Positions 1 through 64,000 of a stretch of 64,000 bases of DNA are shown in pieces. Source of the stretch: Candidatus Dojkabacteria bacterium. GTDB lineage: Bacteria; Patescibacteriota; Dojkabacteria; SC72; JAHDCA01. Positions within the stretch are counted from its first letter, which is position 1. Each line of letters begins with the position of its first letter. The position numbers were made by a program, and so were the translations under genes. The notes below the pieces were generated by a model. The model saw only the letters and a program-made list of their open reading frames with translations, searched no databases and was not told where the DNA came from. The stretch spans positions 907,686 to 971,685 of the forward strand of contig CP129478.1 of NCBI GenBank assembly GCA_030583845.1. The letters run 5' to 3'.

Positions 1-52
1 TTCATTGTCGATTATAGCAAATTGTATAGAAATAAAGCCTACCAATTGCCTC

Positions 53-451
53 CTAAGCCTCGGTCGTCACACCATCAAACTCCTCTTCCATAGCTGCTGC
101 CTCTTCTTTTGTGGCCGCGACGACACCATCCTTGTGGTGTGCAGGGGAATAGATAGTGTACAGCTTGAGGTCTTCGCTTTCAGATGTGTTAATTACGTTG
201 TGTTCAGCACCTGCCGGTACGACGAGTGCAACACCATCATGAAGAGGATACTCATTCCCATCGATAAGGCACTTTCCTTCACCGGACTCGATTCTGAAAA
301 ACTGGTCGTTCTGGTGAATCTCCATACCGATCTCTTCCTTTGGCTTCAACGACATAAGTACTAGCTGGCTGTTTTTGGCAGTGTAAAGTACCCGCCTGAA
401 GTTGGAGTTGCTCTTCGTCTCCTCCTCAATATTACTGTGAAAACCCTTCAT
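53..451 (-). CDS. cupin domain protein
   Basis: 132 aa; a small beta-barrel cupin-like core (…GNEYPLHDGVALVVPAGAEHNV…) with an acidic C-terminal tail. The overlapping + strand ORF 5..364 is judged antisense noise. Confidence 0.55.
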   Translation of the reverse strand: MKGFHSNIEEETKSNSNFRRVLYTAKNSQLVLMSLKPKEEIGMEIHQNDQFFRIESGEGKCLIDGNEYPLHDGVALVVPAGAEHNVINTSESEDLKLYTIYSPAHHKDGVVAATKEEAAAMEEEFDGVTTEA

Positions 452-574
452 AAAATGACCTTTAATAATTTAGGTATTCATGAAGAATCAACTTGTATGA
501 AGTTGGTTCTGGATGCACTCCAATATAGCACAGATATGGGGGATCTGATTCAATTGAATGGCTATTGTCAGATG

Positions 575-1030
575 TTAATTGCTTTCAGCCATTTCTTTCA
601 GCTTTTGAAGCCCTTTTGGCCACATATCGTTAAACATCTCAGCATGTTCCTCTAAGCTATCCATCTCTACGTTTACAGTTGTGACGCCTTCCTGTTCAGT
701 GAAAGTGTAGTTCTCGTAAGCAGGTGCCCATTTCTTCGCTTCCTCACTGGTAGTATCTTCAACACCACCTTTAACTAGACCAAGATGCTCAATTGAGATA
801 AATTCGTTTGGACGGTTATCAGCAATCCTGCTCACCATTCCACCTTCTTCGCCGCCCATAGGATCTGGTCCAAGAAATAGCATTTTCGCGCCTTTATCCC
901 AACTCCCTTGATAATATGACCCTGGATTGAATGCAGCTGTCCATTGCCTATAAGTTGCATCCTGCAGCATGGTGTCCCAGACTTTCTGAACTGGGGCGTT
1001 GATAGAAATAGAGTAATGCAGCTTTTGCAT
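575..1030 (-). CDS. SRPBCC / AHSA1-like (activator of Hsp90 ATPase homolog) domain protein
   Basis: 151 aa; the N-terminus 'ISINAPVQKVWDTMLQDATYRQW' is typical of the SRPBCC ligand-binding fold family. Confidence 0.5.
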   Translation of the reverse strand: MQKLHYSISINAPVQKVWDTMLQDATYRQWTAAFNPGSYYQGSWDKGAKMLFLGPDPMGGEEGGMVSRIADNRPNEFISIEHLGLVKGGVEDTTSEEAKKWAPAYENYTFTEQEGVTTVNVEMDSLEEHAEMFNDMWPKGLQKLKEMAESN

Positions 1031-1115
1031 TTACCTTTAAGTGAAAACTTAAATAGAGCTAATTCATTTTAGCATAAGAGGGGATGTGGGAATTTACCTG
1101 CGGCGAATTTACTAA

Positions 1116-1189
1116 TGGAGCGGGATACGGGAATCGAACCCATATCTCTACCTTGGGAAGGTGGCGTTTTACCACTAAACTAATCCCGC
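1116..1189 (-). tRNA. tRNA-Gly (anticodon CCC)
   Basis: The reverse complement reads GCGGGAT..ATCCCGC acceptor stem, TTCGATT T-loop, anticodon loop TTCCCAA and an encoded CCA end. There is one C-A mismatch at the top of the anticodon stem. Confidence 0.8.
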
Positions 1190-1215
1190 CCGATCTAACC
1201 GATTATACACATTAT

Positions 1216-1286
1216 ACACAAAAAACCGACCACTTGGCGGCGATAGTCTGGTAATCCCAGTACTAAATATCGCTAAGTGGTCGGTT
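1216..1286 (-). terminator. Putative intrinsic terminator downstream of the ytxH-like gene
   Basis: Inverted repeat aaccgaccactt (1224-1235) pairs with aagtggtcggtt (1275-1286). A TTTTT run follows on the minus strand. Confidence 0.45.
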
Positions 1287-1302
1287 TAAATACACAACAA
1301 CC

Positions 1303-1671
1303 TTAAGCCTTCAATGCCTTTTGGAGCTTTGTCCAGTCAGCGCCAAGCTGCTGTCCAACCTCTGAAGCTACTTTAGGATCAATAGTCTTGTTCTTCTTAA
1401 GCTCTGCCATTACCTCTTCTACGAGAGCCATATACTTCTCCTTATCGATGCTCTTTCCAAGCTTCTCAAGTGCTTTCATCTTCTTCTCAAGCATGGTTCT
1501 AGCATTTACATAAAACTCTTGAGCCTCTTTGCTCAGCTTTGCAGCTGCCTTTTTAATATCTTCACGTGTCTCTTTACCTGATTTAGGGGCAAAGAGTATT
1601 CCGGCTGTTGCGCCAGCTACTGCACCTACGAGTGCACCTTTTAGAAATGTCGCTCCTGCATTCTTTCCCAT
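1303..1671 (-). CDS. YtxH-like (DUF948) general-stress-type protein
   Basis: 122 aa; an N-terminal Gly/Ala-rich hydrophobic segment followed by a Lys/Glu-rich helical region, as in YtxH family proteins. Confidence 0.55.
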   Translation of the reverse strand: MGKNAGATFLKGALVGAVAGATAGILFAPKSGKETREDIKKAAAKLSKEAQEFYVNARTMLEKKMKALEKLGKSIDKEKYMALVEEVMAELKKNKTIDPKVASEVGQQLGADWTKLQKALKA

Positions 1672-1777
1672 TATTAATATTGTGATATATTAGCTACGCT
1701 TATATATATCATAGGAGAGACTCTTTTGGCAAACAGGGACGCCGTTTCATTAACTATGTCTTTAGGTGGGAACGATG

Positions 1778-2341
1778 CTAAAGTTTGAACCTTGTGATCA
1801 GGTAGTAGCCAATTGCAACGAGGAGAATCGGCGCCACCAAGGAGGCGATTAGTACGAATGGTGAGATCTCGGGTTGAGCCGCGTCGTCGTCAGCTGAATC
1901 CTCAGCAGTTTCTTCCACTGGGATATCGTTATTTTGATCATCTTCGTTGTTCTCATCTTGAACTGGCGGAGTATTCTCAGCAGAGAGGGCTCTTAGCGCC
2001 TCAATTACTGCTGTGTCACCAACGATACACTCGTCATTTTGAGATAGCATAGGGACTGGCTGTCCTGTAAGAGTACATGCTGCCGCCGCTTCTGCGTATT
2101 GGTCATCAGCTCCGGCATTCTCTAGGTAAACAATCTCAACGCTCGTAAGATCTAGCTCTTCCATCTCTGCTAGCACATCTTCACACTGCGGGCATTCCTG
2201 GCTCAGGAAAAGTGTTGCCTCTGCTGTTCCCTCGTCTGCGGAGATTGCAGCAGGAGCAAGCCATGCCAAGATGGTTATTAAAAATGTAAGGCAGATAGTG
2301 TATGAATTGGTTAAAAGATTTGACCGAATTCTCATGGGCAT
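1778..2341 (-). CDS. Secreted thioredoxin/glutaredoxin-like protein with C-terminal membrane anchor
   Basis: 187 aa; N-terminal signal-like segment, a CPQC motif followed by '…VPMLSQNDECIVGDTAVIEAL' (glutaredoxin-like), an acidic linker and a C-terminal TM helix. Confidence 0.4.
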   Translation of the reverse strand: MPMRIRSNLLTNSYTICLTFLITILAWLAPAAISADEGTAEATLFLSQECPQCEDVLAEMEELDLTSVEIVYLENAGADDQYAEAAAACTLTGQPVPMLSQNDECIVGDTAVIEALRALSAENTPPVQDENNEDDQNNDIPVEETAEDSADDDAAQPEISPFVLIASLVAPILLVAIGYYLITRFKL

Positions 2342-2379
2342 AGTATAAGCATTTTAGGCAATAATTTACAGTCTTAAGC

Positions 2380-3018
2380 ATGCGAGGCGCCATCCAATAC
2401 CCAGATACAGAATTAGAACGTAGGCTATGGAGCTCAGGCTTCAAAACTGTCGTTGGCCTTGATGAGGCGGGTCGTGGTCCTTGGGCTGGGCCAGTCACTG
2501 CAGGGGCGGTGATAATTGGCGATGACACCCAGATTGTAAGTAGTGTAAGAGATAGCAAGAAGATGAGCTTCAAGCAGAGAGAGGAGGCTTTCGAGGAGAT
2601 AAAGGAGAGCTGTGTCGGGTGGGGGATTGGCGAAATATCCTCAACAGAGATAGATAGGGTTGGCATACAGAAAGCAGTGCTTATGGCTATGTTCTCGGCA
2701 ATCAAGCAGGCAGAAGAGATGGTTGGAGTGCGTGCCGATTACTTAATTGTCGATGGTAAGAATGTGCTGCTTCTAGCCGGATATAAGATGGAAAAGATGA
2801 ATAAAGGCGATGCAAACCATTACTCGATTGCCGCAGCCTCAGTACTGGCTAAGGTACATAGAGATCGAGTAATGAAGCAGTATGCCGAAAAATATCCGCT
2901 GTATGGCTTTGACTCACATATGGGATATGGCACTGCTGCACATCGGGCAGCCTTGCAAGCATATGGCCCAACTGAAATTCACCGCAAAACTTATAAGCCT
3001 GTAGCAGCGCTAATTTAA
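2380..3018 (+). CDS. rnhB: Ribonuclease HII
   Basis: 212 aa; 'GLDEAGRGPWAGPV' is the RNase HII active-site motif. Confidence 0.9.
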   Translation: MRGAIQYPDTELERRLWSSGFKTVVGLDEAGRGPWAGPVTAGAVIIGDDTQIVSSVRDSKKMSFKQREEAFEEIKESCVGWGIGEISSTEIDRVGIQKAVLMAMFSAIKQAEEMVGVRADYLIVDGKNVLLLAGYKMEKMNKGDANHYSIAAASVLAKVHRDRVMKQYAEKYPLYGFDSHMGYGTAAHRAALQAYGPTEIHRKTYKPVAALI

Positions 3019-3377
3019 TGAAGTCGGTAGGGGATCGCTATGAGGATTTCGCAGTTCAATATCTGACAGAACGTGAGGTAAAAATTCTGGATAGAAATTT
3101 CCGCACTAGATCTGGTGAAATCGATATCATAGGCGAGAAAAAGGGACGAGTATATTTTTTCGAAGTGCGATATAGATCAAGAAATTCCATTCAAAGTGCC
3201 ACAGAATCAATCAGCGGCTTAAAGCTGTCGAGGCTATGGAGTACCATATCGGTATGGCTCAACCAGAGTAAATATGATGAGTCATCTGTGGGTGGTGTGT
3301 ATGCTTTCCTGATAGATGGGGTAGGCGGTTCCCAGCAGTCAAAAAATATTGTAAAAATAGTAGAAATCGGAGTATAA
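3018..3377 (+). CDS. YraN-family (UPF0102) endonuclease
   Basis: 119 aa; 'GEIDIIGEK…YFFEVRYR' is characteristic of YraN. The ATG overlaps the rnhB stop, a conserved rnhB-yraN pairing. Confidence 0.8.
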   Translation: MKSVGDRYEDFAVQYLTEREVKILDRNFRTRSGEIDIIGEKKGRVYFFEVRYRSRNSIQSATESISGLKLSRLWSTISVWLNQSKYDESSVGGVYAFLIDGVGGSQQSKNIVKIVEIGV

Positions 3378-3424
3378 TGCCCTGTTTGATTTTCCCTTTG
3401 GCTTAGGCATAAGCGGGGGTATGT

Positions 3425-3499
3425 GGGTCGCTAGCTCAATGGTAGAGCAAATGGCTTTTAACCATTAGGTTCAGGGTTCGAGTCCCTGGCGACTCACCA
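3425..3499 (+). tRNA. tRNA-Lys (anticodon TTT)
   Basis: GGGTCGC/GCGACTC acceptor stem with a G2-T71 wobble, anticodon stem AATGG/CCATT, loop CTTTTAA, T-loop TTCGAGT and an encoded CCA. Confidence 0.85.
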
Positions 3500-3610
3500 A
3501 GATCGGTCGCAACCAAGGGTGCTATGGATCTTGGTATGTATCTTGTGAAGAGAACCGTCGGTTCGTGAGGACACATCAATTCGATTTTACAATTTCAGTA
3601 CATAGGCAAA

Positions 3611-4513
3611 ATGAACCGCATCAACAAATATTTCCGCACAATGCTGCTCCTAATTGTCCTCACCCTTTTCGTTCTCTATGTAGGTGATAGACTGGCAGGA
3701 GTTACCGGCGCTGCATTTATATTCACAATGATGGCGCTGCTGAACTTCCTCGCCTACTACCATAGCGATAAGCTTGCTGTGAAGATGGTTAAGGCCAAGC
3801 CACTCCCGAGAAGGAAATATGAAAACGTCTATCAAGACGTGGAGGAGATGTGTCGCAAAATGGAACTACCAATGCCCGAGCTATTTCATTACAAGGAGAA
3901 GTCTCCAAATGCATTCGCAACCGGTCGAAATCCAGAGAATGCAATTATCGTCCTAACAGATGGCCTGCTCAAAGTACTCACAAGACAAGAGGTGAAAGCT
4001 GTTATATCTCACGAGCTTGGACATGTGAAAAATCGCGATGTAATTATCTCAATAACGGCAGCACTACTAGTCTTTGCCGTGACAATTGTAACGAGGCTCA
4101 CACTATTTTTCGGGATTCTTGGGTCGATTCGAAATCCCGTAGAGCAGGCTTTTAGGGCAATTCTCATGCTGCTGCTGGCTCCAATTGTGGCAATAGTAAT
4201 CCAGATGGCAATCTCAAGGACACGCGAGTTCTCTGCAGATGCTACTGCTGCTCGCTACATGGGCACAGGCAAGCCACTGATCAGCGCATTGCAGAAGCTT
4301 GAAAAGATCGTCGAGCAGGAGAAAAAGAAAAAGGCTAGGGAAAAAGCCAAAAAATCAGCAGCGCAGAAGCAGGTAGATCTCACGCTTAATCACATGTATG
4401 CTGTATCTACAGCCGAAGAGGGGTTCTGGACGAAAGTTATGTCCACACATCCGCCACTGTCTGAGAGGATCGAGAATCTAGAAGCGCTTACTAAGAAGCT
4501 GGAAAATCAATAG
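3611..4513 (+). CDS. htpX: HtpX-like M48 zinc metalloprotease
   Basis: 300 aa; two N-terminal TM helices, an HELGH zinc-binding motif and two more TM helices. Confidence 0.85.
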   Translation: MNRINKYFRTMLLLIVLTLFVLYVGDRLAGVTGAAFIFTMMALLNFLAYYHSDKLAVKMVKAKPLPRRKYENVYQDVEEMCRKMELPMPELFHYKEKSPNAFATGRNPENAIIVLTDGLLKVLTRQEVKAVISHELGHVKNRDVIISITAALLVFAVTIVTRLTLFFGILGSIRNPVEQAFRAILMLLLAPIVAIVIQMAISRTREFSADATAARYMGTGKPLISALQKLEKIVEQEKKKKAREKAKKSAAQKQVDLTLNHMYAVSTAEEGFWTKVMSTHPPLSERIENLEALTKKLENQ

Positions 4514-4558
4514 ATATCCTCTTTTCCCGAGCCACATGCTAAAATCACACCGAAACAT

Positions 4559-5563
4559 ATGGCCAACGAGAAACCGTCCAAATTCAACTCAAAGAAAATC
4601 CTGTTTAAGAGCTTAGAGCTAGCAATATATGCTCTGGTTATCTGGTTTATCTACGATAAGCTTGGTGGAAGTCTCGCTAGAATCGATGTGTGGTCAGAGA
4701 TCAATTACGGCCTGCTCATTCTGGCAGTCTTTGTCTATATGGGGCATACATTCTGGAATGCCCTCAACTGGCACTATATGATCAAGGCATCCGGTGAAGA
4801 TGTAACTGTGATAAGCCAAGTCGAGGTATATTTGAAGTCATACCTATTGCGCTATGTGCCGGGAAATATCGTGGGTATACTGGCAAGGGCGATCTATAAC
4901 AAGCAGTACAATGTCCCGATGGCCAAGTCGCTTTGGGGCTGGTTCTGGGAAAATATTGTGTATCTGGCATTGGGCTTACTGCTTGGGTCAATAGCGCTTT
5001 TCTCAGTTGGGCAAGATATTTTTGATCGCCTCGAGATTGGTAGCGAGCCAGACCTGCTTTTCCAAGGATTGATAGTAGCAGTATTTGTACTAACACTCTT
5101 CGTAATCCTAGATAACCGTGTCTTGAAGTCACTCTTTAATAAATTTCTATTACCAAAACTATCTGAGAAAAGTAGGCGAGAGTTTCAGCTGCTTGATATA
5201 TCTATGAAAGATCGATTGATTCTGCTGCTTAGATATGCGATTGCATGGGGTATCTATTCTATCAGCTTCTACTTCATCTTGAAGGCAGTTGGTGTTGAAA
5301 GTAACTACGTTGCAGCTATTTCGGCTAATGCGATGGCGTGGGCACTCGGATATATGTCAGTAATTACACCGAGTGGGGCAGGTGTTAGAGAGACTGTGAT
5401 GATATTTCTACTGACAGCATCAGTTGGACTCTCGGGATCAGCCTCTGTTATAATCGCCGTACTTGCAAGGATAGTTTTCATATCTGGAGAAGTATTAGGA
5501 TTCCTTGCATTCTTTGTAACTAAGTTTCTGGTAGAAAGGCTACCAAATGGCAGAGCAAAATAA
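4559..5563 (+). CDS. Flippase-like polytopic membrane protein (UPF0104 / LPG-synthase TM domain family)
   Basis: 334 aa with about 8 TM helices. It lies immediately upstream of a GtrB-like GT2 and overlaps it by a few codons. Confidence 0.55.
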   Translation: MANEKPSKFNSKKILFKSLELAIYALVIWFIYDKLGGSLARIDVWSEINYGLLILAVFVYMGHTFWNALNWHYMIKASGEDVTVISQVEVYLKSYLLRYVPGNIVGILARAIYNKQYNVPMAKSLWGWFWENIVYLALGLLLGSIALFSVGQDIFDRLEIGSEPDLLFQGLIVAVFVLTLFVILDNRVLKSLFNKFLLPKLSEKSRREFQLLDISMKDRLILLLRYAIAWGIYSISFYFILKAVGVESNYVAAISANAMAWALGYMSVITPSGAGVRETVMIFLLTASVGLSGSASVIIAVLARIVFISGEVLGFLAFFVTKFLVERLPNGRAK

Positions 5564-6536
5564 TCGAGTAGATATATCGTTTATATTCCCTACAAGAAAT
5601 GAAGGCGCTAGTGTCGCCAAAGTTCTCGACGAGATAGTGCAGGTAATGGAGCAGATAGGTAAGAGCTACGAGGTTATCATGATCGACTCACCATCTGGCA
5701 ACCCATCATTCGCTACATTGAAGGAGTATGCCGACCGCTACCCAAATTTCTATGCACTAGAGCTAACCTACAATCGTCCAGCAGGTAGTGACAAATCAGC
5801 CAAGTATATGGTCGGGTTTGAGTTGGCGAGAGGTGAAATAATTGTGCAGATTGATTCGGATGGTCAAGATAATCCAGCAGACTTGCCAAAGTTCCTCGAG
5901 AAGCTAGACGAGGGATATGAGATGGTAACCGGCTTCAAGCAGAAGCGCAAAGATGGAAAGATTTACATGCTTACCTCGAAGATAAGCAACACCCTTACCC
6001 GAATGTTGACCGGTGTCACTGTGCACGACATGAACTGCGGATTTAAGGCATATCGAGGGTATGTTGCGAAAGAGCTCAATCTAAAAGGTCGATCATATAG
6101 ATTTATACCTGCTCTGCTTGGTGCCAAGGGATATAAAATAGCCGAGGTCCCAATTGAGAATCGAAAACGTAGCACTGGCAAAAGCAATTTCAGCTTCGTT
6201 AATAGATTGCAGGGTGGTGTGTTTGATATGACGACTGTTGTAATGCTTAACAAGATGGGGGAGACTCCTATCTATGTGTATGGCTGGCTATCACTGATAT
6301 TCTTGTCGGTGATGGCTGTATCGCTAATCTCTAGCATCGTGCTGAAAGTTACAGATAAGATAGATCTCTACTGGGGGGTGGTTCTGATCGCAATAGCGGC
6401 ATCGATGGGGATGTTGACAGTGATTACATATCTGATCGGGCTTACAGTTGAGTATCAACGACAAAACAACGTTGAGCCTCTCGAAAGGTATGGGATAAAG
6501 CAGGCATACCCAGAGATTCCATACAGGCAGAAGTAA
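5547..6536 (+). CDS. GT2 polyprenyl-phosphate sugar transferase (GtrB/ArnC/DPM1-like)
   Basis: 329 aa; N-terminus 'SFIFPTRNEGASV', a DxD-type motif 'QIDSDGQDNP' and two C-terminal TM helices typical of GtrB-type enzymes. Confidence 0.8.
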   Translation: MAEQNNRVDISFIFPTRNEGASVAKVLDEIVQVMEQIGKSYEVIMIDSPSGNPSFATLKEYADRYPNFYALELTYNRPAGSDKSAKYMVGFELARGEIIVQIDSDGQDNPADLPKFLEKLDEGYEMVTGFKQKRKDGKIYMLTSKISNTLTRMLTGVTVHDMNCGFKAYRGYVAKELNLKGRSYRFIPALLGAKGYKIAEVPIENRKRSTGKSNFSFVNRLQGGVFDMTTVVMLNKMGETPIYVYGWLSLIFLSVMAVSLISSIVLKVTDKIDLYWGVVLIAIAASMGMLTVITYLIGLTVEYQRQNNVEPLERYGIKQAYPEIPYRQK

Positions 6537-6541
6537 AATTC

Positions 6542-8395
6542 TTACTGTGCAGCTGAAAGCTTGTCCGCTTCCCAGATCTGCATCTTCGGTATTAGCGAGT
6601 CAATCTCAAATGAGTCTACTTCAAACACAATAAGTGTGTCACCAACCTCTTTATATGTCTCAAGCTCCCCATTCTCATAAAGCATCCTTAGTACCTTCAA
6701 TCTATTGGATTCAATCAGGTTATAGTTCTTGAAGAAGTTTACCTTGCGTTGCACCAATAGACCCTCGCCATCTATATCTTCGGCTTTTAGAAAGATCTTC
6801 CTGTCGTGGATAGTATCGATATACTCCTGCTGTACGATCAGGTCCTGCTCCCAGTCGTAGCTACTGCTCCTGAGGTAAAGATAGCCATCGCTTCTGCTTG
6901 GGATGCTCTCGTTAAAATATGATATATAGTTCGGGTAGGCTAGAAGTACTGAAATGAAGGAGATCGCCATCATAGCAGTTAGCAGATATTTAATTCGCAC
7001 TCTTTTAGCGACTTCATACAGCATTGCACCAATAAGTAAGAATAGGAATGGATAGATAGGAAGTAGATGCCTTATGCCTAGGTTGAGTGAGCTGCTGACC
7101 GACAAAGCGAATAAAAGCGCTGGAACCATTATCAGAACGAATGACTGGGTCTTAATGCCTTTGCCCAATTTCCACTGCGCAAATAGAAAATATGTAGCAA
7201 GCGCAAAAGCTACGATTGTCAGGAACAGTGTTGGCAAAGTCTCCTTAATTGCGAAAGATATTGGAAAATAGTACCACCAACCAAAGTTGCTGGATTCACC
7301 AAGAAGGTATGCATCGTGTCCAACCTCATTGTGGAAGATCACATTATCAAGGAATCCATGAACATATTGTGGGAACGGGAACTTGATTTTAAGATATACG
7401 AGCTCCTTGATATCTTGAACGATCGGTGGATCTTCAGGAGATATCTCAGCAAGGATTTGCTGCTCACTGGTGACTCGGCCATACGCCATGTCATATATAG
7501 TTGCAAACTGCAGCTTGTAAGCAAAGGTAAGCGCTACTGCCCATACTATGCATACTAGTAGTACCTTACCTGCAGCAATCATGAGGCGCTTCAGCTCCAG
7601 TCGCTTTGCAGCATCAGGTTTTGCATAGAAACCGATGAGTAGAAATGCAGCCCAGATTGGCCCCAGCATGACGGCATTATATTTAGTCAGTAGTGCCACA
7701 AATGCGAATACGACAAACGCGATGAGATAATCTTTTCTGGAGTACTTGATCCAAAGGTATAGATACCAACTCGACAGGAATATTGTAATCATCGCTGGGG
7801 CGTCAGTTGTGACTAACGGGCCGTGTGCAAGCAAGGTTGGGCTGAATGCAAGCAGAAACGTCGCTGTAGCCGCTATAAATACCCCAAGCTCCCTGCGCAA
7901 GAGCCAGTAGAAAGCGATAAGAAAAAATCCGGTAATTATCGTGGCAAGTAAACGAGGACCCGCCAACACATTTTTAGTGTATTCGATCACCCCTCCGTTT
8001 AGCTCGACGTGTTCGAATGCCAATTCATCTTTCAAAGCCTGATCCCACAATTCAGAGTCGGTTGGAGGGTTCACAATATCTTTGTCGAGGAGTGTTGGCA
8101 ACGCATGTATCAGGTTGAAAAGGTATGGGTGGTGCTGATTTATTCGGAGATCACCTGTCTCAAGAAGCATCACACCGCGAACTAGGTGGAATTTCTCATC
8201 GACCGTGGCAGATTTTGTCTGAACAGCGGAAAACGCTATTGAAACGAAGGCAATTGCGATAATAATAGGGTAGATGTAAACCCAAAATTTTTGTGACCAG
8301 CCTGTTGGGAGTATTCTATTTAATTTCTTACTGATTTTGTAGTTCATGAATTCGTAAGAATTATGCACAATCGTGGCTGTGGGTGCAACTATCAC
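6542..8395 (-). CDS. GT-C fold glycosyltransferase (ArnT / PMT, GT39/83-like)
   Basis: 617 aa polytopic membrane protein; first periplasmic loop has 'DEKFHL…' as in ArnT/PMT enzymes; large C-terminal soluble domain. Confidence 0.65.
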   Translation of the reverse strand: MIVAPTATIVHNSYEFMNYKISKKLNRILPTGWSQKFWVYIYPIIIAIAFVSIAFSAVQTKSATVDEKFHLVRGVMLLETGDLRINQHHPYLFNLIHALPTLLDKDIVNPPTDSELWDQALKDELAFEHVELNGGVIEYTKNVLAGPRLLATIITGFFLIAFYWLLRRELGVFIAATATFLLAFSPTLLAHGPLVTTDAPAMITIFLSSWYLYLWIKYSRKDYLIAFVVFAFVALLTKYNAVMLGPIWAAFLLIGFYAKPDAAKRLELKRLMIAAGKVLLVCIVWAVALTFAYKLQFATIYDMAYGRVTSEQQILAEISPEDPPIVQDIKELVYLKIKFPFPQYVHGFLDNVIFHNEVGHDAYLLGESSNFGWWYYFPISFAIKETLPTLFLTIVAFALATYFLFAQWKLGKGIKTQSFVLIMVPALLFALSVSSSLNLGIRHLLPIYPFLFLLIGAMLYEVAKRVRIKYLLTAMMAISFISVLLAYPNYISYFNESIPSRSDGYLYLRSSSYDWEQDLIVQQEYIDTIHDRKIFLKAEDIDGEGLLVQRKVNFFKNYNLIESNRLKVLRMLYENGELETYKEVGDTLIVFEVDSFEIDSLIPKMQIWEADKLSAAQ

Positions 8396-8561
8396 GAAAG
8401 TGTGCCCAAAAGGCTTTGCAAATTTGAGCAGTCGTTATATGATATATGCTGGCTGGCGTGCGTATGGAGCCGTTACTGCAGCTTGCGGAAGGCAGGGGGA
8501 TGCTTTCATTATAGAAAGAGCCACTTGCTCCATGGATAATAATTTGATCACTTTTCGAACT

Positions 8562-9236
8562 ATGAAGATAGCTGTGCTAGATTTTGACTATACACTTTTT
8601 GAAGGGTATGCCAGATATGAATTGGGCTATCTGATGGAAGAGGAGGGTATAATTAATCACGGTTTTTCCGACGAGGTCAAAGCACTGCAAACCGCATATG
8701 AGGATGGGCAGATAACCTACAACCAGAAATTCGCAGACGATAAGGCAATTTTCGCAAACTATTTTAACGGAATAAGGCGCGCTGATGTTACCAAATTTTT
8801 ACACGATCATTTCGATTGGGATAAATATTTCTACCCACACTCAAGCAAACTTATAACAACGCTAAAGGAGCATGGATATCTCACGGTAATCGTATCTGGC
8901 TGTTGGGATTTTATTCTTGAGGAGGCACAGGAAATGTTGGATTTCGATACATTTTTTTGTTCTGCGTTTAAAGAGAAAGAAGGAATGCTTACAAACGAAT
9001 TCGCAACAATACTTGATTACCAGAGTAAGCGTGAATTTTCAGGTCAGATATTGGCTGAGGCGACACACTCAATCGGTTTAGGCGATTCAGTTGCTGATTT
9101 TGAGTTTCTAAATCTAGTCAACCACCCATTCCTTTTCGAGCCAAGAAGCGATGCTATTGAGGCTTCAAAAGGGAAGAACTATATTGTTGTGAACCGTGGA
9201 GATGCATTGGAAAAGATAGGTGCTGTTCTGCAGTAG
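8562..9236 (+). CDS. HAD-superfamily hydrolase
   Basis: HAD motif I 'MKIAVLDFDYTLF' sits at the chosen start. The ORF track extends upstream to 8373, but the N-terminal extension overlaps the divergent gene and looks non-coding. Confidence 0.65.
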   Translation: MKIAVLDFDYTLFEGYARYELGYLMEEEGIINHGFSDEVKALQTAYEDGQITYNQKFADDKAIFANYFNGIRRADVTKFLHDHFDWDKYFYPHSSKLITTLKEHGYLTVIVSGCWDFILEEAQEMLDFDTFFCSAFKEKEGMLTNEFATILDYQSKREFSGQILAEATHSIGLGDSVADFEFLNLVNHPFLFEPRSDAIEASKGKNYIVVNRGDALEKIGAVLQ

Positions 9237-9237
9237 T

Positions 9238-11484
9238 CTAATCTGAAAGAAGCTCGGAAGTGTCGCCCTGTGGATGTATGATGTACAGTCTGTGAAGAGC
9301 TCTAGTAATTCCGACATAAAGTAGTCGCACATCTAGACCATTATCCTTGTAATGCTCATTTGATACATCGGCCAATATGACCGAATCAAACTCAAGCCCT
9401 TTTGCTTTCTCTATTGGGAGTACCAAGACTCCTGTATGGTAATCTTCCTCTTTATGGCTTACCAGGAGTGATTTCATCTTCTCTGCGTGAGGTAGCAGCG
9501 CGTTGTGGATACGGTCAGCGTGACCCTCGTTCTTGCAAATAATCGCCGTCGTGGCTGCACCCTTCTCAGTCTCGCCATTTAATATCTGGAGCAGCTCTTT
9601 GATATCTGACTCCTTCCCAGCCTCAAGTGGGCTTGAAGTCTCTATCTGCTTTACAGTATCGCCATGTCGAAGCACTGCTTCTGGCAGCTTGTAGCTATCC
9701 GGGAAGTACTTCTTGAAAATGCGGTTTGCATAATCGATAACTTCAACGGTAGTTCGGTAGCAGCGGAAAAGCTGGAAGTAGTCGGGCTGTGCGAACTCAG
9801 GAATCTGCTCTTTAAATAGTGCGATCACCTTATCCCAGTCATCGATATGAAACGGTGGGACGATTGATTGAGCTAAATCACCTGCGATAGTAATATTTCC
9901 GCGCTCAGCAATACGGGCGAGGGTTAATAGCTGGAATGGGCTAAGATCCTGTGCCTCATCTACGATAATGTAGCTACGCTGGCTATCCTTAAAACCGTGA
10001 ATCTTGAAATATAGCCACACCATGGGGGCAAGATCCTCGAGCTTATATCCGATCGAGTTGCCTGGAGTGCCTTTGAGGTAAGCATTTGTGTGTGCAGCTA
10101 CCTCTTTCCAGCTGATTGAGTCAGTGCTGACAGTTATCTCTGACCGCTTAAACAGACCCTGATACGCTTTGTAAATATCTGTAGATTTTCTAATGTAATC
10201 AAGAATCTTTTTGCGCTTCTCTTTCTGTACTTCGAGATTGCCCATGAAGTCCCCGATCATTTTCTTCTTGAATTGCACCTGGGCGAAGGCATAGTCTACC
10301 GAGAGCTCAAGTTTCTCAATCATAGTCATCTGTGGGTGCTGCTGTGAGAGCTCTCGATACCTATATTCGATATCGTAGCCCGTTGTTCCTGTGAGCCCTT
10401 CGAAAATATCAGCCTCCAGCTTTTCAAAGTATCTGTTAATCAACTCTACGAAATCTTTGCTCCCCTTTAGCTTCATTATTTCTAGGTTGTCCTTGTCGAC
10501 ATTTTGCATATATTTGTCGTTGAATCCAAGTATGCTTCTAGCCCAGAAGAGATATACATTCTGCTCAAGGTAGGAAACACCAAGGCTTGGTAACACATCC
10601 GATATATAGTCTAGGAACATTCTGTTTGGCGCAATTATCAAGGAGCGCTCTGGCCTGATCTTCTCGGCGTAGGTATAAAACAGGTAGGCCATCCGATGGA
10701 GGATAATTGTAGTCTTTCCCGAGCCCGCGACACCCTGGATCAAAGTAGGCTTATCGATTCCTGCGCGGATTATGTCGTTTTGCTGCTCCTGGATTGTGGC
10801 GACAATATCTTTCAGCTTTTGGCCTATGCGCTTGGTTAATTGAGAGAGCAAGAATTCATCGGCAGCAGCATTACCGCTCTTGGCGTCATAAATATGTGTG
10901 ATTCTTCCCTCGGCGATCTCAAACTGCCTTTTCTGAAGCAGATCACCGCTTTGCACACCTGTTGGAGCCACAAATGACACGTCATCGGTTGGCCCTGTGT
11001 TCATGTAGTAAAGGTTGGCAATAGGTGCTCTCCAGTCGGTAATCAACGGCAGATGCGAATCTTTGTCCATGTAGGCAAATTTGCCCAGATACATTTGAAG
11101 TGTTGTCTCTGGATAGCGCTCATTCTTCTTGCGGTGGAAGCTGATTTTGCCGAAGTAAGGCGAATAGATCATATCGAGGATGCGATTCATCCTCTCTAGC
11201 AGATCGTGCATCATATCCTGCAGCTTCTTATACTCTGTCAATGCTTCGTTCTTGTCGTCTCCTGTCTCGTTATCGATGACAGTGATCCAGTGTTCGATCT
11301 GCTCTTCTAGATCTTCCATGACCTTAAGCTCTCGGTGAATGTCGGAAATAAGCATTTTAACCACCTTCTCAAGGTATGGCTGCTCTTCTTTCTGGGTCTC
11401 TGAGGTTATCTCTGCATTACTAAAATCGGAAATCGTGTCCAGCTTGGTCACGATGGGGTTGAGGTATTTCTTATACTTCTGCAT
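9238..11484 (-). CDS. UvrD/PcrA-superfamily DNA helicase, HelD-like
   Basis: 748 aa; Walker A 'GVAGSGKTT', 'DEAQDLSP' and a C-terminal UvrD_C-like region. A roughly 220 aa N-terminal domain precedes the motor, as in helicase IV/HelD. Confidence 0.8.
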   Translation of the reverse strand: MQKYKKYLNPIVTKLDTISDFSNAEITSETQKEEQPYLEKVVKMLISDIHRELKVMEDLEEQIEHWITVIDNETGDDKNEALTEYKKLQDMMHDLLERMNRILDMIYSPYFGKISFHRKKNERYPETTLQMYLGKFAYMDKDSHLPLITDWRAPIANLYYMNTGPTDDVSFVAPTGVQSGDLLQKRQFEIAEGRITHIYDAKSGNAAADEFLLSQLTKRIGQKLKDIVATIQEQQNDIIRAGIDKPTLIQGVAGSGKTTIILHRMAYLFYTYAEKIRPERSLIIAPNRMFLDYISDVLPSLGVSYLEQNVYLFWARSILGFNDKYMQNVDKDNLEIMKLKGSKDFVELINRYFEKLEADIFEGLTGTTGYDIEYRYRELSQQHPQMTMIEKLELSVDYAFAQVQFKKKMIGDFMGNLEVQKEKRKKILDYIRKSTDIYKAYQGLFKRSEITVSTDSISWKEVAAHTNAYLKGTPGNSIGYKLEDLAPMVWLYFKIHGFKDSQRSYIIVDEAQDLSPFQLLTLARIAERGNITIAGDLAQSIVPPFHIDDWDKVIALFKEQIPEFAQPDYFQLFRCYRTTVEVIDYANRIFKKYFPDSYKLPEAVLRHGDTVKQIETSSPLEAGKESDIKELLQILNGETEKGAATTAIICKNEGHADRIHNALLPHAEKMKSLLVSHKEEDYHTGVLVLPIEKAKGLEFDSVILADVSNEHYKDNGLDVRLLYVGITRALHRLYIIHPQGDTSELLSD

Positions 11485-11569
11485 TTGCGCTCTTTTATCT
11501 AGAAATCCGGACGTAATAGTATCAGTTATTTGGCGTTGCTGTCAATGAAAAACAATGAAGTTGCTGTGT

Positions 11570-11601
11570 AAAATAAATGCGACCCGCCAAAGGCGGGTCG
11601 C
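11570..11601 (-). terminator. Intrinsic terminator
   Basis: GC hairpin gcgacccgcc-aaa-ggcgggtcgc followed on the minus strand by ATTTATTTT. It lies downstream of the 11772..13664 gene. Confidence 0.55.
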
Positions 11602-11771
11602 ATTGCAGGAAGCACTACTTTATACGCACTTCCCCTTGCCGAATAACAAGCAGGTTAAGAAAGCTTAACTTTTTATTTAATTAGTATGCTACGTCTACAG
11701 GAATCTGCTCACCGTCACCACTACTATCATACATACTGCTTGCCTCGATTAACCCCTGCAAGTAAGCAAAG

Positions 11772-13664
11772 TCACCAGTTAGATGAATATGTCTTGAAAG
11801 ACTTGCTCTCAACCGCTGGCTGGTCTGAGCCACCAACACTCAGTGTGTACACATTATCCTGGTACTCAAATATGTAGTAAACGCTGTAATACTCCTCTAC
11901 CGGCTCTACGGGCATAATGTCACGGTCGCTTGATCCACTACCCGAGCTCGCAGCACTGCCACCACTCTTGCTTACTTCACTATATTGTCCATATTCAACC
12001 TGTACAGCACCAACTGTCTCACCGTTAATTGTCAGAGATACGTTGTTCACGGGAGAGTCGCCGCGATTTTGCCTGATAAGCTCTTCAAGTGATGTGCCAT
12101 CATGATAGATAGATGCACTATAGCTGGTAGAGCCTGCTGTTACGCCGTACTCAACCTCTGGGAATAGCGTATCGAGATTTGCATAAGAGGTATACTCCTG
12201 ATACATTTTCTCTCCTAGCTCACCTGGGGCATAGAAGTCGCGATCTGCCATATACTCGCTAAGCGGGTCGTTAAGATCTTCTTCGGTTGTTACATTTACA
12301 TAATTAAGTGTGAATCCATCCTCTATCGGGGTAACCAGGGTGTATTCCTCGGACTGTAACCTACTGTAAAGCTCCTCTTTCTCAGCCTCTGGGCTATAAT
12401 CGTCATCCGGATACTCAACTGTCACAACGTCAACATCCAAGTCAAACTTGAAAGTGGATGCTACCTGCTCGTAAGGCAGCTCTTCAGAGGAGTAGCTGCT
12501 GCTATGTGTATACATCAGGTTGTCATCTGATTCAGTGCCAAAGTAGCTCTCACTCTGGATGTAGCTGTAGTCAGACTTGTCATACCATGTGAGTAGCACA
12601 ATAGTTTCAGCATTTTCAGGTGACTGTTCTACAGCTCCGACTCGTACTGAGCCAACACTTTCTAAATCACAACCTGTTTCATAGCTTGTCTTTACAACAT
12701 ATGCTTCGCGGCCATCAATCATGACAATATCTACAATCTCGCCATCTATCTGTGCCACTGGCTCGTCGACTGAATCGTCGATCGGATCCGGGGTAGGCTC
12801 TGGTACACCAACACCAGGGTCTACTACTGTGGTCTCTCCACCCGCACTCCCAGGGTCATCAACGTCTGGCTCACTTGTTGGTGGACTCGCAGCTGTATCT
12901 TCAGCAGCGTCTACTGTATCGCTGTCCGCAGCAATGTCCTCTACTGCCATAAATGCGGTAGGCGAGCCTTTTATGAAAATCGCAAAGTCACCACCATAAT
13001 ATGTGTAGGAGCCTGTCTGATCAGTTAGATAATATCCAATAACATTCCCATTCGAATCGGTTGTTACATTTTTGTTGTAGTAGGCATAATTACTGTCTGT
13101 GGTGTCGTAATAGCTGTAGCTTTCTGATGTAATTGCCTCATTGGTATAGTAACCCCAAGGCGATACAGCAAGACACTTATCTCTTGCTGGACCAGCTGTA
13201 TATTTATCGATAGCTTCTGTGTACGACTTTTGATCCATCATTCTAGGAGCGAGAAGATCAGAAGCAGAATCCGCTTCGGCTGTTATTCCGTTTGCCGCAT
13301 AGCTGCTAAGCCTTGTAGCAATGGATTCGCCCCCTGTCGATGCATATCCTTGCAATTTGCCAAGTACTGATGCCTGGTCGAGTGTCCACAATTCATATCG
13401 AGACTTGATCCAGAACTGATTGGCATAGATTAAATAGCCGCCAACCAACATTGCTAGCACAGCAACGGGTATGGCTACTTTGAGAGCTTTTCTCATGGCA
13501 GAGATGAATAAAAAATTATTCTTTCCGGGCTGGCCAGCACTCTGGTCACCATTTAAGAGTAGCAATTTCTCCTCAAGCTGAGAAGCGAACTGCTCATCCG
13601 GCACAGCGTCGCTGAATTTCCCGGTGAAACTATTTAATTTTTGCTCTATTGGATCTTTACCCAT
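11772..13664 (-). CDS. Anti-sigma-factor-like membrane protein with large acidic, Ser/Thr/Tyr-rich ectodomain
   Basis: 630 aa; about 60 aa N-terminal cytoplasmic segment, a single TM helix (ALKVAIPVAVLAMLVGGYLIY) and a roughly 550 aa extracytoplasmic low-complexity region. It lies directly downstream of the ECF sigma gene. Confidence 0.45.
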   Translation of the reverse strand: MGKDPIEQKLNSFTGKFSDAVPDEQFASQLEEKLLLLNGDQSAGQPGKNNFLFISAMRKALKVAIPVAVLAMLVGGYLIYANQFWIKSRYELWTLDQASVLGKLQGYASTGGESIATRLSSYAANGITAEADSASDLLAPRMMDQKSYTEAIDKYTAGPARDKCLAVSPWGYYTNEAITSESYSYYDTTDSNYAYYNKNVTTDSNGNVIGYYLTDQTGSYTYYGGDFAIFIKGSPTAFMAVEDIAADSDTVDAAEDTAASPPTSEPDVDDPGSAGGETTVVDPGVGVPEPTPDPIDDSVDEPVAQIDGEIVDIVMIDGREAYVVKTSYETGCDLESVGSVRVGAVEQSPENAETIVLLTWYDKSDYSYIQSESYFGTESDDNLMYTHSSSYSSEELPYEQVASTFKFDLDVDVVTVEYPDDDYSPEAEKEELYSRLQSEEYTLVTPIEDGFTLNYVNVTTEEDLNDPLSEYMADRDFYAPGELGEKMYQEYTSYANLDTLFPEVEYGVTAGSTSYSASIYHDGTSLEELIRQNRGDSPVNNVSLTINGETVGAVQVEYGQYSEVSKSGGSAASSGSGSSDRDIMPVEPVEEYYSVYYIFEYQDNVYTLSVGGSDQPAVESKSFKTYSSNW

Positions 13665-13698
13665 ATGAACAAATTTCTTAGTTATAATATTAAGTCGG

Positions 13699-14196
13699 CT
13701 ACGGTGTACATGCTACTAGCTCTTTTAGCTTCCGTATTGCGCGTTTTTGAGTTGTTTTTACATAGTTCATGTCTTTATTGAGGATAAGGCAGATGTCGGA
13801 TAAAGAATTTTTCTCAATTAGTCTAAGCGTAGCGATCTCTTTCTGTTTTTGCGGCAATTTAGCAATAAATGGCAGAATTCTTTCTTCTAATGTAGTGGCT
13901 GATTCGCGCTCTTCAATATACTGATTCGCATACTCATCGAAGATCTCTTCATCAAACTGCACAAGCACCGATTCATATTTCTGGCGGAGGAAATCTTGGA
14001 AAACATTGTAGGCGACGCCCCATATATACTTATCTTTGTCTTGGATATCTGCCGCTTTTGTTTTTTCGAGAAATCTGACGAATGTATCGCTGGTCATGTC
14101 CTCGCTGCGGGTTCGCGACAATGTTTTGTAGTAGAAGAATTTGTATATCCGTGGCATCTGCTCGCGGTAGAAACTCCTCAGCTCATCATTGGTCAT
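13699..14196 (-). CDS. RNA polymerase sigma-70 family (ECF-type) sigma factor
   Basis: 165 aa; sigma region 2 plus a region-4 HTH 'LSDICLILNKDMNYVKTTQKRAIRKLKEL'. Confidence 0.8.
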   Translation of the reverse strand: MTNDELRSFYREQMPRIYKFFYYKTLSRTRSEDMTSDTFVRFLEKTKAADIQDKDKYIWGVAYNVFQDFLRQKYESVLVQFDEEIFDEYANQYIEERESATTLEERILPFIAKLPQKQKEIATLRLIEKNSLSDICLILNKDMNYVKTTQKRAIRKLKELVACTP

Positions 14197-14287
14197 ACGG
14201 CTTTATAAAGTCATCATATTCATAGTCGAGTATGGTGTACATTTTGTCAATAAATGTAATGCTATAAAGCCATATACGAGTGTCGGA

Positions 14288-15349
14288 CTACAGTGTAACT
14301 GCTGGTTCCCACTCAGTAATAATGCCTCGTCCTAGACATTTCTCGCCTCTGTAGACCACAAGGCTCTGACCCTTTGATGGCGCCCAAAGCGGCTTCTTAA
14401 ATACAAATTTACCATCCTGGAATTTCACTGCTGTTGGCTCGCTTCGATATCGTATCTGTGCTGTTAGTTCGCCTTCCAGCTTTTCGTCTTGATTGATAAA
14501 CTGAAATGGCTCGGTACTGATTGTATTGCTCCAAAGCTGCGGATGCTTTTTGCCGTTTGCGACATACAACCTGTTATTTTCCACATCCTTACACGCCACA
14601 AAATATGGCTGCTCAAGCCCACCAATTTGCAAACCCTTTCTCTGTCCATTGGTGTAAAACCAAACTCCATTGTGCTCTCCGACTACTTCATCTGTATCAA
14701 CATCTACGATTTCGCCATATATCTCCTTCAGTCGCAGGCTTAGGAAATCTTGAATATCGACCTTGCCGACAAAGCAGATTCCCTGGCTGTCCTTGCGTGT
14801 GGCATTTGGTAACCCTAATTCAGCTGCTAGCTTGCGCACCTCTGACTTCTTCATTGAGTGTAGTGGGAAGTATGCTTTGGATAGCTGCTCTTCTGTAAGT
14901 CCAGATAGAAAATATGTCTGATCTTTGCTCCTGTCCGTAGCTTTAAATAGCGACCCGTCTTCAGTGCGTGCATAATGGCCGGTGGCAATTAGATCTGCAC
15001 CATCCTCTATTGCTCGTTTCATGAAAACATCAAATTTAATGAAGCTATTGCACAAAATATCTGGGTTTGGTGTGTTGCCACGCTCATACTCTTCATAGAA
15101 ATTCGAAATAACCGACTCGCGATACTCTTTCTCGAAATTGTAAGAGATGAAAGGGATATTAAGCTTCTCGCAAGCTTTCTGTGCATAATCCATGTCTTCC
15201 TGCCATGGGCATTGATCATCGATCCCAAGATCGTCGCCTGACCAATTTTTCATGAATACTCCGGTAACATCATGGCCGTCACGTAACAGTATCGCCGCAG
15301 AAACAGCGCTATCTACACCTCCAGACATACCGACAAATATTTTGCTCAT
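14288..15349 (-). CDS. mnmA: tRNA-specific 2-thiouridylase MnmA
   Basis: 353 aa; PP-loop 'VGMSGGVDSAVSA' and conserved catalytic cysteines. Confidence 0.9.
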   Translation of the reverse strand: MSKIFVGMSGGVDSAVSAAILLRDGHDVTGVFMKNWSGDDLGIDDQCPWQEDMDYAQKACEKLNIPFISYNFEKEYRESVISNFYEEYERGNTPNPDILCNSFIKFDVFMKRAIEDGADLIATGHYARTEDGSLFKATDRSKDQTYFLSGLTEEQLSKAYFPLHSMKKSEVRKLAAELGLPNATRKDSQGICFVGKVDIQDFLSLRLKEIYGEIVDVDTDEVVGEHNGVWFYTNGQRKGLQIGGLEQPYFVACKDVENNRLYVANGKKHPQLWSNTISTEPFQFINQDEKLEGELTAQIRYRSEPTAVKFQDGKFVFKKPLWAPSKGQSLVVYRGEKCLGRGIITEWEPAVTL

Positions 15350-15405
15350 CTCAATATGATAGGCTAAAATGGTACTGATTAATAAGATAGAGAGTATTAT
15401 ATCGT

Positions 15406-15924
15406 ATGTTAGCGAGAAATCTACTTGGTCCCACGGTTATTTTCTGCACAGTCATACTGTTTGCCGTGCTGATTTTGACTATGATTTACAGCACTGATAA
15501 CTCAGTCACCGACCCAAGGATTGTAAACTCTGGCTTAGATGATAGCTGGGGGAGATTCACAAATGCTGATGGTGAAGAGGTTGAGCTACTCCTAGAGATA
15601 GCAGACACGGAGCAGAAACAGAGAATCGGACTGATGAATCGCCTAGACCTACACTATGATCAAGGGATGCTATTTGCATTTGAGTCGCCAAGAATGGGCG
15701 GATTCTGGATGAAGAATACACTAATCTACCTGGATATGATCTATATTGATAGTAAGTTTCAAGTGGTCGACATTGTCCATTATGCTGCTCCTTGTCGTAT
15801 TGAGCAGTGTAGGGCATATCACCCTTCGTCGAGCTATCAGTATGTGGTAGAGGTAAATGGCGGCTGGGCTAATGAAAACCAGGTGACAGAGGGTTCAACA
15901 TTTGAGATTAATTACAGTTTTTAG
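15406..15924 (+). CDS. DUF192 domain protein
   Basis: 172 aa; N-terminal TM and a 'GLMNR…GMLFAF…MKNTLIYLDMIYID' DUF192-type core. Confidence 0.6.
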   Translation: MLARNLLGPTVIFCTVILFAVLILTMIYSTDNSVTDPRIVNSGLDDSWGRFTNADGEEVELLLEIADTEQKQRIGLMNRLDLHYDQGMLFAFESPRMGGFWMKNTLIYLDMIYIDSKFQVVDIVHYAAPCRIEQCRAYHPSSSYQYVVEVNGGWANENQVTEGSTFEINYSF

Positions 15925-15935
15925 GAAGCGGGAAG

Positions 15936-16556
15936 CTACTGCCTATCAATCTCGTTCATGACGCCCTGCACTTTATATCCCCAGGTAGGACATTGGTAAC
16001 AGTAGTAGCGACCAATTTCATGTGGAGTGTCGGCACCTTTGTCGAAATAACCAAATCTAAGTATCTGGGCATGCTTCTCGATTGCCTGCTCATAGCTTGT
16101 GAAGCTCAGTGCACCGCCCTGACCACCCATACCTGCATAATTGTAAGGTCGATAGTTATGTCGACCTGCACCTGATTCTATTACCGCGATGGCAGGCATC
16201 AGGTTGTAAGGGAGGCCATACTTCACAGCCATCTTTTCAAAGGTCTTTGCCTGAGAGGCCATAGGTGAGCCACGCTTGCTTAGGTAGCTTTCGAGCTTTC
16301 GAATATTCTCCTGGCTATACTTCAGATCTTCTACCCGCTGGTCGACTATTGCCTGCTTTGCGGCATCTTGCGTAAAATCGTACTGAACTGGTACTACGAA
16401 TTCCTTACGGTACTCTGAAGCGGCAAATGCAGAATGCTCGGTTATGATATTGTCGTCAATTTGAAGCTGGCTGAATACGTTCACAAAGTTGCCTGAAAGA
16501 AGTATCATGACAACGAGTACGAGGGCTTTTCTCTTGTAATTCAATGGGACTTGCAT
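15936..16556 (-). CDS. Secreted glucosaminidase (GH73/FlgJ-like) domain protein, putative peptidoglycan hydrolase
   Basis: 206 aa; signal/TM start. 'AIAVIESGAGRH…' resembles the 'ESgwG' glucosaminidase motif. Confidence 0.4.
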   Translation of the reverse strand: MQVPLNYKRKALVLVVMILLSGNFVNVFSQLQIDDNIITEHSAFAASEYRKEFVVPVQYDFTQDAAKQAIVDQRVEDLKYSQENIRKLESYLSKRGSPMASQAKTFEKMAVKYGLPYNLMPAIAVIESGAGRHNYRPYNYAGMGGQGGALSFTSYEQAIEKHAQILRFGYFDKGADTPHEIGRYYCYQCPTWGYKVQGVMNEIDRQ

Positions 16557-16594
16557 TTCTTACGATGCAAAAGTTACTAATTGCATAAGTCTGC

Positions 16595-17626
16595 GTGACC
16601 TATAATATATTATATCATGTTTTGACGGCGATTTCATCCGTCAAGAAAGCTACTATTATGAAGGAATATCTCTTGAAAATTGAGATTAGGAAGAGTATTA
16701 AGTACACCCTCTTTGGTTTCCTTATGGGCTGTGCCGAGATCGTCCCAGGAGTGAGCGGGTCTGCCATCGCTTTGATGGGTGGTATATACGAAGGAATTGT
16801 TGAGGCACTCTTTAGAACTACCCAGATAGCGAAAACGGTTCTTGCCTTCTTGATGCGCAAGGCTACATTTAAGGATGTTCGCGACCAGATATTGAAAATG
16901 GACTCTAAATTTGTAGTTCCACTAGGTTTTGGAGTGCTGTTCGCTCTTGTAACGATGACCTCGGCAGTGCTGTGGATGCTTGATAACTACCCGTACTACC
17001 TATTTGCAATACTTTTGGCGCTACTACTTGCGGCCTCGGTAGTGCCATATATGGAAATGAAAAGAAAAGGGTGGAGAGAGCTTCTGCTTTTTGCCGTTAC
17101 ATTTATAGTTTTCTCTTGGATTGTGTTCCAAGATGAGTCGTCGATGATAACAGATCCATCATATCTGCTGCTCCTGGTGGCAGGATTCTTCGGTATTTCT
17201 GGAATGATCTTGCCTGGTGTGAGTGGTGGAGTAATACTTCTTGTTATGGGGGTCTACTACTACATTATTGATACAGTACATTCGTTAATTACCCTCACTG
17301 TGACTCCAGAGCAGCTTATAGGGCTAATGTTTTTTGGAGTAGGTGCTGCGGCAGGTTTCTTCACGATATCGATACTTATGAGGAAGCTTTTGATCAGTGC
17401 GAGAAGTCTGTTTATGGCTTTCGTCATGGCGCTCGTACTATCTTCGGCTCCTACTTTATGGCCATTTGTGGATGTGACTGGCTACTCAGAGAGTGGGAAA
17501 CCGATTATTGAGCAGGTTGGTGTAGAGAATTTCACTGACAGGCAGATATTAACCATGGTACTGCTGTTTGCTCTGGTTTTCGGCACAACATTCTACCTGA
17601 ACTGGCGGAGCTACAAGAAGGCGTAG
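16595..17626 (+). CDS. DUF368 family membrane protein (putative undecaprenyl-phosphate translocase)
   Basis: 343 aa; two internal repeats each carrying 'PGVSGS/PGVSGG', matching the DUF368 duplicated 'PGxSRSG' signature. The true start may be the internal MKEYLL. Confidence 0.65.
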   Translation: MTYNILYHVLTAISSVKKATIMKEYLLKIEIRKSIKYTLFGFLMGCAEIVPGVSGSAIALMGGIYEGIVEALFRTTQIAKTVLAFLMRKATFKDVRDQILKMDSKFVVPLGFGVLFALVTMTSAVLWMLDNYPYYLFAILLALLLAASVVPYMEMKRKGWRELLLFAVTFIVFSWIVFQDESSMITDPSYLLLLVAGFFGISGMILPGVSGGVILLVMGVYYYIIDTVHSLITLTVTPEQLIGLMFFGVGAAAGFFTISILMRKLLISARSLFMAFVMALVLSSAPTLWPFVDVTGYSESGKPIIEQVGVENFTDRQILTMVLLFALVFGTTFYLNWRSYKKA

Positions 17627-17627
17627 G

Positions 17628-19185
17628 CTATTTATTAAGCAGGCTTTGGCCACGCATCTCGTCTGGCTTGCTGATACCCATCAGATGCAGTACAGTCGGC
17701 GCAATATCGGATAGCTTGCCGAATCGCATATTTACCTTTGGTAAATTCTTGTCTACAACAATAAATGGAACAGGGTTTAACGAGTGCTCAGTATCTACTA
17801 CATCCTCGGTACCAAATTTGATTACCTCTTCTACATTTCCGTGATCTGCGGTTAATATTACTGTGCCGCCCATTGCTGTAAATCTATCTACCAAGCGGTT
17901 TACACAGTAATCAGTCGCTTGAATAGCCTTGATACAGGCCTCCATATTACCTGTGTGCCCGACCATGTCTGGATTGGCCAGATTAAGCAGGATAAAGTCA
18001 TATGTTCCAGTCTTAATCCTTGCCTCCAAGGCCTCGGTCACTTGCAAAGCACTCATTTCTGGCTTCAAATCGTAAGTTGGCACGTTGGGTGACTGGATCT
18101 CAATACGATCTTCGCCTGGGTATTTCACATCTAGGCCTCCATTAAAGAAATATGTCACGTGTGGGAATTTCTCAGATTCGGCAATCCTAAGTTGGCGTAG
18201 GTTGCTTTCAGAGAGCATGCGTCCAAGTGACAGATTCACATACTCTTTGGGCATAATAACCTTATTAGGGAAATCTTTCTTGTATGCCACCATGCCAGCG
18301 TAGTAGAGATTCTGGAATGCCACTGTCTGGAAATGCATAAAATCTGACTGGATGAAAGCCTCAGATAGCTGTGTCGCTCGGTCAGATCGGAAATTTAGAA
18401 AGAGCACCACATCGTTTTCAACAATCATCGGGATATCGCTCCCGTCAGGGATAATCGTGGGCTCGATAAACTCATCGGTCTTGCCGGCAGTATACGAGGC
18501 ATTTAACCCGCTCTGCCAATCTGCTACCTTTGTTCCTGCTCCCTTGGTAAGCATCGAGTAAGCCTGCTCGGTTCGCTCCCACTTCTCATTTCTATCCATT
18601 GCAAGAGATCTTCCTACTAAGTGACGCGATATGCCCAAGCCCTGTATTCGTGATCTGGGTCTGGAGGGTATTTAGGTATTGCGCTGCTGATTGTGGGCCT
18701 GTGTCTCGACCGTCGGTAAAAGCATGGAAATATAGCTTGCCCTTATAGCCCTTGTTGAGGAAAAACTGCTGGGTTGCTATGAAGTGGTCAATATGGGCGT
18801 GGACAGATCCGGTGCTTGCACACCCCATTATATGGATCTTAGAGCCGTAGCTTTGCGCATGGTTGAGCGCTTCGGTAAGTGTCTGGTTGGTAAAAAAGGC
18901 TCCAGTTGATATGCTTTTATTGATCTTTGGGAGATTTTGCAAGATTATCTTGCCGGCACCAATATTTAAGTGTCCAACTTCACTGTTGCCATATGTGTCC
19001 TCGGGCAAGCCCACAGCCTCGCCAGAGGCATCTAGATATGTGTGCGGATATCCATCCCAAAGCGAGATAAGATTTTTCGGGTGTGCGAGAGAGACAGCGT
19101 TCCCTTTGCCGTCTGGTGCTGCGCCAAGCCCATCCATGATTATTAACATCACCTTCTTCTTTTGGAGTTGGCCGTCGGGGTGCAT
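17628..19185 (-). pseudogene. gpmI: 2,3-bisphosphoglycerate-independent phosphoglycerate mutase split by a +1 frameshift near 18615-18640
   Basis: The N-terminal fragment ORF 18592..19185 carries 'IIMDGLG…GNSEVGHLNIGAGKII' and ends '…GLGHIASL|SRKISCNG*'. The C-terminal fragment ORF 17628..18638 begins '…HLVGRSLAMDRNEKWER…'. Skipping one nucleotide reconstitutes the conserved junction 'G.IASL-VGRSLAMDR', so the sequence has one extra base. Confidence 0.75.
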
Positions 19186-19270
19186 TTGGGACAGTGCAAT
19201 ATATATTTCAATGGATATTCTGGCATAAAATCCATTTTTATTCTATAATCCTTCAGGATTTCACGGCTGC

Positions 19271-19299
19271 TTGAGAAATATTTCGACTCCCAGTATAAT
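19271..19299 (+). promoter_or_regulatory. Sigma-70-like promoter for rplS (TTGAGA-N17-TATAAT)
   Basis: -35 ttgaga at 19271-19276, a 17 nt spacer and -10 tataat at 19294-19299, about 47 nt upstream of the rplS ATG. Confidence 0.5.
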
Positions 19300-19346
19300 C
19301 ACCCGTGCGAATTTAAAACAGAGTAATAATCTAATTAAGTAAGAGA

Positions 19347-19895
19347 ATGAACCCCGAGATACTAAAGAAAATTGAAGCTGACCAGTACAAGAACAGACCA
19401 GATGTCCAGGTTGGTGATCGCGTAAGACTTCACATGTGGATTAAAGAGGGTGGTAAGCAGAGAATCCAGGTGTTCGAGGGTAACGTAATCGCAATCAGCG
19501 GTACTGGCCTAAGCAAGACATTGACAGTCCGCAAGATCTCTTACGGAGTAGGCGTTGAGCGAATCATCCCATTGCACTCACCAAATCTTGAGAAGATCGA
19601 GATCACAAAGCGAGGTAAAGCACGAAGCTCGAAGCTTTACTTCATCCGCGAGCGAGTTGGCCGTATGGCTATGCGTGTCGCAGGTCATAAGGATGTATAT
19701 ATGACCGATGAAGAGGTGAAAGAGGCTGAGAGCGAAGATAGCGCAACCGCAGCAGAAGGTGCAGAGGTGGCTGAGGCTCCAGTCGAGGCAGAAGCTACTG
19801 AGGAGAAGGCTGAAGAGAAGAGCGAAGCCGTTGAGGAAAAAACAGAAGAAAAGTCAGCAGAAGTAAAAGAAGAAGCCAAAGCCGATAAGGAATAG
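19347..19895 (+). CDS. rplS: 50S ribosomal protein L19 with 65-aa acidic Glu/Lys/Ala-rich C-terminal extension
   Basis: Residues 1-115 are canonical L19 (…RIQVFEGNVIAISG…); the tail is low-complexity EEK/AEV. Confidence 0.9.
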   Translation: MNPEILKKIEADQYKNRPDVQVGDRVRLHMWIKEGGKQRIQVFEGNVIAISGTGLSKTLTVRKISYGVGVERIIPLHSPNLEKIEITKRGKARSSKLYFIRERVGRMAMRVAGHKDVYMTDEEVKEAESEDSATAAEGAEVAEAPVEAEATEEKAEEKSEAVEEKTEEKSAEVKEEAKADKE

Positions 19896-19966
19896 TAAGG
19901 AGTAGAATAATAGAGTAGTTTTGCAATTAGCCCATTTGATTTAGAATAGTAAGTAGCGTCTGGTGC

Positions 19967-20040
19967 GCGGGAGTAGTTCAATTGGCTAGAATACCTCCCT
20001 TCCAAGGAGAAGGTTGCGGGTTCGACCCCCGTCTCCCGCT
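19967..20040 (+). tRNA. tRNA-Gly (anticodon TCC)
   Basis: GCGGGAG/CTCCCGC acceptor stem, anticodon loop CTTCCAA, T-loop TTCGACC, discriminator T. CCA is not encoded. Confidence 0.85.
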
Positions 20041-20125
20041 TGTCTACGAACGGAGAGAGTAGCTACAAGCTTAGATACAACTGTACGAGCGCAGCGAGTA
20101 TACTGTTGACTCCCGCTCAAATACA

Positions 20126-20929
20126 CTACGACGACAAAAACCCTCCATCTACCGGCACAATCGCCCCGGTCATATAGCTCGAAATATCACTCACCAACAT
20201 AAGCGCCACCTTCGCAACATCATCGGGCTCACCAATCCTCCCTAGCGGCAACCGCTGCTGGAAATTATAAGCATCCTGCAGCAACCCAAGCTTCAATTTG
20301 AAAAGATCTTTCGCTATCTCACTTGTCCCACCAGTCTTAATTCCACCAGGCAATATCGCATTGACACGAATATGCTTCTCTCCGAAATCCCTTGCCAGCC
20401 CACGTGTAAGTGCAATAACTCCAGCCTTCGAGATCGAATAATGAATCAAACCATCTTGAAGCGGCATCACAGCCTCGATCGAGCCAATATTCACAATATT
20501 TCCTGGCAGGTCTGCTTCGGTCAGCTTTTTAATGAAATTAAAGCACATCCAGTAACTGGAATTCAGGTTCACATCCATCACTTTTTGATACAGCCCCTGA
20601 TCTGTCTCCAAGAAATGTCCAAATGGATAGATACCCGCATTATTGACCAAAATATTTGGTGTCTGCTCAGCAATCTTCTGCCAAAAATCATCAATCTTCT
20701 CTTTTACACCCACGTCTAGGGCAAAAGTCTGGATATTTACCCCGTAGTGAGCAAACTCTTCTGCTGTCGTCTTAAGGTCTGCTTCTGTTCGGCTGATAAG
20801 TATGAGATCAGCCCCGGCCTCGGCAAGCCTGTTGGCGATCCCTTTCCCAATTCCTGAGGTAGCCCCAGTGACGATCGCAAGCTTACCTTTGAGGTTTATA
20901 AGCTCTGAGAGAGGTGTGAGTGGATCCAA
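20126..20929 (-). CDS. SDR-family oxidoreductase (FabG-like)
   Basis: 267 aa; 'AIVTGATSGIGKGIA' Rossmann motif and a YxxxK catalytic region. Confidence 0.8.
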   Translation of the reverse strand: MDPLTPLSELINLKGKLAIVTGATSGIGKGIANRLAEAGADLILISRTEADLKTTAEEFAHYGVNIQTFALDVGVKEKIDDFWQKIAEQTPNILVNNAGIYPFGHFLETDQGLYQKVMDVNLNSSYWMCFNFIKKLTEADLPGNIVNIGSIEAVMPLQDGLIHYSISKAGVIALTRGLARDFGEKHIRVNAILPGGIKTGGTSEIAKDLFKLKLGLLQDAYNFQQRLPLGRIGEPDDVAKVALMLVSDISSYMTGAIVPVDGGFLSS

Positions 20930-21001
20930 TTTACTAAATACTTAATCTTATTATTCTATATTCACAGAATTGGGATCAGAATTCAATCTTGAATTAAAGT
21001 G

Positions 21002-21030
21002 TTGGCGAAATGCGCCGGTAGGTATATAAT
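21002..21030 (+). promoter_or_regulatory. Promoter TTGGCG-N17-TATAAT; the predicted transcription start coincides with the ATG at 21037 (leaderless)
   Basis: -35 at 21002-21007 and -10 at 21025-21030. The ATG lies 7 nt after the -10 element. Confidence 0.4.
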
Positions 21031-21036
21031 CCGGAC

Positions 21037-21660
21037 ATGGCAAAAGTATTTGGTATAGAGATCAAAGCCCCGGATACTTCTAAAGTACCAGACAAAGTGA
21101 AGGTTGGTGTTCCTTTCGCTATAGGTACAATTCTATTACTGTTCTTACTCTGGAGAAATGGTCAGTCAGGTAACGCATCTGCTGGCACAGAGACGATGCC
21201 GACTGGAGTACCAGCACTAGGACTTGTTGATCCCGCTATGGCTGAAGCAATTGAGCAGGTAATGCCGATGGATTCAGTAATGTTTGCAACAGTAGATATT
21301 CATCGTAATCCACAATTTCTTGCATATGTACAACGGCTACGAGCAAATATTGGGCATAGCCCTGAACTGCAACAAACATCAATGGTAGGTGTTGTACCTG
21401 AAAGTGCTCTCCTCTTTGTAGAAACAGCAGATGGTTTTTATGCTAGCGGTCAATACGTAGTGGCAGATAGGATGAGACAGGGCCAAACTAGTTTTACTGG
21501 AAGATATTTTCAAGATCCGACGACAGATGAAAATGGTGAAGAAGCTGATCTTTTCGGGATGGAGATTGTAACAAGAGGTGCTTCAGAAGAGACCAATTGG
21601 GTTATTGGATACATCAAGGGACTTGATCCAGCAACATTTGATCAACTTTACGGCGAATGA
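21037..21660 (+). CDS. Hypothetical membrane-anchored protein
   Basis: 207 aa; one N-terminal TM helix and no recognised domain. Confidence 0.45.
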   Translation: MAKVFGIEIKAPDTSKVPDKVKVGVPFAIGTILLLFLLWRNGQSGNASAGTETMPTGVPALGLVDPAMAEAIEQVMPMDSVMFATVDIHRNPQFLAYVQRLRANIGHSPELQQTSMVGVVPESALLFVETADGFYASGQYVVADRMRQGQTSFTGRYFQDPTTDENGEEADLFGMEIVTRGASEETNWVIGYIKGLDPATFDQLYGE

Positions 21661-21696
21661 GTTGAAACCCCATAGTGTTGGTAGTATAATAATTGT

Positions 21697-22287
21697 ATGC
21701 AAACAGAACGGGGTAAACGTCTCGCATACAAAATAACGCTCACAGCACTTCTCTTTCTCGCCATCATCACTCTGGCTCGACCAGCACACTCTCGTGAGCA
21801 GATCGATAACCTCGTTGACCAGGGAATCGAGCAAGGCAAAGAAGCTGTCAGCGACCTCAAAGAACGACTCCAGAGAGTAAACAACTACTTCCTCATAGGT
21901 CGTGATCTCGAAATTAATACAGACGTTAACGGAAACCTCATAGTCTTCTCAAATAGCGTTGATTTTGAAGGCAATATCAATGGAGGTATGCTTATCTTTG
22001 CAAAAGAGGTGACGATTAAGGGTAAAGTGAGCGACAATTTGTGGCTGTTTGCCAGGGAGGTCGATCTTGATGGAGATATTGATGGTACCGCAAGGATTTT
22101 TACCACTAGCTTAAACCTAAAAGGGAATATAGCTGGCAATCTATTCGCAATTACCTCTGAATCAACCTTTGATGGCAATGTCACGGGCAGGGTGATTGTG
22201 ATCGGTAAAAATGTTGGAGTCGATTCGGAAGATCTGAAAGGAAGATTCTACATACTCTATAAGCGTCCAAAATCAGGAGATAATTAA
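21697..22287 (+). CDS. Bactofilin-like (polymer-forming cytoskeletal, beta-helical repeat) protein with N-terminal hydrophobic segment
   Basis: 196 aa; repeated 'G.I.G.L…V.L.G.I.G' units (…FEGNINGGMLIFAKEVTIKGKVSDNLWLFAREVDLDGDIDGTARIF…) typical of the bactofilin/DUF583 beta-helix. Confidence 0.5.
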   Translation: MQTERGKRLAYKITLTALLFLAIITLARPAHSREQIDNLVDQGIEQGKEAVSDLKERLQRVNNYFLIGRDLEINTDVNGNLIVFSNSVDFEGNINGGMLIFAKEVTIKGKVSDNLWLFAREVDLDGDIDGTARIFTTSLNLKGNIAGNLFAITSESTFDGNVTGRVIVIGKNVGVDSEDLKGRFYILYKRPKSGDN

Positions 22288-22304
22288 TTTTTAATGATAT
22301 TTTC

Positions 22305-22781
22305 ATGAATACAGACCTATTAATTGCAAGAACGATAATAGTATTGACCTCAACAGTGGGCTATCTATTTATTGCGGCACTGCTTTGGAAATTTGCACCG
22401 GTAAAGCTGAAGGTGATGTCGGATAAGCTCGGGGGATTAAGCGAGGCTGTAAGTAGCCTAATTGTTGGCTTGATCGCCATCCCTGTAGCTATTGTCGCGG
22501 CGATCATGTTCCTGTTTACCTTTGTAGGATGGCCAGTTGTACTGATTATGCTCGGATTCTTCATTGTTTTCACGCAGATCTGTTTCCCTGTGGTTGGATA
22601 CTCGTTGGGCAGGAGGGTTGTGCCTAAAGCACAGATATTCTGGCAGATGGCTGCTGGAATTCTACTCCTTGAATTAATTGCATTGATCCCTGCAGTCGGC
22701 GAGTTCATCTGGTTTGTCGTATTCTGCCTTACGATCGGTGCTGCTTTCAGGATGAAGGGGCAGTTTATGAGCGCGAAGTAA
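22305..22781 (+). CDS. Small polytopic membrane protein
   Basis: 158 aa with 4 predicted TM helices, directly downstream of the bactofilin-like gene. Confidence 0.4.
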   Translation: MNTDLLIARTIIVLTSTVGYLFIAALLWKFAPVKLKVMSDKLGGLSEAVSSLIVGLIAIPVAIVAAIMFLFTFVGWPVVLIMLGFFIVFTQICFPVVGYSLGRRVVPKAQIFWQMAAGILLLELIALIPAVGEFIWFVVFCLTIGAAFRMKGQFMSAK

Positions 22782-22820
22782 CGATTGCCGCTTCTGCTTC
22801 GCTGAGTCTATAATCTTGGA

Positions 22821-23750
22821 ATGGAAATCCCCGACAGGCTGAAAGGTCTCTATAAGCATTGGAGTAAGCACACTTTGGCGCAGGTCAAATATGACGAAAA
22901 GGTACTTATTGATTTAGAAGTGCTCGAGTCGATTCGCCAATTTGCAATTGAGAGAATGCTTGTGTGGGAGCGAAAAGAGAGCGGTAAGTCAGCACCTTTT
23001 ACGAAAGACCCGATACTACACAAGCAGCGTTTCTGTAATATCTACCGCGAGCTTGATCGCCAAACTATTGAAACTCATTTACTTCTCGAGTCCTTGCTCA
23101 GCACCCCAAGTGTGTGGCTTCTCAACTTGATGTATTGCAGGCTTGCGTGCAACCCAATAACAGTTAAAAATACTGGGCTGTTAAATTTTAATGAAAATGA
23201 AAATCTTAAAGTTTATCAGCGGCTTATAGAGCATCCACGACCAAAATATGGGACAGCATACGTCTTTCCGATTAATGCAATCGCCAAAACAGGGTTTCCA
23301 ACAAGAGAAGAGTTTTTCTGTCTCTATCTACCCAAGTTAGCCAGAAAGTTATGGGCAGAAATCGAGCAATTTAATGAAACCAGTGTAAACACGGCTTTAG
23401 AACGAATACTCCCACTGCTTGGAGTTAATCTCAAGTTTCATATGACCGAAGTGCTGATTGATGTTGCATATCAATTCCCTGAGAAAATTAATCTGCATAA
23501 AGATTTTCATATTGGACCTGGTGCAATTCCAACTCTGAAATTGCTCTCACACTCTGCTGATCCAGACGCTCTGCTTAATTACCTAGCCACGATCGAGTTA
23601 GAGGATTTCCCATATTTAACTTATAATGGGGTAGGAGTAGCTCTTTCGGCTGAGAACTGGGAAGGGATTGCATGCGAATATAGAAAATATTGCAACTATA
23701 AAGCCGGAAGGGGTAGAAGTAGGCTATACATACAGCCGCAACAGGGCTAA
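22821..23750 (+). CDS. Conserved-looking hypothetical protein (unrecognised family)
   Basis: 309 aa soluble protein, not low-complexity, with clear coding periodicity; motif 'HKQRFCNIYRELDRQTIETH'. I cannot assign a family. Confidence 0.5.
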   Translation: MEIPDRLKGLYKHWSKHTLAQVKYDEKVLIDLEVLESIRQFAIERMLVWERKESGKSAPFTKDPILHKQRFCNIYRELDRQTIETHLLLESLLSTPSVWLLNLMYCRLACNPITVKNTGLLNFNENENLKVYQRLIEHPRPKYGTAYVFPINAIAKTGFPTREEFFCLYLPKLARKLWAEIEQFNETSVNTALERILPLLGVNLKFHMTEVLIDVAYQFPEKINLHKDFHIGPGAIPTLKLLSHSADPDALLNYLATIELEDFPYLTYNGVGVALSAENWEGIACEYRKYCNYKAGRGRSRLYIQPQQG

Positions 23751-23766
23751 TTTTAATGAACTTTTC

Positions 23767-24429
23767 ATGAAAACGGCACTAATTACTGGAGGAAGCAGAG
23801 GGATAGGAAAGGCCCTAGTTGAGAAGTTTCTTAACGAGGGCTATATGGTGATTTCTACTTCAACCTCAGGCTCATTCGATTATTCTAATGAGAACTTAAT
23901 TACGAAGAGGCTTGAACTTGAAGCCCATTATCAGGTAGTCACATTCGCAGAGTGGGCTGGAAAAGAGGGTGCTAAAGTCGATGTGCTGATAAATAATGCG
24001 GCAGTTGCCATCGATAAAGATGCTGAAATTGTGAATATCGCTCTGCTCAGACGCACACTTAATGTGAATTTAATGGGTACTATCCAGCTGACCGAAGAGT
24101 TGCTTCTTCGTGAAGTGATGAAAGACGATTCTATCATCGTGAATATTTCATCGGGCTTTGGCTCGATTACTGAGGATATGGGTAGTGAGTGGCCGGCATA
24201 CAGCATCTCGAAGGCAGCTATAAACAAATACACAAGGCTACTTGCTTCGAGGCTTGAAGACAGGAATATCCGGGTATACAGCTTCGATCCTGGTTGGGTT
24301 AAGACCGATATGGGTGGAGATAATGCTCCAAGAGATCCGAAAGAGCCTGCTGCAGAGATTTTCGAGCTGGTAAAATCTAAAAGTGAGAGTGGATATTTCT
24401 ACCTCGGTACGAAGAAGAGAGATTGGTGA
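23767..24429 (+). CDS. SDR-family oxidoreductase
   Basis: 'MKTALITGGSRGIGKAL' Rossmann motif and 'YSISKAA' catalytic Y-x3-K. The ORF-track start at 23668 overlaps the upstream gene, so the internal ATG at 23767 is preferred. Confidence 0.75.
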   Translation: MKTALITGGSRGIGKALVEKFLNEGYMVISTSTSGSFDYSNENLITKRLELEAHYQVVTFAEWAGKEGAKVDVLINNAAVAIDKDAEIVNIALLRRTLNVNLMGTIQLTEELLLREVMKDDSIIVNISSGFGSITEDMGSEWPAYSISKAAINKYTRLLASRLEDRNIRVYSFDPGWVKTDMGGDNAPRDPKEPAAEIFELVKSKSESGYFYLGTKKRDW

Positions 24430-24496
24430 GGATTTTAGCTGAATTTAATCTTTATGCTGTATCCTATTTACGGGTAATATTGAAATTATTACAAAT

Positions 24497-25219
24497 ATGA
24501 AAAAGATAGTTCTATCAGGCAAAGGTGGCGCAGGCAAAACAACAGTTGCTGCAGAGCTGACCAAGCTGCTTGCGAAGAAAGATAACAAACACCGTGTGCT
24601 CGTGGTCGATGCCGATGCAGCGATGACGCTCCCATTCGCACTGGGCATCAAGTCAAAGTGGGATGATCTAAAGCCACTTGGCGAATTTGAAACCGAAGAT
24701 GGTGAAGACACGGAGCGGGTGTTAGCCCAAATCCAGAAGGATTATGTGAAAAAGGTTGATCAAGATGGACTCCAGTTTGATTTCGCTTATATGGGTCATC
24801 ATAAGATGAATTCCTGTCTCTGTGGCTATAATTCGGCTTTAAACCTATTCTTAGACCTTGCGCGCGAGCATGACCTGTACGATTTTGCGATTGTAGATCG
24901 TGAAGCTGGGATAGAGCATCTTACGAGGAGTGTGTATGGCAAAGAAGACGACTACCTGATGCTTGTGAGCTGGCTCTCTCCGGATTATCTATCGGTGATA
25001 GAGCGAATTAATGACGTCGCCGATGTTATAGGCTCTACAGAAAAGCGGTTAATTATTGTAAACGATATTCTAGGTAGTGCAGACGATGATAGCTCGTCAG
25101 AAGCCATTGAGAAAGTTGGTCTTTCACGCTATCCATATACTATAATGAAGCGAAATAGTGATAAATCAGTGGATTCAAGGCTAATTAACGACATCGCACG
25201 CTTTATCGATATCGAATAG
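24497..25219 (+). CDS. CooC / MinD / ParA-family P-loop ATPase with CxC metal-binding motif
   Basis: 240 aa; deviant Walker A 'GKGGAGKTT' and 'NSCLCGYN' (a CxC, as in the nickel-binding CooC maturation ATPases). Confidence 0.7.
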   Translation: MKKIVLSGKGGAGKTTVAAELTKLLAKKDNKHRVLVVDADAAMTLPFALGIKSKWDDLKPLGEFETEDGEDTERVLAQIQKDYVKKVDQDGLQFDFAYMGHHKMNSCLCGYNSALNLFLDLAREHDLYDFAIVDREAGIEHLTRSVYGKEDDYLMLVSWLSPDYLSVIERINDVADVIGSTEKRLIIVNDILGSADDDSSSEAIEKVGLSRYPYTIMKRNSDKSVDSRLINDIARFIDIE

Positions 25220-25951
25220 GTGGACAAATACAAAAATCATGACAACTGGTCGCAGATTGCTAACAAGCTAACTGCTAAATCCTCGGCTGCTAGCTCGATT
25301 GCAATAAAGTCGAACCTTCTTGGCTCAGCTGATTATCCTTTCACTACGTCTGTGGAGCTGCACGAACTTATTATTGAAACGATACGATCTGTAAGTGAGG
25401 CTGAACTACTGCTGATAGAAAGCGAATTTAATGACGCAAGCTGGAGCCAGCTTCTTGCTGATAAGCCAGAAGTGATTTCATACTTGAAAAAGCACTCTGT
25501 GAAGTTGGTAAGAGCCAACAAAGAAGTCAAAATAGTAGTTGATGAGAGCTTGATAGCACCGCTTTATATCCCAAAAAGTTGGTATGATGCTCAGTTGCGA
25601 ATCAATATCAGCAATGTTGTGGTAAATAAGCACCACTCAGAGAGAAGCCTGCACAGCTCACTCTTAAATCTGGCTACAATTCTATATCGAAAAGATAATG
25701 ACTTTAGCAATTTCTCAAAGAAGGATTATCTTGCAGCTGCGCTGTTTGATCTGAAGAACCTTGATTCAGACGCGCAGGAGCTGCAAAAAAGCTTGCCTAT
25801 CCTCACAATTGTTGATGGGGTAGAGGTAGGTTACACAGACGAGCATTCGCCGTATACTCATGTTGAAAAGCTGGGCAGTTTGCTGGCAGGAGAGGATTTT
25901 AACGCCATTGATAGCGAGCTTCGCAGCCTGCTGAATATCAAAAAAAGATGA
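25220..25951 (+). CDS. Hypothetical protein, translationally coupled to the CooC-like ATPase
   Basis: 243 aa; the GTG start immediately follows the TAG of the upstream gene; no recognised domain. Confidence 0.4.
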   Translation: MDKYKNHDNWSQIANKLTAKSSAASSIAIKSNLLGSADYPFTTSVELHELIIETIRSVSEAELLLIESEFNDASWSQLLADKPEVISYLKKHSVKLVRANKEVKIVVDESLIAPLYIPKSWYDAQLRINISNVVVNKHHSERSLHSSLLNLATILYRKDNDFSNFSKKDYLAAALFDLKNLDSDAQELQKSLPILTIVDGVEVGYTDEHSPYTHVEKLGSLLAGEDFNAIDSELRSLLNIKKR

Positions 25952-27417
25952 AGAAAATCTTACTAATTACAATTCTCACATTGGTAATAGCGGCGCTACC
26001 GTTACTTTTGCCATCTAACAAAGCTGAGGCGCACCCTGTAGATGTCTCTTTTGCCATCATCAATGTCGCAGATGATAACCTGGGCAAAAGATTGCCGCTA
26101 AATGAGGCATACGGCTACGTGAGCATGAACTGGGTTACGGCAGCAGGCTTACTCGGTTTTACAGAAAATCCTGACGGTGCAGTTGAAGTCCTTGGCGAGA
26201 AAGAGCAATTTTTCAACGATTATTTCGCCGAAAAGCTCCAATTATCGAATAACGAGAAACAGTGCACACTATCTTCAGAGATGATCCCGGTGGAAGATTT
26301 TCAACTCTTCTACCTGAATGGCTTAGAATTCCATGTGAGGTTTGTTTGTGAGGATGATCTCGAGAATGTGCATATTAAAAACCGCATCCTGCTAGATGAA
26401 TTTCCAAATCAGACCAATGTTATGAGTGTATACGACCATGCCGGTGAGCTCCTTTACAGTGAAACGCTTGATTCTGAAAAAGACGAATTAGACATTAAGG
26501 TCGAGCGCGAGACAGAACAGGTCGAGGAAGCTGAGGAGGAACAGGAAGAGACAGCAACCGATTCGGCAGCACCTGGTGGATTCACACTTTATGGCAACAA
26601 CTTCATCGCAAATAAGCTAAAGAGCGCTGGTGATCGGACGATGGCTGGCTTTGCGAGCCTGCTTGATTCTGACAACCCATGGTCAAGGATCGGAATACTT
26701 CTGATCGTTGTAGTTCTAGGTGCTTTGCACAGCTTTGAGGGTGGACACAACAAGGTGATTCTTGCAACGATGATGATGAATAATGAAGTAAATCTAAGAG
26801 GAAGCATGATCTATGTCTTCATCTTCACACTGACACATATGTCAGACATCATTATCCTTGCCGTTGGATTGATAATCTTCAATCAGTACATCAACCTATA
26901 CGCTGCACTCCCATATGTTCAGCAATTCTCCATCGTAGCACTGCTAGTACTGTCGCTTTACATTACTGTGAAAGAGCTGATTGTGCTGGTGAAGAAGAAA
27001 AAGTCGGAGGGCAGGGTAAATGAAGTCGTGAGCGATACCGATGAGATTAGCGATCTATTCAAGACAGATAATGAGGTGGAATTAGCATTGGAATCGGCAA
27101 AGCCACATGCGAAGTCAAGAAGTAAGAAGCCTACAACATTTAAAGAGCAGTTTATGGTTGCGTTTGTAGCTGGATTGGCGCCATGTTTGACCGGCTGGAC
27201 GATATTTATCCTCATAGTAAGTTCTGGCTACATATGGCTGCTTCTGCCTGCAACGGTGGCGTTTGGTATAGGCGTCTTCATAGTATTGGCACTATTTGCG
27301 TTCCTAGTGGATAGATTTAAGGGAAAGTTGCTTAATCGTTACAGCTCATTCGCAGATTATGCACCGCTTGCGTCGGGAATTTTGCTACTGATTGTAACCC
27401 TGGTTTCGGTAGTATAG
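25948..27417 (+). CDS. Fusion of DUF1007-like periplasmic domain with NicO/RcnA-type nickel/cobalt permease
   Basis: 489 aa; signal peptide, then 'AEAHPVDVSF' (matching the DUF1007 'AHPHV' start), a roughly 230 aa soluble domain, then 6 TM helices carrying 'HSFEGGHNKV' (NicO 'HxxxPGHGK'-like) and 'GLAPCLTGW'. Confidence 0.55.
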   Translation: MKKILLITILTLVIAALPLLLPSNKAEAHPVDVSFAIINVADDNLGKRLPLNEAYGYVSMNWVTAAGLLGFTENPDGAVEVLGEKEQFFNDYFAEKLQLSNNEKQCTLSSEMIPVEDFQLFYLNGLEFHVRFVCEDDLENVHIKNRILLDEFPNQTNVMSVYDHAGELLYSETLDSEKDELDIKVERETEQVEEAEEEQEETATDSAAPGGFTLYGNNFIANKLKSAGDRTMAGFASLLDSDNPWSRIGILLIVVVLGALHSFEGGHNKVILATMMMNNEVNLRGSMIYVFIFTLTHMSDIIILAVGLIIFNQYINLYAALPYVQQFSIVALLVLSLYITVKELIVLVKKKKSEGRVNEVVSDTDEISDLFKTDNEVELALESAKPHAKSRSKKPTTFKEQFMVAFVAGLAPCLTGWTIFILIVSSGYIWLLLPATVAFGIGVFIVLALFAFLVDRFKGKLLNRYSSFADYAPLASGILLLIVTLVSVV

Positions 27418-27519
27418 AGCTGTAAGAAATGTTGTGGTAGAGCTTACAAATTGTGTAACTAAATGGTAAAATAGGGCGTATAGAATAAGGAAGTTGTAAT
27501 TTTAATTAATGGGGTTAAA

Positions 27520-28026
27520 GTGATGCAAAATACACAACTAAAAGTTCCATATCTCGGTCTATTTTTAATGCTGACCTTGGTGTTTACATTTGGAATAATA
27601 CTTCTGCTCGGCAGTAATAGCGCAGAGGGCAGCAAATCTGTAGATCCAGCCACTGTTCAAGGAACTGATGATGAACTAACTTTAGGAGAGGATGTTGAAG
27701 AAATGGTAATCGAGACATTACAAGAAGGCAGCGGTGACGGTGCAAAAGCAGGAGACTTCATCGAGGTTAACTACGAAGGTAGATTGCTGGATGGGACAAA
27801 ATTTGATAGCTCATATGATCGTGGTCAGACATTTCAATTCACACTTGGTGCTGGAGAAGTGATCGATGGTTGGGACCAGGGGATTGAGGGCATGAAAGTC
27901 GGTGAGAAGCGAAAGCTTACAATCCCATCAGAGCTGGGCTACGGTGAATATGGCAACCCTCCAACAATTCCAGGAGGTGCAGCATTAGTTTTTGAGGTTG
28001 AGTTAGTAAATATCGCACGAAGCTAA
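27520..28026 (+). CDS. FKBP-type peptidyl-prolyl cis-trans isomerase, membrane-anchored/secreted
   Basis: 168 aa; N-terminal TM/signal and an FKBP core '…[48 protein letters not shown]'. Confidence 0.85.
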
Positions 28027-28031
28027 ACAAA

Positions 28032-29432
28032 ATGCCGGATTTCAAAGTACCACAAGTGGGGCCGGTCAGAGACGATCCGCAACCGGGTGGCACAATGAAC
28101 GTCGGACAGACCACTTCAAACAGCGCACCACAGCCTGACATCAAGCAGCCTGCACCGGCAACAGTCCAACCCTCAATGCAGCAGTCACAAGCTGCTCAAC
28201 CAATTGCAAACTCCCTTACAAGCTCACAGCCGCAAAGCAACTCTGTAGCGAGCCAGCCAGCAGCAGATAGCACTGGGGGAGATTTCCAAGATGACTTTGA
28301 TTGGGGTGCTGACCCATTTTCGGCACCACAGCCCATGGCTAGCACTCAGCAGCCAGTAAATAACAGCCAGCCTGCACCAATGGGTGGCGGTGGCTCGTTT
28401 GGAGGTGGTTGGGGATCACCGTGGGGAGGTGGCTCAGCTGGAGGCTGGGGAGATCCGTGGGGTGCACCAGCAGGCGGTCAGCAACCAGGACAGCAGAAGC
28501 GACTTACTCCACAGGAACGCGTCGAAATGATTGAGAGGGTGTATCAGCAGGTTTTGGTAAGAAAACCTGACACAAGAGATATCAACTATTATAAATACAG
28601 CACTCTCGGAGAGGAAGAAATTAAAAAGCAGCTGATCGACGGGAAAGAGCATAAGCAGCTAATCGAGGATGGGAGAAATTACAAGAAGTCTGAGGAGAGG
28701 GCAGAGCAGGCAGAGGCACGAGTCCGGATGCTTGAAGGGCAGGTTAAAGACCAGCTCGAAGAGTTTAGACATCTGACTGAGCTACTTGAAGAGAAGAACC
28801 GATTCATTCAGCGGCTTAGAAGCGAGAATGATGTCCAGTACGGATTCAAATCACCCACTTCAAACTCAATGGGCAACCCGAATCAATCTTACAATCTGAT
28901 GTCCACACCTTCTCAACCTGCGCCTGTACAGCAGCCGTCTCAGCCACAGGTAGCCGCGCCAATCACACAGCCCGCACCACAGATAGAGCCTCAGCCAATC
29001 GCACAGCCAGCGCCTCAGATAGAGCCACAGCAAATTCAACAGCCACAGGCGCAGTTCGAGCCTCAACAAATTCCGCAGCCAACTCCAGATTATGCAGCAG
29101 ATACTGCTCCTATTTCTCAAACAGTCCCAACTACTCAGACATCCCTTGAGCAATCAACACCATATGCTACACAAGGGGCAGTCCCTACAGCAGCCCCAGT
29201 AGCAGCTGGCCAGCACTTTTCAGCACCAGGATCAATTGAATCCGTTGATAGTGGGAATGCAGGAGCCTCATTTCCACAGGAAGAGGTGGACGAGCAGCTC
29301 CCTTTGGGTGCAAACCAGCCTGGGGTCGAGAGTGAAGATGATAATAGCGGTTGGGCCAGCAATGAGCCATCATCTGGTGCTTTGAAGCGTGTATTCGGCA
29401 AGCTTGCTTCGATTGTCTCCCCGGATCAATAG
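28032..29432 (+). CDS. Low-complexity Pro/Gln-rich protein with central DUF4214-like domain and Gly/Trp repeat
   Basis: 466 aa; 'GGGGSFGGGWGSPWGGGSAGGWGDPWG'; a DUF4214-like segment 'ERVYQQVLVRKPDTRDINYYKY'; a coiled-coil; and tandem 'QPAPQIEPQ' repeats. Confidence 0.5.
   Translation: MPDFKVPQVGPVRDDPQPGGTMNVGQTTSNSAPQPDIKQPAPATVQPSMQQSQAAQPIANSLTSSQPQSNSVASQPAADSTGGDFQDDFDWGADPFSAPQPMASTQQPVNNSQPAPMGGGGSFGGGWGSPWGGGSAGGWGDPWGAPAGGQQPGQQKRLTPQERVEMIERVYQQVLVRKPDTRDINYYKYSTLGEEEIKKQLIDGKEHKQLIEDGRNYKKSEERAEQAEARVRMLEGQVKDQLEEFRHLTELLEEKNRFIQRLRSENDVQYGFKSPTSNSMGNPNQSYNLMSTPSQPAPVQQPSQPQVAAPITQPAPQIEPQPIAQPAPQIEPQQIQQPQAQFEPQQIPQPTPDYAADTAPISQTVPTTQTSLEQSTPYATQGAVPTAAPVAAGQHFSAPGSIESVDSGNAGASFPQEEVDEQLPLGANQPGVESEDDNSGWASNEPSSGALKRVFGKLASIVSPDQ
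28968..29075 (+). repeat. Three imperfect 36-nt tandem repeats inside the PQ-rich CDS
   Basis: Units at 28968-29003, 29004-29039 and 29040-29075 encode QPAPQIEPQPIA, QPAPQIEPQQIQ and QPQAQFEPQQIP. Confidence 0.7.
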
Positions 29433-29525
29433 GGATCCAGTAACCATCTCTTGACCTGTTGTCACTATATGCTATGGGATAACTTATTAATTTAGAGTTG
29501 AGTCTATTTCTGTTATAATCCGTCG

Positions 29526-29822
29526 ATGATGAATAATGTAGGTCAAAAAATTAAGGACTTCAGAGAAGAGGCTGGGATATCCCAAAAGAAACTTGGTCTC
29601 GCTCTAGGCCTTTCTGACAAAGCTGTGAGCGCTTATGAAAGCGGTCGCACATTGCCCCCACTTGAGACCTTACACAGAATCTCGCAAGAGCTAAATAAGC
29701 CGCTGAAATTTTTCTTAGCGGAAGATGGCGAGGAGAGCGTACTCGAGGAACGTCTCGATACAATCCAAAGAAGCCTCGAAGCTATGCTTGTAGAGATAAA
29801 GGAAATCAAGAAGAGCCTTTAA
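29526..29822 (+). CDS. XRE-family helix-turn-helix transcriptional regulator
   Basis: 98 aa; 'IKDFREEAGISQKKLGLALGLSDKAVSAYESGRTLP' is an HTH_3 motif; C-terminal coiled-coil. Confidence 0.75.
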   Translation: MMNNVGQKIKDFREEAGISQKKLGLALGLSDKAVSAYESGRTLPPLETLHRISQELNKPLKFFLAEDGEESVLEERLDTIQRSLEAMLVEIKEIKKSL

Positions 29823-29852
29823 TAAGAAGAACGATTATTACCCGTCAGAAAA

Positions 29853-30704
29853 CTACTGAAGCTCAGCTTCAAGTGCCGAGATCGTACTTATTCGGTTGCT
29901 CAACACCTTTTCAATTTCTGTGACAGATTTAGCAGAATACTCCTTAACCTTTTCGCCTTGGGCATCTTGAGTGGTGCGCAGAGTTGTAGCCTGCTCTCTT
30001 TGCTCTTGAGCTAGGGCATCATAAAGCTGGCGGGTTGTATCCCAGTATTGCGAAGTTTGCTTAATGTACTCGATTGTATTGGGAAATTGGGATCCAAGCG
30101 CCATTGATTTGCCAGTGGTGATATGTAGATCTTGCATGCATTCAGTTATTTTTGTGCTAATCTCCTCGTTTGATTGTGAGAAATCGATTCCATTAAGACA
30201 GTTATTGCTTGTAGCTAGTGCGATATTGTAATCTGTGACGTTCAGCTCAGTTTGGAGTGTTTCTAAATAGTAGCCGTACAGATCCGCATACATAATATCG
30301 ACCCTCTGGATCTCCTCAATCTCGGCCCGCTCTTCTGCGGTTAGGTTAAGCTTGAGCAACTCGTCGTCAATCTCCTTTACCTCCTCAATAAGGTCTATCT
30401 GCGAGCTGACTGCTTCAATCGATTGAGTCAGGAGTGACATTCGTGTCGAGAGATCGGCCTCGTTGTTTATCTCCTCCTGTGCCTTGGTAAAATCCACGGC
30501 ATTCTGCTCAAACTCCGAGATCAATTTCTCGCGCGACATTGAGCTCGATGCATATGCGTCGCGATTGTTAATTAAATTGTTATATTCACCAATATATTGA
30601 TACAGGAGGTAGGAGAGTGCAAAAAGCAGAGTAAACAAAGCTATCGCATAAAGAAATACTGCGATCCTGCTCCTCTTCTTTTTTATTGGGGCGGCTGTAA
30701 CCAT
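29853..30704 (-). CDS. Hypothetical N-terminally membrane-anchored coiled-coil protein (operon gene 5)
   Basis: 283 aa; one N-terminal TM helix followed by a long helical, Glu/Gln-rich region. Confidence 0.45.
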   Translation of the reverse strand: MVTAAPIKKKRSRIAVFLYAIALFTLLFALSYLLYQYIGEYNNLINNRDAYASSSMSREKLISEFEQNAVDFTKAQEEINNEADLSTRMSLLTQSIEAVSSQIDLIEEVKEIDDELLKLNLTAEERAEIEEIQRVDIMYADLYGYYLETLQTELNVTDYNIALATSNNCLNGIDFSQSNEEISTKITECMQDLHITTGKSMALGSQFPNTIEYIKQTSQYWDTTRQLYDALAQEQREQATTLRTTQDAQGEKVKEYSAKSVTEIEKVLSNRISTISALEAELQ

Positions 30705-31291
30705 TGTTTTAGGAATTTTAATAATCTCTTACCTCCAAAGAATGCAGCTACTCCTAGCAGAACTAGCAGCGAGAGATTGATAATGTATCGGAGTATATTC
30801 ATATTGTCATAATTAGCAGTCTTTGGCTCAGTTACAAGATCTTCGCCGAAAGTAATCTTGAAATTTTGTGAGCTGCTTCGATTCGTGCTGTAGCCCCAAT
30901 CGACTACATTGACGGTGACAGTGTAAGTGCCTGGATTTTCGGGGTATAGAGTTATTGTTTTTTCGTAAACCTGCCCTTCTTTAACCGCAAAATAGTCGTT
31001 GAAGTTCTTCTTATACCCAAGTCCGAGAGGCGCATCTAGTGCTACCTCTGTCCTGGTAGAGTCTACGTTTGGCTTAATTTTAACGATCAATGGCAGCTTC
31101 TTTGTCCAAGGTGACTGAGTTCCGAAGCTTAGGTCGATCTCATACGGCTCAGTTGGCTCTGCGCTTCCCGTTTGGGCTGATTCATCTACAGTCTCCTCGG
31201 GTGGCATAGGTCCAGTCGCATAAGCAGGTGAGGCTACTCCTACAATAAGCAGGGCAAGTAGAAATAATGTGATTAATCTGCCTCGGTTCAT
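30683..31291 (-). CDS. Hypothetical secreted protein with C-terminal TM anchor (operon gene 4)
   Basis: 202 aa; signal peptide, a beta-rich body and a C-terminal hydrophobic helix plus basic tail. Confidence 0.45.
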   Translation of the reverse strand: MNRGRLITLFLLALLIVGVASPAYATGPMPPEETVDESAQTGSAEPTEPYEIDLSFGTQSPWTKKLPLIVKIKPNVDSTRTEVALDAPLGLGYKKNFNDYFAVKEGQVYEKTITLYPENPGTYTVTVNVVDWGYSTNRSSSQNFKITFGEDLVTEPKTANYDNMNILRYIINLSLLVLLGVAAFFGGKRLLKFLKQWLQPPQ

Positions 31292-31296
31292 CTTCG

Positions 31297-31713
31297 CTAT
31301 CCAAGCAACTTATATATTACAGCTACAAAACTCTTCACAGCCTGGTCAAATTCTCGATCATTTGGTGTAGCTCCATCGTGCACGATGTCATTTCGGAGCT
31401 TGTGTGCTTTCCAGATCGCATCATATGAGCTCTTATTAAAGAGTGATTTTGCCTTTTTCAGGTTATCTCCACATGAATCACTGTTATACAACTTTAGCTG
31501 TAAAGATTTAGAGAGTAAAGAGTCAAACTGGACAATTATATCTCTCATCTCACTGTCTGTAATAGGCTGATCTGCAAGCTTTCGCAGCTGTTCTGCTTTG
31601 CCAAGAAGTGCATCTTTCTTTGAATTATCCCTATTAGTCGAAGTAGCAGCATAAAGGATCAAACCAACCATGATGATTGCTACTATTATAACGATTGTTA
31701 AATTTGTGCTCAT
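31297..31713 (-). CDS. Hypothetical N-terminally anchored protein (operon gene 3)
   Basis: 138 aa; N-terminal TM helix followed by a helical domain. The start overlaps the stop of the upstream gene (ATGA). Confidence 0.45.
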   Translation of the reverse strand: MSTNLTIVIIVAIIMVGLILYAATSTNRDNSKKDALLGKAEQLRKLADQPITDSEMRDIIVQFDSLLSKSLQLKLYNSDSCGDNLKKAKSLFNKSSYDAIWKAHKLRNDIVHDGATPNDREFDQAVKSFVAVIYKLLG

Positions 31714-33644
31714 TTCTCTTTGTAGATTACTTTCTTAATTGCTTTGGCAACATTTACAGCTAACAGGGCCAGCATTAGGAATATGAATAGCGAGATCAGT
31801 TTAACAAATGTATCCCACCACCAGTAGTGCCTAATATTTACACTGTCCTCAAGAATATATGTACGCTCAGTGCCGTACAGAGAAACAATATTGAGGTCAC
31901 CTCTAAGTGCCGCAGAGCGATTCTTTGCAGCCAAATTTTCTTCTTCAATAACCAAGCTACCGGTTATCTCAATTTCTTGTCCAGGGAATATAAGAATACT
32001 TTTATCCTCTTCAAAGCTATTCTCTTTGAAATTATCCTCGAAGTCAAAACTCACACTACTGATGATGCTATTTCCATCATTATGAATCGTAAACTTTGCA
32101 CTAGATGCAGGGTTTAGTATAGAAGCCCCATCGATAATCTGGCTGCTGCTCGCCGAGAGAATTTCAGTAAAATTTCTATCTGTAAGACTCACCTCAATAT
32201 CTTCATTCAAGAAGAAACCAAGCTGTGGCTTAAATGGGTTGTAGCTCCTCGTAACGAAAGCAACGTGATCTTTAAACAGCGGGTCATACATTTGAATACC
32301 AGTGATCACCTCAATCACAGGATCCAGTACGATCCAGCCCTTCAGATTATCCCACACCTCAACCCAGCTATGGATAAATCCAGACTCGTATACTCCCGAG
32401 CTGTCTGAGATATAGCCCTGTGTCAGCCTGCTTGGGATTGAATAGGCTCTTAGAACTGCAATCAGGAAATCATTGTAGTCGGCAGCTGAAGCAATCGCTG
32501 GATTCTCTAGCACGCGCTTCCCTTGGCGGTAGTTGGTGGCTGTATCTAATTCATTTTGAGATCCGAGACGGTCGAGTACATATCGATACAAGATGTTCGC
32601 AAGCTTTGCTTGCTCTTCTGTTGACAATTTTCTAGCATCTCGCTCAAATGATTGAACAATGCCACCGTTTTGTATGTACAAATCGATGCGCTTTAGCTCT
32701 GTCTCGTCAGAGAGGTCCCAGTAATCCGCTTTTTTCGTGCTGTTTTCAAACTGCTCAAACTGAAGTGTACCACCCGTTCCCTCTTCAAATTTGATCAAGC
32801 CCTCAATCTTTACCTTTAGCTCGCTCTCTGCCGGAACTGTATAGCGGAGTGAGAGATTGCCCTCTGGATCCATAAGTACCTTTGAAGGTGGCTCAGTTAC
32901 CTCATCGATCAGCAGCTTCTGCCCATTGCCTATCTTAGGTATATTTACTTCAAATGTTTTCTGGATCTCATCTGTATTTACGAATTGCTTATTGATGCTA
33001 AATTCATAAACAAACTGGTCGGAACCGGAAATCAGTAGCGAGTCGTTCTCTGGTGAGGCGAAGTTAATTATCTTCTGGTTGTTCTGCTCAATGATTGTCA
33101 TCCCCTTAAGCACAGGAATGAGTAGGTCATCAAAAGGTGAGTTAAGTGTAATCTTCACGTGCTCGGAAGTCGTAGAGCTTATGTGGAGAGGTAATTCACT
33201 GCTCTCGCCCTCCTGCATAAACTTTCCTTTGCTAAACGTTATCCTAAACTGTGCTCCTCTGGTTCGATCAATAGTGAGGTTGTTTAGGTCGACGACAAGC
33301 CGTGTTCCTTCTGATACATCGTTGTGACTTACTGTATACGCACGGTCACCCTTTTTCACACCGACATTATCGATCTGCTTAAATGGGAGGGTAATGGTGA
33401 AAAATTTAACAACATTTGCTGCCCCTTCCTCTGGTATGACATGTAGCTGAATCTCTGTAGAAAGTGTTCCCTCGCTGTTGATCGTATAGATGATTGAAGT
33501 AGTTTGTGTAAAGCCTGCAGCACTATCTTCAGAGGAAGCATATAAGTGAGTGGGGAGGAGAGATGTGAATAGGGCGAGTGCAAGTAAAATCGCTGAGCTA
33601 CACTTTGATAGAATTTTCTTTAAATAGCCAGTCGAACTTGTCAT
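31710..33644 (-). CDS. Secreted transglutaminase-like (papain-fold) domain protein lacking the nucleophile Cys, with C-terminal TM anchor (operon gene 2)
   Basis: 644 aa; signal peptide and an N-terminal beta-rich domain. Core '…AADYNDFLIAVLRAYSIPSRLTQGY…GFIHSWVEVWDNLKGWIVLDP' matches the TGase-core 'G.C.dfA…lRa.GIPAR…HaWvEv…GW…DP', but there is no Cys in the nucleophile segment. A C-terminal TM helix follows. Confidence 0.55.
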   Translation of the reverse strand: MTSSTGYLKKILSKCSSAILLALALFTSLLPTHLYASSEDSAAGFTQTTSIIYTINSEGTLSTEIQLHVIPEEGAANVVKFFTITLPFKQIDNVGVKKGDRAYTVSHNDVSEGTRLVVDLNNLTIDRTRGAQFRITFSKGKFMQEGESSELPLHISSTTSEHVKITLNSPFDDLLIPVLKGMTIIEQNNQKIINFASPENDSLLISGSDQFVYEFSINKQFVNTDEIQKTFEVNIPKIGNGQKLLIDEVTEPPSKVLMDPEGNLSLRYTVPAESELKVKIEGLIKFEEGTGGTLQFEQFENSTKKADYWDLSDETELKRIDLYIQNGGIVQSFERDARKLSTEEQAKLANILYRYVLDRLGSQNELDTATNYRQGKRVLENPAIASAADYNDFLIAVLRAYSIPSRLTQGYISDSSGVYESGFIHSWVEVWDNLKGWIVLDPVIEVITGIQMYDPLFKDHVAFVTRSYNPFKPQLGFFLNEDIEVSLTDRNFTEILSASSSQIIDGASILNPASSAKFTIHNDGNSIISSVSFDFEDNFKENSFEEDKSILIFPGQEIEITGSLVIEEENLAAKNRSAALRGDLNIVSLYGTERTYILEDSVNIRHYWWWDTFVKLISLFIFLMLALLAVNVAKAIKKVIYKEK

Positions 33645-34326
33645 ATTTGCGGAGTATCTGTTTTACGATCGGTGTCTTAAGGGTAATGTTATTCTTCACC
33701 ACAACCTCATCCCATCTAATCTTCCTAACCTTCGTTATGTCTCTATAGCGTGGATTCTGAACGACTTCCTGCTTTGCATTTTTTCTAATAACATAATATG
33801 CCATACCCTGCATGGAGTCTAGCTGTGATACATGTTTTGTGACTGAACTATAAGCCTCTACGACAATCATTGCAGTATTACGAGTATTGACTAGGGTAAC
33901 ATCGTAGCCTGGAGGGACGATAAACTTCTGCTCTCTCTTAATTTTTGAATAGATAATATCTGAATCATCTTGATGGAACTTCTGCATAATGACACTTCCA
34001 GTCCCGTAAATGACTTCCATGATTTTGGGATGTGTGGGGAGACGTGTGGCTCTTGTTTTTACAAACTCGATGCCTGCAAAATTGGCTGGGATCACATAGA
34101 TATTTACCTTGAGACCCTTAGTTTTGAAGATATTGTCGTGATCAAGCCCCATGTACTTGTAATAAAAGACCTCTGGGGATGTAAGCTCCTCGTTTAAGAG
34201 TTGTGGGCGAATCTGGTCAATTTCTACTTTGCCAACCTCCTCAAACTGCATATCTTGTGTTGTAAGTTGGTAATCGTCTAGATACAACGAGAACCCGGCA
34301 GATTTTCTCAGGTCTACTTTCGCCAT
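33598..34326 (-). CDS. Cupin protein with similarity to archaeal-type glucose-6-phosphate isomerase (cPGI); metal ligands not conserved (operon gene 1)
   Basis: 242 aa; 'PEVFYYKY…NIYVIPANFAGIEF…FIVPPGYDVTLVNT…VVQNPRYRD' parallels Pyrococcus cPGI 'PVVYEVYAV…TVLYPGKVGKEF…VYVPPYWAHRTVN…VVDNPRWK'. The GHFH/His ligand positions read TRATRL / TL here. I am recalling the cPGI comparison from memory rather than from an alignment. Confidence 0.4.
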   Translation of the reverse strand: MAKVDLRKSAGFSLYLDDYQLTTQDMQFEEVGKVEIDQIRPQLLNEELTSPEVFYYKYMGLDHDNIFKTKGLKVNIYVIPANFAGIEFVKTRATRLPTHPKIMEVIYGTGSVIMQKFHQDDSDIIYSKIKREQKFIVPPGYDVTLVNTRNTAMIVVEAYSSVTKHVSQLDSMQGMAYYVIRKNAKQEVVQNPRYRDITKVRKIRWDEVVVKNNITLKTPIVKQILRKYDKFDWLFKENSIKV

Positions 34327-34349
34327 GGGTCATTATACCACACGACATT

Positions 34350-34416
34350 TTTGTGAAACTGCGCTGCGTTTCACGAACTCCGCCTTCGTGAAGTCGCACT
34401 TGCAAAGTGCGACTTC
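34350..34416. repeat. Array of three adjacent hairpins, the last a perfect 12-bp palindrome
   Basis: Hairpin 1: gtgaaac-t-gcgctgc-gtttcac (34353-34374). Hairpin 2: cacgaa-ctccgcc-ttcgtg (34371-34389). Hairpin 3: gaagtcgcactt-gca-aagtgcgacttc (34390-34416). It shares 'aactccgccttc' plus the 'aagtcgcactt' unit with the nrdD 3' tail at 44725-44782. Confidence 0.5.
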
Positions 34417-34418
34417 AT

Positions 34419-35183
34419 TTATAGGTCTTCGAGGTAGTAGTTTAGCTCAACCATATAGTTGTTGACGCCATTTGCCCATTCATGACGCGGATTCTGTGCA
34501 CAAGGTGGGCAGTAGGTTGCCTCAATTTGGAACGGGGTTAGATCTGTGCCATATCCCTTGGCAAGCCTCTCAGTCACTACCGATATTCCGTCTGACCAGG
34601 TTGCGAATCTGCTCCATGTGCTTCTGCCGTTTATTCTCCCTCCTCGCCATCCCCAAGCGTTATTCGATCCGGCAGGAGTAATATTTCCGAATGCAGACTC
34701 CACGCCGGAAATTGATGCCACCAGCCTCCAATCGAGCCCATGCTCGTCTGCCTCTTCTACAAATACTTCAGCGTACGGATACATTGGGGAGCTGTGGTCT
34801 TCAAGAAACTGCCTCATTGCGATATTTCTTGGATCAGTAGTGATAAAGTTACTGCCAACATTTCGTGGATTGGATATATCTGTTGGTGCCTTATTGAGAT
34901 TTAGGGCAAGAGCAGAGTCAAAGATCTTTATATCGCTATTTTCAACTTCAGTGAGTATCTTACTTTGCTCTGCAGACACATTTTCAGAATTATATTCTAT
35001 CAACCTTGATTCAATTTGCGGCGTAGCGATTGGGTCGAATGCAAAAACAAATAGGAGACACATTGAGATAATAAATATTATTCGCTTCTTTCCTGTGCGT
35101 TCTGTAGTACGCCTAATAATGCTAGATGTACCCCTACCTAAACTGGATAGCTTTTTCTTACTAACTATGTCTCTTTTCATCAC
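34419..35183 (-). CDS. Secreted glucosaminidase (GH73-like) domain protein, putative peptidoglycan hydrolase
   Basis: 254 aa; N-terminal TM; 'LVASISGVESAFGNITPAGSNNAWGW' resembles the FlgJ/GH73 'ESgwG' motif. Confidence 0.4.
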   Translation of the reverse strand: MMKRDIVSKKKLSSLGRGTSSIIRRTTERTGKKRIIFIISMCLLFVFAFDPIATPQIESRLIEYNSENVSAEQSKILTEVENSDIKIFDSALALNLNKAPTDISNPRNVGSNFITTDPRNIAMRQFLEDHSSPMYPYAEVFVEEADEHGLDWRLVASISGVESAFGNITPAGSNNAWGWRGGRINGRSTWSRFATWSDGISVVTERLAKGYGTDLTPFQIEATYCPPCAQNPRHEWANGVNNYMVELNYYLEDL

Positions 35184-35258
35184 AAATCAGTATATCAGAT
35201 ATACTATCGCACATATCTTAAAAAATTCTGAAATCAGATTCATATATATTAAAGATAT

Positions 35259-38200
35259 ATGAGCAAGTTCACGCACTTACACCTACATACCGAGTACTCG
35301 CTGCTCGACGGAACGATAAAGATCGCCAATCTTGTCGAGAAGCTTAAAGAGCTCGGCATGGATTCATGCGCCATTACAGACCATGGTGTGATGTACGGTG
35401 CCTACAAATTTTATAAGAGCCTGAAGGAGGCGGGGATCAAGCCGATAATCGGGTGTGAGGTATATGTCGCCCCGCGCGACCACAACCTGAAAGAAGCCGG
35501 AATAGACAATAAATATGCACATATGATCCTCCTGGCGCAAAACAAAACAGGATATATCAATTTAATGAAACTGGTGTCTGCAGGTCATATGGAGGGATAC
35601 TACTATAAGCCAAGAGTCGACATCGAGACATTAAAGAAATATTCAGAGGGATTGGTAGCAACATCGGCCTGTCTTGGCGGAGTTGTGGCAAGACATCTAA
35701 TGAACGGCGAAGATAAGAAAGCCGAGGAGATGGCCAAAATATTTGCTGAAATATATCCAGGCAGATTCTATATTGAAATCCAGCGAAATGGGATCACAGA
35801 GCAAGACGAGGTAAACCCGAAGCTGATTGAGATCGCGCGCAAGCTGGACCTCCCACTCGTGGCCACCTGCGATGCCCACTACCTGAACCAGGACGATGCA
35901 CTTGTGCAAGAAGTACTTTGGTGCATCGCCGACGGGAAAACTTTGGAAGATCCCACGCGACGCACATATATGTCGCAGGAATTGTATGTCAAAAGCAGCG
36001 AGCAGATAGCTCAGCTATTTGAAGATCTCCCGGAAGCTGTCGAAAACACGCAAAAAATTGCAGACAGCATCGAAGAGTACTCACTTAGCTTCGATCGTGT
36101 TGAGCCACGCTTTCTCGGCCTTCCGAAAGGAGAGACATCCGCATCCTATCTTAGGAAGCTTGCATATGAGGGTGCAGAAAAGAAATACGGCAAGATCGAC
36201 GAAGAGCTGCAGAAAAGAATCGATTATGAGTTAGAGGTAATTAATGAGAAAGGTTATAACGACTACTTCCTAGTTACGAGAGAATTCGTCATTTTTTGCC
36301 GCGAAAATGGGATTGTCGTAGGTATGCGAGGGTCAGGCTGTGGCTCGGTTGTAGCATACACAACTGACATTACCCATCTCGAGCCGATATCGTGGGAGCT
36401 CTATTTCGAGCGATTCCTCAATCCAGAGAGAAACTCACCACCCGATTTCGACATTGATATTGCTGACCGCAGGAGAGATGAGGTAATTCAATTTGCAATC
36501 GATCGGTACGGAATTGATAGTGTGAAACAGATCGGAACCTTCAGCAAGCTGCAAACGAGGCAGGCGATCAGGGACGTTTCGAGAGTGCTCGGAGTAGATC
36601 TAGCCGTCGCTGATCAGCTCTCGAAGATGGTTGAGATAGTATTCGGAAAGGCGAAAGATATTGACTATATGATCGAAAATAATAAAGAGTTCGCGCAGAT
36701 CGTCGAGTCTGATCCATTGAATAAGCGGATGGCCGACATCGTGAGGCGAATTGCAGGTCTCTGTCGTGGAGTATCTACACACGCATGTGGAATCATCATT
36801 ACCCCTGACGAGGTTTCAAACTATGTACCACTCCAGCGTGACTCGAAAGGCGAGGGTATTGGTATGACGCAATTTGAGATGTTTGATCTTGAGGAGGTTG
36901 GGGTAATGAAGTTCGACTTCCTGGGGTTGCGAAATCTGGGTGTGATAGGAGATTCAGTGGAGAAGATTAAAGGCTCTACTGGTGAAGAACTCGACCTTAT
37001 GTCAGTTGATGCGAACGATCCAGATACATACAAGCTTATTCAAAGCGGCCACACAGTTGGTATCTTCCAGCTAGAGAGCGAGGGGATGCGCAAGACTATT
37101 CGCGGATTGAAGCCAGAGACACAGGAAGAGATCTGCTACCTGCTGGCTGCCTATCGTCCTGGCCCTATGCAGTTCATTCCGGAGTATGTAGAGGTGAAGG
37201 AGGGCAAGAAGGAGGCCGAGTATCTTATGCCCGAGCTGGAGCCGATCTTGTCGATCACCAATGGCGTTATCACCTATCAGGAGCAGGTTATCAGGATTGC
37301 TGTGGATATCGCTGGCTACACGATGGGTGGTGCAGATATGCTCCGAAAAGCGATGGGTAAGAAGAAGATGGATGTGATGGAGCAGGAGAAACCAAAGTTT
37401 ATAGGTGGTGCAGTCGAGAAGGGCTTCAAACAGGAGAGCGTTGACCAGCTGTGGGAGAGGCTGCTTCAGTTCGCAAACTACGGCTTCAACAAGGCTCACT
37501 CTGCATCTTATGCGCTTGTGTCTTACTGGACCGCATACTTGAAGGCCCACTATCCGCTTGAATTTATGGCAGCACTCCTTGAGGGTGATCTGGATACATT
37601 TGATAGGGTTGTGATCGACCTGCAAGAGTGTGAACGGCTTGGGATTCAGGTGCTACCACCAGATGTAAATAAGAGTGATCATAAGTTTACGATTGATGGG
37701 AAAAATATCCGTTTTGGGATGGCGGCAATCAAAAATGTGGGCGAGGATGTGGTAAAGGTTATCGTTGAAGAGCGTGCCAAGAATGGCGAATACAGAAATT
37801 TCGATGACTTCGTTTACAGAAATATAGACAATAAAGTACAGAAGAGAGTTGTCGAGTACATGATCATGGCTGGAGCATTGGATTCACTTGGTGACAGGCA
37901 GCAGCTTATCGCTGCCCTACCTCTTGTTTACGATCGATATAAGCATGAGAAAACATCACAGAAATTAGGGCAGATAGATATTTTCTCAAGCGGACCGGCA
38001 GAGGTGCAGATGGTGCATATCGATCATCCAATGCAATTGCCTGAGGGCGAGCCTACTCCGGTATACCAGAAGCTAGAGTGGGAGAAAGAGCTGCTTGGAA
38101 TCTATGTCTCAAGCCATCCGCTTGATGATCTGCATGAGTTCTTTGCAAGCAAAGGCGCTATACCTATCAGTGAGTTACTGCAGAAAGAGGCTGGACGTAA

Positions 38201-38663
38201 AATATATGTTGTTGGTGGAATTGCTAGCAATGTGAAGCGCATCACAACAAAGAAAGGAGATCCGATGGCCTTCGTGACAGTGGAAGATAAGAGCGCGAGT
38301 ATCGAGATGGTGGTGTTTCCATCAGCGTTTGAAGAGGTTAAAGATGAGCTACTACCAAATAAGCCAATGCTATTTGCGGGTCGGCTCAATGACCGTGATG
38401 GCGATAAGAGCTTCATGCTCGAGAAAGCAAAGGTGGTTAATGCCGCAGCCCATGGCACAAACTTTAGCGGCGTTACATTTAAAATTAATGGTGTCCACAC
38501 AGAAGATGACGTGGTTGAGCTTAAGAAATTTATCAAAGATCACCCAGGAAATGTCCCTGTGAGAATTATAATGGTGAACGATGGTGAGAGTCATGTCATG
38601 AACCTCGAGAACAAGATTGCGGTCAACGATGAGGCGAAGCAGCTCATTTCCCGCTTCAGCTAG
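35259..38663 (+). CDS. dnaE: DNA polymerase III alpha subunit
   Basis: 1134 aa; the PHP domain starts 'HLHLHTEYSLLDG', followed by a polymerase core and a C-terminal OB domain. Confidence 0.95.
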   Translation: MSKFTHLHLHTEYSLLDGTIKIANLVEKLKELGMDSCAITDHGVMYGAYKFYKSLKEAGIKPIIGCEVYVAPRDHNLKEAGIDNKYAHMILLAQNKTGYINLMKLVSAGHMEGYYYKPRVDIETLKKYSEGLVATSACLGGVVARHLMNGEDKKAEEMAKIFAEIYPGRFYIEIQRNGITEQDEVNPKLIEIARKLDLPLVATCDAHYLNQDDALVQEVLWCIADGKTLEDPTRRTYMSQELYVKSSEQIAQLFEDLPEAVENTQKIADSIEEYSLSFDRVEPRFLGLPKGETSASYLRKLAYEGAEKKYGKIDEELQKRIDYELEVINEKGYNDYFLVTREFVIFCRENGIVVGMRGSGCGSVVAYTTDITHLEPISWELYFERFLNPERNSPPDFDIDIADRRRDEVIQFAIDRYGIDSVKQIGTFSKLQTRQAIRDVSRVLGVDLAVADQLSKMVEIVFGKAKDIDYMIENNKEFAQIVESDPLNKRMADIVRRIAGLCRGVSTHACGIIITPDEVSNYVPLQRDSKGEGIGMTQFEMFDLEEVGVMKFDFLGLRNLGVIGDSVEKIKGSTGEELDLMSVDANDPDTYKLIQSGHTVGIFQLESEGMRKTIRGLKPETQEEICYLLAAYRPGPMQFIPEYVEVKEGKKEAEYLMPELEPILSITNGVITYQEQVIRIAVDIAGYTMGGADMLRKAMGKKKMDVMEQEKPKFIGGAVEKGFKQESVDQLWERLLQFANYGFNKAHSASYALVSYWTAYLKAHYPLEFMAALLEGDLDTFDRVVIDLQECERLGIQVLPPDVNKSDHKFTIDGKNIRFGMAAIKNVGEDVVKVIVEERAKNGEYRNFDDFVYRNIDNKVQKRVVEYMIMAGALDSLGDRQQLIAALPLVYDRYKHEKTSQKLGQIDIFSSGPAEVQMVHIDHPMQLPEGEPTPVYQKLEWEKELLGIYVSSHPLDDLHEFFASKGAIPISELLQKEAGRKIYVVGGIASNVKRITTKKGDPMAFVTVEDKSASIEMVVFPSAFEEVKDELLPNKPMLFAGRLNDRDGDKSFMLEKAKVVNAAAHGTNFSGVTFKINGVHTEDDVVELKKFIKDHPGNVPVRIIMVNDGESHVMNLENKIAVNDEAKQLISRFS

Positions 38664-38707
38664 GGATAATTGCTATAATAGTGCTGTTAACCTGAGCAGC
38701 AGATACT

Positions 38708-40207
38708 TTGCAGCCCGATATCGAACTTAAAAAACAGCTCGATCTTCTCCCAAACCGTGTTGGTGTGTATAAGTTTTACGACTCTGAAGATACGCTTCTA
38801 TATGTGGGCAAAGCGGTCAACCTTTACGCTAGAGTTTCCTCATATTTCCGTGACGACCATTTTGACCGTCCACACATCATCCCGATGATCCCCAAAATCA
38901 TCAGGATTGATTATATTGAGACAGAAAATGAGATTGAGGCGCTTGTTCTTGAGTCTGCGCTGATCAAAAACAACCAGCCTAGGTATAACGTCTTGCAGAA
39001 AGATGATAAGTCATATGCATGGCTTTACATCACAACACAAGAAGAGATACCGAAGATCTATATCGTGCGGTCAACTTCTATTGAAAGCCTGAAGAAGGGG
39101 AAGCTTTTCGGCCCATATCCAAGTGGTCGTGCAGTGCGGCAGGTTTATAGATATATCAGAAAGCTTCACCCATTCTGTACATGTAATTCTCCGACTAAGC
39201 CCTGCCTCTACTATCACCTCGGCATGTGTATTAATCCAGCATTTGGCGAGCACACGGTAGAGGAGTATCGAAATAATATTGATGAAATAATCAAATTTCT
39301 CGACGGGAGGAAGAAGAGGCATGTCACTGATCTGGAGAGGCAGATGCGAGAGTTTTCTAGCAATCGTGAATTTGAGAAGGCTGCACTACTGAGAGATAAG
39401 ATCGAAGACTTAAAGCATCTGGGTAATAAGATAGATGTAGGCTATAGCGGAGCCGAGGAGGAGTATATCGAAAACCGTAATAAAATGCTCAGAAATGAGC
39501 TCGACGGCATCTCAAAGCAGCTCGGTCTTGCCCAGGTATCTCGCGTTGAATGCTACGATATCTCCAATATCCAGGGAACCTTCTCTTACGGCTCTATGGT
39601 TGTCTCCGAGGAGGGCGTAACAGATCCTAAGCAATATCGCGTATTTAAAGTGAAAAGTGTTGAGGGTAGTGATGACTTCGCAAGCCTCCGCGAGGTGCTT
39701 ACAAGAAGGCTTAAGCATATCGACACCAATGTAGAGGATGAAAGTCTCTCTACGAAGCCTGACATTATTATGATCGACGGTGGAAAAGGGCAGCTTTCAG
39801 CTGTGATCGACCTGATACCAGACGATATCTTTCTGTTGGGAATCAGCAAGGGACGCAAATATAAGCGCAAGGGTGGCAGGAAGGTAGACGAGTTCTGGGT
39901 GGTACGAAACAGAGTTACCCTACAGATCCCGCTAAAGAAGCCAAGAATTCTTGTTACATTGCGAGACGAGGCTCACAGATTTGCATTGAAGCATCATCGA
40001 AAAGCGAGGAAAGCATATATGGAAAAATCATTGCTCGACTCGGTCAAAGGAATTGGTCCGAAAAAGAAAAAGCTACTTATGAAAGAGTATGGCTCGGTCA
40101 AAACGATGTGGGAAGCTGGCCCCGACAGTGTGAGATCGGTGCTCAAGGATCAGAAGCTTGTAGATGCGCTGTTCATCGAGCTAAAGAAGCGGTATGGATC
40201 AAACTAA
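38708..40207 (+). CDS. uvrC: Excinuclease ABC subunit C
   Basis: 499 aa; GIY-YIG 'GVYKFYDSEDTLLYVGKAVNLYARV', UVR motif 'EFEKAALLRDKIEDLK' and a C-terminal RNaseH-like/HhH region. Apparent TTG start. Confidence 0.9.
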   Translation: MQPDIELKKQLDLLPNRVGVYKFYDSEDTLLYVGKAVNLYARVSSYFRDDHFDRPHIIPMIPKIIRIDYIETENEIEALVLESALIKNNQPRYNVLQKDDKSYAWLYITTQEEIPKIYIVRSTSIESLKKGKLFGPYPSGRAVRQVYRYIRKLHPFCTCNSPTKPCLYYHLGMCINPAFGEHTVEEYRNNIDEIIKFLDGRKKRHVTDLERQMREFSSNREFEKAALLRDKIEDLKHLGNKIDVGYSGAEEEYIENRNKMLRNELDGISKQLGLAQVSRVECYDISNIQGTFSYGSMVVSEEGVTDPKQYRVFKVKSVEGSDDFASLREVLTRRLKHIDTNVEDESLSTKPDIIMIDGGKGQLSAVIDLIPDDIFLLGISKGRKYKRKGGRKVDEFWVVRNRVTLQIPLKKPRILVTLRDEAHRFALKHHRKARKAYMEKSLLDSVKGIGPKKKKLLMKEYGSVKTMWEAGPDSVRSVLKDQKLVDALFIELKKRYGSN

Positions 40208-41526
40208 AATTCGAAGTCATCTTTCGTATAGCCGCTCCTCTTATCTTGTAAATTCTTCAGCATATAGTCAATCATCTGATTTTCGGTACTGAAAGATGTC
40301 AGCACAAACATCTGGCCACTGCGATAGTTTTCAAATACATACGCTGTGCCTCCCATTCCAGGAGCAGCAATTTGTGCTTCAAGCACACTTCTCCCTTCAT
40401 ACTCAATATAGGTCGAACTAACAACCTTCCATCCAGACCCTGAAAATTCTTCTTCTCTGTTTTCAGCCTCTCGCGAATCTGTTGTGTCGGAAAGTAGCCC
40501 ATCTGAGTTCGATCCTGATTCTGTGTCAGGCTTTGAGATATATGCATCATTGCTGTTTACCCTCTCGATAAATTCTACCAACATCACATCTGGAGGAAGC
40601 GAGCCCGCGCGACCAAGTGGCTCGAGGAAGACTTTTTCATCTTTGCCAATCTTTTTTAGCTCAACCCCTTGTGAATTTTCAATCTCAGTATCGTAGTAGC
40701 GGATCAGATACTCATTGGGAACTTTGAGATTCCATGGAAAGTGGGGGAGAAATTCGTTGCCTTCAGTCGAAGAGATAATAAGCTCTCGCTCATTTTCCAA
40801 GCGTACCTGGGCAGCAAGGCCCGATTTTGCTTCTTCAACTGAGATTTTCTGATACCAGATATCATTAAGCTTGTTATAGATTCTTAAGGCATTTTCTCCA
40901 TCTTTTTTGATCCAATACTCTCCATACATCATCTCGTTGGAGGTTCTTGGTACGGACAAGATATGCTCCCATCCTGATGATGGCAGGATAGCGTTGTAAT
41001 AATCTGCTACCTCCTTGAAGACTATATCCGGAGGGAGCCTGTAAACAGACTCGCCGTTAGAAAGGAATTTTTTGACGCTCTCCTCTTCAATATAATCCTT
41101 ATACACAAACTGTGAGCCAGGGTAAATCGGAAGCTCCTTGAAGCCAACAACCTTTTCTTTGGCGACAGCGACACCATTTACAGATTCAACCTTGCTAGCA
41201 CGGATAGAGACAACTTGGAGGATCCCTTGGTAGGCACCATAGATCACGAATAATGGGAGAATCATTATAGCTGCAACCTTAGCTACATTTCCAGCTGCTT
41301 TGCGAGCCTTGCCATATCCTTGGCGCTTCATTTTGGCCTTATTGCTGCTTTTGCGTGAGCTCAGGGCTCGCTTTATGCGACTAGGCTTCCTTCTGGCTAC
41401 AGGTTTTCTCTGGCGCTTGGCGTTTTTCTTAAAGCTCGAGGACATATATGTCTTTGCACCTTGTTGGCTGGTGCTACTGGCTTTCTTGGCGGCTTTTCGT
41501 TTAATCTTTTGAGGCTTCCTGGGCAT
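40204..41526 (-). CDS. Hypothetical membrane protein with about 75-aa Lys/Arg-rich cytoplasmic N-terminus and large extracytoplasmic domain
   Basis: 440 aa; N-terminus 'MPRKPQKIKRKAAKK…KMKRQGYGKARKAAG', one TM helix, then a roughly 340 aa ectodomain. Confidence 0.45.
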   Translation of the reverse strand: MPRKPQKIKRKAAKKASSTSQQGAKTYMSSSFKKNAKRQRKPVARRKPSRIKRALSSRKSSNKAKMKRQGYGKARKAAGNVAKVAAIMILPLFVIYGAYQGILQVVSIRASKVESVNGVAVAKEKVVGFKELPIYPGSQFVYKDYIEEESVKKFLSNGESVYRLPPDIVFKEVADYYNAILPSSGWEHILSVPRTSNEMMYGEYWIKKDGENALRIYNKLNDIWYQKISVEEAKSGLAAQVRLENERELIISSTEGNEFLPHFPWNLKVPNEYLIRYYDTEIENSQGVELKKIGKDEKVFLEPLGRAGSLPPDVMLVEFIERVNSNDAYISKPDTESGSNSDGLLSDTTDSREAENREEEFSGSGWKVVSSTYIEYEGRSVLEAQIAAPGMGGTAYVFENYRSGQMFVLTSFSTENQMIDYMLKNLQDKRSGYTKDDFEF

Positions 41527-41667
41527 AGTATAAATATATTACCATAAGTCTGGTAAATTATAGGACAATATTTTGCTTTATGACTTTGATCTTGGTCTGG
41601 ATTGCTAAAAGCGCGAAAGGATATTAAAATTGGTTGCCGTGATGGGTTTAGTGCGGCATGTTGATGC

Positions 41668-41738
41668 TGCGGGATCGTCTAATGGTAGGACACCGGCCTT
41701 TGAAGCCGAGAATCGGGGTTCAAATCCCTGTCCCGCAA
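41668..41738 (+). tRNA. tRNA-Gln (anticodon TTG)
   Basis: U1-A72 acceptor pair (TGCGGGA/TCCCGCA) typical of bacterial tRNA-Gln, anticodon loop CTTTGAA, T-loop TTCAAAT. CCA is not encoded. Confidence 0.8.
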
Positions 41739-41935
41739 CGTCCCGAGAGCGTAGCGATCGGTTGACGTGCGTGGATGCCACGTAGTGGCGCCCGCATCCA
41801 AGAACGAAGTGATTGGCAAGCACTCGTGGGTGTCGCGAAGCGACGCCCGCATCCGAGAGCGAAGCGATCGGCTGGTACTGGTGGATGCCGCGAAGTGAAA
41901 CGAAGCGGCGCCCGTATCCAAGAACGAACAATTAC
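41739..41935 (+). repeat. GC-rich tandem duplicated structured element between tRNA-Gln and nrdR
   Basis: Copy 1 spans about 41741-41809 and copy 2 about 41851-41929, sharing (t/a)tccgagagcg(t/a)agcgatcgg…tggatgcc(a/g)c…g(t/c)ggcgcccg(c/t)atccaagaacgaa. A third 'gacgcccgcatcc' lies at 41842-41853. Each copy folds as tggat-GCCRC-loop-GYGGC-gcccgy-atcca, with compensatory A-T to G-C changes. Local GC content is much higher than in the flanking DNA. Confidence 0.6.
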
Positions 41936-41939
41936 AACT

Positions 41940-42398
41940 ATGAAATGTCCGTACTGTGCTTCTACCAACTCAAAGGTAGTTGACAAAAGAAATAAAGAAG
42001 AAGGAATAATACGAAGGCGTAGAGAGTGTCTTAAATGCTCAAAGCGCTTCACCACATATGAACGCGTCGAAAATGTCGATCTCACCGTGGTCAAGAAAGA
42101 TGGGACACACGAGCAGTATAGCCGCGAGAAATTAACCAAAGGAGTGCGGAAAGCAGTCACAAATGCAGAGCTAAATATGGATCAGATCTCAAGCATGGTT
42201 GATGATATTGAGATGCATCTTCTAAGCATGGAGAGTACCGAGATCAACTCAAGTGAGATCGGCATGCTTGTACTCGAGAGGCTGAAAAAGCTTGACCCAC
42301 TTGGCTATATGCGTTTTGCATCAGTGTATAAAGATTTTCAATCTCTTGAGCAATTTAGAGATGAGCTGGACGAGCTGCTCAAAGAGTCAAAGAAGTAA
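41940..42398 (+). CDS. nrdR: Transcriptional repressor NrdR
   Basis: 152 aa; 'MKCPYCAST…CLKC' zinc ribbon plus an ATP-cone. The ORF-track entry 41775..42398 includes non-coding upstream repeat sequence. Confidence 0.9.
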   Translation: MKCPYCASTNSKVVDKRNKEEGIIRRRRECLKCSKRFTTYERVENVDLTVVKKDGTHEQYSREKLTKGVRKAVTNAELNMDQISSMVDDIEMHLLSMESTEINSSEIGMLVLERLKKLDPLGYMRFASVYKDFQSLEQFRDELDELLKESKK

Positions 42399-42450
42399 AT
42401 CTTCTCTGATTGATTTCATCACCTGTTACGATAGTGTTCGGCTTATAACC

Positions 42451-42467
42451 CCACATACAATTTGTGG
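42451..42467 (+). promoter_or_regulatory. NrdR-box-like palindrome upstream of nrdD
   Basis: ccACATAcAATtTGTGg is an imperfect 16-17 bp palindrome resembling the AT-rich NrdR-box consensus (acaCwAtATaTwGtgt). Confidence 0.35.
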
Positions 42468-42562
42468 AACATACCAATCCCACAACATTTCGGCTAAATA
42501 ATAATATAGGCCTAGCTCTTTGCTTGACTGGCACAACCTGTTGCGGTAGCTTGGTTGCAGAT

Positions 42563-42578
42563 GGCAATATATTGTGTA
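42563..42578 (+). promoter_or_regulatory. Second NrdR-box-like site upstream of nrdD
   Basis: ggcAATATATTGTGTa; the 3' half matches ATaTwGtgt exactly. Confidence 0.3.
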
Positions 42579-42686
42579 TGCTAAGCATTGTGAAGTGTGC
42601 ATTATTTTATCTGACTCCGCTAACCTATCATTCAGCCCAAGGCATAGAATGACAGGCTAACGGGATTAAATTAAATCGCACCAGCA

Positions 42687-44786
42687 ATGAAAGAGAGTCG
42701 TGGCTTCGCAAAGGTGATCAAGCGTGATGGACGCAAAGTTTCATTTTCCAAGCAGAGGTTGACCAATTCTATCTATAAGGCTGCCGAAGTAATCGGAGGC
42801 AGTGACAAACAGAGGGCGGAAGAGGTAGCGTCAGAAGTTATTAGCAAATTAAAAAAATCAAACGACGGTTCAGCCGTAAGCTCCACAGAAATATATCAGC
42901 AAGTTATTAGCACGCTTAAAGAGATGGGGCACGGCAAGACAGCGCACTCGTATGCTCTTTTCAGGGATATAAATAACAAGGCCAGAAATATCAAATCGCT
43001 AATTGATGCGGAAGAGCTAGTGCGGGATTACATAGGTGAATCGGATTGGCGGGTCAATGAGAATAGCAATATGGCTTACTCATGGCAGGGGCTAAACAAT
43101 CATATCTCATCCTCTGTACAGGCAAACTACTGGTTGCACACAATATACCCCAAAGAGATTGCAAATGCCCATATAGAAGCGGATATGCATATTCACGATC
43201 TGGGAATGCTGGCTATCTACTGCTGTGGATGGAGCCTGCAGGATCTACTATTGAGAGGATTTACTGGTGTTCCTGGGAAGGTATCGTGTGCCCCTCCAAA
43301 GCACTTCTCGACCGCACTTGGTCAGGTTGTTAACTTCCTCTATACATTGCAGCATGAAGCAGCAGGAGCACAGGCATTCTCAAGCTTCGATACATATCTT
43401 GCTCCATTCATCAGGTATGACAATCTTGACTACGGCAGAGTAAAGCAGGAAATTCAAGAATTTGTCTTCAATATGAATGTCCCAACACGGGTGGGATGCC
43501 AGACACCATTTACCAATATCACGATGGATATACTCCCTAGCGGTGCTTTGGCTGAGGAAAGCGTGATAATAGGGGGCAAACTGATGCCAGAAAAGTACAA
43601 AGACTTTGAACCAGAGATGCTGATGATTAATAAGGCCTTCGCAGAGGTAATGATGGAGGGCGATGCGAGTGGTAGAGTTTTTACATTCCCAATACCGACA
43701 TACAACATAACCAAAGATTTCGATTGGAACAACCCTGAGCTAACAGCTATCTGGGAAATGACAGCAAAGTATGGAATCCCATATTTCTCAAATTTCATTA
43801 ACTCAGACATGAACCCGGATGATGCGCGTTCTATGTGCTGCAGGCTAAGGCTGGATAACAGAGAGCTAAGAAAGCGTGGAGGAGGGCTGTTTGGCTCTAA
43901 CCCGCTTACAGGGAGTATCGGGGTTGTGACGATAAATATGCCCAGAATAGGCCACACGGCTAAGAGTAAGAAGCAGTTCTTTGAGAAGCTAGAGTCGATG
44001 ATGGAGCTAGCTAAAGAGAGTTTGATCATAAAGCGTAATGTGCTTGAGGATCTCTCTGAGAAGGGGCTCTATCCATACTCTCGCTACTATCTTTCAAGCG
44101 TGAAAGAAAGATTTGGTAAATATTGGAAGAATCACTTCAATACAATCGGAATTAATGGTATGAACGAGGCGTTGCTCAACTTTTTGGGCGAAGATATAAC
44201 TAGCGAGAAGGGTCATGCATTTGCTCTCGAGGTTATGGATTTTATGAGAGAGAAAATAGGTGGTTATCAAGAAGAAACAGGCGACATTTTCAACCTTGAA
44301 GCGACTCCAGCAGAATCGACAGCATATAGATTCGCGAAATCAGATGTTAAAAAGTATCCAGGGATTGTAGTAGCAAATAAGGAGGCTGACCTGGCTGACC
44401 CATACTACACCAACTCCTCACAGCTACCGGTGGGATTTACCGAGGATCTATTTGAAGCTCTCGACCTCCAAGATAGTTTGCAGTGCAAATATACTGGAGG
44501 GACTGTATTTCACGCTTTCCTTGGAGAGAGAATCCCGAATCTTGAGGCAACAAAGAAACTTGTAAAGCGAATGTGTGAGAAGTACAGTATGCCCTATTTC
44601 TCAATCACTCCAACATTTAGCATCTGTCCAAAGCATGGCTATCTTGAAGGAGAGCATGAGTATTGTCCGAGGTGTGACGAGGAGATCGGTTATGCACCTG
44701 ATGAGGAGGTTGTTGATGACTTGGCAAAGTCGCACTTATTAAGTCGGACTTATCAAGTCGCACTTCGTGAAGGCGGAGTTATATAG
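42687..44786 (+). CDS. nrdD: Anaerobic ribonucleoside-triphosphate reductase (class III), ending before the glycyl-radical motif
   Basis: 699 aa; N-terminal ATP-cone, class III RNR core and a C-terminal Zn site '…SICPKHGYLEGEHEYCPRC…'. The ORF ends '…DDLAKSHLLSRTYQVALREGGVI*' at TAG 44784-44786, with a second in-frame TAA at 44790-44792. No RVxGY motif is present. Confidence 0.9.
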   Translation: MKESRGFAKVIKRDGRKVSFSKQRLTNSIYKAAEVIGGSDKQRAEEVASEVISKLKKSNDGSAVSSTEIYQQVISTLKEMGHGKTAHSYALFRDINNKARNIKSLIDAEELVRDYIGESDWRVNENSNMAYSWQGLNNHISSSVQANYWLHTIYPKEIANAHIEADMHIHDLGMLAIYCCGWSLQDLLLRGFTGVPGKVSCAPPKHFSTALGQVVNFLYTLQHEAAGAQAFSSFDTYLAPFIRYDNLDYGRVKQEIQEFVFNMNVPTRVGCQTPFTNITMDILPSGALAEESVIIGGKLMPEKYKDFEPEMLMINKAFAEVMMEGDASGRVFTFPIPTYNITKDFDWNNPELTAIWEMTAKYGIPYFSNFINSDMNPDDARSMCCRLRLDNRELRKRGGGLFGSNPLTGSIGVVTINMPRIGHTAKSKKQFFEKLESMMELAKESLIIKRNVLEDLSEKGLYPYSRYYLSSVKERFGKYWKNHFNTIGINGMNEALLNFLGEDITSEKGHAFALEVMDFMREKIGGYQEETGDIFNLEATPAESTAYRFAKSDVKKYPGIVVANKEADLADPYYTNSSQLPVGFTEDLFEALDLQDSLQCKYTGGTVFHAFLGERIPNLEATKKLVKRMCEKYSMPYFSITPTFSICPKHGYLEGEHEYCPRCDEEIGYAPDEEVVDDLAKSHLLSRTYQVALREGGVI
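44725..44782 (+). repeat. 14-nt x3 tandem repeat plus shared 12-mer forming the nrdD 3' tail
   Basis: aagtcgcacttatt / aagtcggacttatc / aagtcgcacttcgt, followed by gaaggcggagtt. The latter is the reverse complement of 'aactccgccttc' at 34376-34387, and the aagtcgcactt unit equals the arm of the 34390-34416 palindrome. Confidence 0.5.
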
Positions 44787-44810
44787 AATTAAATTTATTA
44801 TATTAGTATT

Positions 44811-44942
44811 ATGGCAATCAAGCCAAAAAGACAGAAGTGTGAAGTATATTCGAGAGTGGTCGGCTATCTTAGGCCTGTCTCTCAGTGGAACAAAGGAAAG
44901 AAGTCTGAGTGGGTAGACAGAGTAGAGTATCGCAAGAAGTAG
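44811..44942 (+). CDS. Stand-alone 43-aa ORF encoding the class III RNR glycyl-radical motif
   Basis: Manual translation gives MAIKPKRQKCEVYSRVVGYLRPVSQWNKGKKSEWVDRVEYRKK*. 'EVYSRVVGYLRPV…NKGK' is the canonical NrdD C-terminal glycyl-radical segment. It is in the same frame as nrdD and separated from it by TAG and TAA. The six-frame track omits it because it is short. Confidence 0.6.
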   Translation: MAIKPKRQKCEVYSRVVGYLRPVSQWNKGKKSEWVDRVEYRKK

Positions 44943-44964
44943 AAGAATTTATTCTAGAACAGAT

Positions 44965-45660
44965 ATGGTTATCGCTGGCTTAGAGAAGCTTACACTTCTC
45001 GATTATCCTGGGCGGCTTTCCGCAATAATATTCACCTATGGGTGCAATATGGTCTGCTCATATTGTCACAACCCTGAGCTTGTTGTCGGAAAGCTAAATC
45101 GTAAGGCAATATATAGTGAAGACGAAGTGCTAAAGTTTCTTGAAACTCGCGTCGGAAAGCTAGATGCCGTCACTATAACAGGTGGTGAGCCCACAATGCA
45201 TAAAGACCTTCCCCAATTCATTAAAAAAGTTAAGGAGCTCGGCTTTGAATTAAAACTAGACACAAATGGGAGCTTTCCAAAGATAGTTGCTGCGATTGCA
45301 GAAACGGGGCTGGTGGATTACTGGGCGATGGACGTGAAGTATGCCGAAGAGCTTTATAGTCAAGGATTGAATGGCGGCCAGATGATTACCGGGATAAATG
45401 AGTCTATTCAGACTATAATGAATTGTGGCGCAGAGTATGAATTTCGTACAACATATATAAGGAGTCTACATAATGATGAAAGCGTAGAGAAGATTGGACA
45501 GATGGTTAATGGGGCGAAGTCATACTACATACAAAACTTCCGTCCTGGCAAGACAATAGACCCAAGCCTTACAGGCAAAGAGAGCTTTAAACCGAATGAG
45601 CTTGAGCATTTCGCACAAATAATGAGAAATTATGTGGATCGAGTAGAGATTCGGGCATGA
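44965..45660 (+). CDS. nrdG: Anaerobic ribonucleotide reductase activating protein (radical SAM)
   Basis: 231 aa; 'YGCNMVCSYCHNPE' CxxxCxxC cluster motif and a SAM-binding 'ITGGEP' motif. Confidence 0.9.
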   Translation: MVIAGLEKLTLLDYPGRLSAIIFTYGCNMVCSYCHNPELVVGKLNRKAIYSEDEVLKFLETRVGKLDAVTITGGEPTMHKDLPQFIKKVKELGFELKLDTNGSFPKIVAAIAETGLVDYWAMDVKYAEELYSQGLNGGQMITGINESIQTIMNCGAEYEFRTTYIRSLHNDESVEKIGQMVNGAKSYYIQNFRPGKTIDPSLTGKESFKPNELEHFAQIMRNYVDRVEIRA

Positions 45661-45669
45661 CTCTCGGGC

Positions 45670-46551
45670 TTATACAGTGCGCAATTTTTCTCTTAATGAA
45701 AAGAGTGAGGAGTTGACCATTGCAGGTATCCATCCACGCTTCATTCTTTTCCACATTGCCTTGAGCGAGTACCCATCAGCGAAGAACGGTCTAAACAGCC
45801 ACTCTAAGCCAAGCTTGCTGACCCATGCCGGCGGCGCCTTCTTTACTCCTGATATGTAGTCCAGAGTACCCCCCAGCCCTATTCCGACCTTTATACCTGT
45901 ATGTTTAAGGTTATCGTGCAGCCAGATCTCCTCGCGCTTTGGCGTGTAGCAGCAGAAAAGCACATCGGCACCGCTACTCTTCAAAATGTCGATCACAACC
46001 TGCCCCTCCTCTTCTTTGCGCTCGCCTGGGTAAATCTCGACAATCTCGAGACTGGGGTAAAGCTCCTGAAGTTTTTTTGCCGCTAAGATTCCAGTGTTGC
46101 CTGAACCAAAATCAAATCCACCAAGTATGGCAAGCTTATAATTTCGTTCTGCACATATCTTGGCGAGATCATATGCAACCTGAGAACCAGGTATTCGTTC
46201 TGGAACAATTTTTGTTAGCGAAGTCTTGTTGAAAATAATTGAGGCACCAGTTCCAATATATTGGCCGAGAACCTGTAACTTCCCAATCATGCCCCTGCTT
46301 TTGACCGGTCGTGACATAAATGTGGTGGCCCACAATATATATATCCCATCCGCAATTGATAGATCTGCGCCATTTAGGGCAGCTTTGAATTGCTCGTCAC
46401 TTTGTGCATTTACAATATATTCAGAGTAAGGAGTAACAATATACTTTCCTGGCGCACCGCTCTCAGCCAGTTCAGTGAACTCAGTGAGAAACTGCTCCCT
46501 TGTCAATGGGTTTATTTTGACTCCGTGTAATTCGACTATGGGTAATCTCAT
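45670..46551 (-). CDS. WecG/TagA/CpsF-family (GT26) glycosyltransferase
   Basis: 293 aa; '…GADLSIADGIYILWA…' and a C-terminal '…GIGLGGTLDYISGVKKAPPAWVSKLGLEWLFR' typical of UDP-ManNAc(A) transferases. Confidence 0.65.
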   Translation of the reverse strand: MRLPIVELHGVKINPLTREQFLTEFTELAESGAPGKYIVTPYSEYIVNAQSDEQFKAALNGADLSIADGIYILWATTFMSRPVKSRGMIGKLQVLGQYIGTGASIIFNKTSLTKIVPERIPGSQVAYDLAKICAERNYKLAILGGFDFGSGNTGILAAKKLQELYPSLEIVEIYPGERKEEEGQVVIDILKSSGADVLFCCYTPKREEIWLHDNLKHTGIKVGIGLGGTLDYISGVKKAPPAWVSKLGLEWLFRPFFADGYSLKAMWKRMKRGWIPAMVNSSLFSLREKLRTV

Positions 46552-46689
46552 AGTGTATTAAGATATCTGAAATTTCTACATTTTACATTTTAGGTTCGAA
46601 CTTGTATATTGTATTCAAGTGACCTGTAACAGTTCACATGAGTGACTGATATGGATCATGGTTCGACATAAAATTTTTATTTATATTTC

Positions 46690-47325
46690 ATGAAAACAGC
46701 CCAGAAATCATTTGCATTCGCTTTTATCGCAGTTTTGCTACTTTTTACTTTTGTTCCATCATCATACGCAATCGACACAAACTTGCCACCAAGTCCTACT
46801 CAGGAGCAGATAGAGGCTGAGAAAGCTCGATTGAAGGCATTAAAGCAGAAGATGCTGGAGGAAAAAAACAATATAGCAATCTCGAATGAGAAGTGCGCAG
46901 CAGTCCAGGAGAAAGTTCAAAGCAAACTAAATGGCTACTCGAAGACAGAGGGTAAGTATACAGATAGGTATAGTAATATTGTGTCAAAGCTTGAGGAAGT
47001 AAATACGAGCCTTAAAGAGAGTGGTTACGATACATCAGAGCTTGAAGCAAATATTGAGACTTTGAAAGGCTTGGTCACGGTTTTCCAAGAGGATTATGAA
47101 GACTTTAAAACTGAGCTTCAGTCGGTAGATGAAGCCGCCTGCGAGCAAGGAGAAGCTGCTTTCTTGGAGAAGATGGAGGAAGTCAGAGCAAAGATGAAGA
47201 AGGTTCGGGATGATGCATCTGAGATTAGAGTATTCATAAAGGGCACATTACGCCAAAGCCTTATGGATCTGAAGGAGCAGGTAAAGCAGGATCAGCAGGA
47301 TAATAAGGAGAAAGATAATGAGTAA
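46690..47325 (+). CDS. Hypothetical secreted coiled-coil protein
   Basis: 211 aa; signal peptide, then a charged helical region rich in E/K/Q. Confidence 0.4.
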   Translation: MKTAQKSFAFAFIAVLLLFTFVPSSYAIDTNLPPSPTQEQIEAEKARLKALKQKMLEEKNNIAISNEKCAAVQEKVQSKLNGYSKTEGKYTDRYSNIVSKLEEVNTSLKESGYDTSELEANIETLKGLVTVFQEDYEDFKTELQSVDEAACEQGEAAFLEKMEEVRAKMKKVRDDASEIRVFIKGTLRQSLMDLKEQVKQDQQDNKEKDNE

Positions 47326-47638
47326 GCAGAGGAGATCTATTGTAGTTGCAGCGGTATTTATAGGCCTACTGGCGATAGCTTTTGGGGGTGTAATGGTATA
47401 CGGCACTATGAGTGAGAAAGGACCACTATCGCTTTCAGAAGTACTTGCCGATCTTGACAGTGACATTGGGGAATTGGACGCAGATAGCGATATGAGTGAT
47501 CTTACGGCAGATCAGCTTGGTATGGAGTATGTATCTGAGAGCATTGATCAAACCGTAGAGGAAAATGAAGGATCTGTGGACGAGCTCGACGAGGCTCTTG
47601 ACCTTTCCGACCTAGATGCCGACGATTTCGGCTACTAA
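47318..47638 (+). CDS. Small membrane-anchored highly acidic protein
   Basis: 106 aa; one TM helix, then an Asp/Glu/Ser-rich tail. It overlaps the upstream gene by 8 nt. Confidence 0.35.
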   Translation: MSKQRRSIVVAAVFIGLLAIAFGGVMVYGTMSEKGPLSLSEVLADLDSDIGELDADSDMSDLTADQLGMEYVSESIDQTVEENEGSVDELDEALDLSDLDADDFGY

Positions 47639-47649
47639 TGTATCTTTCT

Positions 47650-49626
47650 TTATCCCACCGCATTTTTTAGATCCTTGATCTGGTCTCGTATTTCAGCGGC
47701 CTTCTCAAACTGTAGGTTTTCAGCAGCGATAAACATCTTATCTTCAAGGTCTTTGATAAGGCTCTTTACCTTGCTTTTCGGAGGCTTGCTCTCTTCTATC
47801 CATGCAGCATAATCAAGCGGAGTATCGTCTATCTCGTCTTTCTTCAGAGATTCACGTATCCCTTTCTGGATGGTGGTTGGGGTAATGCCATGCTTCGTAT
47901 TATATTCTTCCTGGAACTTTCTCCTTCTTCTCGTCTCTGTGATCGCATATTTCATGCTATCAGTTTCCTTGTCAGCATAAAGAAGAACTCTTCCTTCTTG
48001 ATGTCTTGCAGCTCGACCAATAGTTTGTACTAGGCTGGTTCGTGACCTTAAGTAACCCTCTTTGTCTGCATCCAAGATAATTACGAGGGATACCTCGGGT
48101 AGGTCGATACCCTCACGTAGTAGATTGATTCCCACCAATACATCAAATTCGCCCAGCCGTAATTTTCTTAGGACATCGACTCTTTCAACAGTATCTTGGT
48201 CAGAGTGTAAGTAATGAACTCTAATATCCATATCCTCGAGATAGGCAGATAGATCTTCTGCCATACGTTTCGTAAGAGTTGTGATAAGGACTCGTTGACG
48301 CTTTTTAATGTTTGCGTTTACCTCAGCAATGACATCATCGATCTGATTCATAGTTGGGCGTACATCGATAATTGGATCAAGTAGGCCCGTTGGCCTTGTA
48401 AGCAGCTCGACAACATTCTCATCGCTATCTTTTATCTCCCACTGTGTTGGAGTTGCTGAGACATATGTTGTTACCCCTTGGCGCTGCCTAAATTCTTCAA
48501 AGTTGAGCGGTCGATTATCTCGTGCTGTAGGTAGCCGGAAGCCGTACTCAATCAAAGTCTCCTTGCGGGCTGCATCACCCTTTGACATCCCACCAATCTG
48601 AGGAACAGTTATGTGGGATTCGTCTATAAATAGAAGGTAGTCGTCTGGGAAGTAATCCATCAATGTATATGGAGGGTCACCGACCTGACGATCTTCGAAG
48701 TAGATCGAGTAGTTCTCCATCCCTTTGCAATAGCCAACCTGAAGCAGCATCTCAATATCATAGGTAGTTCTTTGCTTCAATCTTTGCGCCTCGACGATCT
48801 TGCCCATCTTGTTGAGCGCCTCAACCTGGATCTCCATATCTTTTCTTATCTCTTCTGCAGCCTTATTTACAACATCGTAGTCGAAGATAAATGTCCTAGA
48901 AGGGAAGATTTCGATCTTATTGATCTGGGCTAATTTCTGGCCTGTAAGGGCATCAATGTAGTTTATCTCTTCAAGCTCGTCTCCGAAGAACTTTAATCTG
49001 ATTGGGAGCTCATGGTATGGAGTAAATATATCTACGATATCCCCTTTTATCCTAAATGAGCTTGGAGTAAAGTCGGTCAAATCTCTTTGATACTGCATTA
49101 ATACCAGATCTCTGCTTAGCTTTGAGATTGGGAAGGAATCACCAACCTTCATTGTGATCGAGTGGCCTTGATAATTTTCAGGATTGCCTATGTTGTATAT
49201 ACATGAGACTGAAGCGACAATTATTACATCCTTCCTCGTAAGCGCAGCATACATGGCCGAGTGTCGCATCCGCTCAATCTCATTGTTAATATCGGACTCT
49301 TTCTCAATATAGAGATCTTTGCCTGGGATGTAGGCTTCAGGTTGATAGTAATCGTAGTATGAAACGAAATATCTAACCGCATTGTCAGGGAAGAACTCGA
49401 CAAACTCCTCGTATAGCTGTGCTGCCAAGGTTTTGTTGTGGGATAGTACAAGGGTAGGGCGGTTGGTTCGTGCAATCGCGTTTGCCATCACAAATGTCTT
49501 TCCAGAGCCTGTTACGCCAAGTAGAGTCTGCTTATTGACCTTATTATCAATATTGCTGACGATCTGCTGTATGGCTTTTTCCTGGTCGGGGGAAGGAGTA
49601 AGTTGTGTGCTTAAAGTGAAACTCAC
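47650..49626 (-). CDS. uvrB: Excinuclease ABC subunit B
   Basis: 658 aa; 'GVTGSGKTF' Walker A, a helicase C domain and a C-terminal UVR motif 'LQFEKAAEIRDQIKDL'. Confidence 0.95.
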   Translation of the reverse strand: MSFTLSTQLTPSPDQEKAIQQIVSNIDNKVNKQTLLGVTGSGKTFVMANAIARTNRPTLVLSHNKTLAAQLYEEFVEFFPDNAVRYFVSYYDYYQPEAYIPGKDLYIEKESDINNEIERMRHSAMYAALTRKDVIIVASVSCIYNIGNPENYQGHSITMKVGDSFPISKLSRDLVLMQYQRDLTDFTPSSFRIKGDIVDIFTPYHELPIRLKFFGDELEEINYIDALTGQKLAQINKIEIFPSRTFIFDYDVVNKAAEEIRKDMEIQVEALNKMGKIVEAQRLKQRTTYDIEMLLQVGYCKGMENYSIYFEDRQVGDPPYTLMDYFPDDYLLFIDESHITVPQIGGMSKGDAARKETLIEYGFRLPTARDNRPLNFEEFRQRQGVTTYVSATPTQWEIKDSDENVVELLTRPTGLLDPIIDVRPTMNQIDDVIAEVNANIKKRQRVLITTLTKRMAEDLSAYLEDMDIRVHYLHSDQDTVERVDVLRKLRLGEFDVLVGINLLREGIDLPEVSLVIILDADKEGYLRSRTSLVQTIGRAARHQEGRVLLYADKETDSMKYAITETRRRRKFQEEYNTKHGITPTTIQKGIRESLKKDEIDDTPLDYAAWIEESKPPKSKVKSLIKDLEDKMFIAAENLQFEKAAEIRDQIKDLKNAVG

Positions 49627-49692
49627 ATCGCAATTTTATCACGTAGCGATAATTTCGAGAAACAAACAGGTGAATAATGGACAAAGGTGGTC

Positions 49693-50649
49693 TTATTTGC
49701 TCGTCCAGTTCCACACCCCATCCCAATCATCCTTTGGTGCGAGGCTCAGTTTCTTGATTCGCTGTGACATAAGCTTTGAAGGATTGTCGTCGTACAGTAT
49801 CTGGAACTTGTGCATTGCGTGGTAGAACTTGCCAGAAAGGTAAAGCTTCAATGCCTGCTCGTAAACTTCTCGCTTGGCTAGATTTTCATTGGAGCGGCGC
49901 ATTGGCTCGTATATATGCAGGACTGTTGAAGAGCCTTTAACCTGGACGATATCCACCTTTCTAAAGATGAAGTCATGTGTGTCACGTGCGTACTGAGACG
50001 GGAATGATAAAAGAGCTTCGACCCCATACTTTCTGGTCAAGCCCTCTAATCTCGATGCTATATTTACATTTTTGCCTATAAGGGTTTTGGTCTTGCTGTT
50101 TGATTGCGAACTACTCCCAAGATATCCAATTGTTGCAGGGCCTTCGTGAACACCAACACCTATAGTGAAATCTACATTTGTTGCCGTCGAGTACTCATTG
50201 GATAATTCTCTAAGTTTTTCTTGAGTATTTAGGACTAGCTTATAAGTTACATCCTTGTCCTGAATATTCCAATATGCAAGAATCCCGTCACCGAGGTATT
50301 TATCTATTTTCCCGTCATTCTGCTTAATGATCAAACTGGCTTTGGTAAGGAAGTTGTCGAGCATTATGAAAAGGTCGTGTGATGAAAATTTCTCTGACAT
50401 CTGTGTAAAGCCTTTAATATCAGAAAAAAGAATCATCAGATTCTCCCGTACAGGGTGCTTATACTTTTCCTCAAAGAATCCTCGCTGATAGAAGTTTAAA
50501 AGCTTCTTGTTAAACATTTTCCCCACACCGGCAAATGATGAAGCTGTCGGATAAGCTGTATTTAGATTCAAGTAGATCATAACATCATATAATCTATTAT
50601 ATTCATCATGGCGGTCAAGTGGCGTCGCTATAATCACTGATAGTGGCAA
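49693..50649 (-). CDS. Class III adenylate/guanylate (nucleotidyl) cyclase domain protein
   Basis: 318 aa; 'LMILFSDIKGFTQMSE…DKYLGDGILAYW' matches the CYC/PF00211 catalytic core. It is flanked by N- and C-terminal regions of about 70 aa each with no TM helix. Confidence 0.65.
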   Translation of the reverse strand: MPLSVIIATPLDRHDEYNRLYDVMIYLNLNTAYPTASSFAGVGKMFNKKLLNFYQRGFFEEKYKHPVRENLMILFSDIKGFTQMSEKFSSHDLFIMLDNFLTKASLIIKQNDGKIDKYLGDGILAYWNIQDKDVTYKLVLNTQEKLRELSNEYSTATNVDFTIGVGVHEGPATIGYLGSSSQSNSKTKTLIGKNVNIASRLEGLTRKYGVEALLSFPSQYARDTHDFIFRKVDIVQVKGSSTVLHIYEPMRRSNENLAKREVYEQALKLYLSGKFYHAMHKFQILYDDNPSKLMSQRIKKLSLAPKDDWDGVWNWTSK

Positions 50650-50853
50650 ATGGCCATACCTGAGCAGGAAAATGTGGCGCTATTTATTGCTGACAAGCGA
50701 TAGGAAAATTTAATAAGTCATTTTTGCAGTGTGTTGTGCAGACTATCGATAGTAGGCACCGCCGTTCGGTTGTGCATCCTTGAGACTTTGAATTGCGTAG
50801 AGGGAAAGAATTTAATGAAATCTTCATGAAAAATTTCCAATTCACGTATATAA

Positions 50854-52710
50854 TTGTCACCGATGGCAGACATTAAGAAACTCCCACAAGAATTAATAAA
50901 CCAGATTGCAGCAGGCGAAGTGATTGAACGACCAGCTTCGGTGGTCAAAGAGCTCATAGATAACAGCATTGACGCTGGTGCCGACATAATAAAGATACGC
51001 ATCAATAAAGGGGGGCTTGAATTAATCGAGGTTTCAGATAATGGGATAGGCATCTCTAGTGACATGCTAGGATTGGCGTTCGAGGCACATTCAACCAGCA
51101 AGATAGACTCCTTAGAGGATCTAAACAACCTTCTTACCATGGGTTTTAGAGGAGAGGCTCTCTCGACAATAGTGGCGATTGCAGATGTAACTGCAATATC
51201 AAAGCACTCAGAAGAGTTAGCATATAAGATCGCCTTTGAGGGCATTACTCCAACAGGTATTGAGCCAGCAGCTCGAGACGTCGGAACTACAGTAATGGTG
51301 AAGAATCTTTTCGGGAAAATCCCAGCGCGCAGAAAATACCTAAGAAGTGCAGAGACTGAGTATCGCAAAGTGATGCAGATAATTTTGCCATACCTGATCA
51401 TATATCCAAATGTTGCTTTCAATATCGAGAAAGATGGAAGAACTATCTATAACTTGCCGAAGATACAGGGTGTAACATCGAGGACTCTGCACCCAGGTCG
51501 TTTCAGGGAAGTTGTAAGGGCAGACTTTGCCGAGGAGATGGTGGATATATTTTATGAGGGAGAGGGGATGAAAATCGGTGGGTTAGTCGCTCACCCGAAA
51601 TTTCACCAGTCGAAGGTCAATCACATATATACATTTGTAAATGGGCGTCCAGTTAGTGAGAGAGGGCTTGTTAAGAGTGTTATTCAGGGGTTCGATCGAT
51701 TCATACCACACGGAGATAAAGTCCCACTGGTACTGATGGTGGAAATTAAGCCAGACCTTGTGGATGTAAACGTCCATCCACGCAAGGAGGAAGTTCGCTT
51801 CATCAACCCATACCGTGTTTACTCTGCCGTGGAGCAGGCCGTGGCCTCAGCCCTCAGTCAGCAGATCAAGAGCGAGTACTCTTCAAATATTTCATACGAC
51901 GGCGTCGCACATGAAGATAATGCTTACAGCAGGCTAAGATCGATAGTAAGCTCGTCGCAGGGTGACGGATATAGTAGCTCGGGCACAGCCGTCCTTGATT
52001 TTTCGAGGCAGAATCGATCTGTTGATGAGAGTATCCGATTCTCTGAGAATCTGTTGCGAGATCAGAGTGAGTCACTTCCTGTATTTGATAGCGAAAATGG
52101 CGAGGTTAAATTGGGCGAGATACTGAACGTCGCGCAATTTTTCAAGAAATATATTTTTGTGCAGTTTGAAAGCGAGCTATGGGTGGTAGACCAGCATGCC
52201 GCAGCAGAGCGAATCACTTTTGAGAAGCTTCTGAGTAACTATAATCAGAGTGGAAGTGGCGGAGCAACACTGGATGTTCAAAATCTGCTTGTGCCAGAGC
52301 ATATACAGCTTGAGGAGACAGAACTAATCTTTATGAAAGAAAATACTTACTTCCTTGAATCGCTTGGATTCTCTGTTGAGGTTGATAATACGGGGCTAAA
52401 AGTTACTGCAGTTCCTGTTGAATTTCATGAAGCAGATTTAACCAAGCTTATAAAAGAGGTTGTAGATCTTGGTGAGTATGAAGAAGGGGAGATGCTGTTT
52501 GACCTAAATAAGCAGCGGGAAAATGTGCTCGCGACAATTGCTTGTCACAATAGCATTCGGACCAATCAGAAGCTTCACTATTCTGAGGGTAGATCTTTAG
52601 TCGAGCAATTAATGAAATGTGACAACCCTTATAGCTGCCCGCACGGCCGCCCAATAGTGTGGCGAATATCTCTCACCGAGTTGGATAAGAACTTCGATAG
52701 AACCTATTAA
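50854..52710 (+). CDS. mutL: DNA mismatch repair protein MutL
   Basis: 618 aa; GHKL ATPase region '…AGEVIERPASVVKELIDNSIDAG…' and a C-terminal dimerisation domain. The antisense ORF 50718..51422 is rejected. Confidence 0.9.
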   Translation: MSPMADIKKLPQELINQIAAGEVIERPASVVKELIDNSIDAGADIIKIRINKGGLELIEVSDNGIGISSDMLGLAFEAHSTSKIDSLEDLNNLLTMGFRGEALSTIVAIADVTAISKHSEELAYKIAFEGITPTGIEPAARDVGTTVMVKNLFGKIPARRKYLRSAETEYRKVMQIILPYLIIYPNVAFNIEKDGRTIYNLPKIQGVTSRTLHPGRFREVVRADFAEEMVDIFYEGEGMKIGGLVAHPKFHQSKVNHIYTFVNGRPVSERGLVKSVIQGFDRFIPHGDKVPLVLMVEIKPDLVDVNVHPRKEEVRFINPYRVYSAVEQAVASALSQQIKSEYSSNISYDGVAHEDNAYSRLRSIVSSSQGDGYSSSGTAVLDFSRQNRSVDESIRFSENLLRDQSESLPVFDSENGEVKLGEILNVAQFFKKYIFVQFESELWVVDQHAAAERITFEKLLSNYNQSGSGGATLDVQNLLVPEHIQLEETELIFMKENTYFLESLGFSVEVDNTGLKVTAVPVEFHEADLTKLIKEVVDLGEYEEGEMLFDLNKQRENVLATIACHNSIRTNQKLHYSEGRSLVEQLMKCDNPYSCPHGRPIVWRISLTELDKNFDRTY

Positions 52711-52784
52711 GTACAGCCCGAAGACAAGCTGTACTGCTTTGTGATACGATATACACTGGTAAATTAAGTTCTCACTGAGGTTAT

Positions 52785-53561
52785 ATGTCAAAGAAAGAGA
52801 AGAAGAAAGAGGTAGTAATAAGCGTGAAGAATCTGGTAAAGAAGTATGGTGATTTCACAGCAGTAGACGGAATCAGCTTTGATGTATATGAGTCAGAGAT
52901 TTTCGGCCTTTTAGGTCCTAATGGAGCTGGCAAGACGACGACTTTGGAGATAATTGAGACTTTGAGGGATGAGACTGAGGGAACAGTTGAAGTACTGGGT
53001 CTTTCGATCAATAAAGATGCAAAGAAAATCAAGCAGCTTATTGGAGTGCAGCTTCAGCAAGCAGGGTTCTACCCAAACTTGAACCTTCTCGAGCTCATTA
53101 ACCTGTTTGCAGGGCTTTACGATGTTAAGGTAGATGCTATGAGTCTACTTGAGAAGGTAAACCTTACCGATAAGGCCAAGGTGCAGGTGAAAGCGCTATC
53201 TGGAGGTCAGAAGCAGAGGTTCTCAATCGCAACAACACTTGTAAATAGGCCGAAGGTCATATTCTTAGATGAACCAACAACCGGCTTGGACCCGCAGGCT
53301 CGTAGAAACCTTTGGGATCTGATTAGAGAGATTCGCGAGAATGGTACAACAGTAGTAATTACAACACACTACATGGATGAGGCCGAATTTCTGTGCGACA
53401 GGGTTGGAATTATAGATGATGGTCAGATTATTACAATTGCACCACCAGGCAAGTTGGTAGATGAGCTACTTGAGAGAGGATTTAAGAGGAAAGAGAAGGT
53501 AAAGGATGCCAACCTCGAAGATGTGTTCCTCGATCTAACCGGGCATGCCCTAAGAGAATAA
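52785..53561 (+). CDS. ABC transporter ATP-binding protein
   Basis: 258 aa; Walker A 'GPNGAGKTT', signature 'LSGGQKQR' and Walker B 'IFLDEPTTGLD'. Confidence 0.85.
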   Translation: MSKKEKKKEVVISVKNLVKKYGDFTAVDGISFDVYESEIFGLLGPNGAGKTTTLEIIETLRDETEGTVEVLGLSINKDAKKIKQLIGVQLQQAGFYPNLNLLELINLFAGLYDVKVDAMSLLEKVNLTDKAKVQVKALSGGQKQRFSIATTLVNRPKVIFLDEPTTGLDPQARRNLWDLIREIRENGTTVVITTHYMDEAEFLCDRVGIIDDGQIITIAPPGKLVDELLERGFKRKEKVKDANLEDVFLDLTGHALRE

Positions 53562-53582
53562 GCTAACCTATATAGAACCAAT

Positions 53583-54677
53583 ATGAAATTCATTAAATCT
53601 TTCCTAGCGATGCTAAAAGCGGATCTCATCTCTACAATGAGAAATCCGTCCAGCATTGTTTTCGGTCTCCTATTTCCTCTGATCTTCATTGTAGTATTTG
53701 GGTTTATCGGTCAAGGCGGGCAAACCTATACAATAGCTGTCAAAGAGGGCTCGGATACAGATAACCCGATCTATGAGGCGCTTGAGGAGATCGACTATAT
53801 TAAGCTAGATACAGAGATGAGTAATGAAGAGGTAGAGGAGAAGCTAAAAGCAGGTAGAATCAGCGCGCAGATGAATATCGTTGAGAGAGCGAATGAGAAT
53901 CAGATGCCAAGCTACCTAGTAGACCTGAGGCTTAGCGGTGCAGAACCAGAGGGATCGCAGGTTGTGCTTTCAACAATTCAGGGTATCGTCTCACCGATGA
54001 ATCTGCAGATTGCAGGAGTTACCGAGCCTCCAATAACTGTTGAAACAGAAAACGTTGAAGGTCGGCAGTATAAGCAGATCGACTTTATCTTGCCTGGCCA
54101 GCTCGGCTTCGCCTTGATGAGTACAGGTATTTTTGGAACAGCTTTTCTATTTGTGAGCCTGAGGGCAACTTTGGTACTTAAGAGATTTGCCGCAACACCT
54201 GTAAAGAAGAGCTCAATCCTCACCGGCCTAGCAGGCAGCAAGCTAATGTTTGCTATCATGCAAGCGGTGGTAATCATTGGCGTTGGCTACTTCTTCTTAG
54301 AATTTACTCTGGTAAATGGATGGGTGACTTTCGTAGAAATGCTGCTTCTCTCAATGCTTGGCTTGATCATATTCTTAGGGATGGGTCTGATCGTCAGCAG
54401 CATTGCGAAAGATGAAAATTCAGTACCACCATTGGCGAACATTATCACATTGCCGCAGTTCCTATTGGCAGGCACTTTCTTCCCAATCGAGGTTTTCCCG
54501 GAGTGGCTGCAGCCAGTAAGCAAGATCTTGCCTCTGACCTACCTTAACAACGCCCTTCGTGCTGTATCTTTTGAGGGCGCAGGCTTTTCAGAGATTGCCT
54601 CAGATGTAGGAATACTTTTGCTTATGACTGTTGTTGTATACGCAGCGGCAATCAAGCTGTTCAAGTGGAAAGAGTAA
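53583..54677 (+). CDS. ABC-2 type transporter permease
   Basis: 364 aa; N-terminal TM, a periplasmic loop and 5 C-terminal TM helices, immediately downstream of the ABC ATPase. Confidence 0.7.
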   Translation: MKFIKSFLAMLKADLISTMRNPSSIVFGLLFPLIFIVVFGFIGQGGQTYTIAVKEGSDTDNPIYEALEEIDYIKLDTEMSNEEVEEKLKAGRISAQMNIVERANENQMPSYLVDLRLSGAEPEGSQVVLSTIQGIVSPMNLQIAGVTEPPITVETENVEGRQYKQIDFILPGQLGFALMSTGIFGTAFLFVSLRATLVLKRFAATPVKKSSILTGLAGSKLMFAIMQAVVIIGVGYFFLEFTLVNGWVTFVEMLLLSMLGLIIFLGMGLIVSSIAKDENSVPPLANIITLPQFLLAGTFFPIEVFPEWLQPVSKILPLTYLNNALRAVSFEGAGFSEIASDVGILLLMTVVVYAAAIKLFKWKE

Positions 54678-54685
54678 TCGATAAT

Positions 54686-54747
54686 CCGACCACCCCGACT
54701 CACTTGCGAAGACTAAGTGGGTCGGGCAAGTGAGTCGGGGTGGTCGG
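54686..54747. terminator. 22-bp perfect inverted repeat between convergent genes (bidirectional terminator or protein-binding palindrome)
   Basis: ccgaccaccccgactcacttgc (54686-54707) is the exact reverse complement of gcaagtgagtcggggtggtcgg (54726-54747). Nested sub-palindromes lie in the 18-nt loop. There are no flanking T-tracts. Confidence 0.45.
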
Positions 54748-54755
54748 GTAGACAG

Positions 54756-55376
54756 TTAGTCGCCGATTACGCGCATCTCTACATCTTCCCAGTTCACGAT
54801 CTTCCAGAATGCATCAACATATGCGCCTCGATCATTCTTATAGTCGAGGTAGTAGGCATGCTCCCATACATCGAGTACCAGTACTGGGTCAAATGTTACC
54901 AAAGACAGCAGATTGTGCTTCTCGAATGTCATTACAACTAGGTCGTTGGTGGCGTTTGCGCAAAGTGCTACCCATCCTGAGCCTTCCACAGCTTTCCCTG
55001 CTGCTGCAAACTCTGCCTTAAATGCTTCGTATGACCCAAACTGCTCTGCTAGCAAGCTTTGCAATCTATCAGAAGCCTCATTTTCCTCTTCTGCTGCCCG
55101 CATATTTGCCCAGAAGATCGAGTGCATCAGGTGGCCATTGAGGTTAAAGCTAAGGTCGCGCATAACAGCCTTCACATTGATCTCCTTGCCCTGTCGGCCT
55201 TCTTCAAGCGTCTTCAGCGCAGCATTTGCTCCGTTTACATATGCAGCATGGTGCTTATCATGGTGAAGCTGCATAATCTCTCGGGAAATTACAGGCTCTA
55301 ATGCTTCATATGCATAAGGTAGATCTGGCAAAGTGTACTGTTTGACCATCAAATTCATCTCTAAAAGTTTATCCAA
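54756..55376 (-). CDS. Fe/Mn-family superoxide dismutase
   Basis: 206 aa; 'YTLPDLPYAYEALEP…HHDKHH' and C-terminal 'DVWEHAYYLDY'. Confidence 0.9.
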   Translation of the reverse strand: MDKLLEMNLMVKQYTLPDLPYAYEALEPVISREIMQLHHDKHHAAYVNGANAALKTLEEGRQGKEINVKAVMRDLSFNLNGHLMHSIFWANMRAAEEENEASDRLQSLLAEQFGSYEAFKAEFAAAGKAVEGSGWVALCANATNDLVVMTFEKHNLLSLVTFDPVLVLDVWEHAYYLDYKNDRGAYVDAFWKIVNWEDVEMRVIGD

Positions 55377-55477
55377 TTAATTTTACCCCGAATGTTGGCG
55401 TGAGTCTAATTGATAGCACAATATGTAGACAGCAATCGGGTCATTAGTTACTATTAGAGAGTTAACAAATAGCTGCC

Positions 55478-56032
55478 ATGACACCTCAAGAATCAAAAAA
55501 CATTCAAATAATTTTCGCTTCCGCCTCTGGCAATGTTGCAGCAGTGTGTGAAAAGGTAGCCGAAATTCTCAATGCAAACGGCTTTGTCGCTCAACTTCAT
55601 CGGGCAGAATCAACAAAGTTTGAACTAATTGCAGCAAACCAGCTTTTTATCTTTGCCACTTCTACATGGGAGCATGGTGTAATTAGCCCATATTTCGAGC
55701 CACTTCTAAAAGAGATATCGAAAAATAGTGTGGAAGGTAAGTATGCTGGGTTTATTGGATTAGGTGATACAAGGTATGAGCCTGTTCTTTTCTGTGGTGG
55801 AATGATTACGCTGCAAGAGACATTTGAAAAACAGGGTGGAACTTCGATCTCAGTACCGCTGAAGATCAACGGGGACCCATACTCACTGCTTGATAATATG
55901 GTGACTGATTGGACCAAGAAATTTATTAGTGACCTAAGCAATTTTAATTACCGCAAGGCCGAAAATGATGCCAAAAGTGTTGTAAATAATATCGAAGAGA
56001 AGGAAGAGGCGCCGAAAGACATTTCAATATGA
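55478..56032 (+). CDS. Flavodoxin-like protein
   Basis: 184 aa; 'IQIIFASASGNVAAVCEKVAE' FMN-binding N-terminus and a flavodoxin fold length. Its stop overlaps the start of the OFOR gene. Confidence 0.6.
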   Translation: MTPQESKNIQIIFASASGNVAAVCEKVAEILNANGFVAQLHRAESTKFELIAANQLFIFATSTWEHGVISPYFEPLLKEISKNSVEGKYAGFIGLGDTRYEPVLFCGGMITLQETFEKQGGTSISVPLKINGDPYSLLDNMVTDWTKKFISDLSNFNYRKAENDAKSVVNNIEEKEEAPKDISI

Positions 56033-57803
56033 GCAAGTATCGACGTACAGTTGTAAAAGTAGGAGGTGAGTCAGGCCAAGGGATCAACTCGGTTGGTGAG
56101 ATTTTGAGTGATGCTTTAAAGGGAGTCGGGTATAAAGTCTTTGCATATCGCGAGTATCCCTCACTTATTAAAGGTGGCGTCGCAGCATTTCAGATTGAAT
56201 GGTCAGATTTGCCGATAAGTAGCCCAAGCGCGAAGTGTGACCTACTTGTATGTATAAGCCGAGCTACGATATATGAGTATCTTCAAACCCTTAACAGTGA
56301 CGGCCTCTTGATTCACTCACTCCCCAAAGTTCACTTCAATAAGGAGGAGGAGAAATTCATCCAGGAAAACAGTATCAAAGTACACTACGTCAAAGCCGAT
56401 GAATTAGCGCTTCTTGAGGGCGGCAATAAGATAATGGCTAATGTTGTACTGATCGGACTTATATGGAAGCTAATTGGTGAGAGCTATGAGAGCATCGAAG
56501 GCTCAGTACTAGAGGTATTTGGTAAGAAAGAGCAGTTTATTGAAGGAAACAAAAAATCGCTAGCTGCAGGGTACAATTATGAAGACGCGGAGATGAAGAT
56601 GTCGGTAGATGGCTATGCTAAGGATGCAGCTTGGGCAGAGAGCTATGTGCTAACAGGAAGTCATGCATTCTCTTTGGGGACGCTCTCCGCAGGCATGAAA
56701 GCATACTATTCCTATCCGATGACCCCATCATCACCAGTTCTGAGCTATCTTGCTGAGGTTGCTAATAAGAAAGATCTGATAGTGAAGCAGGTAGAGGATG
56801 AGATATCGGCTGTGCAGATGGCTATAGGCAGTATGTTTATGGGTGCGCGAGCGATGACTGGCACCTCTGGTGGGGGTTTTGACCTGATGACGGAGACAAT
56901 CTCAAATGCAGGCATAGCAGAGATCCCACTGGTAATCTTGCTGGCTCAGAGGCATGGTGCCGCAACCGGATTGCCAACATGGACCGGCTCATCTGACTCT
57001 GAACCTGGCTCTGTATGCTGGCCACGGCGAATTTCCCCGCTGTGTTGTGGCCGTTAGTGATCCAATCTCTGCCTATACCAGAATCCAGGAGGCATTCAAC
57101 ATAGCTGAAAAGTATCAGCTTCCAGTGATAATTATGACCGATAAGAGCATCGCCGAATCGCTCTATAATATTGATAAACTGCCACCAGCCGATTGAGATT
57201 GAACGAGGATTAGTCGGAAAAGATGAGCTGTCGCAGCTTGATTCTGGGAGCAGGTATAAGATTACTGATAGCGGCATATCACCAAGATGGCTGCCTGGAC
57301 AATCAGGGCCGACCTATAACGCAAACAGCGATGAGCACGATGTAGATGGCGATAGCACAGAGGCGGCTGATGTCACAAAGTCTATGGTAGATAAGCGACT
57401 TCGCAAGCTAGATCAACTAGCACAAGAGATACCAGATCCGGAGCTGTATGGCACAGCGGAAGCTGACATCTCGTTTATCGGATGGGGGAGTGTGAAAACA
57501 AATATTGTTGACCTGATGCAGCTAATAAACAATGGCCAGAACAGCTTCACAGCAAATTATCTGCACTACGAGTATCTATGGCCATTTAAAACCGAAACGT
57601 TAATGCAATTTATAGATAAGGCAAAGAAGGTGGTAATTGTCGAAAATAACGCAACTGCCCAGCTTGCCGGCCTGATAGCCAAAGAGGCTCATGTGAGCAT
57701 CTCCAATAAGCTGCTTAAGTATGATGGTAGACCATTCTTCTTGGAAGAGCTGGTACAATTTGTAGAAAAAGAGCTAGGTAAAAAAGTAATTATTAATAAA
57801 TAA
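56029..57803 (+). pseudogene. 2-oxoacid (pyruvate):ferredoxin oxidoreductase fused gamma-alpha subunit, interrupted by two +1 frameshifts (near 56995-57005 and 57185-57195)
   Basis: Frame A (56029..57057) has the gamma domain '…VKVGGESGQGINSVG…' and the start of alpha '…GSHAFSLGTLSAGMKAYYSYPMTPSS…AQRHGAATGLPTWTGSSD'. Frame B (56954..57196) continues 'LNLALYAGHGEFPRCVVAVSDP…QLPVIIMTDKSIAE'. Frame C (57171..57803) continues '…IEIERGLVGKD…'. Each junction needs one base skipped. Confidence 0.75.
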
Positions 57804-57805
57804 GT

Positions 57806-58660
57806 ATGGGACACGTCTGCTCAGTCACACATAAAGACTACAACTCGGACAACATTTACACCTGGTGCACCAATTGTGGTAATTACGGCATCCATGGTGC
57901 ATTGAAAAATGCCCTGGTCGAAGAGTGTATAAAGCCTACCGACATAGTGCTTTGCTTCGATATCGGCTGTAATGGCAATGGGTCAGATAAGATTGGGGGA
58001 TACCGTGCGCACACATTGCACGGTCGTGTTATTCCCTTTGCGATGGGTGCGGCAATTGCAAATCCAAATGTGCATGTTGTTGCCTCTGCCGGGGATGGCG
58101 CTACGCTTGGTGAGGGAATTAATCATTTGATCCATGCTATCCGCTCCGATGTAAATATCACATTTATCCTGCATAACAACTGTAACTACGGACTGACGAC
58201 TGGCCAAGCCTCCCCCACAACTCCGATGGGAGTCGAGATGAATAGCACACCAGGAGTTGTTGAGATCCCTCCGATTAATGTAGCCCAGCTGGCTCTCTCT
58301 TTGAACCCATCTTTCTACGCGAGGAGCTTCTCAGGAAATGTGAAGCAGCTTACACAGCTAATACGGCTTGGGATTCATCACAACGGGTTCAGCCTGGTCG
58401 AGGTGCTTCAAGATTGCCCAACTTATAATGAGGCAACGCCACACAACTGGTATCTCGAGAGAATCTATGATATTACCTCAGTTAACGATTACAGTATAAA
58501 TAACCTCGAGATGGCGCGTGAAGCTACGGCTGACCTTTCTGGGCATATTGCTACCGGATTGCTCTATAAGAACGGACTAGACCAAGGATTTAGAAAGAGT
58601 GTTGCCACATTGGATCATGCGCCGATAGAGATCAAAGATCTACTTGATGAGTTTAAATAG
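57806..58660 (+). CDS. 2-oxoacid:ferredoxin oxidoreductase beta (TPP-binding) subunit
   Basis: 284 aa; 'CTNCGNYGIHGAL', 'GCNGNG' and the TPP motif 'ASAGDGATLGEGINHLIHAIR…NNCNYGLTTGQ'. Confidence 0.85.
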   Translation: MGHVCSVTHKDYNSDNIYTWCTNCGNYGIHGALKNALVEECIKPTDIVLCFDIGCNGNGSDKIGGYRAHTLHGRVIPFAMGAAIANPNVHVVASAGDGATLGEGINHLIHAIRSDVNITFILHNNCNYGLTTGQASPTTPMGVEMNSTPGVVEIPPINVAQLALSLNPSFYARSFSGNVKQLTQLIRLGIHHNGFSLVEVLQDCPTYNEATPHNWYLERIYDITSVNDYSINNLEMAREATADLSGHIATGLLYKNGLDQGFRKSVATLDHAPIEIKDLLDEFK

Positions 58661-58662
58661 CC

Positions 58663-59256
58663 ATGAAGCGTACAGCAGCAATTTTCACACTTTTTGTTCT
58701 TGCCTCAATATTTGTAGTGATAGCCAATACCTACATTATCTATAGCTATGGTGATGAGAAGATATATGAGAAAGTTGAGCATGTAGAACAATACGAGTAT
58801 GGAATCTTATTCGGCGCAGGGGTAAATAGTGATGGTACAGCTGAAGATCCATTGGCAGACAGATTGAAATTAACTGCTGAGCTGTATAACGAAGGTAAAA
58901 TTGAAAAGATATTAGTCTCTGGCGACAATAGTGACAGCCATAATAATGAAACTGATGCAATGATTGAGATATTAACTGAAAAGTTTGGTGTGTCCGAAGA
59001 GGATATAATTGAAGATGAGAAGGGTGTAAGAACCTTTGAGACATGCAAAAGAGCAGGTGAGCAATATGACATCGAAGAAGCTCTCTTAATTACCCAAGGC
59101 TTCCACCTACGACGAGCAATCTACACATGCGACAAGCTAGGGGTTGAAAGCGCAGGAATATCGGCTACAAGCAGGACATATGAAGGGCATTGGTATTACG
59201 AGATGAGAGAATTTTTCGCAATAAACCGAGCCTGGATTGATCTACAGCTGGACTAG
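58663..59256 (+). CDS. DUF218 (SanA/YdcF/ElyC-like) domain protein
   Basis: 197 aa; N-terminal TM and 'ILVSGDNSDSHNNETDAM' / 'LLITQGFHLRRAIYTC' DUF218 motifs. Confidence 0.65.
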   Translation: MKRTAAIFTLFVLASIFVVIANTYIIYSYGDEKIYEKVEHVEQYEYGILFGAGVNSDGTAEDPLADRLKLTAELYNEGKIEKILVSGDNSDSHNNETDAMIEILTEKFGVSEEDIIEDEKGVRTFETCKRAGEQYDIEEALLITQGFHLRRAIYTCDKLGVESAGISATSRTYEGHWYYEMREFFAINRAWIDLQLD

Positions 59257-59266
59257 CTAAAGAGAA

Positions 59267-61372
59267 TTAGCGCTTCTTTACAAAAAGCTTCACATCGACT
59301 GCGACTGCGCGATCCTCAGTTACGATCAATGGGTTAATGTCTAGCGATGATATGTCAGGGTAAAAATTCACCATCCGCTGTACCTTCATTATCAACTCCT
59401 CAACCTTATCGACAGCCAATTTCTTCTGACCGCGGTAGCCTGTGAGGATTTTGTGAACCTTTGTTTCGGCTAGCATCTCACTCGCATCATCCTTGGTGAT
59501 ATTCAATACACGGAGGGCAGTGTCTTTGTACAGCTCGGTGTATATACCACCAGTACCGATTAGCAAGGTATGACCAAAGCCAGATGTAGTAGTGCTTCCT
59601 TCCCGGTCAACCCCAACAATCAACTCTACACCGCCCATAATCATCTCCTGGGCAAGCAGTCGGGGCTTGGCAGGGGATACGAGCGAAGATACCTTTTTGT
59701 ACAGTGTCTTAAAGGCCTTCTCGACATCTTTCTCGCTGTCCAGATTGAGGTAGATATATTTCTCGTCGATCTTGTGGACGACATCCTCACTGACAGCCTT
59801 AAGGACTATTGGAGTTCCCGCTTTCTTACGAAAATCTAGTGCCTGTTCAAGTGTACTTACGAGTGCCTCACGAGGAAGATCCATCCTAACCTCTTTGCAG
59901 ATATCTTTGGTTATCTCTTCCTTAAGCACCTCCTCATTTTCGCTTGCAAACGATCTGACCTGTCGGCTGGATCTTCCAGGGGTAGTAGAGATTGTGCTTC
60001 GTCGCCCCTGTTTCTCAGTAAATTCTTTATAGGCAACCATCTGCTTTAAGGAAAATACGGCCTCCTCAATATATTGGTATGCGGCTATCTGATTGCTCCA
60101 CAATCTGTCTAAGCCCTGCATTACATATTTTTCACCGATGAATACGGGAATGATTGGAGTCTCTGTCCTCCGATCGTAGTTAATAATAAGCTTGGCGGTA
60201 TCTTCAATCTGCGTGGTCAGCTGTGGAGTGAGTAGGATAATGATCGCATCGACATTTTTATCTTTGTCCAATGTATCCAACACAGCTTTATAACGGTCAG
60301 ACATCGCATCTCCCAGTACGTCAATCGGGTTATGAATGCTAGCTGCTGGCGGGAGAGATTTTTTGATTATTGATGAAGTCTCGGCGGTAAGCTTTGCAAG
60401 CTCCAATCCATTCTTCTCTAGGTGGTCGGTAAGTATAATTCCTGGTCCGCCTGCATTGGTTATAACTGCAACTTTGTTTGAATCAGGTATCTCAGATCTG
60501 GAGAACATCATTAAAGCACTTAGCATCTTCTCCTCGCTATCAACCTGGATTACCCCATACTGCCTCAGAGCAGCCCTGATCACGTTCGCACTACCAGCTA
60601 GCGACCCTGTATGAGAGGCTACAGCCCTCTTTCCTGCCTCGCTTTCGCCTGAGTGGAGCAATACGATCGGCTTCTTCTTATTGTTTGCTATTATGTCCAA
60701 GAAACGACGTCCGTCGCTAAACTGCTCGATGTATGCACCGATAACTTTTATAGAATCGTCTTGAAGCCACTCAGTTAGAAGGTCGAGCTCGTTAATATCA
60801 ACCTTGTTGCCCAGAGATACGAAATATTTAAAGCCAAGCTTTCTGTTGTCAGCCAGATCAAGCAGTGCGGTATTAAATGCGCCGGACTGCGACATAAATG
60901 CTACATTCCCAGGCATTGGAGCCTGTACAGCAAACGATGCGTTAAGCTTGCTATCTGTGAATGTCACTCCAAGGCAGTTCGGACCAATAATTCTAACGCC
61001 GTGCTCTCTTGCAAAAGCGGCAATCTGCTCCTCAAGCTTTCGTCCTTCGAAGCCGGTTTCGCTGAATCCTGCGCTGATAATGACAGCATATGGCACTTTC
61101 TTGCGAGCGCAATCTTTTATTACATCAAAAACAAATATTGAGGGTACAACTATGATAACGAGATCTACTTTGCCCGGAATTTTGGAGACTTTAGAGAAGC
61201 ACTTCTTGCCATATATTTCACGGTACTTTGGGTTTACTGGGTAAAGGTCACCGTCGAAGCCACTTTTCTCTATGTTGTCGTAGACAACCGTGCCTAGCTT
61301 GGTTGGGTCGGCGGAAACACCAACAACTGCCACCTTGCTTGGGTTGAAAAGTCTTTCTAATGATGTGGTCAT
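59267..61372 (-). CDS. Acetate--CoA ligase (ADP-forming), fused alpha/beta
   Basis: 701 aa; N-terminal CoA-binding 'KVAVVGVSADPTKLG', a succinyl-CoA-synthetase-like flavodoxin domain and a C-terminal ATP-grasp domain. Confidence 0.85.
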   Translation of the reverse strand: MTTSLERLFNPSKVAVVGVSADPTKLGTVVYDNIEKSGFDGDLYPVNPKYREIYGKKCFSKVSKIPGKVDLVIIVVPSIFVFDVIKDCARKKVPYAVIISAGFSETGFEGRKLEEQIAAFAREHGVRIIGPNCLGVTFTDSKLNASFAVQAPMPGNVAFMSQSGAFNTALLDLADNRKLGFKYFVSLGNKVDINELDLLTEWLQDDSIKVIGAYIEQFSDGRRFLDIIANNKKKPIVLLHSGESEAGKRAVASHTGSLAGSANVIRAALRQYGVIQVDSEEKMLSALMMFSRSEIPDSNKVAVITNAGGPGIILTDHLEKNGLELAKLTAETSSIIKKSLPPAASIHNPIDVLGDAMSDRYKAVLDTLDKDKNVDAIIILLTPQLTTQIEDTAKLIINYDRRTETPIIPVFIGEKYVMQGLDRLWSNQIAAYQYIEEAVFSLKQMVAYKEFTEKQGRRSTISTTPGRSSRQVRSFASENEEVLKEEITKDICKEVRMDLPREALVSTLEQALDFRKKAGTPIVLKAVSEDVVHKIDEKYIYLNLDSEKDVEKAFKTLYKKVSSLVSPAKPRLLAQEMIMGGVELIVGVDREGSTTTSGFGHTLLIGTGGIYTELYKDTALRVLNITKDDASEMLAETKVHKILTGYRGQKKLAVDKVEELIMKVQRMVNFYPDISSLDINPLIVTEDRAVAVDVKLFVKKR

Positions 61373-61488
61373 TAAGTGGGCAGCGTAATTTAATCTTTCT
61401 AATCAGCTATGGTAATTGTCGACGTTGACGCTGATGATATAATCCTTTTACAACATAGCATATAAATAGTGGTAAGTTAATTTTCGGC

Positions 61489-62799
61489 ATGACTCATAGA
61501 TTGAAGATCGAAAAATTGAATGAGAAAGGATACGGCGTTGCTCATCTGGATGGGGTGAGGTACTTTGTTGCTGGTGTGCTGCCTGGTGAGCTGGTTGATG
61601 CTGAGGTTGTAACAAAGAAAAAGGGGACAAGGTATACCAAGGCTGTGCTGATTGTTGAGAAAAACAAAAATCGTGTATTGCCAAAAGATCAGGAAAGCTA
61701 TCTTTCAACCTCACCCTATCAAATTATGGCACAAGGTTATGAAAACGAAATTAAAAAAGAGCTAATCCAAAATCTCTTCACTGAGATTGCAGATACACAG
61801 CTACCCGATTCTGATGTAATTGCCTCGGACAAAGAGTATAAGTATCGCAATAAGTTCGAGTTCTCATTCTACATAGATGCAGAGGAGGCAATATCCCTAG
61901 CCTTTCATAAACGCGATAGCCATAGAGGCAAGCAACCAGTAGATACAGTCGCGCTAGCGCCAGATAGAGTGAATGATTTCATGAAGCAGTTCATTAAAGA
62001 GGTAAACCAACTCCACAAGGCAGGCAAGTTGCAATTTGCGGATCTAAAGTCGCTTGTCGTACGATACTCATTTCATGAAGACAAAATCGTATATGCACTC
62101 TATCTTAAGAATGAGATCAAGGCCCTAGAATTTAATGAAACAGATACCGAGCAGTACGTTAAAGGGTCAATTCAGCTCTATTCAGATCCTCGAAGCCCAG
62201 CCTCCGTTGCCTCGGGAGAGATCAGCAGAAGCGGAGAGCTAGAGCTTATTGAAAAAGTAGGGGATTACAGCTTCGTGTATGGATATGATTCGTTCTTCCA
62301 AGTAAACCCACAACTTTTTGCTCAAACAGTTTCTGATATCAAAGAGTATCTTGCGAAGCAATCTAATAGAAACCATCTTTATGATCTCTACTCTGGCGTT
62401 GGTACAATCGGCATATCGCTCGCCGATATGTATGACACAGTTAGTCTGCTTGAGCTCTCCGAAGACTCTCCAATTTATGCCAAAAAATCAGCCGAATTAA
62501 ATGACATCAGCAATGTCACAGCCGTCGCAGGCAAGGTTGAAGCGAATCTAGATTCAATTGACCGAGGAAAATCGCACGTTGTTGTTGACCCGCCTAGGTC
62601 TGGTTTACACCTGAAATTGGTTGAGAAATTGCTCGAGCTAAAGCCACAATTGTTGATCTATCTCTCCTGCAATCCGAAAACTCAGGCAGAAGACTATAGG
62701 AAGCTTAGCCAGATTTATGATATAAAATTTAACAGGGCGTACAACTATTATCCAAAAACGCCGCATGTAGAAAATCTGTTAATACTTGAACCAAGATGA
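61489..62799 (+). CDS. TRAM-domain RNA (uracil-5)-methyltransferase (RlmD/TrmA family)
   Basis: 436 aa; N-terminal TRAM OB-fold and C-terminal SAM-MTase motifs 'LYSGVGTIGISLA' and 'VVVDPPRSGL'. No Fe-S Cys cluster is obvious. Confidence 0.75.
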   Translation: MTHRLKIEKLNEKGYGVAHLDGVRYFVAGVLPGELVDAEVVTKKKGTRYTKAVLIVEKNKNRVLPKDQESYLSTSPYQIMAQGYENEIKKELIQNLFTEIADTQLPDSDVIASDKEYKYRNKFEFSFYIDAEEAISLAFHKRDSHRGKQPVDTVALAPDRVNDFMKQFIKEVNQLHKAGKLQFADLKSLVVRYSFHEDKIVYALYLKNEIKALEFNETDTEQYVKGSIQLYSDPRSPASVASGEISRSGELELIEKVGDYSFVYGYDSFFQVNPQLFAQTVSDIKEYLAKQSNRNHLYDLYSGVGTIGISLADMYDTVSLLELSEDSPIYAKKSAELNDISNVTAVAGKVEANLDSIDRGKSHVVVDPPRSGLHLKLVEKLLELKPQLLIYLSCNPKTQAEDYRKLSQIYDIKFNRAYNYYPKTPHVENLLILEPR

Positions 62800-63551
62800 A
62801 GCTTCTTACATTCAACGTAAAGCTAAGTACGTATGTAGACGAGATAATCGCCACGATCGACTCAGTCATGAACGGCGATCAGCCCGATTATATCTGCTTG
62901 CAGGAATATCAGCCGAACAAGCAGCTTGAGAAATATCTCACCGAGAAAGGTTATAGATATTCAACATTCGAGTATCTATTTAAAGAGCGGAAGCAGTGGC
63001 ATCAAAATCTTCTCACCGCTTATCGCAAAGATATCGACCTCCTAAACACATATACAACAATATTAAATGAATCAAAATTACTCGGAGAAACCAAAGGGGT
63101 AATGATAATGGAGGTAAATAGAGATGGTCAGAAAGAGTTTGTTGTTAATGTCCACCTGCCGATATTGCGCAAAGACACTGTCAAATTTGAAGACCTGATA
63201 GGCTTTGTTAATGAGAATACTGGCTCACTTAACTACCCGGTTTATATCTGCGGTGATTTCAATAGCGTACGCAAGAAATCTCACGATATGCTGGTAAAAC
63301 TGATGGAGGACAGTGGCTTCAAAAATGTTTGCCCGAGCAAGGAGACATTTAGCTATCTTACAAATAGCGAGATCCGAACAGAACGAAAGCACATAGACCC
63401 AATTCTAGACAAGATTAAGTTCAAGAACGACTGGATATTTGCGAACCTTAAAGCCCTTGAAAACATGAGCGTCTACTCGCAGATATTGCACAATGCTTTG
63501 GGATCAGACCATGACCCAGTTTACCTCGAGCTTGAGAAGCAGGCGGCCTAG
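62796..63551 (+). CDS. Endonuclease/exonuclease/phosphatase (EEP) family protein
   Basis: 251 aa; 'YICLQEY', 'ICGDFNS' and 'GSDHDPVYLEL' catalytic motifs. Confidence 0.7.
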   Translation: MKLLTFNVKLSTYVDEIIATIDSVMNGDQPDYICLQEYQPNKQLEKYLTEKGYRYSTFEYLFKERKQWHQNLLTAYRKDIDLLNTYTTILNESKLLGETKGVMIMEVNRDGQKEFVVNVHLPILRKDTVKFEDLIGFVNENTGSLNYPVYICGDFNSVRKKSHDMLVKLMEDSGFKNVCPSKETFSYLTNSEIRTERKHIDPILDKIKFKNDWIFANLKALENMSVYSQILHNALGSDHDPVYLELEKQAA

Positions 63552-63599
63552 GAGTATTATCAGCCTGGGATTGGCAATTACTAACCCCATTGCTAACTT

Positions 63600-64000
63600 A
63601 TGATTCTTTCACAGATGTTTGGAACATCACTCGCCGACACGATTTATCAAAGATTTTACAAGCCTCATCTTTTTAGGCAGGATCCAGAGACGGTACACGA
63701 TAAGCACTTGCATTCCGGTACTATACTTGGGAAATCAGCTGTTACTCGCGGCCTTACCTCGTTTGCTTTCAGTTATAGTAATCCGGCGCTTCAGTGCGAA
63801 TTTGATGGCGTAAAATATCTGAATCCTGTGGGGCTCTCCGCCGGCTTTGATAAAGATGCAAACCTGATGAGCATAATGCCTTCGGTAGGATTTGGCTTTA
63901 TGGATGTAGGCTCTGTGACATATAAGCCGTATGAGGGTAATCCACAGCCCAGGCTATACAGGCTGCCTAAGTCAGAAGCCTTGGTTGTCTATTACGGCCT
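63600..64000 (+). CDS. pyrD: Dihydroorotate dehydrogenase, N-terminal part (continues beyond window)
   Basis: Manual translation from ATG 63600 gives '…IYQRFYKPHLFRQDPETVHDKHL…NPVGLSAGFDKDANLMSIMPSVGFGFMDVGSVTYKPYEGNPQPRLYRLP…', the DHOD N-terminus. The open frame runs to the window edge. The track ORF 63619..63813 is in a different frame and is rejected. Confidence 0.75.
   Translation, partial: MILSQMFGTSLADTIYQRFYKPHLFRQDPETVHDKHLHSGTILGKSAVTRGLTSFAFSYSNPALQCEFDGVKYLNPVGLSAGFDKDANLMSIMPSVGFGFMDVGSVTYKPYEGNPQPRLYRLPKSEALVVYYG

What the first reader, a model, noticed from the sequence alone, without database searches (positions are those of the whole stretch)
44725..44782. The nrdD 3' tail is built from a repeat family that recurs in an intergenic hairpin array at 34350-34416
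The last 19 codons of nrdD are encoded by a 14-nt x3 tandem (aagtcgcacttatt / aagtcggacttatc / aagtcgcacttcgt) followed by gaaggcggagtt. The 12-mer aactccgccttc at 34376-34387 is the exact reverse complement of that last part. It is flanked by the same aagtcgcactt unit, there arranged as a perfect 12-bp palindrome (gaagtcgcactt-gca-aagtgcgacttc). At 34350-34416 this forms three consecutive hairpins between two minus-strand genes. This looks like a small REP/MITE-like palindromic element family. One copy coincides exactly with the premature end of nrdD, suggesting insertional disruption or terminator capture.
Basis: seen in the sequence. Interest (0 to 1): 0.6.

Follow-up and report, generated by a model that had tools for sequence, protein, structure and literature searches.

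The report
Repeat element inside a naturally split nrdD
The repeat is real and belongs to a small family of hairpin elements at gene ends, but it did not break nrdD: in this bacterial group the anaerobic ribonucleotide reductase is normally made from two genes, a large core and a 43-residue peptide that carries the radical site.

Summary
Observation confirmed. 44727-44780 holds three 14-nt units plus GAAGGCGGAGTT, and 34376-34417 holds the matching 12-mer next to a 13-bp palindrome.

The family is real but small. Only two loci lie in the window. Two more copies lie just outside it in contigs of a 99% identical strain, giving four copies in about 73 kb. All four sit at gene 3' ends in one orientation. 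A sister species lacks the element at both orthologous sites.

"Premature end / insertional disruption" is wrong. The core ORF and this ORF together cover positions 3-683 of a 684-position NrdD model. The element-free sister species has the same split.
- 118 of the 120 closest NrdD homologues lack the radical domain.
- Every core with enough downstream DNA is followed by a small radical-domain gene.
- In Halothermothrix orenii that gene lies after nrdG and has its own ribosome-binding site.
- The small ORF is under purifying selection like the core's.

The element therefore sits in an unconstrained tail of an anciently split, two-subunit class III reductase. I found no description of such a split; a 2026 review says small glycyl-radical proteins are known only for formate lyases.

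The parts
42687..44786 (+). nrdD core ORF (699 aa): ATP-cone, catalytic barrel and Zn ribbon (CPKH...CPRC). It has no glycyl-radical domain. Residues 666-699 form a non-conserved tail.
   Evidence: Pfam NRDD profile positions 1-531 of 562 match residues 125-665, and ATP-cone matches residues 9-97. NCBIfam NF006126 positions 3-651 of 684, 1029 bits against a cut-off of 548. Against the sister species, pN 0.11 and pS 0.88.
44717..44780 (+). Repeat-element copy C, inside the tail-coding end of the core ORF. X units at 44727-44737, 44741-44751 and 44755-44765; Y unit GAAGGCGGAGTT at 44769-44780. A partial unit GACTT at 44717-44721 pairs into the hairpin.
   Evidence: The RNA fold of 44714-44784 is -23.1 kcal/mol, z = -3.64, 0 of 200 shuffles as stable; the orthologous stretch of the sister species is unstructured (z = +0.38). 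It aligns with copies A, B and D.
44784..44810 (+). AT-rich junction block: TAG, aat, TAA, then TATATT-N6 immediately before the ATG of ORF2. It is conserved in the sister species and carries stop codons in more than one frame.
   Evidence: No Shine-Dalgarno sequence, but only 1 of 42 genes in this window has one. No consensus promoter or terminator was found by the scan.
44811..44942 (+). ORF2, 43 aa (MAIKPKRQKCEVYSRVVGYLRPVSQWNKGKKSEWVDRVEYRKK): a separately encoded glycyl-radical subunit of NrdD. It is in frame with the core ORF but separated from it by two stop codons.
   Evidence: Pfam NRDD profile positions 530-562 of 562. NF006126 positions 649-683 of 684. Residues 8-32 align to Thermotoga maritima NrdD 611-635, around the RIVGY motif. 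pN 0.10 and pS 0.83 against the sister species. 1115 homologous proteins were found, and the 120 best listed are all 41-75 aa.
44965..45660 (+). nrdG, the radical-SAM activase of class III RNR.
   Evidence: TIGR02495 NrdG2, 181 bits against a cut-off of 131. Pfam Radical_SAM and Fer4_12.
41940..42398 (+). nrdR repressor. The likely true start is the ATG at 41940; the listed ORF from 41775 runs through an upstream tandem repeat.
   Evidence: Zn_ribbon_NrdR starts at residue 56 of the 207-aa ORF. Relatives have NrdR of 154-158 aa. Sequence read.
34353..34417 (-). Repeat-element copy B, the full bipartite form. Read on the minus strand: hairpin 1 GAAGTCGCACTT-TGC-AAGTGCGACTTC (34389-34417), Y GAAGGCGGAGTT (34376-34387), hairpin 2 GTGAAAC-N8-GTTTCAC (34353-34374). 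It starts 2 nt after the stop of gene 34419..35183 and is followed by a conserved TGnTATAAT in front of gene 33598..34326.
   Evidence: It is identical in three independent Logan assemblies. Hairpin 1 and Y are absent at the orthologous site in the sister species, while hairpin 2 and the TATAAT are conserved there.

Best explanation
Two separate things overlap here.

(1) nrdD is a naturally split, two-gene class III ribonucleotide reductase.
- The 699-aa core (ATP-cone, barrel, Zn ribbon) ends in a disordered, linker-derived tail.
- A separately translated 43-aa peptide (44811-44942) carries the RVVGY glycyl-radical site.
- nrdG follows.
- Inferred mechanism: NrdG abstracts the glycine hydrogen of the free or docked peptide. 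The peptide then inserts into the core barrel as the covalent C-terminal domain does in single-chain NrdD. After oxygen cleavage only the 43-aa piece would need replacing.

(2) The 14-nt tandem is one degenerate copy of a lineage-specific family of palindromic elements of about 41-68 nt.
- Architecture: X = AAGTCGCACTT, 3 nt, its near reverse complement, 3 nt, Y = GAAGGCGGAGTT, and sometimes a second hairpin.
- The elements sit at gene 3' ends in this Dojkabacteria species.
- Because the end of the core ORF is a genuine gene end with an unconstrained tail, a copy became established there. It is read through in frame (KSHLLSRTYQVALREGGVI) until the conserved AT-rich stop block.
- It arrived after the split and did not cause it.
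For: The split is real and old.
- The core ORF and ORF2 tile NRDD profile positions 1-531 and 530-562, and NF006126 positions 3-651 and 649-683 of 684.
- The sister species has the identical layout with a 24-nt gap and a 43-aa ORF but no element.
- 118 of the 120 closest NrdD homologues lack the glycyl-radical motif.
- Among 68 related loci, about 41 are split and about 27 intact. Every radical-domain-less core with enough downstream DNA has a radical-domain ORF within 1.3 kb. The only two loci without one are cut by contig ends.
- Relative frames 0, 1 and 2 all occur, with gaps from -176 to +715 nt.
- ORF2 has its own strong Shine-Dalgarno sequence in lineages that use one.
- In the complete genome of cultured Halothermothrix orenii the order is core, nrdG, then a 51-aa radical-domain gene.
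- ORF2 has pN 0.10 and pS 0.83, the same as the core.
- Intact relatives with a long linker (CPKCDEEIGYAG...KKRTYCEVYSR) show where splitting occurred.

The element family is real.
- Copies A (L129:15146-15207) and D (L128:11941-11975) share the architecture and spacing.
- All four copies abut a stop codon or overlap the last codons of a gene, in the same orientation.
- Copy A gives a second gene the tail KSHLASATW* in the same frame (my own reading of the sequence).
- The element is absent from both orthologous sites in the sister species.
- The tail is structured only in the element-bearing lineage.
Against: - No experiment shows that the two polypeptides assemble or that the enzyme is active. 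The rest of the genome was not available, so a second RNR cannot be excluded.
- Copy number of the family genome-wide is unknown.
- Copies A and D come from a 99.2-99.8% identical strain, not from the window's own record, and copy D is cut by a contig end.
- Inside the window the similarity alone is only in the top 1% of random segments.
- A GTDB-wide scan for paired units returned only scattered single hits in unrelated taxa. A JGI metagenome scan for the X-Y junction returned nothing. Neither scan returned the window's own loci, although both patterns match them, so the source genome appears not to be in either collection; the family is so far seen only in this species.
- The nrdD copy has three direct units instead of an inverted pair. 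It could therefore owe part of its form to local slippage.
Confidence: 0.75

Rival explanations
1. One reading: a REP/MITE-like element inserted into an intact nrdD, truncated it, and left a pseudogene or crippled enzyme.
For: The element does supply the last 19 codons and lies next to the stop of the 699-aa ORF. Neither ORF product is in the NCBI protein set for this genome, which is compatible with the locus being annotated as a pseudogene.
Against: - The element-free sister species has the same split and the same 24-nt gap.
- 118 of the 120 closest homologues are split.
- The glycyl-radical coding part is intact, has its own ATG, and is under purifying selection.
- NrdD homology ends 45 nt before the first unit.
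- There is no target-site duplication and no clean empty site.
Confidence: 0.03
2. There is no element family. The nrdD tail array is local replication slippage in a hypervariable tail, and its resemblance to the hairpin at 34.4 kb is chance or convergence of GC-rich terminator-like hairpins.
For: - Tails of relatives also carry private tandem duplications (EIGYIEIGYI; DPSKAGIDPLRAGIDP).
- Only two loci lie in 64 kb.
- 2 of 300 random segments reach the same alignment score.
- There were no hits in GTDB Dojkabacteria or in JGI metagenomes.
Against: - Two additional copies have the same three-module order, the same 3-nt spacers, an exact 12-mer and an exact 11-mer.
- Orientation relative to the abutting gene is consistent in all four.
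- The Logan contig breaks inside copy D, as happens at repeats.
Confidence: 0.07
3. The nrdD copy has a selected function. This would be compatible with the best explanation. As an RNA stem-loop at the core/ORF2 junction it would terminate, pause or stabilise the core transcript, or stall terminating ribosomes. That would uncouple the amounts of core and radical peptide, with ORF2-nrdG expressed from a leaderless promoter (TATATT-N6-ATG).
For: - The fold is significant (-23.1 kcal/mol, z = -3.6), and the sister species has none.
- All four copies lie within about 3 nt of a stop codon or overlap one.
- TATATT-N6-ATG is conserved in the sister species.
- Several other genes in the window have a TATAAT-like hexamer a few nt before their ATG, and almost none has a Shine-Dalgarno sequence.
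- From my own knowledge, not verified here: E. coli REP elements close to stop codons lower the output of the upstream gene.
Against: - No U-tract and no consensus promoter were found by the scan.
- The sister species manages without the element.
- No expression data are available.
Confidence: 0.2
4. Recoding or splicing restores a single-chain NrdD, through stop-codon read-through, ribosomal bypass as in T4 gene 60, or a small intron or intein.
For: In this window ORF2 is in frame with the core ORF (2124 nt apart), and the gap is short.
Against: - Two different stop codons (TAG and TAA) lie within 9 nt.
- Relatives use all three relative frames, overlaps, and gaps up to 715 nt, with nrdG in between in H. 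orenii.
- ORF2 has its own Shine-Dalgarno sequence in other lineages.
- No Rfam family, intron or otherwise, matches 41500-45100 even at E <= 1.
- A 24-nt gap is too short for an intron.
Confidence: 0.02

Closest known systems
REP (repetitive extragenic palindromic) elements of Proteobacteria
   Same: Short imperfect palindromes. Dispersed copies, mostly at gene 3' ends or between genes. Lineage-specific, and able to form stable RNA or DNA hairpins.
   Different: - No conserved GTAG head.
- No RAYT transposase was looked for or found, because the rest of the genome was not available.
- Copy number is known only as 4 in about 73 kb.
- There is an extra non-palindromic Y module and an optional second hairpin.
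- Two of the four copies are read as the last codons of proteins.
GrcA/YfiD and T4 Y06I 'spare-part' autonomous glycyl-radical proteins for pyruvate formate-lyase
   Same: A small free-standing polypeptide that carries the glycyl-radical loop. It is presumably activated by the cognate radical-SAM activase and docks into a large catalytic barrel.
   Different: - ORF2 is NrdD-type, not PFL-type. It hits only the last 33-35 positions of NrdD models.
- It is 43 aa rather than 127 aa.
- The partner core has no radical domain of its own, so ORF2 would be an obligate subunit rather than a repair part.
- A 2026 review says spare-part proteins are known only for formate lyases (PMC13450708). Andorfer et al. 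2021 only speculate about other glycyl-radical enzymes (PMC8683613).
Split ribonucleotide reductases: NrdJa/NrdJb of Pseudomonas aeruginosa (class II), and the phage Aeh1 nrdA split by a homing-endonuclease gene (class I)
   Same: An RNR catalytic subunit encoded as two genes that must reassemble non-covalently. NrdJa/NrdJb is mentioned in PMC9669993. The Aeh1 case is from my own knowledge.
   Different: - This one is class III.
- The cut separates the radical-bearing 35-residue loop from everything else.
- No mobile gene lies in the gap.
- The split is found in many lineages with different junctions.
Canonical single-chain NrdD (T4, E. coli, Thermotoga maritima; PF13597, TIGR02487, NF006126)
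   Same: The core and ORF2 together reproduce the full domain order. ORF2 residues 8-32 align to the T. maritima RIVGY segment.
   Different: Two polypeptides instead of one. There is a linker-derived tail on the core, and the second Zn ligand is His (CPKH) in this subfamily.

Membership tests
REP-like palindromic repeat family | Short imperfect palindrome able to form a stable hairpin | tested here: met
   A palindrome with 13-nt arms at 34389-34417, whose predicted hairpin has a 12-13-bp stem. The nrdD copy folds at -23.1 kcal/mol with z = -3.6.
REP-like palindromic repeat family | Many dispersed copies in one genome | tested here: inconclusive
   Two copies lie in the 64-kb window, and two more lie in about 10 kb of flanking sequence from a conspecific strain. 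The rest of the 1.04-Mb genome could not be read. The GTDB and JGI scans did not return the window's own loci, although the patterns match them, so the genome appears not to be in those collections.
REP-like palindromic repeat family | Extragenic position, typically just downstream of genes | tested here: met
   Copies B and D start 2-3 nt after a stop codon. Copies A and C overlap the last codons of a gene. All four have the same orientation relative to that gene.
REP-like palindromic repeat family | Conserved 5' GTAG head and an associated RAYT (IS200/IS605-type) transposase | not tested
   No GTAG head is visible in the four-copy alignment. The genome was not available for a RAYT search, and the window's proteins were not scanned for one.
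MITE | Terminal inverted repeats flanked by a target-site duplication, with a clean empty site in relatives | tested here: not met
   At both orthologous sites the sister species has unrelated sequence of a different length, not a precise excision. No duplication flanks 44717-44780 or 34376-34417.
Intrinsic (rho-independent) terminator | GC-rich stem-loop followed directly by a U-tract on the transcribed strand | tested here: not met
   The scan found no terminator-like sites in 44300-45100 or 34100-34700. On the transcribed strand hairpin 1 is followed by ACGAAGG. A canonical example in the same genome (11576-11604, followed by UUUAUUUU) shows what one looks like.
Class III ribonucleotide reductase NrdD (PF13597 / NF006126) | Catalytic barrel and Zn ribbon | tested here: met
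   The core ORF gives 623 bits to PF13597 and 1029 bits to NF006126, against a cut-off of 548.
Class III ribonucleotide reductase NrdD (PF13597 / NF006126) | C-terminal glycyl-radical domain (RVxGY) on the same polypeptide | tested here: not met
   The core ORF stops at profile position 531 of 562. The motif is on the separate ORF2, after TAG and TAA. The locus is therefore a split variant, not a canonical member.
Class III ribonucleotide reductase NrdD (PF13597 / NF006126) | Adjacent NrdG activase | tested here: met
   44965-45660 matches TIGR02495 at 181 bits, above the cut-off of 131.
GrcA/YfiD autonomous glycyl-radical cofactor (IPR011140) | Small protein homologous to the PFL C-terminus that coexists with a full-length enzyme | tested here: not met
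   ORF2 hits only NrdD models, with no PFL or GrcA model among the hits. The partner gene lacks its own radical domain. It may work like GrcA, but it is not a member.
Programmed read-through or translational bypass | Fixed frame relation and recoding signals conserved among relatives, with no independent start | tested here: not met
   Relatives show frames 0, 1 and 2, overlaps, and an intervening nrdG. ORF2 has its own ATG, and its own Shine-Dalgarno sequence where such sequences are used.
Group I/II intron or intein | Ribozyme or intein sequence between the two coding parts | tested here: not met
   No Rfam match in 41500-45100 at E <= 1. The gap is 24 nt. Inteins do occur elsewhere in some Dojkabacteria NrdD cores (P0062), but not at this site.

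The most novel reading that the evidence does not exclude
Class III ribonucleotide reductase exists in nature as an obligate two-component glycyl-radical enzyme. A 41-75-aa diffusible peptide would carry the radical and dock into a radical-less core. The arrangement is widespread (Dojkabacteria, Azambacteria, Halothermothrix, other Bacillota; more than 1000 protein clusters) and arose by splitting a long disordered linker. It would act as a cheap replaceable 'radical cartridge': after oxygen cleavage only the peptide would be resynthesised and reactivated. This would be the first such system outside the formate lyases, and the first case in which the large subunit has no radical domain at all.
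Probability: 0.55. Interest if true: 0.75.

Novelty: new variant of a known kind. Interest (0 to 1): 0.6.

Why it matters
All glycyl-radical enzymes are destroyed by oxygen through backbone cleavage at the radical glycine. The only known remedy is the PFL spare-part protein GrcA/YfiD. Workers in the field have asked whether other glycyl-radical enzymes have equivalents (PMC8683613), and a 2026 review says none is known (PMC13450708).

A naturally split NrdD, with the radical loop on a 43-aa peptide, gives a directly testable system. Halothermothrix orenii is cultured, and the three genes are small enough to express. The system bears on three questions:
- how activases recognise the radical domain;
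- how the domain enters the barrel;
- whether splitting is an oxygen-damage economy measure in small-genome anaerobes.

There is also a practical consequence. Annotation pipelines may call such loci pseudogenes or 'incomplete': neither product is in the NCBI protein set for this genome. That could lead metabolic reconstructions of CPR bacteria to score them wrongly as lacking a functional RNR.

The repeat family itself is a modest addition. It is a REP-like element family in a CPR genome, and two of its four known copies are translated as protein tails.

Tried and rejected
- Phage origin: megablast of 42687-45000 against the phage collection found nothing. Homologue names place the window in Candidatus Dojkabacteria.
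- Known RNA or intron in the junction: Rfam at gathering threshold over the whole window found only 4 tRNAs. Rfam at E <= 1 over 41500-45100 found only the tRNA at 41668-41738.
- Genome-wide census of the repeat:
  - The pattern AAGTCGSACTT-N1-6-AAGTSSSACTT in GTDB genomes gave 51 scattered hits in unrelated taxa, none in Dojkabacteria. These are background palindromes.
  - The X-Y junction pattern in JGI metagenomes gave 0 hits.
  - Neither scan returned the window's own loci, although both patterns match them. Neither collection therefore appears to hold this genome, and the census failed.
- Consensus promoter and terminator scans at both loci found nothing on the relevant strands.
- Extra copies within the window, using degenerate patterns and up to 2 mismatches: none beyond the two loci.
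- Target-site duplications and an empty site, by alignment to the sister species: no clean boundaries.
- Prior description of a split NrdD or an NrdD-type spare part: six full-text searches and the papers read gave nothing.
- REP literature: a search for REP elements near termination codons found no paper, and a search for REP elements in CPR bacteria found one paper, which I did not open.
- Read-through or bypass was considered because ORF2 is in frame here. It was rejected on comparative grounds.
- A structure prediction of the complex was not attempted, because the tool folds single chains only.
Full report
**1. The observation**

The sequence is as described.
- Positions 44727-44768 hold three 14-nt units (AAGTCGCACTTATT, AAGTCGGACTTATC, AAGTCGCACTTCGT). 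GAAGGCGGAGTT follows at 44769-44780.
- That 12-mer is itself a diverged fourth unit (AAGGCGGAGTT against AAGTCGGACTT). TRF also reports a 29-nt period.
- At 34376-34387 lies the exact reverse complement, AACTCCGCCTTC. Next to it is a perfect palindrome with 13-nt arms at 34389-34401 / 34405-34417.
- The 11-mer occurs 6 times at up to 1 mismatch, against 1.04 expected.
- Sharing the 12-mer alone is unremarkable: 3 of 100 shuffles do as well.
- A local-alignment test puts the pair in about the top 1% of random 58-nt segments, 2 of 300.
- Degenerate searches find no third locus in the window.

**2.

Twenty-four nucleotides after the TAG of the 699-aa ORF, an ATG at 44811 opens a 43-codon ORF: MAIKPKRQKCEVYSRVVGYLRPVSQWNKGKKSEWVDRVEYRKK.
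- Pfam NRDD aligns profile positions 1-531 to the long ORF and 530-562 to the short one.
- NCBIfam NF006126 aligns positions 3-651 and 649-683 of 684.
- Residues 8-32 of the short ORF align to the RIVGY segment of Thermotoga maritima NrdD.
- nrdG follows at 44965-45660, and nrdR precedes at 41940-42398.

The locus therefore encodes a complete class III RNR, but in two pieces.

**3. The split is ancestral and widespread**

Close relatives:
- A sister species has core (700 aa), a 24-nt gap, a 43-aa ORF and then nrdG. Its core is 83% identical (locus L001).
- Of the 120 closest homologues (at least 66% identity, named Dojkabacteria/WS6 where a name is given), 118 lack the radical motif. They end 8-58 residues after the Zn-ribbon CxxC, with non-conserved tails.

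The small ORF elsewhere:
- A search with the 43-aa ORF found 1115 proteins. The best 120 are all 41-75 aa.
- Named sources include Azambacteria, Bacillota and Halothermothrix orenii.
- In the complete H. orenii genome the order is core (676 aa), nrdG, then a 51-aa radical-domain gene preceded by AAAAGGAGG.

The 68 related loci:
- My script counted 45 split and 23 intact. Four of the 'split' calls have overlapping alignments and are probably intact, which gives about 41 split and about 27 intact.
- Relative frames 0, 1 and 2 all occur, and gaps run from -176 to +715 nt.
- Every radical-domain-less core with enough downstream sequence has the small ORF within 1.3 kb. The only two exceptions are cut by contig ends.
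- Intact relatives have either a short linker (CPKCGEVCEVYSR) or a long one (CPKCDEEIGYAGMIRQLNSGKQ...KKRTYCEVYSR). Split forms look like the long linker cut in two.

Selection and alternatives:
- Between the window and the sister species, ORF2 has pN 0.10 and pS 0.83, against 0.11 and 0.88 for the core. That is strong purifying selection with saturated synonymous sites.
- The tail after GYxPxEE is not alignable.
- These facts exclude a recent truncation, a decaying pseudogene, a sequencing artefact, read-through or bypass, and an intron. For the last, Rfam finds nothing and the gap is 24 nt.

**4. The repeat is a real small family, younger than the split**

Source genome:
- The glucose-6-phosphate-isomerase-like protein of the window is WKZ31058.1, from an NCBI Dojkabacteria MAG with a 1.04-Mb contig.
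- Neither the GTDB scan nor the JGI scan returned the window's own loci, although the patterns match them. Those collections therefore appear not to hold this genome.

Two more copies:
- Logan contigs of a conspecific strain (99.2-99.8% identity) extend the window by about 9.4 kb and 0.8 kb. Each extension contains one more copy.
- Copy A is L129:15146-15207, about 8.7 kb before the window. Copy D is L128:11941-11975, about 0.75 kb past the window end and cut by the contig end.

Architecture, from the alignment of the four copies:
- X (AAGTCGCACTT), 3 nt, the reverse complement of X, 3 nt, Y (GAAGGCGGAGTT).
- In copies A and B a second hairpin follows (GTGAAAC-N8-GTTTCAC, degenerate in A).

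Position and orientation:
- Copies B and D begin 2-3 nt after a stop codon.
- Copy A overlaps the end of a thiamine-diphosphate-enzyme gene and gives it the tail KSHLASATW* (my own reading). This is the same reading frame as nrdD's KSHLLSRTY...
- Copy C is the nrdD tail.
- All four have the same orientation relative to the gene that ends there.

Comparison with the sister species:
- It lacks hairpin 1 and Y at the orthologous intergenic site. It keeps the second hairpin and the downstream TGnTATAAT.
- It lacks the array in nrdD.
- Neither site shows a clean empty site or a target-site duplication.

Structure and the junction:
- The nrdD copy still folds: -23.1 kcal/mol, z = -3.6. The sister's tail does not fold: z = +0.4.
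- The AT-rich block between the ORFs (TATAT[A/T][G/T]AATTAA...TATATT-N6-ATG) is conserved in both species. It contains stop codons in more than one frame, which would explain why indels in the tail are tolerated.

**5. Mechanism: shown and inferred**

Shown:
- A two-gene architecture.
- Conservation, co-occurrence and independent translation signals for the small ORF.
- The element's family character, its position at gene ends, and its later arrival.

Inferred:
- The 43-aa peptide is the substrate of NrdG and docks into the core barrel, supplying the radical to the finger-loop cysteine.
- Because oxygen cleaves glycyl-radical enzymes at the radical glycine, a split enzyme would lose only a 43-aa piece. 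This parallels GrcA/YfiD rescue of PFL (PMC8683613, PMC13450708).
- Alternatively, the split may be neutral fragment complementation across a disordered linker.
- The element may act as a 3' stem-loop (stabiliser, pause site or attenuator). There is no U-tract and no consensus promoter, so this stays a hypothesis.
- This genome almost never uses Shine-Dalgarno sequences (1 of 42 genes). Several genes have a TATAAT-like hexamer a few nt before the ATG. ORF2's SD-less, TATATT-N6-ATG start is therefore normal here and could be leaderless.

**6. Comparison with what is known**

- The element works like a REP element, but REP membership is unproven: copy number and RAYT are untested, and there is no GTAG head. 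It fails the MITE and intrinsic-terminator definitions.
- The enzyme is a split variant of NrdD.
- ORF2 may work like GrcA, but it is not a GrcA-family member, and its partner core has no radical domain of its own.
- Split RNRs are known for class II (NrdJa/NrdJb; PMC9669993). From my own knowledge, one is also known for a phage class I enzyme.
- I found no description of a split class III enzyme in six full-text searches. A June 2026 review states that formate lyases are the only glycyl-radical enzymes with small spare-part proteins.
- NCBIfam has no model for the small subunit. It only grazes the C-terminal 31-36 positions of full-length models, far below their cut-offs.

**7. Verdict**

- The element itself is ordinary.
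- The split NrdD that it drew attention to is the notable feature. It appears undescribed and is directly testable.
- Limits: there is no genome-wide census of the element, copies A and D come from a sister strain, and there is no functional evidence for assembly of the two polypeptides.

Noticed in passing
window 41770-41930: A GC-rich tandem repeat of about 55 nt, 2.3-3 copies, each with an internal GGATGC...GCATCC stem. It lies between a tRNA (41668-41738) and the likely true start of nrdR (ATG 41940). The mechanical ORF list fuses it to nrdR as a 55-residue N-terminal extension. No Rfam match.
   Followed up: partly
window, 42 gene starts: Only 1 of 42 long ORFs has a Shine-Dalgarno-like motif. 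Several have a TATAAT-like hexamer a few nt before the ATG (for example 21037, 22821, 33598, 35259). This suggests widespread leaderless or very short-leader mRNAs in this Dojkabacteria genome.
   Followed up: partly
L129:15178-15210 (about 8.7 kb before the window start, conspecific strain): Copy A of the repeat element supplies the last 9 codons (KSHLASATW) and the TGA stop of a minus-strand thiamine-diphosphate-enzyme gene. The reading frame is the same as in the nrdD tail.
   Followed up: partly
L128:11941-11975 (about 0.75 kb past the window end): The Logan contig ends inside copy D of the element, directly after the stop of a dihydroorotate-dehydrogenase gene. An assembly break at this point is what a multi-copy repeat would cause.
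   Followed up: no
window 42687-44942, against the NCBI record that holds WKZ31058.1: Neither the 699-aa core nor the 43-aa ORF product is in the NCBI protein set for this genome. Both are known only from Logan assemblies. The locus may therefore be annotated as a pseudogene or left unannotated. Split nrdD loci could be under-counted in metabolic reconstructions.
   Followed up: partly
proteins P0062 (1018 aa) and P0092 (1001 aa), Dojkabacteria NrdD cores: Two radical-domain-less NrdD cores carry an insertion of about 300 aa with weak matches to the Intein_splicing (P0062 only) and LAGLIDADG domains (both), at or below Pfam's own cut-offs. A gene that is already split may therefore also carry an intein.
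   Followed up: partly
window 11576-11604: A perfect 13-bp GC-rich hairpin followed by UUUAUUUU on the minus strand, downstream of gene 11772..13664. It is a canonical intrinsic terminator, unrelated in sequence to the X/Y family, and a useful contrast.
   Followed up: yes
L046:3360-3450 (Saccharibacteria) and L012:1838-1866 (Parcubacteria): Other CPR genomes carry clusters of the perfect 13-nt palindrome GAAGTCGGACTTC / GAAGTCCGACTTC, 3-4 copies within 90 nt in L046. Its core equals the middle unit of the nrdD array. This could be coincidence from the search pattern, or a wider CPR motif.
   Followed up: no
L129:767-2015 against window 4456-4511: The conspecific strain has about 1.25 kb, a gene for an SMI1/KNR4-ankyrin protein, where the window has only about 56 nt. 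This is a strain-level indel.
   Followed up: no
window 28958-29045: A 36-nt tandem repeat (2.4 copies, 83% matches) inside ORF 28032..29432, in the most GC-rich 2-kb bin of the window (0.497).
   Followed up: no
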